Source: an uncultured Exiguobacterium sp. (GTDB lineage: Bacteria; Bacillota; Bacilli; Exiguobacteriales; Exiguobacteriaceae). From it: a stretch of DNA of 32,000 nucleotides. Shown piece after piece: positions 1 to 32,000 of this stretch (positions are counted from its first letter, which is position 1; the number at the start of each line of letters is the position of its first letter). The notes below the pieces were generated by a model. It did no database searches. It was not told the DNA's origin and saw nothing but the letters and a program-made list of their open reading frames with translations. Where the stretch lies: the NCBI RefSeq assembly GCF_913775715.1, contig NZ_CAJYMC010000001.1; one strand, 5' to 3'. Made by a program: the position numbers and the translations under genes.

Positions 1-30
1 GTCGCAAATCTACAATAAAGGAACGAGCCT

Positions 31-852
31 ATGGGAATCGAACTCTTAAAACAAGAACATTATCGTATTTTTGATCAAACGTCACTCGGAACTGCTTTCC
101 ATGCGACACAATCGTTTGCGATGGACGACACATTATGTGCTTCCGTCGCAAACGAAGGAGCCGCACTCCGCTCTTGGATTCACCACGAAACCGTCGTCCT
201 CGGCATTCAGGATGCCCGTCTTCCCCATCTTGCTGACGGCGTAGCCGTGTTGCACGAACATGGATTTTCACCCGTCGTCCGTAATTCAGGTGGTCTTGCC
301 GTCGTCCTTGATGCCGGTGTCTTGAATATTTCACTTGTCCTACCGGAACGCGGTGGCATCGATATCGACAGTGGTTACGAAGCGATGCTTGCGCTCGTCC
401 GCCATATGTTCGCGCAAGAAACAGACGCGATCGTCGCTGGTGAAGTCGTCGGATCGTATTGTCCCGGTTCTTATGACTTGTCGATTGCCGGTAAAAAATT
501 CGCCGGTATCTCGCAACGTCGTGTTCGTGGCGGAGTCGCTGTCCAAATCTACCTTTGTGTCACCGGAAGTGGAAGTCAACGCGCCGCTTTAGTCCGTGAC
601 TTTTACGCGGCAGCGCTTCGAGGTGAGACAACGAAGTTCGTCTATCCGACCGTCGTGCCGGAAACGATGGCGTCACTCGAGGAACTGCTTGGTATTTCCT
701 TGACGGTCGAGGAGTGCTTACGTCGTGCGTATGAAGCGTTACTTGCGCTCGGCGCTGATTTGACACCCGCGACGTTGACGGAGCTCGAGAACGAGCGTTT
801 CGGTGTCAATCTAAGCCGGATGCTTGATCGAAACGAAAAAGCCCTAGGTTAA
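31..852 (+). CDS. lipL: Octanoyl-[GcvH]:protein N-octanoyltransferase / lipoate-protein ligase family protein (LipL-like)
   Basis: 273-aa ORF with BPL/LplA/LipB-type motifs ([30 protein letters not shown]). Its size and N-terminus resemble B. subtilis LipL (YwfL) rather than the ~330-aa LplJ. AAAGGA lies 8 nt upstream of the ATG. Confidence 0.7.
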
Positions 853-868
853 GAAAGGAGAGAACGTG

Positions 869-1717
869 ATGATCCGATTGATCACAGACAGTGGTGCTGA
901 TGCACCAAAAGACATGTTAGATGCTTATGATTTTACGATCATGCCATTCGGCGTATTGATCGACGAAGACACGTTCTTCGATGGAGAATCGATATCTCCG
1001 AAACAACTGTATGATAAGATGCGTGACGGTGCAGCGCCGAAGACATTCCAGGTCGAAGTCAGCCGCATGGTCGAAGTGTTCACGCGTCACTTCGAGCAAG
1101 GGGATCCCTTCCTCTATCTCGCATTCTCAAGCGAATTATCGGGAACGTACCAAACCGCGAAGATGCTTGCGGAAGAATTTGCGGAAAAGTATCCGAATGT
1201 TCCTTATCTTGTACTCGATACGAAAACCGCTTCAACAGGACAAGGATTGTTCGTTCTCGATGTCGCAGAATATGCGAAGACACATTCGTTTGAAGAAACA
1301 GCGGCTTACGCTGAAGCCAAAGTGAATACGATTCGCCACCTCTTCACAGTGGAAACACTTGAATACTTGATGCGCGGTGGACGGGTTTCGCGAGCTAGCG
1401 CCTTCATTGGTGGTCTCTTATCGATCTTGCCACTGTTGACAGTCGAAGACGGGAAGTTGATTCCAAAAGAAAAGATCCGTGGTCAGAAAAAAGTCATGAA
1501 CCGGATCGTCGAGTGGATGGAAGAAGCACGTCCAGCGATTGACGGACATCGAATCATGATTGGTCATGGGGATTCGATCGAACGGGCAGAACAGTTAAAA
1601 CAATTGATTGAAGCACAGTTTTCACCAAGTGAAGTCATCTTGACGATCGCCGGCGCAGCGATCGGTTCACATACTGGACCGGGACTCGTCGTCATTGGGT
1701 ACGACCTACCACGTTAA
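869..1717 (+). CDS. DegV family (fatty-acid-binding) protein
   Basis: ORF with the N-terminal ITDSGAD motif, and the length and pattern typical of the DegV/EDD fold. ATG 869 (GGAG 8 nt upstream) is preferred over the track's GTG 866. Confidence 0.85.
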   Translation: MIRLITDSGADAPKDMLDAYDFTIMPFGVLIDEDTFFDGESISPKQLYDKMRDGAAPKTFQVEVSRMVEVFTRHFEQGDPFLYLAFSSELSGTYQTAKMLAEEFAEKYPNVPYLVLDTKTASTGQGLFVLDVAEYAKTHSFEETAAYAEAKVNTIRHLFTVETLEYLMRGGRVSRASAFIGGLLSILPLLTVEDGKLIPKEKIRGQKKVMNRIVEWMEEARPAIDGHRIMIGHGDSIERAEQLKQLIEAQFSPSEVILTIAGAAIGSHTGPGLVVIGYDLPR

Positions 1718-1740
1718 CAGCATTCATTATTCCTTTATTT

Positions 1741-1780
1741 AAAACGGGACAGACTCGGTTAAGAGTCCGTCCCGTTTTTT
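1741..1780. terminator. Bidirectional rho-independent terminator (degV on +, flotillin operon on -)
   Basis: ACGGGACAGACTC / GAGTCCGTCCCGT form a 13-bp stem with one mismatch. The stem is flanked by AAAA on the left and TTTTTT on the right. Confidence 0.75.
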
Positions 1781-1994
1781 AGGAATTATAGCCGAAGAAC
1801 AACAGTGCCACGCTTAAACCGAGTGAGGAGACGATGAACACGATCGCCATCCCACCCATTCCAAGGACCAGCATCTTCGGTAAATCATTTCGCTTCTTTA
1901 GAAGGGCTGTCAATAACCCGACGTTGATTAAGAAGACGACAACGAACGGGAGCAACAGCATCCAACGATCTTGCAGTAGAGCTAAACCATCCAT
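1779..1994 (-). CDS. Hypothetical small membrane protein (about 71 aa, two hydrophobic segments)
   Basis: ORF-track entry 1779..2012 starts at TTG with no SD. The internal ATG at 1994 has AAAGGA 9 nt upstream. The protein is strongly hydrophobic. It lies between floT and the terminator, so it is probably co-transcribed. No family was recognised. Confidence 0.4.
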   Translation of the reverse strand: MDGLALLQDRWMLLLPFVVVFLINVGLLTALLKKRNDLPKMLVLGMGGMAIVFIVSSLGLSVALLFFGYNS

Positions 1995-2043
1995 GATGAG
2001 ATATCCTTTCAAAAACTACTTCTACTAATGCCTAGTAATTATA

Positions 2044-3564
2044 TCAGTCTTCTGTTTTTGACGCTGCCACCGCATCATGGGAATTCAAGTTGACTGTCAA
2101 CGGTTTTGCTGTCCCTTTACCAGAGAAGTTCTCGATCAACTCTTTGACATCTAGTCCGGACGACGCTTTTAACGTCTCTTGCAGTGATGCCATCAAATCC
2201 GTTGCGTAACCGGTGACACGGTTCGCGCCGCCACCTTCGCCGCTACCTGTATCAACGACCGTGATTTTATCGATATTGCCGAGTGGTGCCGCAATCTCTT
2301 TCGCGTACTCTGGCATCATGCGAATGACCATGTCGAGAATCGCTGCTTGTCCGAATTGTTCGAACGCCTGCGCGATTTTTTCTTTCGCTTCTGCTTCGGC
2401 AAGACCCTTCAGACGAATGATATCCGCTTCTGTTTCCCCTTGTGCCCGCTCCGCGTCCGCTTTCGCAAGACCATCCAAACGAATTCGTTCTGCATCCGCT
2501 TTTGCCGATGCCTCAATCCGGTATTTCGTTGCGTCCGCTTCCGCATATTGCTTCGCACGGTCCGCTTGGGCCGCTTGCTCGATTGAGTAACGATCCGCGT
2601 CAGCGCGTTTTTTGACTTCCGCATCGTATTGTTTCTCACGACGGAGAATTTCGCGTTCTTCGAGCTCGATTTGTTTTTGACGCTCGATGATTTTGATTTG
2701 CATCTGTTGCTCGGTGACTTCTTGTTGCGCGCGTGCATTCTCAAGATCATACGCTTGGTCGGCTTTCGCCTTCGCGATATCTTGTTCACGGCGGTAATCT
2801 GCCATCTTCAACTGATTTTCTTTTTCCGCTTCAGCGATCTCTGTTGCGCGCTCAAGTTCTGCTTTTTTCGCATCTTTTGAAGCTTCCGCTCGTTTGATCC
2901 GTGTCTCTTTTTCCGCGTCCGCGGTTGCGATGTCCGCATCACGGCGAACCTGTGCGATCCGTGGTTTCCCGAGTGATTCTAAGTATCCGTTTTTGTCACG
3001 GACGTCTTTGATGGTAAATGAAACGATGACGAGTCCCATCTTCGCCAAGTCTTGAGACGCGACCCGCTGGACTTCTTGCGAGAATTTATCACGGTTCTTA
3101 TAAATTTCTTCGACGGTCATCGAACCGAGAATCGAACGTAAATGCCCTTCAAGGACTTCACGCGCTTCCCCTTCACGCTCTTCTTTTGATTTTCCGAGGA
3201 ACTGCTCCGCTGCCGTCGCAATTTCAGAAATCGAACTGCCAATCTTAATGATCGCTGTTCCGTCTGCCATGACTGGTACACCTTGTTCCGTGTAGACTTC
3301 TGGTGTCGTGACTTCGAGTTTACTCGATAACAAACTCAGTGGTGTTGCTTGTTGAAAGACAGGTAACACGAACGTCCCGCCACCGCGAATGATCTTCACG
3401 CGGTTGCCGGACTCATCCGTATTGACGTTACGTCCACCGAGATAACTACCGGATACGATCAACGCTTCCTCCGGACCTACCGTCCGGTACTTCGTGATGA
3501 ACAAAACGATCAAGGCAACGATCAAAGCGACCGCGATGATCGATACGATTAACACTGGATTCAT
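2044..3564 (-). CDS. floT: Flotillin (SPFH/band-7 family), FloT/YuaG-like
   Basis: N-terminal TM segment, an SPFH domain, then a long E/A/K-rich coiled coil. The length (~506 aa) and the upstream NfeD partner match B. subtilis yuaF-floT. The start is ATG 3564 (MNPV...), with AAAGGAG 8 nt upstream. It overlaps the nfeD stop by ATGA. Confidence 0.9.
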   Translation of the reverse strand: MNPVLIVSIIAVALIVALIVLFITKYRTVGPEEALIVSGSYLGGRNVNTDESGNRVKIIRGGGTFVLPVFQQATPLSLLSSKLEVTTPEVYTEQGVPVMADGTAIIKIGSSISEIATAAEQFLGKSKEEREGEAREVLEGHLRSILGSMTVEEIYKNRDKFSQEVQRVASQDLAKMGLVIVSFTIKDVRDKNGYLESLGKPRIAQVRRDADIATADAEKETRIKRAEASKDAKKAELERATEIAEAEKENQLKMADYRREQDIAKAKADQAYDLENARAQQEVTEQQMQIKIIERQKQIELEEREILRREKQYDAEVKKRADADRYSIEQAAQADRAKQYAEADATKYRIEASAKADAERIRLDGLAKADAERAQGETEADIIRLKGLAEAEAKEKIAQAFEQFGQAAILDMVIRMMPEYAKEIAAPLGNIDKITVVDTGSGEGGGANRVTGYATDLMASLQETLKASSGLDVKELIENFSGKGTAKPLTVNLNSHDAVAASKTED

Positions 3565-4082
3565 AAAAACATCTCCTTTTTCCATTGTTGGGGGTACGTC
3601 ATGACAGATGCGACCCCTTGTTTGATCTCAATGACGAGCACCTTCGTGCCTTGTGGTAAAGCAGGACCTTCAAACAAAACGGCTGACTTTGATACGCGTC
3701 CTGAGACGTCATCGAGTAAGATTTCACCATACCCTTCAGTCGGAATCGGCACGATGACGGTTGCGCTGCGTCCTTCTAGCATCTGTTCCGAAAAACCAAG
3801 TGACTGCTCGGCTTGCGCCATCGGAACGAATAAAAAGATATGCATCAGCGTCGTCACTAATAACGCGATGACACTACTGATGATTAAAATTAATATTGAA
3901 CCAAGTGGACTGAGCTGCTCGAGACCGAAGCCGATTGCTGACGTGATGATGACAAAAGATAAGATCAACGTGGGATGGAAAATTTGATCGACACCGGGAA
4001 TGACATCTGAGAATAGGATGGACACAAACACACCACACGCCGCGGCCGCCAATGCATATAAATAAAATGTACTAACGTCCAT
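3561..4082 (-). CDS. NfeD-family membrane protein (YuaF-like flotillin partner)
   Basis: 173 aa. The N-terminal half has 3-4 TM segments, and the C-terminal soluble domain is OB-like (GRSATVIVPI...GEILLDD...KVLVIEIKQGVASV), typical of NfeD. It is translationally coupled to floT. GAGGTGA SD. Confidence 0.8.
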   Translation of the reverse strand: MDVSTFYLYALAAAACGVFVSILFSDVIPGVDQIFHPTLILSFVIITSAIGFGLEQLSPLGSILILIISSVIALLVTTLMHIFLFVPMAQAEQSLGFSEQMLEGRSATVIVPIPTEGYGEILLDDVSGRVSKSAVLFEGPALPQGTKVLVIEIKQGVASVMTYPQQWKKEMFL

Positions 4083-4299
4083 CTTCGTTCACCTCGATGT
4101 AAGGATGGGAACCATACAGTTCGTGATAAGCTTGCTGATACGCAGTCCGATTCTCCTCATACAATAAACGAGCCAACTCTTTATCTCGTTGATCAGTCGC
4201 TTCTTCTTGACGACGTAAGTATTTTTTTTGCGCGGCAAAATGACGTGCTAATCTTGCTTCGATCGACGGTTCTCGTTCACGCGGCAACTCCTGTTTCAT
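4072..4299 (-). CDS. Hypothetical small, highly charged protein (75 aa), first gene of the flotillin operon
   Basis: Strong SD (AAAGGAG, 7-nt spacer, ATG). An 11-nt overlap with the nfeD start indicates coupling. No family was recognised. Confidence 0.5.
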   Translation of the reverse strand: MKQELPREREPSIEARLARHFAAQKKYLRRQEEATDQRDKELARLLYEENRTAYQQAYHELYGSHPYIEVNEDGR

Positions 4300-4339
4300 C
4301 GCTCCACTCCTTTCTGAAGTACTGGCTTTCCTCCTGTTC

Positions 4340-4366
4340 TACGCAAATCATCTAGAAAATGTTTCA
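4340..4366 (-). promoter_or_regulatory. Candidate ECF-sigma (SigW-type) promoter for the flotillin operon
   Basis: The minus strand reads TGAAAC-(17 nt)-CGTAGA about 40 nt upstream of the 75-aa ORF. The B. subtilis SigW consensus, as I recall it, is TGAAAC-N16-CGTA, and yuaF-floT is in the SigW regulon. The spacer here is one nt longer than the recalled consensus. Confidence 0.4.
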
Positions 4367-4398
4367 AAATGAAATCCATTTCTTTTCCTTTCATTAAA

Positions 4399-4436
4399 TA
4401 AAAAACGCTTGTCGCCTAAGTGGGACAAACGTTTTT
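4399..4436. terminator. Rho-independent terminator downstream of the HD-MFS operon
   Basis: AACGCTTGTC / GACAAACGTT form a 10-bp stem with one mismatch. A-run on the left and T-run on the right, so a U-tract is present on both strands. Confidence 0.7.
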
Positions 4437-4449
4437 GACTAACGAATAT

Positions 4450-5652
4450 TTATGAGCGGTTCGGTCGTCGAACGATCAGTCCGTAATAAAGGATGAGCGC
4501 CAGACAATCGAGTGTCATGATGATCAGACCCATCGGAACAGCCGATTGCTCTCCCATGATGCCGACAAGTGGTGACACGAGCGAACCGACGAGCATCGGT
4601 AAAAGTCCAAGGAGTGCCGAAGCACTTCCAGCCGTTGCTCCGTAATTTTGCATCGCTAAGGTAAAACCAAGCGTTGAGATCAATCCGACGCTTGAGACGA
4701 CGAAAAACAGAGGAATCATGACGAAAATCAACTGATCCGTTAACGTCAAAGCGAGGAACAATAAGATACTCGCACTCGCAACGATCGTCAAACTGATTCG
4801 CATCAGCCGCTCTGAATCGACACGACCAGCAAGACGACCGGCGATTTGAGCTGCTAAGATGATTCCGATTCCGTTTAAGCCGAACAAAAAACTGAACTGT
4901 TGCGGCGAAGCGCCATAAATATTTTGTAAGACGAACGGGGAACCGGAAATGTAGGCAAACATCGCACCCATGACGAATGCTTGCGCGAACGCATAGCCGA
5001 TGAAGACACGGTCCGCTAACAAGCGTCCGAACGTCTTCAACGTTGTCGTCAGATTTCCTTCAACGCGTCTCTCGAGCGGGAGTGTTTCCGGTAAACGTAG
5101 CGCAACCGCAAGTAACATCAACGTACTTAAAATCGCCAGTAAGTAAAAGACGAAATGCCAATCGCCGAACCGGAGGAGTTGTCCACCAATGACGGGTGCG
5201 AGAATCGGCGCTGTTCCGTTAACGAGTGACAAGGCAGCAAAGAACCGTGTCAATTCAGGTCCTTCGAATAGGTCACGAACGATTGCCCGGGAAATGACGA
5301 TACCCGACGCTCCAGCTGCCCCTTGGATGAAGCGAAGCGCGATCAACACTTCAATCGTCGGTGCCATCGCACAAGCAAGAGAAGCCAGCAGATAGGCAAG
5401 TAAGGCGAGCATCAACGGTCGTTTACGACCGCGAACGTCACTGAGCGGACCAACAATCAATTGTCCGAGCGCCATTCCAAGCATACAAGCCGTCAAACTC
5501 AATTGGATTAGTGATGCACTTGCGTCAAACGAGCGCGACATATCTGGAAAAGCAGGTAGATACATGTCGATCGAGAGCGGTCCGAGTGCAGCGAGTGAAC
5601 CGAGGATCAAGATCAACGTCAAACGGCGTGGTGTCATCGTCGTCTTCGTCAT
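4450..5652 (-). CDS. MFS transporter, Bcr/CflA drug-efflux subfamily
   Basis: 400 aa, ~12 TM segments. The N-terminal signature LGSLAALGPLSIDMYLPAFPDM and the GPLSDVRGRKRP loop are typical of Bcr/CflA. The start overlaps the upstream HD gene stop by ATGA. Confidence 0.85.
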   Translation of the reverse strand: MTKTTMTPRRLTLILILGSLAALGPLSIDMYLPAFPDMSRSFDASASLIQLSLTACMLGMALGQLIVGPLSDVRGRKRPLMLALLAYLLASLACAMAPTIEVLIALRFIQGAAGASGIVISRAIVRDLFEGPELTRFFAALSLVNGTAPILAPVIGGQLLRFGDWHFVFYLLAILSTLMLLAVALRLPETLPLERRVEGNLTTTLKTFGRLLADRVFIGYAFAQAFVMGAMFAYISGSPFVLQNIYGASPQQFSFLFGLNGIGIILAAQIAGRLAGRVDSERLMRISLTIVASASILLFLALTLTDQLIFVMIPLFFVVSSVGLISTLGFTLAMQNYGATAGSASALLGLLPMLVGSLVSPLVGIMGEQSAVPMGLIIMTLDCLALILYYGLIVRRPNRS

Positions 5653-6782
5653 GACGTCACGTAATCCAAATCATGCAAGACATAAGCGAGGAAAAAGACG
5701 ACCGATGGATTTTCATATGTCATCTGAACCTTTTTGAGTTGTGCCCGATAACCGGTTTCATACTCGACACCGTTTAGTTTACGTTCCATGTTCATCTTGA
5801 TCAACGCATCGAGTTTATCGATCACGTCGACCATTTGACCTTCATACGTCTCGTCTTTTGCTTCAACGACGAACCGACGGAACGGCGTTCGGATGTCTTC
5901 CGGTAAATTGTTGATCAATGTCTCGCCTTCTGCCCGTTCATAAGCTTCGAAGGCTGCCGCTGTGACCGGTGTCGCATGTTTGACAGGTCCAAGAACATCT
6001 CCCGTCGTTCCTTCGACGAGATCATGACACAACAAACGAGAGACGACTTCTTCGATATCGATCGTGACGTTGTATTTTTCCGATTCAATCAATCCATTGA
6101 AAATACCAAGCGAGGCTGCTCGAAACGCATGTGTCGCGTCGTTATCATCAATCGTGTTGAAACGCCCTTTCCAGCGCCGAATCGTATCCATCATCAAGAC
6201 ATTTTCAATGAAATGAGACATCTCGTCCTCTTCCATGACGGACTGCGTCAAGCGACGGACAGAAATAAGTGGGTGTCGTTCCAGAAAAGCCTGTAATTCC
6301 GCTGCTTTTTGTTCGAAAAAGACGGACTCTGTCATCCGCGCTTCCCGGCGCGCATACAACATCGCATCGAACGTATCGATGGCTTCGACGATTCGTCCTT
6401 CCGGTGAATCATCTTCCGCATGAACAAGATACGTCGTAAAGGCTGGTTGAAGCGACTTTGAGAGTAAGGCAACGAGCTGTTCACTTGCCTGTTGCTCCAT
6501 TGCCTGAATGTGCGCATGCAACGTTGGCTCTTTTTTCGTCCGGTGTTTGATCGGCCCCGTGATGACCTCGTTCATGTCATGGAACAAGGCTTTTCCGAGC
6601 AACGTCAGGCGATCGACTGGCGGTTGACCGTCTGCTTCTTCCAAATAGCTTGCCATCAAGCTGAATAAGGCGACACGAAAACTATGACTGGCTGCGTTAT
6701 CCGGAAAACGTGGTGCGTATTCATCCCAACGTGGAACGTTTTGCATCCGCGTCAACATGCGAATGAAATTACCGTTTTGCAT
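5649..6782 (-). CDS. Tandem-duplicated HD-domain phosphohydrolase (two YfbR-like 5'-nucleotidase-type HD modules)
   Basis: 377 aa. Both halves carry the pattern RW...DN.A(S/T)H(S/A)FR.A ... L..HD..E..TG....P(I/V)KH, so there are two H...HD motifs. AGGAGAG SD. Confidence 0.7.
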   Translation of the reverse strand: MQNGNFIRMLTRMQNVPRWDEYAPRFPDNAASHSFRVALFSLMASYLEEADGQPPVDRLTLLGKALFHDMNEVITGPIKHRTKKEPTLHAHIQAMEQQASEQLVALLSKSLQPAFTTYLVHAEDDSPEGRIVEAIDTFDAMLYARREARMTESVFFEQKAAELQAFLERHPLISVRRLTQSVMEEDEMSHFIENVLMMDTIRRWKGRFNTIDDNDATHAFRAASLGIFNGLIESEKYNVTIDIEEVVSRLLCHDLVEGTTGDVLGPVKHATPVTAAAFEAYERAEGETLINNLPEDIRTPFRRFVVEAKDETYEGQMVDVIDKLDALIKMNMERKLNGVEYETGYRAQLKKVQMTYENPSVVFFLAYVLHDLDYVTS

Positions 6783-6796
6783 AAAATCTCTCCTAA

Positions 6797-6827
6797 CGAA
6801 AGACGGGCAGAGAGTACCCTGCCCGTC
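6797..6827 (-). terminator. Hairpin / weak terminator between TerC-2 and the HD gene
   Basis: GACGGGCAG / CTGCCCGTC form a perfect 9-bp stem with an 8-nt loop. On the minus strand only TTTCGTT follows, which is a short U-tract. The hairpin sits directly upstream of the HD gene SD. Confidence 0.45.
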
Positions 6828-6833
6828 GTTGTA

Positions 6834-7598
6834 TTATTTTGCTGATTCACTAGAGCTGCTTCCACTTCGGAACCAACCAATGATCAGAATCAAGGCAAGG
6901 ACGACCCAGAAAATCGTCTGCCAAAGTGTACTCTCTGGAAACTCGTGCGGTAAGACGTCGATCGACGGATGCGCGAGTGTCATGACGACGAGTTTCACCC
7001 CAACCCATGCCACAAGCCAAAATGCTGCTTCTTCGATACCTGGTCGTTTTTGGAGCAAGACGACGAACCAGCTCGCGAAATAACGCATGATGACGAGCCC
7101 GATGATCCCACTGAAAAAGACAACCCAGAATTGTCCTGTATTCAGACCGCCGATCGTTCCACCGATCATCGGTAATGTCGTCGCCATCGCGACGGCAGCA
7201 AGCGTCGAGTCGACAGCGAACGCTAAGTCGGAGAATTCGACTTTAACGACTGTCCACCAAAAATTCGGCGACGCCTTTTGTGAAGCAATCGCGTCCGGTA
7301 CTTGATGTTTATTCGACCGTGCCTCGACGATTCCTTTAAATGCGACATAGAAGAGATAAATCGCCCCGAGTGCCTGAAGCTCCCAAATCGTCGCTAGATA
7401 CGAAGCAAAGAAAATTGCGACGAAACGTAAGACAAGTGCTCCGACGAGACCATAGAAAAGTGCTTTTTTACGTTGATCGTCCGGTAAAGGACGCACGAGC
7501 ACAGCCATGACCATCGCATTATCTGCAGAAAGTAACCCTTGCAAAATGATCAGTACGAGTCCGACGGTCGCATATTGCGTAATTAATCCAATATCCAT
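6834..7598 (-). CDS. TerC family integral membrane protein (paralogue 2)
   Basis: 254 aa with the TerC hallmarks LLSADNAMV, KKALFYGLVGALVLRF and EFSDLAFAVDS. It is clearly paralogous to the upstream gene. Confidence 0.85.
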   Translation of the reverse strand: MDIGLITQYATVGLVLIILQGLLSADNAMVMAVLVRPLPDDQRKKALFYGLVGALVLRFVAIFFASYLATIWELQALGAIYLFYVAFKGIVEARSNKHQVPDAIASQKASPNFWWTVVKVEFSDLAFAVDSTLAAVAMATTLPMIGGTIGGLNTGQFWVVFFSGIIGLVIMRYFASWFVVLLQKRPGIEEAAFWLVAWVGVKLVVMTLAHPSIDVLPHEFPESTLWQTIFWVVLALILIIGWFRSGSSSSESAK

Positions 7599-7753
7599 AC
7601 AAACGAATCCCCTTTTTTGTTCATTCTATTCATTATATGCCGGACATGAGGAAAGAAAAAGAGACCTGCTCTCCTTTTCAACTTCACTCTGTCTCTTATT
7701 CCCGCTGATTGAACAGATGTAACGTGCGCATCTTTCTTTCATACGCTACACAG

Positions 7754-7784
7754 AAAAAACGATCCGTCGAATGACGAATCGTTT
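7754..7784 (-). terminator. Rho-independent terminator after TerC paralogue 1
   Basis: The minus strand reads AAACGATTCGTC-ATTC-GACGGATCGTTT followed by TTTTCT. The stem is 12 bp including one G-U pair. Confidence 0.8.
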
Positions 7785-7791
7785 CAGTCGT

Positions 7792-8649
7792 TTACAGATT
7801 TTGATCGACTTTCTTCTCCGCATCTGGATTGGCTTTCGTCTTCGGTGACGAGAACCATCCCCAAAGTGCGAGACCGACCATGACTGTCCAGAAGAATGCC
7901 TGCCACGGTGTACTGTGAGCAAATCCTTCCGGAAGTTTTAAGGCTTCGAAGATCGTTCCCTCGATCGAAGCGTGGTATTTCGGGTGCTCGAGCGCAAGAA
8001 CGGCTAACTTCACACCGACCCAGGCGACGATTGCAAAGGCTGCGGTTTCAAGGCCTGGACGCTCTGCGAGCAACTTCACGAAGACACGTGCCGCGAAACG
8101 CATGAGGACTACCCCCATCAAACCACCTGTCAGGATAACGATAAAGTGACCGGTGTTCAAACCACCGATTTCGCCTGCTCCCCAGTCCGGAAGAGCAACG
8201 GCGAGTGCGACTGCAGCTAGAATCGAATCGACTGCGAACGCTAAGTCTGCGAATTCGATTTTTGCGACTGTCCGCCAAAATTCACCTTTTGAAACTGGTT
8301 CTTCTGACTTCGGTTCGGCATCGAGTTCATTTTCAGCGCCATGATTCTCACCGAGCTTTCTGGCTTTGACGGTCTTATAAATATGCCGTAGTCCCATGAC
8401 GAGCAAGTACGCCGCTCCAAGTGCTTGGATTTGCCAAATATCGACGAGGAACGAAATCGCGAACAATGCCGCGAATCGTAAGACGAACGCTCCAGCCAGT
8501 CCATAAAAAAGTGCTTTCTTTTGTTGTTCTCCTGGTAAGTGCTTGACCATGACCGCAAGTACGAGTGCATTATCCGCTGAAAGTAATCCTTCAAGCGCGA
8601 TCAAGACGAGTACGACCCAGGCATATTGAAGTAATAACTGCCAATCCAT
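7792..8649 (-). CDS. TerC family integral membrane protein (paralogue 1)
   Basis: Motifs LLSADNALV, KKALFYGLAGAFVLRF and EFADLAFAVDS. I prefer ATG 8649 (MDWQLLLQY..., AAAGGG 9 nt upstream, which aligns with the MDIGLITQY start of paralogue 2). The track start at 8658 has no spacer after the SD. Confidence 0.85.
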   Translation of the reverse strand: MDWQLLLQYAWVVLVLIALEGLLSADNALVLAVMVKHLPGEQQKKALFYGLAGAFVLRFAALFAISFLVDIWQIQALGAAYLLVMGLRHIYKTVKARKLGENHGAENELDAEPKSEEPVSKGEFWRTVAKIEFADLAFAVDSILAAVALAVALPDWGAGEIGGLNTGHFIVILTGGLMGVVLMRFAARVFVKLLAERPGLETAAFAIVAWVGVKLAVLALEHPKYHASIEGTIFEALKLPEGFAHSTPWQAFFWTVMVGLALWGWFSSPKTKANPDAEKKVDQNL

Positions 8650-8739
8650 TTCTGTCATCCCTTTCTCTGCCTATCTGTAAAATCAAAAATACATTGTATG
8701 ACTATGACAAAAACAATAATTACACGTTCACCTGAACAT

Positions 8740-8768
8740 ATACTATAGGATAATATACCCGATTGCAA
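8740..8768 (-). promoter_or_regulatory. Candidate sigma-A promoter for TerC paralogue 1
   Basis: The minus strand reads TTGCAA-(17)-TAGTAT, or alternatively TATAGT at 15-nt spacing. This leaves a 5' UTR of about 85 nt. Confidence 0.4.
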
Positions 8769-8968
8769 GTAAGTTATTCCTTCAGATATGGAATGTGTCG
8801 ATTTTAAGTCGTGCGAGTTTCGTTTATCGAAAGTTCGTGATAAAATTCAAGACAATACTTCTAGTGATGAAACGATGAAACACATTTGCGGAATCATCAG
8901 ACTTGCTCGTCTCTAGCATTCCTGTCATGTTATTACTATTGAAACACTACAAAAGGACAAAGGGGCCA

Positions 8969-9880
8969 ATGAATATGTCTACCTACCCGATTACGTTACC
9001 AACGAAAGAAGAGCGCCATAAGCTGTTCGGTTCGGTACCACCAATCAAAGGAACAAAACCGACTGAAAAAGATAAGATGGTCGACTTGCAAAATACACCG
9101 AAGAACTTCCTGTTCGCACTTGATGCTGTCGGAATCTCAAACGTCAAACATCCTGTCGTCATTCAAGACGGGGACAACACACAAGCAACAGTCGCGACGT
9201 TCGAGCTGTCGACGTCACTCGTACAAGACCGTAAAGGGATCAACATGAGCCGTCTCACGGAACAGCTTGATCAATACCACAACGAAGGTTGGACGGTCAC
9301 GAACGAGTCACTCATTCAATTTGCGCGTGATTTAGCAGATCGCATGGAACAAACGGAAGGTCAATTGACGATCCGTTACCCATGGTTCTTTACACGTAAA
9401 GCACCTGCAACGGGACTTAGTGGTTTGATGAATGCTGAAGTGTGGCAAACAGTCAGTGTCAACACGGAAACAAACGAAGCGACATTGTCTGTCGGCTTGA
9501 CGATTAACGTCACAACACTTTGCCCATGTTCAAAAGAAATCAGCGAATACAGTGCCCACAACCAACGTGGCTACGTCACGATGGAAGCATCGTTACGTGA
9601 TGAAGCAGAAGACTTTGACTGGAAACAATCATTGCTTGATGCTGCGGAATCCAATGCCTCAGCGCCACTTCACCCGGTACTCAAACGTCCGGATGAAAAA
9701 CGCGTGACAGAGATGGCATATGAAAATCCACGTTTCGTAGAAGATATGGTCCGCTTGATTGCTGCTGATCTGTACGAAATGGATCCAATCGCTTCGTTCT
9801 ACGTCGAATGCCGTAACGAAGAAACGATTCACCAACATGATGCGATCGCACGCATCACGTTCGATAAAGACGCACAATAA
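8969..9880 (+). CDS. folE2: GTP cyclohydrolase I type 2 (FolE2 / GCYH-IB)
   Basis: The sequence (KLFGSVPPIKG..., DAVGISNVKHPV, RKGINMSRL, TTLCPCSKEIS..AHNQR) matches the FolE2/YciA family. The track start 8903 is rejected. The start is ATG 8969 or ATG 8975, both with a nearby AAGGA/AAGGGG SD. Confidence 0.9.
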   Translation: MNMSTYPITLPTKEERHKLFGSVPPIKGTKPTEKDKMVDLQNTPKNFLFALDAVGISNVKHPVVIQDGDNTQATVATFELSTSLVQDRKGINMSRLTEQLDQYHNEGWTVTNESLIQFARDLADRMEQTEGQLTIRYPWFFTRKAPATGLSGLMNAEVWQTVSVNTETNEATLSVGLTINVTTLCPCSKEISEYSAHNQRGYVTMEASLRDEAEDFDWKQSLLDAAESNASAPLHPVLKRPDEKRVTEMAYENPRFVEDMVRLIAADLYEMDPIASFYVECRNEETIHQHDAIARITFDKDAQ

Positions 9881-9889
9881 GCAGGCTTG

Positions 9890-9927
9890 CCGTACGTCCT
9901 CTTCACTAGAGGGCGTGCGGTTTTTTT
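9890..9927 (+). terminator. Rho-independent terminator after folE2
   Basis: CCGTACGTCCTCT-TCACT-AGAGGGCGTGCGG form a 13-bp stem with two G-U pairs, followed by TTTTTTT. Confidence 0.85.
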
Positions 9928-9989
9928 ATGTACCGGCATTGCTCTCCGTTTTGCGAGCGTTTACACTTAACTCGAATGGAGGAATGCAC

Positions 9990-11756
9990 ATGTTGGAACT
10001 GATTCCTTTTTTACTCGAGCGACTCGGTATCATGATCATCTTGGCGTTCATCCTCGCCCAGTGGGGACCGACACGCCGGCTGTTGCGTCAACCGGAAGCA
10101 GGCTGGCAATTCCGTGTCCTCGTCTTATTTTTTGCGACGTATGGTATCTTAAGTAACTATACAGGGGTCAAAGTCGACTTAGCAGAATTCTTGCCCCATG
10201 CTTGGCTCGAAGAAGTCGACGGGACATCGGCGATCGCGAATACGCGAACGATGATCGTCGTTATCAGTGGATTACTCGCTGGTCCACTCGGTGGATTGAT
10301 GACCGGACTGATCGTCGGGATTCATCGGTACTCCCTCGGCGGATTCACAGCGTTCGCTTGCGCGCTTTCGACTGTCATCGCCGGCGGTGTCAGCGGCCTC
10401 TTACGCTCCTATTGGCGCGACCGTCTCAGTAGCCAAGCGTTATTGCCCGTGTGTCTGACTGCTTTTTTAATGCTGTTTGAAATGTCACTGATTTTACTGT
10501 TTTCCCGTCCCTTTGATGCGGCCGTTGAACTTGTTCAATTCATCTTCTTACCGATGACACTGATTAACGTTCTAGGTGTCTGGTTGTTCTTATCGATCAT
10601 CCGTCTTGTTGCGCGAGAAGAGGAAACGGTTCGGGCACGAGAAGCCGAACGGTCGTTGCATATCGCTGATTTAACGCTTCCGTATCTGACGCGTGGTCTA
10701 CATATCCATACGGCAGAAGCCGTCGCGGAAATTCTGTTACAACAAACGCGAGCCGAAGCCGTCTCGTTGACGGATCAATCCGTCATCCTCGCCCATATCG
10801 GTATCGGGAGCGACCACCATCAAGCTGGGAGTCACTGGACGACGAAACCGACCGAACACGTCTTGCAGGACGGGCAAGTCCGTCTTGTGACGGAGCGACT
10901 CGATATCGGCTGTCCTGTACCAGATTGTCCGCTCCAAGCCGGCATCATCGCTCCGCTCATCGTCGGGGAAACGACGATCGGGACGTTAAAAGTCTATTAC
11001 CCTCATGCCGAATTGCTCGACGCTGTCGAAGTCGAACTCATTGAAGGATTAGCGAAATTGTTTTCGACACAACTGGCACTCGGGAACGCAGAGCGGCAAG
11101 CTGGTTTACTGAAGGATGCCGAAATCCGGGCACTCGAAGCACAAATCCATCCCCACTTTCTGTTTAATGCGATCAATACGATTTATGCGCTGTGCCGAAC
11201 GGATGTCGAACAAGCACGGACGTTGTTACTTGAATTGTCGACGTTCTTCCGCAGTAACCTCCAAGGCGCGCGCTCAACGAAAATTCCGCTCCAAAAGGAA
11301 CTTGAGCATATCGAGGCGTATACGTCCCTTGAAGCTGCTCGTTTTCCGAATCGACCGTTTCTTGATATCGATTTAGCGGACGAGACAACGTCCTTACTCG
11401 TTCCACCGTTCATCTTACAACCGTTGATCGAAAATGCGTTCCTTCATGCGTTTTCTTCTGAACAGACGGGATATGTCGGGGTGACGGCATGGTGTGAGGC
11501 AGGTCAGCTGTGTCTCGAAGTCGTCGACAACGGACGCGGGATTGACGCCTCGCGTCTTGCCCGTCTCGGTCGAGAAGTCGTTCCGTCCTCAGGCACCGGT
11601 ACCGCATTATTCAATACGGCAGAACGGATTCGAAGTTTATATGGTGAAAAGGGACAATTTACGATCACGAGTGACGGTCAAAACGGCACGACGATCGCGA
11701 TTCGTCTCCCGATTGAAGTCAGAAAGGAGATCCAGCATGCGCACCTTGTTGATTGA
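9990..11756 (+). CDS. Sensor histidine kinase, LytS/BtsS type (5TM-LYT + GAF + His_kinase + HATPase)
   Basis: N-terminal multi-TM LytS-type domain, a GAF-like middle region, the HPHFLFNAINTI H-box and a C-terminal ATPase (DNGRGI, GTGTAL). GGAGG lies 7 nt before ATG 9990. The track start 9759 lies inside folE2 and spans its terminator. Confidence 0.9.
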   Translation: MLELIPFLLERLGIMIILAFILAQWGPTRRLLRQPEAGWQFRVLVLFFATYGILSNYTGVKVDLAEFLPHAWLEEVDGTSAIANTRTMIVVISGLLAGPLGGLMTGLIVGIHRYSLGGFTAFACALSTVIAGGVSGLLRSYWRDRLSSQALLPVCLTAFLMLFEMSLILLFSRPFDAAVELVQFIFLPMTLINVLGVWLFLSIIRLVAREEETVRAREAERSLHIADLTLPYLTRGLHIHTAEAVAEILLQQTRAEAVSLTDQSVILAHIGIGSDHHQAGSHWTTKPTEHVLQDGQVRLVTERLDIGCPVPDCPLQAGIIAPLIVGETTIGTLKVYYPHAELLDAVEVELIEGLAKLFSTQLALGNAERQAGLLKDAEIRALEAQIHPHFLFNAINTIYALCRTDVEQARTLLLELSTFFRSNLQGARSTKIPLQKELEHIEAYTSLEAARFPNRPFLDIDLADETTSLLVPPFILQPLIENAFLHAFSSEQTGYVGVTAWCEAGQLCLEVVDNGRGIDASRLARLGREVVPSSGTGTALFNTAERIRSLYGEKGQFTITSDGQNGTTIAIRLPIEVRKEIQHAHLVD

Positions 11757-12432
11757 AGATGAACCGCTCGCACGTGACGAGCTCCGATATCACGTGACCG
11801 CAGCCGGTCTTGAAGTCGTCGGGGAAACCGGCAGTGTCGAGGAAGCCGAACGACTCGTTCGCTCCCTTCAACCCGACTTAGTCTTTCTCGACATCGAGCT
11901 GACGGACGGAAGTGGTCTTGAAGTCGCCAAACGCTTGAAATCGATGCCACGTCCTCCGGCTCTTTTGTTTGTGACGGCATATGATGCTCATGCGCTTGAA
12001 GCGTTTGAGCTCAATGCTTATGACTACATCTTGAAACCGTATGATCCGGCACGGATTGTCCGTGCGATTGAAAAAGTCGCGCGACCGCTTCCGAAAAAAG
12101 CACCTCGACTTGAACGTTTAGCCGTCGAGACGGGCGAACAACTGAAGTTATTGTCTCCTCAAGATATCGATTACATCGTTGCTGAGAACGGGAAGACGAA
12201 GATCGTCACGGAACATGAGGCGTATCCATCGAACGAGACATTACTCGAACTCGAACGAAAGCTTCAAGATCATCGCTTTTTACGGGTTCACCGCTCGTAC
12301 CTCGTCAACTTATCAGCAATCGATGCCATCGAACCTTGGTTCAACGGGGCCTACAACTTAAAAATTCATCAGATTAATGTGCCAGTCAGTCGGACGTATG
12401 TCAAACTACTGAAAGAAGCGCTCGGGATTTAA
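11737..12432 (+). CDS. LytR/AlgR-family response regulator (REC + LytTR DNA-binding domain)
   Basis: MRTLLIEDEP...DLVFLDIELTDGSG receiver domain, and a C-terminal LytTR domain (FLRVHRSYLVNL). AAGGAG SD. It overlaps the kinase 3' end by 20 nt. The track start 11494 is inside the kinase gene. Confidence 0.9.
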   Translation: MRTLLIEDEPLARDELRYHVTAAGLEVVGETGSVEEAERLVRSLQPDLVFLDIELTDGSGLEVAKRLKSMPRPPALLFVTAYDAHALEAFELNAYDYILKPYDPARIVRAIEKVARPLPKKAPRLERLAVETGEQLKLLSPQDIDYIVAENGKTKIVTEHEAYPSNETLLELERKLQDHRFLRVHRSYLVNLSAIDAIEPWFNGAYNLKIHQINVPVSRTYVKLLKEALGI

Positions 12433-12446
12433 GCGCTTCTTTTTTG
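12414..12446 (+). terminator. Rho-independent terminator at the 3' end of the response-regulator gene
   Basis: AGAAGCGCT / AGCGCTTCT form a perfect 9-bp stem whose loop contains the stop codon, followed by TTTTTT. Confidence 0.7.
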
Positions 12447-12571
12447 TGATTCAAGGTCCATTTTCAACCTTTCATCGGACAAAACCGACACCTCATCTAA
12501 AAATCAAAGAAAGCGCTTCCATAACTTGTATACTAAACCCATCATAGTTCATTCAAGAGGAGGAATTTTAG

Positions 12572-14365
12572 ATGAGCGCTACTCCAATCGTTATTGCTGT
12601 CATCTGTATCTTATTAATCGCGTATCGTCTCTACGGTACGTTCATGGCCGCGAAAGTCTTAAAAATCAAAGATGATCGCGAAACGCCTGCTCATAAACTA
12701 GCGGACGGAAAGGATTACGTCCCAACGAACAAATGGGTCTCGTTCGGACACCACTTCGCAGCGATCGCTGCTGCCGGTCCACTTGTCGGACCTGTCCTTG
12801 CTGCGCAGTTCGGATACCTTCCTGGCTTACTGTGGCTCTTGATCGGTGCTGTCATCGGTGGAGCGGTCCATGATATGGTTGTTCTTTTTGCCTCGATGCG
12901 CCAAGACGGTCAATCGCTGTCTGAAGTCGCTAAAAAAGAATTAGGTCCCGTCGCTGGTTTTTGTGCCGGTCTTGCAATGCTCTTCATCATCACGATCACG
13001 ATGGCTGGTCTATCGATGGTCGTCCTGCACGCCCTTGAACATAACCCATGGGGTACATTCGCTGTCTTCTCGACGATTCCGATTGCGATGCTCGTTGGGA
13101 TTTACTTACGCAAAGGTGGTAATCTAGCACTTGCTTCAACGGTTGGTTTCTTACTGATTCTAGCGGCAATTGGTTTTGGTCCCCAGTTGACGGAAACATT
13201 CATCGGTGATTGGTTCGATCTTTCGTCACGTCAACTCGCGATCGCCCTACCGATCTATGCCTTCTTCGCTGCTGCTTTGCCTGTTTGGCTCTTACTCGCA
13301 CCACGTGACTATTTATCCAGTTTCATGAAGATCGGTGTTTTCCTTGCGTTGATCGTTGGTGTCTTCATCATCAATCCGGATATTCGTTTCCCGGCGTTCA
13401 CGAAGTTTGTTGATGGCGGCGGTCCAATCATCGCTGGTCCAGTCTGGCCGTTCATCTCAATTACGATTGCCTGTGGTGCGATTTCTGGTTTCCACGCTTT
13501 CGTTGGTTCTGGTACGACGCCAAAAATGATCAATCGCTGGAGCGACATCAAACCGGTCGCTTTCGGTGCCATGCTTGTCGAATGTCTCGTTGCCGTCATG
13601 GCATTGATCGCAGCGACATCTCTAGAAGTCGGTGACTACTTCGCCATTAACTCAACTCCTGAAGTATTCGCGACGCTCGGTATGAGCACGGTTTATCTCG
13701 ATGAGCTCTCACGTGAAATCGGTCTTGATCTGGCAGGTCGAACAGGTGGTGCTGTCTCACTCGCCGTCGGTATGACGTTCATCTTCCGCGCCATCCCATG
13801 GTTCAAAGAGATTGCCGGCTTCTTCTTCCAATTCGTCATTTTGTTCGAAGCGGTCTTCATTCTGACAGCAATCGATGCAGGAACACGCGTTGCTCGTTAC
13901 TTGATTCAAGACTTCTTCGGAGAGTTCTATAAACCGCTCAAACGCGTCGACTGGATTCCAGGTGCTATCTTCGCTTCAGCACTCGGAACGTTCTTCTGGG
14001 GCTATCTCCTGTTCTCGGGTGACATCGGTTCGATTTGGGCATTATTCGGGGTATCCAACCAGCTAATGGCTTCAATCGGCTTGATCATCGGAACGACGAT
14101 CATCTTGAAAATCGCTGATAAAAAAGTCTATGCGTTGACGACGTTCATCCCGCTCGTCTACCTTCTGATCACGGTAACGTTCGCGGATATCTGGATGGTC
14201 GCAAACGTCTATGCGAATCCGGATTCTCCAGGTTTCAGCATCTTGAATACAGTCTTGTCCGTCACGATGGGTCTGCTTGCGATCGTCATCACGATCTCAG
14301 CCGTCAAGAAATGGATTGAACTATTGAATTCACCGCGTTGGGAAAATCAAAAACGATCTGCGTAA
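12572..14365 (+). CDS. cstA: Carbon starvation protein A family transporter (CstA/BtsT-type, probable pyruvate/peptide symporter)
   Basis: 597 aa, polytopic. The N-terminal YRLYGTFMAAKVL...D...TPAH...DG.DYVPTNKWV.FGHHFAAIAAAGPLVGP is diagnostic of CstA. GAGGAGG SD. Confidence 0.9.
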   Translation: MSATPIVIAVICILLIAYRLYGTFMAAKVLKIKDDRETPAHKLADGKDYVPTNKWVSFGHHFAAIAAAGPLVGPVLAAQFGYLPGLLWLLIGAVIGGAVHDMVVLFASMRQDGQSLSEVAKKELGPVAGFCAGLAMLFIITITMAGLSMVVLHALEHNPWGTFAVFSTIPIAMLVGIYLRKGGNLALASTVGFLLILAAIGFGPQLTETFIGDWFDLSSRQLAIALPIYAFFAAALPVWLLLAPRDYLSSFMKIGVFLALIVGVFIINPDIRFPAFTKFVDGGGPIIAGPVWPFISITIACGAISGFHAFVGSGTTPKMINRWSDIKPVAFGAMLVECLVAVMALIAATSLEVGDYFAINSTPEVFATLGMSTVYLDELSREIGLDLAGRTGGAVSLAVGMTFIFRAIPWFKEIAGFFFQFVILFEAVFILTAIDAGTRVARYLIQDFFGEFYKPLKRVDWIPGAIFASALGTFFWGYLLFSGDIGSIWALFGVSNQLMASIGLIIGTTIILKIADKKVYALTTFIPLVYLLITVTFADIWMVANVYANPDSPGFSILNTVLSVTMGLLAIVITISAVKKWIELLNSPRWENQKRSA

Positions 14366-14383
14366 GCGGATTGGTCATATGTT

Positions 14384-14415
14384 AAAAGGCAGTGGACGCA
14401 TCCACTGCCTTTTTC
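14384..14415. terminator. Bidirectional terminator between convergent cstA and the ECF operon
   Basis: AGGCAGTGGA-CGCA-TCCACTGCCT form a perfect 10-bp stem, flanked by AAAA and TTTTT. Confidence 0.85.
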
Positions 14416-14426
14416 GTATCTTATGC

Positions 14427-15251
14427 TTAAAACGGATTATAAAAGCGATTACCATCATAGAAAGTGACGACGAATGAGAAAATCGTCAATAGCACTATAC
14501 AACTGATTGCGACATAATCAATCTGGTTCATCGTTTTTTGGTTGTACCACGTCCGTTTTCGTCCGGCACCGAATCCACGGAGGTCCATCGCGTTACTGAC
14601 TGTCTCAATCCGCTCGAGACTCGTAAATAGCAATGGAAGTAAAATCTGGATACTATTGCGCGCCCGTTGCCAAAGCGAACCGTGTGAGACGGCAATCCCC
14701 CGCGCTTCTTGGGCATTCGCGATCGTCCGGAAGTCCGCTTGTACGTCCGGAATATAACGGAGCGCTAAGGAGACCGCAAAAGCGATTTTATATGGAACAC
14801 CAATCCGGTTCAACGAAGAAGCGAACTCCGTCGGATGGGTCGTGACGAGAAACAACACAGCAATCGGAACGATCACACTGTATTTTAAGATGAGATTAAA
14901 CAGATAAAATAACTGTTCTGCGGTCACCGTGAATCGTCCGATGCCTTCGAGTAAGACGTGACGCGACCCATAGATTTCAACGCCCTGCTCTGGTTCGAAC
15001 AGATAAACAGCGAGCGCATTAATCAGGACGAATAGCGCTGTAAAGATCAAGACGAACCGGACTTCCCGAAACCGAATACGCGACAATCGGAATAACACGA
15101 TACTGACTAACCCCATGACAAGTAAGACCCGTGTATCATAGGTGAACATCGTTGCTGTCGTAAATAACAAGAATCCGATCAGTTTCGTCGTTCCTGTCAA
15201 GCGATGAATTGGTGACGTTTTTTCAATATAGCCAAGCATTTCTACAGCCAT
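14427..15251 (-). CDS. ECF transporter transmembrane (T) component (EcfT/CbiQ family)
   Basis: 274 aa with multiple TM segments and the conserved ARG-type coupling helices (NAQEARG, LRGFG). AAGGAG SD. It overlaps the ATPase stop by 10 nt. Confidence 0.85.
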   Translation of the reverse strand: MAVEMLGYIEKTSPIHRLTGTTKLIGFLLFTTATMFTYDTRVLLVMGLVSIVLFRLSRIRFREVRFVLIFTALFVLINALAVYLFEPEQGVEIYGSRHVLLEGIGRFTVTAEQLFYLFNLILKYSVIVPIAVLFLVTTHPTEFASSLNRIGVPYKIAFAVSLALRYIPDVQADFRTIANAQEARGIAVSHGSLWQRARNSIQILLPLLFTSLERIETVSNAMDLRGFGAGRKRTWYNQKTMNQIDYVAISCIVLLTIFSFVVTFYDGNRFYNPF

Positions 15252-16945
15252 TGTTCCCGCTCCTTTCGCTCCGCCGTAATTATGGACTCGACAAATCGTT
15301 CCGGGTCGACTTCAAGGTGCTCCGCTATCGTAAAGAGCGATGTTTGTTTTAAATGGGCATGATGCAGCAATTGTTCTTGATTCAGCAGTCCAAATGATGT
15401 TCCGGCGTAACGGATGCGCCCGGCTTGCACGAGGCAGACTTGATCGCTGTATTCTAAGACGAGGTGCATGTCATGCGTGATAATGAGTAACGTCATCCCG
15501 TCTTCTTTTAATCCTTCTAAAAAATCCATCATATCTGAATAGTGCCGATAATCTTGACCGGCTGTTGGTTCATCGAGAATCAAGATATCCGGTCGTCGAA
15601 CGAGAATCGAAGCAATCGTCACTCGTTTCTTCTGACCAAAACTCAGTGCTTGAATCGGCCAATTACGAAACGGATATAATCCGCAACGACGTAATGTCTG
15701 CTCGAGACGCTCATTTTCTTCCGCCTCACTTAATCTGAGCGCCTGCATCCCGTAGCGGATTTCTTCTTGCACAAGGTGTTTTGAAATCATATGATTTGGA
15801 TTTTGCAGGACGAATCCGATCGTTCCTGCTCGCTCTGCGATTGATTGGTTCGTGATATCGGTTCCGTCAAGTAGGATCTGACCACCTGTCGTCCGTTGAT
15901 AACCACTCAATACTTTCGCAAGGGTGGATTTCCCGGCACCATTCTGACCGACGATCGTCGTCAGTGTTCCTTTTTGAAAAGTCGCCGTAACATTCTCAAG
16001 CACCGGTGTTCCTTGACGATAATGAAACGCCAACTGTTCAAGTTCAAGCAACGCAGTAGCGGTTGCAGTCTCTTTTTGAGGCGTTTCCTCTAAACGCTCT
16101 AACACGTCCGTCTGATTGAACTGTTTTAAAAAGGGATCGACGCGGCTCGGCTGGTCCACAGATTCAACAGTCATACCAGCCCAGCGTGCGGCACTGACAT
16201 AGAGGGGTTCACGCAAGATCGCTTGTTGAAGTACGCCATTACTTAAAATGACATCCGGATGGTCATCGGCAATGATTTCCCCGTCGACCATGACGATGAT
16301 GCGGTCAAACGGAATGACGAGTACATCCTCGATTCGATGTTCGACGACGATCAACGTGCGATTCGTCTCACGTTGCAATCGATCCATAAGCGCCATCGCC
16401 TCTTGACCCGCTACCGGATCAAGATTTGCGAGCGGTTCATCAAATAACAAGATGTCCGCATCTTCGACGAGTACTCCAGCTAAAGCCGCCCGTTGCCGTT
16501 GTCCTCCTGATAGATCATTCAATCGCGCATGTAAGAGTGTCTCGACGTCCGTCATCCGTGCGACGCGTTCGACGATCTCCTGCATTTCCGGTCGCTCGGT
16601 CTGTTTATTTTCAAGCGCAAAGGCGATGTCTTCGCCAACCGATAAACCGACGAACTGTGCATCTGGATCCTGTAACACCGTGCCAATATGCAACGAGCGA
16701 TCAAATAACGATAATTCTCGAGCGTCCTGCCCTTTGATCAGAACCTGTCCTTCCCACGTCCCCGGATACGAGAACGGAATCAACCCATTGATGCACTGAG
16801 CGAGCGTACTTTTCCCCGAACCCGACGGTCCAACGATTAAGATGCGTTCGCCTTCTTGAATCGTTAACTGAATTTGTCGGAGTGTCGGTTCCGACTGACT
16901 CCGATATGTAAATGAAAAGTCCTGAAATTCAATCGCGTTTGTCAT
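15242..16945 (-). CDS. ECF transporter duplicated ATPase (fused EcfA-EcfA')
   Basis: Two ABC cassettes with Walker A GPSGSGKST and GQNGAGKST, and signatures LSGGQRQR and LSFGQKKR. The start is re-called to ATG 16945 (MTNAIEF..., GGGGGAG 6 nt upstream). The track's 22 extra residues are a translated hairpin. Confidence 0.9.
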   Translation of the reverse strand: MTNAIEFQDFSFTYRSQSEPTLRQIQLTIQEGERILIVGPSGSGKSTLAQCINGLIPFSYPGTWEGQVLIKGQDARELSLFDRSLHIGTVLQDPDAQFVGLSVGEDIAFALENKQTERPEMQEIVERVARMTDVETLLHARLNDLSGGQRQRAALAGVLVEDADILLFDEPLANLDPVAGQEAMALMDRLQRETNRTLIVVEHRIEDVLVIPFDRIIVMVDGEIIADDHPDVILSNGVLQQAILREPLYVSAARWAGMTVESVDQPSRVDPFLKQFNQTDVLERLEETPQKETATATALLELEQLAFHYRQGTPVLENVTATFQKGTLTTIVGQNGAGKSTLAKVLSGYQRTTGGQILLDGTDITNQSIAERAGTIGFVLQNPNHMISKHLVQEEIRYGMQALRLSEAEENERLEQTLRRCGLYPFRNWPIQALSFGQKKRVTIASILVRRPDILILDEPTAGQDYRHYSDMMDFLEGLKEDGMTLLIITHDMHLVLEYSDQVCLVQAGRIRYAGTSFGLLNQEQLLHHAHLKQTSLFTIAEHLEVDPERFVESIITAERKEREQWL

Positions 16946-16965
16946 GTCCTTCTCCCCCCAAGCTA

Positions 16966-17012
16966 AATGAGCTATGATCCTGCCGTCTCTTCGCACAGGA
17001 TCATAGCTCATT
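16966..17012 (-). other. Intercistronic 17-bp perfect stem-loop between the ECF S-component and ATPase genes
   Basis: AATGAGCTATGATCCTG (16966-16982) is the exact reverse complement of CAGGATCATAGCTCATT (16996-17012), with a 13-nt loop and no U-tract. It starts 4 nt after the S-component stop. Confidence 0.8.
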
Positions 17013-17015
17013 CGG

Positions 17016-17567
17016 TCAAACTTCGCGTTTCAAGCTGCCTGCTTTACTTCTTGTTTTGGCATACGTGACGAGCAACAACGTTCCAATGACACCGACTGTC
17101 AAGATGTTCGACGTCGCAGCGACAGCCCCTTGGACGAAGACTTTATTCGCTGGCTCCGAGTAAATTAAGATATCGAGAACCGGTGCGATGATGATCCAAC
17201 CGATCGCTTGCACGATGGCTTGTGTGACGTTAAATAAGATGATTTTACGTGTCGTCAATCCACCTTCTTCTAAACGAATCCGGTTAGCGATTAGTCCGAT
17301 GCCAAACCCGACGAAGCCGGAGACGATAACCCAACTCCACCACGGGGAACCGTATAAAATCGCATCTTTTAATCCATGACCAATCAGACCGATCAAACCG
17401 GCTGTGACAGGTCCGAACAATACTGCCATGAATGCGAGGAATGCGTAGGCAGTCTCGATTGATGTGTTCGGTACGCCTGTCGGAATCGCAGCGAATCGAC
17501 TTAAAATAATGAATACAGCTGCTCCGATCCCGGTTGCGACGATCTGTTTTGTCGTAAATCCTTTCAT
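17016..17567 (-). CDS. ECF transporter substrate-specific (S) component, UPF0397-like, substrate unknown
   Basis: 183 aa with ~5-6 TM segments. The pattern ([13 protein letters not shown]..., [25 protein letters not shown]) is what I recall for UPF0397 / ECF S components encoded beside a duplicated ATPase and a T component. ATGA overlap with the upstream gene. Confidence 0.75.
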
Positions 17568-18421
17568 GTTTGATCTCCTCCTTTGATTTGTTGTACGGTA
17601 ACACTCCAGTCATTTCCGATTCCAACTTCAAATGCATGCGCAAACGAACCTTGATTCAAGGCAAGAGCAATCTGATCCAGCGAATTGATGTAAACGACAC
17701 CTGAACCGACTGGCACATCGGCGAACGAATGACCAAAGAGCAGTGTCTGTTCATAGACAATTCGTTCCCGATACGAAATCATTACCTTGACGTGGCTACC
17801 GATGTCGAGACCCGCCTGACGGACGAGAGCGACCGGAATATTCGTCCAGACATTTCCGAAGCGAACATCGAGAATCTCGACGATACCAGTAACACCGCTG
17901 TTCGACGACGAGGCAACTGTCCGGTCGAGCAAAACGATGTCCGAAGCAGGTAAAACGGGTCCTACTTCCTCGAAGGTGATGACATGACTCGATAATCGAG
18001 CACCCGTGAAAGCAAAGATATCCCGTCCGTGGAACGTATACGATTCCCCCATCCGCGGTAAGCGATGCCGTCGATCATCGAGGTGTCTCACTTCAGCAAT
18101 GTATCCGGCTTGCCACAGGTGCGTCAACGTTCCGTTATCCGGTGTGATGATGTATTGATTCGCATGCGTCCGCGCAACGACACTCTTTCGACTTGATCCG
18201 ACTCCTGGATCAACGACAGAAACGAACACCGTTTGCTCCGTCCAGTACGGCACTGTCTGCAGTAAACGATAGGACGCTTCCCAAATGTGGAACGGTGGAA
18301 TGTCGTGCGTCAAATCAAAAATCCGAATCTCTGGATTGATGCTATGGGCTACCCCATACATCGCACTCACTGCCCCGTCACTCACGCCAAAGTCTGATTG
18401 CAATACCAATGCTTCTGCCAT
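17564..18421 (-). CDS. S-adenosyl-L-methionine hydrolase (adenosine-forming), DUF62 / SAM hydroxide adenosyltransferase family
   Basis: The sequence from ATG 18421 ([16 protein letters not shown]...[13 protein letters not shown]...ITPDNGTLT...FHGRDIFA) matches the DUF62 fluorinase/chlorinase-related family. AGGAGGAGG lies 8 nt upstream. The first 86 codons of the track ORF (to 18679) cover a T-box leader and are rejected. Confidence 0.85.
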
Positions 18422-18451
18422 CTCGTCATCCTCCTCCTGCGCGAACGTCCC

Positions 18452-18728
18452 CACAAAAAAAGACACCACGCCCTTATCTCTCAGGACGTGATGTCTGATC
18501 ACGTGGTACCACCTTCGTTCATGGCTCAACTCACGTTCAGCCACCTCTAGGAGTACGAGACTCCATGGAATGCTAACGGTATCCGTCCTACCGGTCGGTT
18601 CTACTAATGAACACGGTTCACGTTCTTCCGACTGCTCCGGGACCATCTTCAAATAACGAAATCGTCTCATTTCCAGCAACAGAGACTCTCTATGGATTTC
18701 TGATCACTTTACTCTTCCCGTCTACGCA
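18452..18728 (-). promoter_or_regulatory. T-box riboswitch leader (probable tRNA-Met specificity)
   Basis: The minus strand carries, in order: Stem I base GUAGACGGGA / UCCCGGAGCA (GA/K-turn); AGAGUA; the AG bay AGAGAG; distal loop GUUGCUGGAAA; specifier loop GAAGAUGG (AUG at 18646-18644); F-box CCGUUA (18579-18574); T-box AACGAAGGUGGUACCACG (18520-18502); antiterminator AGG[UGGUACC]ACGUGAU...AUCACGUCCU; and a competing terminator GACAUCACGUCC / GGGCGUGGUGUC plus U7 (18495-18455). Confidence 0.85.
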
Positions 18729-18759
18729 TATAGATTCAGTTGTCTGAAAATTTAAATTA

Positions 18760-18788
18760 ATAGTACAACCGTTTCATTCCTGACGCAA
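18760..18788 (-). promoter_or_regulatory. Candidate sigma-A promoter of the T-box operon
   Basis: The minus strand reads TTGCGT-(17 nt)-TACTAT, about 30 nt upstream of the Stem I base. Confidence 0.5.
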
Positions 18789-18794
18789 GGTTTT

Positions 18795-19238
18795 TTACTC
18801 AGAAATTTTTAAATTCGTCGTCCGGATCGTTCCCCATGATGACACATCGGCACGTACTTCCAGGGCTTTGGCTTTCTCGTATTGTTTTCCGCTTCCCTGT
18901 TCGACATAATACTGCGTCAACTGTGGAATCGACACGTATTGATCGTAATAATCACCAGCGACACTTCCGAAGAATCGTTCATTCGAAATCCGGTCGATTT
19001 GAGCATAACCAGAAGCATCTGTCTTGAAGCTGACATAGACCCGTCCGTTTTGAATTGTCGGATCTGGTTTTAAATCCGGATATTGAAGCATCACGTATTC
19101 GCCATAAACGGGATCAAACGGATCAAACGGTTCTGCTCGAAAGCGATACGATGTTCCGAACCAGGAGGTCGAAAAAAAACTAACAATCAATAAACCTACG
19201 GCGCACGTCTGCAATATAGGCATGAGATAGCGTTTCAT
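18795..19238 (-). CDS. GDYXXLXY-domain protein (uncharacterised, N-terminal signal/anchor)
   Basis: 147 aa with an N-terminal hydrophobic segment. It contains GEYVMLQY, a close variant of the GDYXXLXY motif, at the expected position. ATGA overlap with the upstream membrane protein gene, the usual partner arrangement. Confidence 0.65.
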   Translation of the reverse strand: MKRYLMPILQTCAVGLLIVSFFSTSWFGTSYRFRAEPFDPFDPVYGEYVMLQYPDLKPDPTIQNGRVYVSFKTDASGYAQIDRISNERFFGSVAGDYYDQYVSIPQLTQYYVEQGSGKQYEKAKALEVRADVSSWGTIRTTNLKISE

Positions 19239-20422
19239 GACGCCACACCTCCTCTACGGCGTAACCACCATAAGACACCAGACAACAGGAAGATGAGGAG
19301 CGCACCGATGAGGAAAAACAAAGACATATTCAAACGATCCCACGCATAGATAACGTATATTGCGATTTGAACGAGAATGAAATAGAGAAAGGCTGGCCAA
19401 ACGACGGCATGACGACGTTCTTGATACAACAGATACAGTAGTGCGGATAGTTCAAAGAGGATGGCGAGTAGAATGGCCTGTTCATCGAGCCACAGGACAC
19501 CGACGAATCCAAGCGGTACGATAAACAATAAGGAGCGACGTTTTTGATAGAGGAAAATTCCCAACCCGATGGATACGATAGCTAGCAGAATCGCTTCTGT
19601 CATGGATGGTAATGCGGCATTTGATTCCGCACGTACAGACAGATAGACGATCGAACTGATGGCAGCGACGACCAGATAGACCATTTCAACGATCCGACGA
19701 TTGGACTCCTCATGAACAAGCCAGAGAACTGGAACAAGTAAAAATAGCGTCCAGACCGGCCATAGGAATCCGTCATACGATACGAGGAGAAACAAGGAGA
19801 GACCACTGAAGAAGAGGAACAGCCAACTAAACAAAAGCGATGGCAGACGTTGACTGAAGTAAAACCAACTGAACGACAACACGACCATCAGACCGAACGA
19901 CGTCCAGTCGAGATAACTCGCCTGCTCCTGACCAAAACCCCCAAGACTCGTAAAGATCGTCCATCCGGAAAGGAAGGCGACGACACCATATGCTTCATGA
20001 CGCCACAGTATATAATGTACTAATGCGGCGACAAACATACACCAACTGAGCAGTGATCCTTCCATCGGCAAGTGAAAACTTTGGACAACAACGAGAATCG
20101 AGGCGCCAAACGCTAGGATTCCACCAATTCGGAAGACGACCGGATGAAGAATACGACGACGTTCCGAAAGATCCGCCATGACGTAACAGCTCCACATGAG
20201 TGCTACGACAAGTCCGATTTTCCAGCCGACCGGCATCGCTTGCCAGTTGGCAGCTAAAAAGCTGAATACAGCCAAGACGACGAAGATCCCTCCAACAATT
20301 AACAAGAGCGGGAGGCGTTGTTTCGTTGAATGTTGCTTTTCGTAATTCATGATTCGTTCGACAGTCGCTTCATCTAACAGACCCGCATCCTGCCACTCAC
20401 GTATCTTGCGTAACTGCTTCAC
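19235..20422 (-). CDS. Polytopic membrane protein, DUF2157-like (usual partner of GDYXXLXY proteins)
   Basis: About 395 aa. A soluble N-terminal helix (LRKIREWQDAGLLDEATVERI) is followed by ~10-11 TM segments. The start is re-called to GTG 20422 (GGAGG 7 nt upstream), because the track GTG 20431 overlaps the SD. The family assignment is from memory of the architecture only. Confidence 0.5.
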   Translation of the reverse strand: MKQLRKIREWQDAGLLDEATVERIMNYEKQHSTKQRLPLLLIVGGIFVVLAVFSFLAANWQAMPVGWKIGLVVALMWSCYVMADLSERRRILHPVVFRIGGILAFGASILVVVQSFHLPMEGSLLSWCMFVAALVHYILWRHEAYGVVAFLSGWTIFTSLGGFGQEQASYLDWTSFGLMVVLSFSWFYFSQRLPSLLFSWLFLFFSGLSLFLLVSYDGFLWPVWTLFLLVPVLWLVHEESNRRIVEMVYLVVAAISSIVYLSVRAESNAALPSMTEAILLAIVSIGLGIFLYQKRRSLLFIVPLGFVGVLWLDEQAILLAILFELSALLYLLYQERRHAVVWPAFLYFILVQIAIYVIYAWDRLNMSLFFLIGALLIFLLSGVLWWLRRRGGVAS

Positions 20423-20543
20423 CGTACCCACCTCCTTCGAAGTGTTAGATATCTATTATTTTCCCGATTTACCCCTGTCTCAAGCCCGAATTCACAGGGA
20501 TTCCAAGCCATTTGTTCAGTTCGTCACAGAATGGTGACAGACG

Positions 20544-20572
20544 AAAAAAGCAAGGAAGACTAGCTTCCTTGC
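20544..20572 (-). terminator. Rho-independent terminator after the MCP gene
   Basis: GCAAGGAAG-ACTAG-CTTCCTTGC form a perfect 9-bp stem. A6 on the plus strand gives U6 on the minus strand. Confidence 0.85.
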
Positions 20573-20589
20573 TTTGTATAATCGATGGG

Positions 20590-22569
20590 TTAGACACGGA
20601 AACGGGCAACGAGTACCTGTAGCTCTTCTGCCATATCGGATAATGCTTTCGCAGATTGCGAAATCTCTTCCATCGCACTCAACTGCTCTTCTGTCGTCGC
20701 TGCGACTTGTTTCGACGCCGACGAATTCTCTTGCGCGATATGGGCGATTTCTGTCGCCGATGCTGATACCTCTTGAACATTCGCTGCAATTTCCTCAACA
20801 GTCGCCGTCACATCTTCGATTCGTGGTGTCATCTCTTGTGTCCGTTCGAGAATCTTCTGGAATCGCTCTGCCGATGCTTCTGTCGTAGACAAGCCAGCTT
20901 TCGTCTGTCCCGAGACTTCCTTCATCATCGTGACGGATTGATCCGTCTCCTGCTTGATGTTTTGAATCAGCTGTGCAATCTGCTTCGTTGAGTCCTGTGA
21001 CTGCTCTGCTAGTTTCCGTACTTCGCTTGCGACGACGGCGAAGCCTTTTCCGTTTTCGCCTGCGCGTGCCGCTTCAATCGCCGCGTTCAATGCCAATAAG
21101 TTCGTTTGTTCGGCAATGCCGTTGATGACATCGACGATTTTTCCAATCTCATTCGAGCGATGTGCGAGTGAACTGATGACACCACCGAAGTTTTGAACGG
21201 AGGCATCGATTTCTTTCATCTGCTGGACGTTTTGCAGTACAGCGACTGTTCCGTTCTCAGCTTCTGTAGCCGTTGAACGTGATAGCTCTGACACGTCCGT
21301 TGAGCTCTCAGCGATTCGCATGATGCCGGCTGTAATCGACTGGAGCGAGACGGCGTTCGCATCGAGTTGACGTTTCGATTGATCCGCCCCTGCTGCGACC
21401 TGTTGAATCGATCCCGCAATTTGTTCCGATGCGGACGTCGTCTGGGCAGAGTTCGCCATCAATTCCTGGGACGAACCGGCCACTTGTGTGATTGACTGAT
21501 CGAGATTAATGATGATCGAGCGGAGTGAGTCGACCATGACGTTAAAGCTTTGTGCGACCTGTCCAACCTCATCGTTTGATTCAACGATGACCGGTTCCGT
21601 CAAATCACCAGATTGAATCCGTTCTGCTCCACGTGTCAAATGACCGAGTGGACGAAGAATCGAGCGAAGGATGAAGTAAATGAAGACGGCTGCGACGAGT
21701 AACATTCCGCCAATGACAGCAAGTGTCGTCCAAAGAATACTCGATGTCGCATCGGTGATTTCATGATCGTATAGTGTTCCAGCAACCTTCCACTTCGTCA
21801 AATCGTTCGTCATGAAGTCCATCTGTTTGCCTTCATTTTCATATTCATACGAAAATTGTCCAGCTGGGTCCGCATAGAGGGGTGCAACCCAGTTCCCTGT
21901 CGCTTTTTCACCTGGTTTTAACGTTGGGTGCGTAACGAACTTCTTATTCGAATCAAGAATCGTGACATAACCCTCTTTACCAATTTTAATCTTTTTCGCG
22001 ATTTCAGCGATCCGGTCGACATCGACATCAATCGCAATCACGCCTCTCCCGTTACCCGTTGTTTGTGAGAGCGTGACCATCATCTTCTTCGAGGCAGCAT
22101 CGACGTATGGATCGGTGATGACGACTTTGCCACCCGCTGCTTCCGCTGATTGATACCAGGAGCGTTCACGTGGATCATAATCCTCTGGCATAACTTGTTC
22201 CGGGAAAATGTTCATATCCCCTTCCGTCGTCGCGAAATAGATATTCGCTGCTTGCGGATGCATGTCGAGGTATTCCGTCATTTTTTCCTTTAACGCTGCA
22301 TTTTGTTTTCCTTTTTGATAAAGCGTCCCGTCAATTCGGTCCGCAAAAAAGGCGACATCGCGTCGCATCGGATCAATGATATTCTGAATTTCATCGTTCA
22401 TCCGATCGACTCCACCGTGAGCTGACTGCAGGATTTGCTCCGTCATCGATTGTTTCGCCTGATTGTAGGCGACAAATCCGATCACGAGCGCTGGAATTAC
22501 TAATAGTAGAATCGATGTCAGTATTAACTTTTGTTTGATACTCATCGTGCGTTTGATCTTTTGTTCCAT
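20590..22569 (-). CDS. Methyl-accepting chemotaxis protein (dCache-type periplasmic sensor + HAMP + MA signalling domain)
   Basis: 659 aa. It has an N-terminal TM segment, a ~260-aa extracellular domain, a second TM segment, HAMP, and the conserved signalling hairpin ([40 protein letters not shown]). Confidence 0.9.
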
Positions 22570-22675
22570 GTGTCACTCCATTCTCGAGTGCAAGGACTCG
22601 CTATTCTACCTTCTCTATCGGAAGAATAACGAAAAATGTTCATAGAAAAATCGATAAACGTGTACTCGTTCACAT

Positions 22676-22710
22676 AAAGAAAGACGACTCAGTTCGAGTC
22701 GTCTTTCTTT
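22676..22710. terminator. Terminator hairpin after the rhodanese gene
   Basis: AAAGAAAGACGACTC-AGTTC-GAGTCGTCTTTCTTT form a perfect 15-bp stem with a U-rich 3' arm. Confidence 0.8.
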
Positions 22711-22723
22711 ATAACGCTTACTC

Positions 22724-23023
22724 TTATGCTTCCTGATCGCCCTTCCAGTTCATCATACCGCCTTCGACGTTGACGACATCATATCCGTACTGCTCGAGGA
22801 AACGACCGACGTTTTCGCTCCGTCCGCCCGCTTTACAGATCAAGAAGTAAGTTTCGCCTTCTTGCAATTCCGTATAGCGTTCGCCGATCTCAGACATCGG
22901 AAGAAAGCGGACGTTTGGAATATGTCCTGCATCGTATTCATCCTGCTCTCGAACGTCAACGACGTGCAACGCTTCGCCTGCCTCTAATCGTTCTTGTAAC
23001 TCATCTACATGAATCGTTTTCAT
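22724..23023 (-). CDS. Single-domain rhodanese-like sulfurtransferase
   Basis: 99 aa with the active-site loop CKAGGRS and the HIPNV motif. AGGAGG SD. Confidence 0.85.
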   Translation of the reverse strand: MKTIHVDELQERLEAGEALHVVDVREQDEYDAGHIPNVRFLPMSEIGERYTELQEGETYFLICKAGGRSENVGRFLEQYGYDVVNVEGGMMNWKGDQEA

Positions 23024-23107
23024 TTCGTATGACCTCCTGTATGGTTCTGTCGTAAGTGTAGCAAATCTATCATTAAAACAAAATGAAACGGTTTGATACG
23101 AAGCGTC

Positions 23108-23137
23108 AAAAAAGCGAATCCGTTTCCGGATCCGCTT
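23108..23137 (-). terminator. Rho-independent terminator after the amino-acid permease gene
   Basis: AAGCGAATCCG / CGGATCCGCTT form an 11-bp stem with one mismatch. A6 on the plus strand gives U6 on the minus strand. Confidence 0.75.
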
Positions 23138-23143
23138 GTTTCC

Positions 23144-24520
23144 TTATTCTCCTGATGCCTGACGCGTCGATTGACGTTTCTCTTTATGCATTCCCCGTGC
23201 ATAATAGACAGCAATCAGAATCGCGTACCACAGTGGTCCAACGACCAGAGCGATCCGTGTACTTGCATCAAATGCCATCAAGACAATGACACCTGCTAGC
23301 GCCGCGAGGGCGATGTAGTTGGCAATCGGGAAGAACGGGACACCAAATTCTGCTGAACCGTGTACTTTCCGTGCCCGCATCTGAGCGATCAGAATCATTG
23401 CCCATGTCCAGACAGCTCCGAACGTCGCGATACTCGTAACGATCGCAAAGACGTCTTCCGGTAAGAAGTAGTTCAAAGCGACACCAACGAGCAATGCGAC
23501 ACCTGAAAGAATCGTCGCCAGTGCCGGAACACCGTTTTTCGAGATTTTCGAGAAACGACGTGGTGCTTCACTGTTCTCGGATAAGTTCATCATCATCCGG
23601 GCTGTCGAGAAGATACCCGAGTTACATGACGAGAGTGCAGCCGTTAAAACAACGAAATTGATGATCCCGGCCGCTGACTCAATACCGAGCGATTGAAATA
23701 GTAATACGAACGGACTACTGTTGTTCGCACCGACTTGATCCCACGGATAAATCGATAAAATGACGAAGAGCGCCCCGATGTAGAACACTAAGATTCGAAG
23801 GAAGACGTTGTTGACGGCTTTTCGAATCGTTTTTTTCGGGTTCTTCGCTTCCCCTGCTGTGACCCCAATCACTTCAATTCCTAAGAAGGCAAACATGACC
23901 ATCTGCATGGCAAGAAGTACACCAGTGAATCCGTTAGGCAGGAATCCACCATGTGACCACAGGTTTGAAATTCCAACCGGTGTGCCGCCGTTTCCAAGAC
24001 CAATGACGATCGTCAAAGTTCCTAAGATGATCATGGCGACGATCGCGACGATTTTTATCAACGCAAACCAAAATTCGAATTCACCATAAAATTTAACAGC
24101 AATGAAGTTGATGCTCGTCATCAAGACAAGTGCTGCTAGTGCCCATACCCACCCCTGGGAATCTGGGAACCATACTTTCATGTAAATACCGACTGCTGTG
24201 ATTTCCGCCATACACGTAAAAATCCAGAGTAACCAATAATTCCAACCTGTTAAAAAACCAGCTAATGGACTGACATACTTCCGGGCATATTCCGCAAAAC
24301 TACCAGCTATCGGCTCCCGCACCGCAAGCTCCCCAAGTGCTCGCATGATGATGAAGATGATAATACCACCGATCAGATAACCAAGTAAGATTCCTGGACC
24401 TGCCAGTTGGATCGCTTTCGCTGACCCAAGGAAGAGTCCGACACCGATTGCCGCCCCCAGCGACATCAGTGTAATGTGACGTTCTTCCAGTCCCCGATTC
24501 AACTCTGTCTGTTGTTTCAT
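23144..24520 (-). CDS. Amino acid permease (APC superfamily, AAT family), substrate not assignable
   Basis: 458 aa, 12 TM segments. The N-terminal L.RGL..RHI.LM.LG.AIG.GLFLGS...I..AGP signature is typical of the AroP/AnsP/CycA/GabP-type permease family. Confidence 0.85.
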   Translation of the reverse strand: MKQQTELNRGLEERHITLMSLGAAIGVGLFLGSAKAIQLAGPGILLGYLIGGIIIFIIMRALGELAVREPIAGSFAEYARKYVSPLAGFLTGWNYWLLWIFTCMAEITAVGIYMKVWFPDSQGWVWALAALVLMTSINFIAVKFYGEFEFWFALIKIVAIVAMIILGTLTIVIGLGNGGTPVGISNLWSHGGFLPNGFTGVLLAMQMVMFAFLGIEVIGVTAGEAKNPKKTIRKAVNNVFLRILVFYIGALFVILSIYPWDQVGANNSSPFVLLFQSLGIESAAGIINFVVLTAALSSCNSGIFSTARMMMNLSENSEAPRRFSKISKNGVPALATILSGVALLVGVALNYFLPEDVFAIVTSIATFGAVWTWAMILIAQMRARKVHGSAEFGVPFFPIANYIALAALAGVIVLMAFDASTRIALVVGPLWYAILIAVYYARGMHKEKRQSTRQASGE

Positions 24521-24677
24521 TTTTACGACGTCCTTCCCGTCTCTGTTTGTTTCTTAGCAGTTCCCCGTACCGCTACGTTGTCAGTATAAAGAAGATGTGT
24601 CGATTTTGTAAACGTTTTCAATGTATATTTCTTACTAAATTCACATACTCGGAATATTCTGATTACGATTGCAGTAC

Positions 24678-24723
24678 AAAAAAGGAACCACCTGCTACTA
24701 TGTAGTATACAGGACGGCTCCTT
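24678..24723 (-). terminator. Probable terminator after pbuX
   Basis: AAGGAACCACCTG / CAGGACGGCTCCTT form an imperfect stem with a bulge and G-U pairs. A6 on the plus strand gives a U-tract on the minus strand. Confidence 0.6.
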
Positions 24724-24740
24724 TCGGAAAGTTACAATTG

Positions 24741-26782
<2,042 letters not shown>

Positions 26783-26822
26783 TGCTATACGTTTACGTTT
26801 CGTGATTTTCGTGATGTGTACC

Positions 26823-26850
26823 ATTGTACGGGGTTTAGCGAAAAAGTAAA
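26823..26850 (-). promoter_or_regulatory. Candidate sigma-A promoter of xpt-pbuX
   Basis: The minus strand reads TTTACT-(16)-TACAAT, about 40 nt upstream of the aptamer. Confidence 0.55.
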
Positions 26851-26868
26851 GACTTTTTCACACCGTGC

Positions 26869-27855
26869 TTAGGCTTGGCGTTCTTCGACTGCTTGCGCTG
26901 CCGTGATGATCGCGAGCTTGTAGACATCTTCTTCGTTACAACCGCGTGAAAGATCGTTGACCGGTTTGTTCAAACCTTGAAGGATCGGACCGATTGCTTC
27001 GAATCCACCAAGACGTTGTGCGATTTTGTAGCCAATGTTTCCAGCTTCAAGACTTGGGAAGATGAAGACGTTCGCTTGACCTGCGACATCTGATTCTGGT
27101 GCTTTTGATTTCGCGACGCTTGGAACGAATGCTGCATCGAATTGGAGTTCGCCATCGATTGCAAGCTCTGGTGCACGTTCTTTCGCGATGCGCGTTGCTT
27201 CAACGACGCGCTCTGTCTCTGGTGATTTTGCTGAACCTTTTGTCGAGAAGCTGAGCAATGCCACTTTCGGGTCGATCCCGAATGTTTTTGCTGTTTTCGC
27301 AGATGCAATTGCGTTCTCTGCTAGATCGTTCGCATCTGGTGCGATGTTGATTGCGCAGTCTGCGAAGACGTATTGCTCATCGTCACGTACCATGATGAAG
27401 ACGCCTGATGTTTTTTTATAGCCTTCTTGCATTTTGATGATTTGAAGTGCTGGACGCACTGTATCGCCTGTTGCGTGCATCGCACCCGATACAAGACCTT
27501 CTGCTTGCCCTGTGTGAACGAGCATCGTACCGAACGTGTTCACATCTTTTAAGATGACAGCACGTGCTTGCTCTTCTGTTGCTTTCCCTTTACGACGCTC
27601 AACGAACGATGCGACAAGCTCATCGATTCCAGCGTAAGAAGCAGGATCGATCGTATCAAGTCCCGTGACATCGATTCCGTTCGCTGCTGCTGTTTCTTCG
27701 ATTTGTACACGTGGTCCGATGACGACCGGTGTGACGAGACCATCTTTTTTCAAACGGACAGCTGCGCCAAGAACACGCGCGTCAATTCCTTCTGGGAAGA
27801 CGATTTTCGGTTGGTGCGCTTTAATCTTTTGTTCTAACATATCGAATAATTGCAT
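26869..27855 (-). CDS. pta: Phosphate acetyltransferase
   Basis: 328 aa with full-length similarity to the short Pta family (IVFPEG.D.RVL.AA, GLVSGA.H.T.DT.RPALQIIK, LLSFST.GSA, ANVFIFP.L.AGNIGYKI.QRL). AAAGGAGAG SD. Confidence 0.95.
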   Translation of the reverse strand: MQLFDMLEQKIKAHQPKIVFPEGIDARVLGAAVRLKKDGLVTPVVIGPRVQIEETAAANGIDVTGLDTIDPASYAGIDELVASFVERRKGKATEEQARAVILKDVNTFGTMLVHTGQAEGLVSGAMHATGDTVRPALQIIKMQEGYKKTSGVFIMVRDDEQYVFADCAINIAPDANDLAENAIASAKTAKTFGIDPKVALLSFSTKGSAKSPETERVVEATRIAKERAPELAIDGELQFDAAFVPSVAKSKAPESDVAGQANVFIFPSLEAGNIGYKIAQRLGGFEAIGPILQGLNKPVNDLSRGCNEEDVYKLAIITAAQAVEERQA

Positions 27856-27920
27856 GAGTTTCTCTCCTTTTTAGGTAAACACGACGTCGTCGATTTGATC
27901 GATTTTCTTTTCCATCGTTT

Positions 27921-27948
27921 ATTATACACAGTTCTCAATCGTTGTTAA
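27921..27948 (-). promoter_or_regulatory. Candidate sigma-A promoter of pta
   Basis: The minus strand reads TTAACA-(16)-TATAAT, about 60 nt upstream of the pta start. Confidence 0.55.
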
Positions 27949-28200
27949 AACAATTTGCAAAAAAGTTATCTAACAAAAGCACTGAAGCCATATTCACAGA
28001 CTATTACAGTCATTTTCAAGAATGGTACAGAGACTATTTTCAAACAAAGTAATCTCCACTTCCCCTTTTACCCACTCTCTGCTTTTTTCATGTGTTACGA
28101 TCTCATGGACAAAGACCTTTTCGGGCGAAGCGTTTCAATAGAATGTGATAAGATAGGATATGGAAAAAGACAATTTATTTCAGACTCAGGAGGTCATCCC

Positions 28201-28977
28201 ATGCAACACCAAACATCTGAACCGACTGCTACGCAACAAGCCGCTGAAACACTCGACGGCTGGTATACATTACATGATTTCCGCCGGATCGATTGGTCAC
28301 GCTTGAAACAAGTCGACGCAACAGACCGCGCGCGTATGATTGAAGAGTTCCAAGCCTTCCTCTCAGAGCTTTCTGGCGTCGAAGCGACAAAAGACGGCAG
28401 CCATGCACTTTACACGATCATCGGTCAAAAAGCGGATCTCGTCTTGATGGTCCTTCGTCCAACGATGGAACAAATCCAAGACGTCGAAGTCAAGATGCAG
28501 AAACTTGATCTATACGATTACCTCATTCCTACGTACTCTTACGTCTCTGTCGTCGAACTCGGTACGTATCGTGGTTCAGGAGAAGGAAACCCATACGAGA
28601 ATCCTTACGTGCGTGATCGTCTCTATCCGATCTTGCCGCAAGCGAAGCACATCTGCTTCTATCCGATGAGCAAGTCACGTCGCGATGGCGACAACTGGTA
28701 CACGCTTTCAATGGAAAAACGTAAAGAGCTCATGTACCGTCATGGTATGATCGGTCGGAGTTACGCTGGTAAGATTCAGCAAATCATCGGTGGATCAACT
28801 GGATTCGACGATTGGGAATGGGGCGTCACACTCTTCTCAGACGACATTCTCCAGTTCAAGAAAATCGTTTATGAAATGCGTTTTGACGAAGTTAGCGCGA
28901 AGTACGGTGAGTTTGGTGAGTTCTTCATCGGCAACCGTCTCGAAAGTGAACAATTAAATACTCATTTTGCACTTTAA
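28201..28977 (+). CDS. chdC: Coproheme decarboxylase (hydrogen peroxide-dependent heme synthase), chlorite-dismutase family
   Basis: 258 aa from ATG 28201 (GGAGG 7 nt upstream). [20 protein letters not shown]...NWY and [15 protein letters not shown] are typical of HemQ/ChdC. It is divergent from pta as in B. subtilis. The track's TTG 27955 extension is rejected. Confidence 0.9.
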
Positions 28978-28980
28978 TGT

Positions 28981-28992
28981 GTTGAATGACGT
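28981..28992 (+). repeat. Direct repeat copy 1 (GTTGAATGACGT)
   Basis: Exact 12-mer, repeated at 29044-29055. It abuts the -35 element of the small-ORF promoter. Confidence 0.9.
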
Positions 28993-29021
28993 TTGATTGA
29001 AATATCTCATGGGAATATACT
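28993..29021 (+). promoter_or_regulatory. Candidate sigma-A promoter of the 49-aa ORF
   Basis: TTGATT-(17)-TATACT. Confidence 0.55.
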
Positions 29022-29043
29022 CCTTGCGGCTATAAAACAGTAA

Positions 29044-29055
29044 GTTGAATGACGT
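29044..29055 (+). repeat. Direct repeat copy 2 (GTTGAATGACGT)
   Basis: Exact 12-mer, 63 bp start-to-start from copy 1. It sits immediately 5' of the AAGGAGG SD. Confidence 0.9.
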
Positions 29056-29069
29056 AAGGAGGAATTACC

Positions 29070-29219
29070 ATGGGGAATGCTATGAACCGATCGACACGAT
29101 CGCGTGAATTGCAATTCGCTGTGCTTTCAAAAGAGCTGAAACCGGTTGCAGATCGTGTACTGGATCGCTATGAGCAAGCATTATCGAAGCTAAACAAAAC
29201 ACAAACGACAAAACGATGA
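29070..29219 (+). CDS. Hypothetical small basic protein (49 aa), absent from the ORF track (<60 aa)
   Basis: My translation is MGNAMNRSTRSRELQFAVLSKELKPVADRVLDRYEQALSKLNKTQTTKR. AAGGAGG lies 7 nt upstream of the ATG. The ORF has its own promoter and a strong terminator 18 nt after the stop. No family was recognised. Confidence 0.55.
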   Translation: MGNAMNRSTRSRELQFAVLSKELKPVADRVLDRYEQALSKLNKTQTTKR

Positions 29220-29236
29220 ATTCGTTTTGATACCTG

Positions 29237-29265
29237 CGCCCACTCGATATCGAGTGGGCGTTTTT
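29237..29265 (+). terminator. Rho-independent terminator after the 49-aa ORF
   Basis: CGCCCACTCGA-TA-TCGAGTGGGCG form a perfect 11-bp stem followed by TTTTT. Confidence 0.85.
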
Positions 29266-29270
29266 CGTAT

Positions 29271-29310
29271 AAAAAAGACCGCTCTTCTCCATGACGGAAG
29301 AAAAACGGTC
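29271..29310 (-). terminator. Possible terminator after the DUF423 gene
   Basis: The outer GACCG/CGGTC pairs and an imperfect inner CTTC/GAAG pairing form the stem. A6 on the plus strand gives U6 on the minus strand. Confidence 0.4.
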
Positions 29311-29315
29311 AAACC

Positions 29316-29684
29316 TCATAATCCTTTGTAGGCACCAATCGCGACAAAGATCCAGGCCGCAATGAATAAGACGCCACCGATCGGTGTGATAGCTCCCAGT
29401 TTCGTCACGTTCGTCAACGCCATGACGTACAGACTACCGGAGAAGAAAACGATTCCAGCGAGCATCAGCCAAGCAGCCAACGACCATTGTGGAATCGATG
29501 CTTTTAACAAGAGTCCTCCGAGTGCTAGGATACCGAGCGAGTGCATCATCTGATACAGAACACCAGTCTGCCAGTTCGCGAGCATCCGTTCCGTCAACAT
29601 ATCTTTTAAGGCGTGGGCACCGAATGCACCAAGTGCGACCGATAACATCATCGAGATCGCGCCAATCATAATGAATACTTTCAT
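29316..29684 (-). CDS. DUF423 (YgdD/TMEM256-like) membrane protein
   Basis: 122 aa from ATG 29684 (GGGGGAG 7 nt upstream). It has four TM segments with the GAFGAH...Y...H motif pattern of DUF423 (B. subtilis YwdK-like). Confidence 0.8.
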   Translation of the reverse strand: MKVFIMIGAISMMLSVALGAFGAHALKDMLTERMLANWQTGVLYQMMHSLGILALGGLLLKASIPQWSLAAWLMLAGIVFFSGSLYVMALTNVTKLGAITPIGGVLFIAAWIFVAIGAYKGL

Positions 29685-29686
29685 GC

Positions 29687-30292
29687 TTATTCTCCCCCTA
29701 ACCGTCGTGCCGGTAAATTCCATTCATAATAATACGATAGCATACGTAAAACAGTGATGAGTCCGAGCAATGTGAACAAATGTAGAGGATTCGTCAATTG
29801 GAAGCGATCAATCACGAGTGCGGCCATGACGGCCCACATCGCATAAATCTCTTTATGCAAGACAAGTGGCTTCCGACCCGCGAGTAAATCGCGAATCACT
29901 CCACCGCCAACACCAGTCAGCACTGCAGCTGAAATCGTTGCTGACAATGGCAGTCCTTTTGCTGTCGCCATCAAGGCACCTTGAATCGCAAACGCCGACA
30001 ACCCGAGCGCATCCGCGAGGACGCCCCAACGTGTCCAGTGCGGCAAGAACAACTGGGGTAACATGAAGATCAACAACGCAACGAGAATCGCGACTAAAAA
30101 GAGACCACCTTGCGACCAGAGAGCGGATACCGGTACACCAATCAGTAAATTACGAATGGCACCGCCACCGAACGCCGTGATCAAAGCTAGTAACCAGACG
30201 CCGAATAAATCATATTTTTCTTCCATCGCAACGATCGCACCACTCATCGCAAAAGCGACCGTGCCGATGATATTCAATAAGTCCCAGGACAT
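29687..30292 (-). CDS. UPF0126 / TRIC-like cation channel family membrane protein (two Gly-transporter-type repeats)
   Basis: Duplicated motif GGGAIRNLL / GGGVIRDLL with ~7 TM segments. ATG 30292 is preferred over the track GTG 30298 on SD spacing. The stop lies 2 nt from the DUF423 start. Confidence 0.8.
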   Translation of the reverse strand: MSWDLLNIIGTVAFAMSGAIVAMEEKYDLFGVWLLALITAFGGGAIRNLLIGVPVSALWSQGGLFLVAILVALLIFMLPQLFLPHWTRWGVLADALGLSAFAIQGALMATAKGLPLSATISAAVLTGVGGGVIRDLLAGRKPLVLHKEIYAMWAVMAALVIDRFQLTNPLHLFTLLGLITVLRMLSYYYEWNLPARRLGGE

Positions 30293-30457
30293 GCGCACAT
30301 TTCACCTTTCTACAAAGAAATTCCAATACTTACTATACTCTCTTTTTAGTTTCCGTACAGCATTAATTTTCTGTCACCGTTTCGACCGTTTGCGAGTGAC
30401 GATTTTAGGTAAAGTAACCTATACTGAAACAAACTGTACAGGAAGCTAGGTGACCGT

Positions 30458-32000
30458 ATGAAACGTTGGGCGCTTTATCGCATCGTCGTCATCGTGACGA
30501 TGTTCGCACGTTACATCTTTACGATCTATCGATTCACCCGGAAAAACCGGCCAGGTACGAACAACGAAGAGTTTGAGCGCATCATGATCCGGATTGCGCG
30601 TGACTATAAGAAAAAAGCATTACGCCTCGAAGGATTACTGATCAAGCTCGGTCAATTCTTGTCGATCCGAGCCGACCTGTTTCCTCCGTCCGTCTTAATG
30701 GAACTGACCGAACTCGTCGATAAAGTGCCTTCGAGTAAACTCGGAGAATCACGAAAGATCATAGAAGAGGATTGGGGTATGCCGATCGAAGAGATTATCT
30801 CGGATATCAGTCCCCGCCCTGTCGCGTCGGCCTCGATTGGTGAAGTCTACAGCGGAATCCTAAAATCAAACGGTAAAAAGGTCGCGATCAAAGTCCAGCG
30901 ACCGAATATCGAACAAATCATTAAGACTGATTTTCGTGCCATGCGCATCGTCATTGCCATGTTGCGCCGGACTTCATTAAACAAATCAACTGATCTACAA
31001 AGTTTGTATCGCCAAATGGTCTTCGTCATCGGTGATGAATTGAATTACCGAACTGAATTAAAAAACGGGCTCTACTTTAAAAAGATGTATGAGACGAACC
31101 CCGTCATCTATATTCCGAGTTATTATGAGGAACATTGCACGAATCGTGTTCTTGTCATGGAATGGATCGAAGGAACACGCATTACGGATCTCGATTATCT
31201 AGCAGAACACCAAATTGACCGTGACGAACTGGCACGTAATCTATTCTTGAACGCCGGGGAACAATTACTGTTCGGCGGGAAATTCCACGCCGATCCACAC
31301 CCGGGCAACGTCCTCGTCCAATCCGACGGTAAAATCGTTTTGCTTGATTTCGGGATGATCGGAGCGACAACGCCTGACGACATGCGAGCGATTCAGCGAA
31401 TCCTTCAGTCCTTCGTCACATTGGATTACGATGCGATCGTCGATGGTCTAGAAGATCTACGATTCCTGTTGCCAAATGCAAATAAGCAAAACATCCGACA
31501 AGCGATTGAAAAAGCGGTCACGTTTTATCTCGAAAGTGATATGGAGAACGTCGATACGAAATTGATCGAGAAGGTATTATCCGATATCGAGTTACTCGTC
31601 CGAAACGAACCAATCCAGCTCCCTGCCGAGTTCGCGTTCTTCGGTCGTGCTGCATCGACGATTCTTGGAATCCTTCAGATTCTTTCGCCACAAATCAATC
31701 TACTTGAATTAGCTAAACCAATGGTTCGACGTTGGCTCGATGATGAAGGGAAAAACCAAAACCGTTACCTCCAGATTGCCGGCTCTTACGGCGCGCGCTT
31801 GCTCGCCTTCCCGCGTCTTGTTAACGATGCCTTAAGCGAACCGACACGTTGGCGGATTATGGAGCAACAAAAGTTTTCTCGTGTCGCAAATATCGAGTCA
31901 CTCAAAATCCGGCAGTGGACGAGTTCGCTCGTCGGGATCATCAGCCTACCATTTAGTTATCTCGGCTATTATTTTACGCAGTATGACGTCATGGGCATTT
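30458..32000 (+). CDS. ABC1/UbiB/AarF atypical kinase family protein (3'-truncated by the window end)
   Basis: The frame is open from ATG 30458 to the window end, and the ORF is missing from the track because it has no stop. My translation contains LIKLGQFLSIRADLFP, PVASASIGEVY, VAIKVQRP, FHADPHPGNVLV and LLDFGM, which are typical ABC1 kinase motifs. Confidence 0.85.
   Translation, partial: MKRWALYRIVVIVTMFARYIFTIYRFTRKNRPGTNNEEFERIMIRIARDYKKKALRLEGLLIKLGQFLSIRADLFPPSVLMELTELVDKVPSSKLGESRKIIEEDWGMPIEEIISDISPRPVASASIGEVYSGILKSNGKKVAIKVQRPNIEQIIKTDFRAMRIVIAMLRRTSLNKSTDLQSLYRQMVFVIGDELNYRTELKNGLYFKKMYETNPVIYIPSYYEEHCTNRVLVMEWIEGTRITDLDYLAEHQIDRDELARNLFLNAGEQLLFGGKFHADPHPGNVLVQSDGKIVLLDFGMIGATTPDDMRAIQRILQSFVTLDYDAIVDGLEDLRFLLPNANKQNIRQAIEKAVTFYLESDMENVDTKLIEKVLSDIELLVRNEPIQLPAEFAFFGRAASTILGILQILSPQINLLELAKPMVRRWLDDEGKNQNRYLQIAGSYGARLLAFPRLVNDALSEPTRWRIMEQQKFSRVANIESLKIRQWTSSLVGIISLPFSYLGYYFTQYDVMGI

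Follow-up and report, generated by a model that had tools for sequence, protein, structure and literature searches.

A T-box leader with methionine specificity precedes four genes in the window (the whole 32,000-nt stretch of Exiguobacterium DNA that was analysed). The genes encode a protein of the DUF62 S-adenosylmethionine (SAM) hydrolase family and the S, fused AA' and T components of an ECF importer, and the linkage of DUF62 to such importers is conserved in other genomes. We read this arrangement, with a probability of about 0.5, as a methionine-starvation operon in which imported SAM is hydrolysed to methionine. Import plus hydrolysis of SAM is the most economical reading that the data suggest; we infer the transported substrate and its flow from importer to enzyme.

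The T-box leader and its methionine specifier

The promoter and leader features are as follows; the short elements were placed by leader element mapping unless another basis is given.

18783..18788, minus strand: putative -35 hexamer TTGCGT (weak consensus match; conserved position and spacing)
18760..18765, minus strand: putative -10 hexamer TACTAT (TA..AT kept in orthologues L001 and L002, which have TAAGAT)
18479..18733, minus strand: T-box leader from Stem I to antiterminator (RF00230 match; alignment and covariation with 19 orthologous leaders)
18715-18710, minus strand: AGAGTA element
18691-18686, minus strand: AG bulge AGAGAG
18679-18670, minus strand: distal loop
18650-18643, minus strand: specifier loop GAAGAUGG
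18644..18646, minus strand: specifier codon AUG (Met), from the Rfam alignment register, with the conserved purine G next to it at 18643
18579-18574, minus strand: F-box-like CCGTTA
18500..18515, minus strand: T-box sequence AAGGTGGTACCACGTG (= AAGGUGGUACCACGUG; Rfam alignment and element mapping)
18511-18508, minus strand: UGGU bulge in the T-box sequence (predicted partner, the tRNA 3' end ACCA)
18455..18496, minus strand: leader intrinsic terminator (stem-loop 18496-18461; 14-bp stem, 8-nt loop, T/U-run)

A permissive Rfam scan of positions 18300-18900 matched the T-box family RF00230 at 18733..18479 on the minus strand, with 86.3 bits (E = 2.4e-19) over the full model (1-219). Because this score falls under the family's gathering score of 93, the element is absent from default Rfam scans, and a purine riboswitch is the sole match in the whole window at the gathering threshold. 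The shortfall is due to insertions after Stem I; one orthologous leader (L064) scores 102.3 bits. The preliminary description, which was made from the sequence alone, had reported a leader of ~280 nt with every canonical T-box element and had proposed a covariance scan of the minus strand; the scan found the element, though under the gathering score, and the mapped elements agree with that description. Among the features that define the class, the leader has a specifier followed by a purine, AAGGUGGUACCACG with its UGGN bulge, and a 14-bp alternative terminator that is mutually exclusive with the antiterminator. It shares with Met-class T-box leaders a Stem I that carries a specifier loop, an AG bulge and a distal loop, a T-box sequence with UGGN bulge, competing terminator and antiterminator, and AUG plus purine. 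Uncharged cognate tRNA turns T-box genes on; the genes behind this one are a SAM hydrolase and an ECF importer instead of a tRNA synthetase or biosynthetic gene.

The specifier region reads GAA-G-AUG-G. The specificity, earlier described as probably tRNA-Met with non-Met specifiers named beforehand as refuting, is AUG-G in each of the 27 T-box leaders detected ahead of DUF62 (one in the window, the others in 26 orthologous loci), and a non-Met specifier occurs in none of them. AUGG is invariant in an alignment of 20 leaders (the window and 19 orthologous ones), which also contains compensatory changes at 25 of 46 consensus pairs. An alternative reading of the specifier as GAU (Asp) was rejected, since conservation across leaders covers AUG only.

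Besides the window, the Met T-box is found in 19 further ECF-bearing loci (13 from genomes, and six from metagenomes with AA' in view), and in six loci it precedes DUF62 with no ECF module in the available flanks. The presence of the T-box on DUF62 even in these ECF-less loci places DUF62 itself, whose known product is methionine, in the methionine-starvation regulon. Other control elements are rare in the sample: Rfam scans of 32 loci detected a SAM riboswitch in only one (L124) and none upstream of DUF62, and regular expressions for the S-box had zero matches in the loci. The clostridial and Treponema operons contain no methionine- or SAM-responsive RNA recognisable in Rfam scans, and one locus (L003) has the operon behind a 493-nt gap with no T-box.

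Upstream of the leader, the hexamers TTGCGT-17-TACTAT had been called a sigma-A-like promoter. Their position and spacing hold up, in that the Exiguobacterium orthologues L001 and L002 have TTGCAT-17-TAAGAT in the same place with the same 17-nt spacing, and the sequence upstream of it diverges. The likeness to sigma-A is less secure, as only ~7 of 12 consensus positions are matched and the pair was not among the promoter-scan output.

The DUF62 enzyme and the importer

The genes and the end of the operon are:

17564..18421, minus strand: DUF62 / SAM hydroxide adenosyltransferase, 285 aa (PF01887 and PF20257)
17016..17567, minus strand: ECF S component, UPF0397/PF07155, 183 aa (PF07155 165 bits; PRK13661 250.9 bits)
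15242..16945, minus strand: fused AA' ECF ATPase, 567 aa (TIGR04520 and TIGR04521; the open reading frame may reach 17011)
14427..15251, minus strand: ECF T component, CbiQ family, 274 aa (PF02361 110 bits)
14384..14409, minus strand: operon terminator hairpin GGCAGTGGA-TGCG-TCCACTGCC followed by TTTT (read from sequence)

The genes overlap or are closely spaced: gene calls reproduce the tight packing described earlier, including the ATGA overlap between DUF62 and S and the 10-nt overlap between AA' and T. For the ATPase, the ATG at 16945, with ribosome-binding site GGGGGAGAAGG and a 567-aa product as in homologues, appears to be a more likely start than 17011. The terminator at 14409-14384 is common to the operon and the convergent cstA.

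The DUF62 gene has its ribosome-binding site (AGGAGGAGGA) at 18438-18429, and its assignment as a SAM hydrolase starting at 18421 stands: the profile search proposed for the 285-aa protein placed both PF01887 (167 bits, cut-off 26.3) and PF20257 (71.9 bits, cut-off 25.5) over their cut-offs, and the catalytic triad is intact. The Asp-Arg-His triad (D71, R78, H131), mapped by motif and offset to PDB 1wu8 without superposition, is invariant in DUF62 alignments, together with PDNGTL and LDVRFGN. In PH0463 the water-activating triad is D68-R75-H127, and it is missing from the halogenases (PMC4859513, PMC10491745). The protein scores below both (R)-SAM hydrolase equivalogs of NCBIfam (NF058624, 141.9 versus 350; NF053629, 98.4 versus 470), and its sequence places it in the SAM hydrolase group at family level only. 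An exact-match look-up with the DUF62 protein found no contig. The window protein and the characterised PH0463, StDUF62, SaciSAMH and HvSAMH share a two-domain fold family, the triad, and PxNGL and IDxxFGN motifs, and the reaction of this shared family is SAM + H2O to adenosine + L-Met; relatedness to those enzymes is ~25-35%. Their context is damage control, whereas the window gene lies in what would be a starvation-induced import operon. The preliminary description had regarded the physiological role of DUF62 as unsettled. It is indeed still disputed, and some papers doubt that hydrolysis of (R,S)-SAM by DUF62 matters physiologically and propose another function; yet the literature also reports selectivity of characterised DUF62 enzymes for (R,S)-SAM (cited in 2025 papers), in vivo effects of knock-outs, and a role in clearing (R,S)-SAM inside the cell.

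The ATPase protein scores above the cut-offs of two ECF models (TIGR04520, 386.4 bits, cut-off 315; TIGR04521, 352.9 bits, cut-off 330) and also contains two ABC_tran domains and DUF3744. With the S and T components in one operon, these family profiles identify what on sequence grounds is a dedicated group-I ECF module, as had been proposed. MtsTUV/MtsABC is reportedly a "methionine-regulated ECF transporter" defined by comparative genomics (Rodionov et al. 2009). Likened by gene make-up and control, it resembles the window in that one operon under methionine- or SAM-responsive RNA encodes S, fused AA' and T components of ~185, ~570 and ~275 aa, respectively; the DUF62 partner in the window, in contrast, is without counterpart in the literature searched. 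The preliminary description had already used this label, and it is attested as a role name in SEED (PMC5408102); it also fits the ECF module of L124, which lies under a SAM-I riboswitch without DUF62.

The S component, recovered by the proposed profile search with PF07155, is 98% identical to an Exiguobacterium indicum protein. Public annotation makes it a RibU-type riboflavin transporter subunit, in line with the family names PF07155 "ECF-ribofla_trS" and PRK13661, but we regard this as very improbable and the name as unsupported. Phmmer and then the family profile retrieved no PDB relative, so that there is no sequence similarity to solved RibU or other S components. The AF2 model (pLDDT 91.3) has the S-component fold and matches FolT, RibU, PanT, ThiT and BioY with probability 1.0 and TM 0.5-0.67, the predicted match to RibU being no better than those to FolT, ThiT, PanT and BioY; the fold is generic, and no sequence feature marks the ligand. 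Rfam detects no FMN riboswitch in the window; the control elements are the Met T-box here and the SAM riboswitch in L124, and the S component comes with its own AA'T and with DUF62 as a partner.

Linkage across genomes and competing readings

The survey of DUF62-ECF co-occurrence that had been suggested for this operon found it widespread: a full S, AA' and T set adjoins DUF62 in 55 of 80 DUF62-sampled genomes (three more are interrupted by contig ends), with T-box leaders all of Met type. The linkage is seen in Bacillaceae, in Clostridia such as Oscillospiraceae and Lachnospiraceae, in Erysipelotrichia and in Treponema. The genes follow one another in at least four different orders, and DUF62, S, AA' and T are the only recurrent neighbourhood families. 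There are three S-component subtypes, and operons may have divergent DUF62 paralogue pairs; a second, triad-bearing paralogue is present in 18 of the 80 loci, in several placed between T and S. Some variant operons have added M20 peptidase or GNAT genes, a hint that the substrates there may be different or modified ones. The two partners need not occur together: no ECF gene lies within ~7 kb in 22 of the 80 DUF62 loci, and of the 28 well-covered metagenome loci that were sampled by S, 18 carry DUF62 and 10 do not. A neighbourhood search of the DUF62-only loci found neither a substitute transporter nor a further recurrent neighbour. Two loci tie the ECF module to SAM or methionine metabolism independently: in L124 a SAM-I riboswitch lies directly upstream of S in an S-AA'-T operon without DUF62, and L147 has the order MtnA-S-AA'-T-PfkB-AdoHcyase (the last two a PfkB kinase and SAH hydrolase).

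These data also bear on a somewhat unlikely alternative, that the two parts share a regulon and do separate jobs, the importer bringing in another methionine-related nutrient (methionine, a methionine conjugate or dipeptide, S-methylmethionine, MTA or SAH) and DUF62 recycling intracellular (R,S)-SAM only; they would then be co-located because both supply the methionine pool. It would account for the Met T-box on DUF62 alone in six loci and for S-AA'-T without DUF62 in about one-third of S-sampled loci, one of them with a SAM riboswitch, and it agrees with the published role in internal (R,S)-SAM clearance. An importer beside MtnA and AdoHcyase would suit MTA or SAH, and the M20 peptidase genes within some variant operons also favour it. 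But co-location persists in lineages that lack a T-box and through several rearrangements, among them the placing of DUF62 paralogues between T and S, and this exceeds the needs of co-regulation.

In a distinctly less probable alternative, the cargo is some 5'-adenosyl compound other than SAM, such as a further adenosyl-sulfonium, an analogue of SAM or a natural product of the nucleoside type; DUF62 would cleave this cargo, and its release of methionine from SAM would be a side activity. The published doubts about (R,S)-SAM, with their suggestion of another DUF62 function, would accord with this. Substrate diversity is also suggested by the pairs of divergent DUF62 paralogues within operons, by the three S subtypes and by the accessory GNAT and M20 genes. 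On the other hand, the T-box on DUF62 is Met-specific in 27 of 27 leaders, which points to methionine as the useful product, at least in Bacillaceae.

Proposed route and its meaning

Several points weigh against the SAM-scavenging reading: most ECF importers scavenge vitamins at low flux, SAM outside cells is unstable, characterised DUF62 enzymes are reported to prefer (R,S)-SAM and their role is disputed, each partner also occurs without the other, some operons have no recognisable methionine- or SAM-responsive RNA, and some variants carry M20 peptidase or GNAT genes. In this reading, uncharged tRNA-Met would base-pair at two places in the leader, the AUG specifier and the UGGU bulge. The pairing would stabilize the antiterminator against the terminator at 18496-18461 and allow transcription into the four genes. 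The S, fused AA' and T components, of MtsTUV/MtsABC type, would import a scarce adenosyl-sulfonium compound, most simply SAM together with the (R,S) epimer that arises from it spontaneously. In the cytoplasm, water activated by DUF62 would attack C5', releasing adenosine and L-methionine, and the latter would refill the methionine pool. QueK-QrtT-QueL provides a precedent for an S component combined with an enzyme that cleaves the imported compound (PMC11477304). Both it (queuosine) and ykoFEDC (thiamine precursors) resemble the window operon in being leader- or riboswitch-controlled and in pairing an S component with a cytoplasmic protein that processes the cargo; the window differs from them in cargo class, enzyme family and the sensing of tRNA rather than a metabolite. 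Our literature full-text search found no link of DUF62/COG1912 to ECF, transporter or T-box, and older comparative-genomics papers may already carry one.

Tentatively, the generalization may also be possible that UPF0397 S-component ECF systems are high-affinity SAM importers with DUF62 as their dedicated cargo-cleaving enzyme, and the paired DUF62 paralogues might then serve one sulfonium epimer each of environmental SAM. For DUF62 in Bacillota and in some spirochaetes, the chief task would in that case be methionine salvage from scavenged SAM, beyond clearance of damaged cofactor. The family-wide annotation "riboflavin transporter" would be corrected, and the "methionine-regulated" ECF family would gain a substrate, filling a long-standing if modest gap. 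SAM would join the list of ECF cargoes, with a SAM-scavenging route in free-living Gram-positives and gut Clostridia. DUF62, for which (R,S)-SAM damage control and another role are now under debate, would gain a physiological context, and a second modest, long-standing gap would be filled. The Met T-box on DUF62, even where no ECF module is adjacent, is new physiological evidence that the enzyme is called on when methionine is short.

The T-box leader and its operon

The operon forms a single transcription unit on the minus strand (window 14384-18788), and its mapped features are as follows.

Features of the operon, in transcription order (window positions)
18733-18479, minus strand: T-box leader (RF00230)
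18715-18710, minus strand: AGAGUA element
18691-18686, minus strand: AG bulge
18679-18670, minus strand: distal loop
18650-18643, minus strand: specifier loop, GAAGAUGG
18515-18500, minus strand: T-box sequence, AAGGUGGUACCACGUG, including the UGGU bulge
18496-18461, minus strand: leader terminator, 14 bp, then a U-run
18421-17564, minus strand: first gene, DUF62 (285 aa); PF01887 (167 bits) and PF20257 (72 bits)
17567-17016, minus strand: second gene, ECF S component (PF07155/UPF0397)
third gene, minus strand: fused AA' ECF ATPase; TIGR04520 and TIGR04521 both over cut-off
15251-14427, minus strand: fourth gene, CbiQ-type T component
14409-14384, minus strand: operon-end hairpin, separating the operon from convergent cstA

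The preliminary description had proposed a T-box with all canonical elements; each of these is now placed, and a permissive Rfam scan of 18300-18900 matched the leader to RF00230 at full length (model positions 1-219; 86.3 bits, E 2.4e-19). The T-box was absent from the default Rfam scan of the window, where the sole report was a purine riboswitch (26699-26798, minus strand, 72.1 bits) upstream of phosphoribosyltransferase (26680-26039) and xanthine/uracil permease (26042-24741) genes, the classic xpt-pbuX operon. Because the leader scores slightly under the Rfam gathering score of 93, pipelines applying that threshold would leave it unannotated. A mechanically called ORF for DUF62 (P0001, 17564-18679, minus strand) runs from TTG 18679 through the T-box to give 371 aa, and a public protein at 93% identity is annotated as 360 aa long; it seems that public DUF62 gene models start too early and take in part of the leader. 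The originally suggested start at 18421 has a good RBS and retains both DUF62 domains found by the Pfam scan, and the expected ATGA overlap with the S component gene is present at 17567. For the AA' ATPase, ATG 16945 is a more likely start than 17011, because it has a strong RBS and yields 567 aa, a length matching homologues.

The promoter first proposed for the operon appears plausible, since its hexamers and 17-nt spacer are kept in two Exiguobacterium orthologues while farther-upstream sequence diverges; it is credible though not strong, with ~7/12 consensus positions and no report from a promoter scan. Directly upstream of it lie overlapping genes for a GDYXXLXY protein and a DUF2157 membrane protein (18795-20431, minus strand), a pair not conserved beside the operon in the other genomes compared. 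On the other side, consecutive genes for a LytS-type histidine kinase (5TMR-LYT), a LytTR response regulator, and a CstA carbon-starvation/pyruvate transporter (9759-14365, plus strand) resemble BtsSR/LytST-CstA pyruvate sensing clusters. No connection to methionine was found among the flanking genes, and there are no tRNA genes within the window.

Aligned to the Rfam model, the specifier codon reads AUG, and the conserved purine G comes next. We compared the window T-box with those preceding DUF62 in 19 genome loci and seven metagenome loci. The leader, earlier described as probably responding to tRNA-Met, is methionine-specific because AUG-G occupies the specifier position in all 27 leaders and AUGG is invariant in an alignment of 20, in which compensatory changes affect 25 of the 46 consensus base pairs. 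A GAU (Asp) specifier can also be read in the window alone; it was rejected on the constancy of AUG-G across leaders and the variability of the preceding bases (GAAG-, GAACA-, GAAAA-). The discriminator base of tRNA-Met is A, and the UGGU bulge is compatible with such a tRNA.

Linkage of DUF62 to the ECF module

T-boxes, ECF importers, and DUF62 are each already known kinds; here a Met-specific T-box precedes a DUF62 gene with intact catalytic motifs and a dedicated group-I ECF importer, and the linkage of enzyme to importer is conserved. The co-occurrence raised in the preliminary description was borne out by sampling from either partner. A DUF62-alignment scan, limited to one genome per species, gave 80 loci, and DUF62 adjoins fused AA' ATPase, T, and S in 55 (three more end at contig edges), including Bacillaceae, Oscillospiraceae, Lachnospiraceae, Erysipelotrichia, and Treponema. 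Reverse sampling with the S component in metagenomes gave 28 loci with sufficient flank, with DUF62 present in 18 and absent from 10. Gene orders comprise DUF62-S-A-T, DUF62-A-T-DUF62b-S, DUF62 downstream of the ECF module, and versions with divergent S; when all ORFs of the 80 neighbourhoods were clustered, the sole recurrent families were DUF62, S, AA' ATPase, and T. No literature joining DUF62 to an ECF transporter or T-box was found in the searchable library, though Rodionov 2009 or Kornfuehrer 2020 may hold a remark.

A second DUF62 paralogue (DUF62b) with the triad motifs kept occurs in 18/80 loci (among them L030, L054, L057, L060, L063, L072, L075, and L078). It is ~42% identical to the window protein, with QTDFTY replacing QSDFG and NNEL replacing NSLD, and lies between T and S in seven loci with listed ORFs (the same set without L075). 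In L060 (7867-8664) and L063 (8196-9773), a GNAT acetyltransferase gene, fused in L063 to GntR and UTRA domains, separates DUF62a from the ATPase; the 564-aa ORF at this position in L072 (8029-9723) resembles it at the N-terminus. It is possibly a local regulator or cargo-modifying enzyme. Some operons with divergent S and two DUF62 copies have an M20-family peptidase gene within or directly after them (L053, 4675-6114; L067; L068; L034, 11191-12636), an assignment confirmed by Pfam for L053 and L034. L110 has a TnpB/IS605 OrfB gene and a RAGATH-18 RNA (64.8 bits) inserted between S and ATPase genes (6706-8003).

Only Bacillaceae-like loci have T-box control, and not all of them do (L003 has no T-box); in the operons of Clostridia and Treponema, no known RNA element was found. 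Tandem T-box leaders in L062 (12585-13129; 109.7 and 111.9 bits) lie ~5.4 kb downstream of DUF62 and are unrelated to it. Among loci without DUF62, L124 (S-AA'-T) has a SAM-I riboswitch immediately 5' of S (5793-5903, 61.7 bits), and L147 (4848-11678) encodes, all in the same direction, an MtnA-like protein (IF-2B family), S, AA', T, a PfkB kinase, and S-adenosylhomocysteine hydrolase. L097, likewise S-AA'-T without DUF62, has a YgiQ-type radical SAM protein gene (Radical_SAM_N and DUF3362; 3790-5766) closely upstream of S, and an ORF with near-identical N-terminus holds the equivalent position in L105 (3868-5832).

Enzyme, cargo, and a model for methionine starvation

We take the window ECF module to correspond to what comparative genomics calls the 'methionine-regulated ECF transporter', a name attested in PMC5408102. 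In public records, the family of the S component goes by 'ECF-type riboflavin transporter substrate-binding protein'; the window member shares 98% identity with a protein of Exiguobacterium indicum, which makes Exiguobacterium the likely source genus. The riboflavin label is unsupported for this family, because searches with the S protein and with a 17-sequence profile matched neither RibU nor any other solved S component, the AF2 model (pLDDT 91.3) matches FolT, RibU, PanT, ThiT, and BioY about equally (12-22% identity), and there is no FMN riboswitch.

The window DUF62 retains the motifs bearing the Asp-Arg-His triad (D71, R78, H131), plus PxNGL and IDxxFGN, which tell SAM hydrolases from related halogenases (PMC4859513, PMC10491745). 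It scores under the cut-offs of both NCBIfam '(R)-SAM hydrolase' equivalogs, so the assignment is to the family, with no call on stereoselectivity. Several DUF62 proteins (P0013, P0085, and PDB 7ccg among them) carry the name 'DNA-directed RNA polymerase subunit delta', apparently a misannotation that has spread between records.

DUF62 enzymes are described in the literature as hydrolysing SAM, with adenosine and L-methionine as the products. Characterised members are reported to favour the (R,S) epimer, which archaeal knock-outs build up; another group doubts (R,S)-SAM hydrolysis as the physiological role. Six T-box loci have DUF62 without an ECF module inside the flanks examined. A Met T-box on DUF62, even with no adjacent ECF module, points to methionine as the useful product. 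On methionine starvation, SAM or a close adenosyl-sulfonium would enter through the ECF module and DUF62 would free its methionine; we give this full model a probability of about 0.5. That the cargo is an adenosyl compound other than SAM seems improbable. Weak points of the model are that SAM outside cells is unstable and scarce, and that coupling is non-obligatory. The main rival, in which DUF62 and the importer share a regulon and act on different substrates, we consider less likely: DUF62 and the ECF module stay together in different phyla, after rearrangements, and where lineages have no T-box, which argues that enzyme-importer coupling exceeds shared regulation. For import coupled to cleavage, QueK-QrtT-QueL (PMC11477304), an operon encoding an S component alongside the enzyme that cleaves its cargo, is a precedent for the pairing of S component and putative cargo-cleaving enzyme in the window. 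The DUF62-ECF operon offers a concrete substrate hypothesis that is cheap to test.
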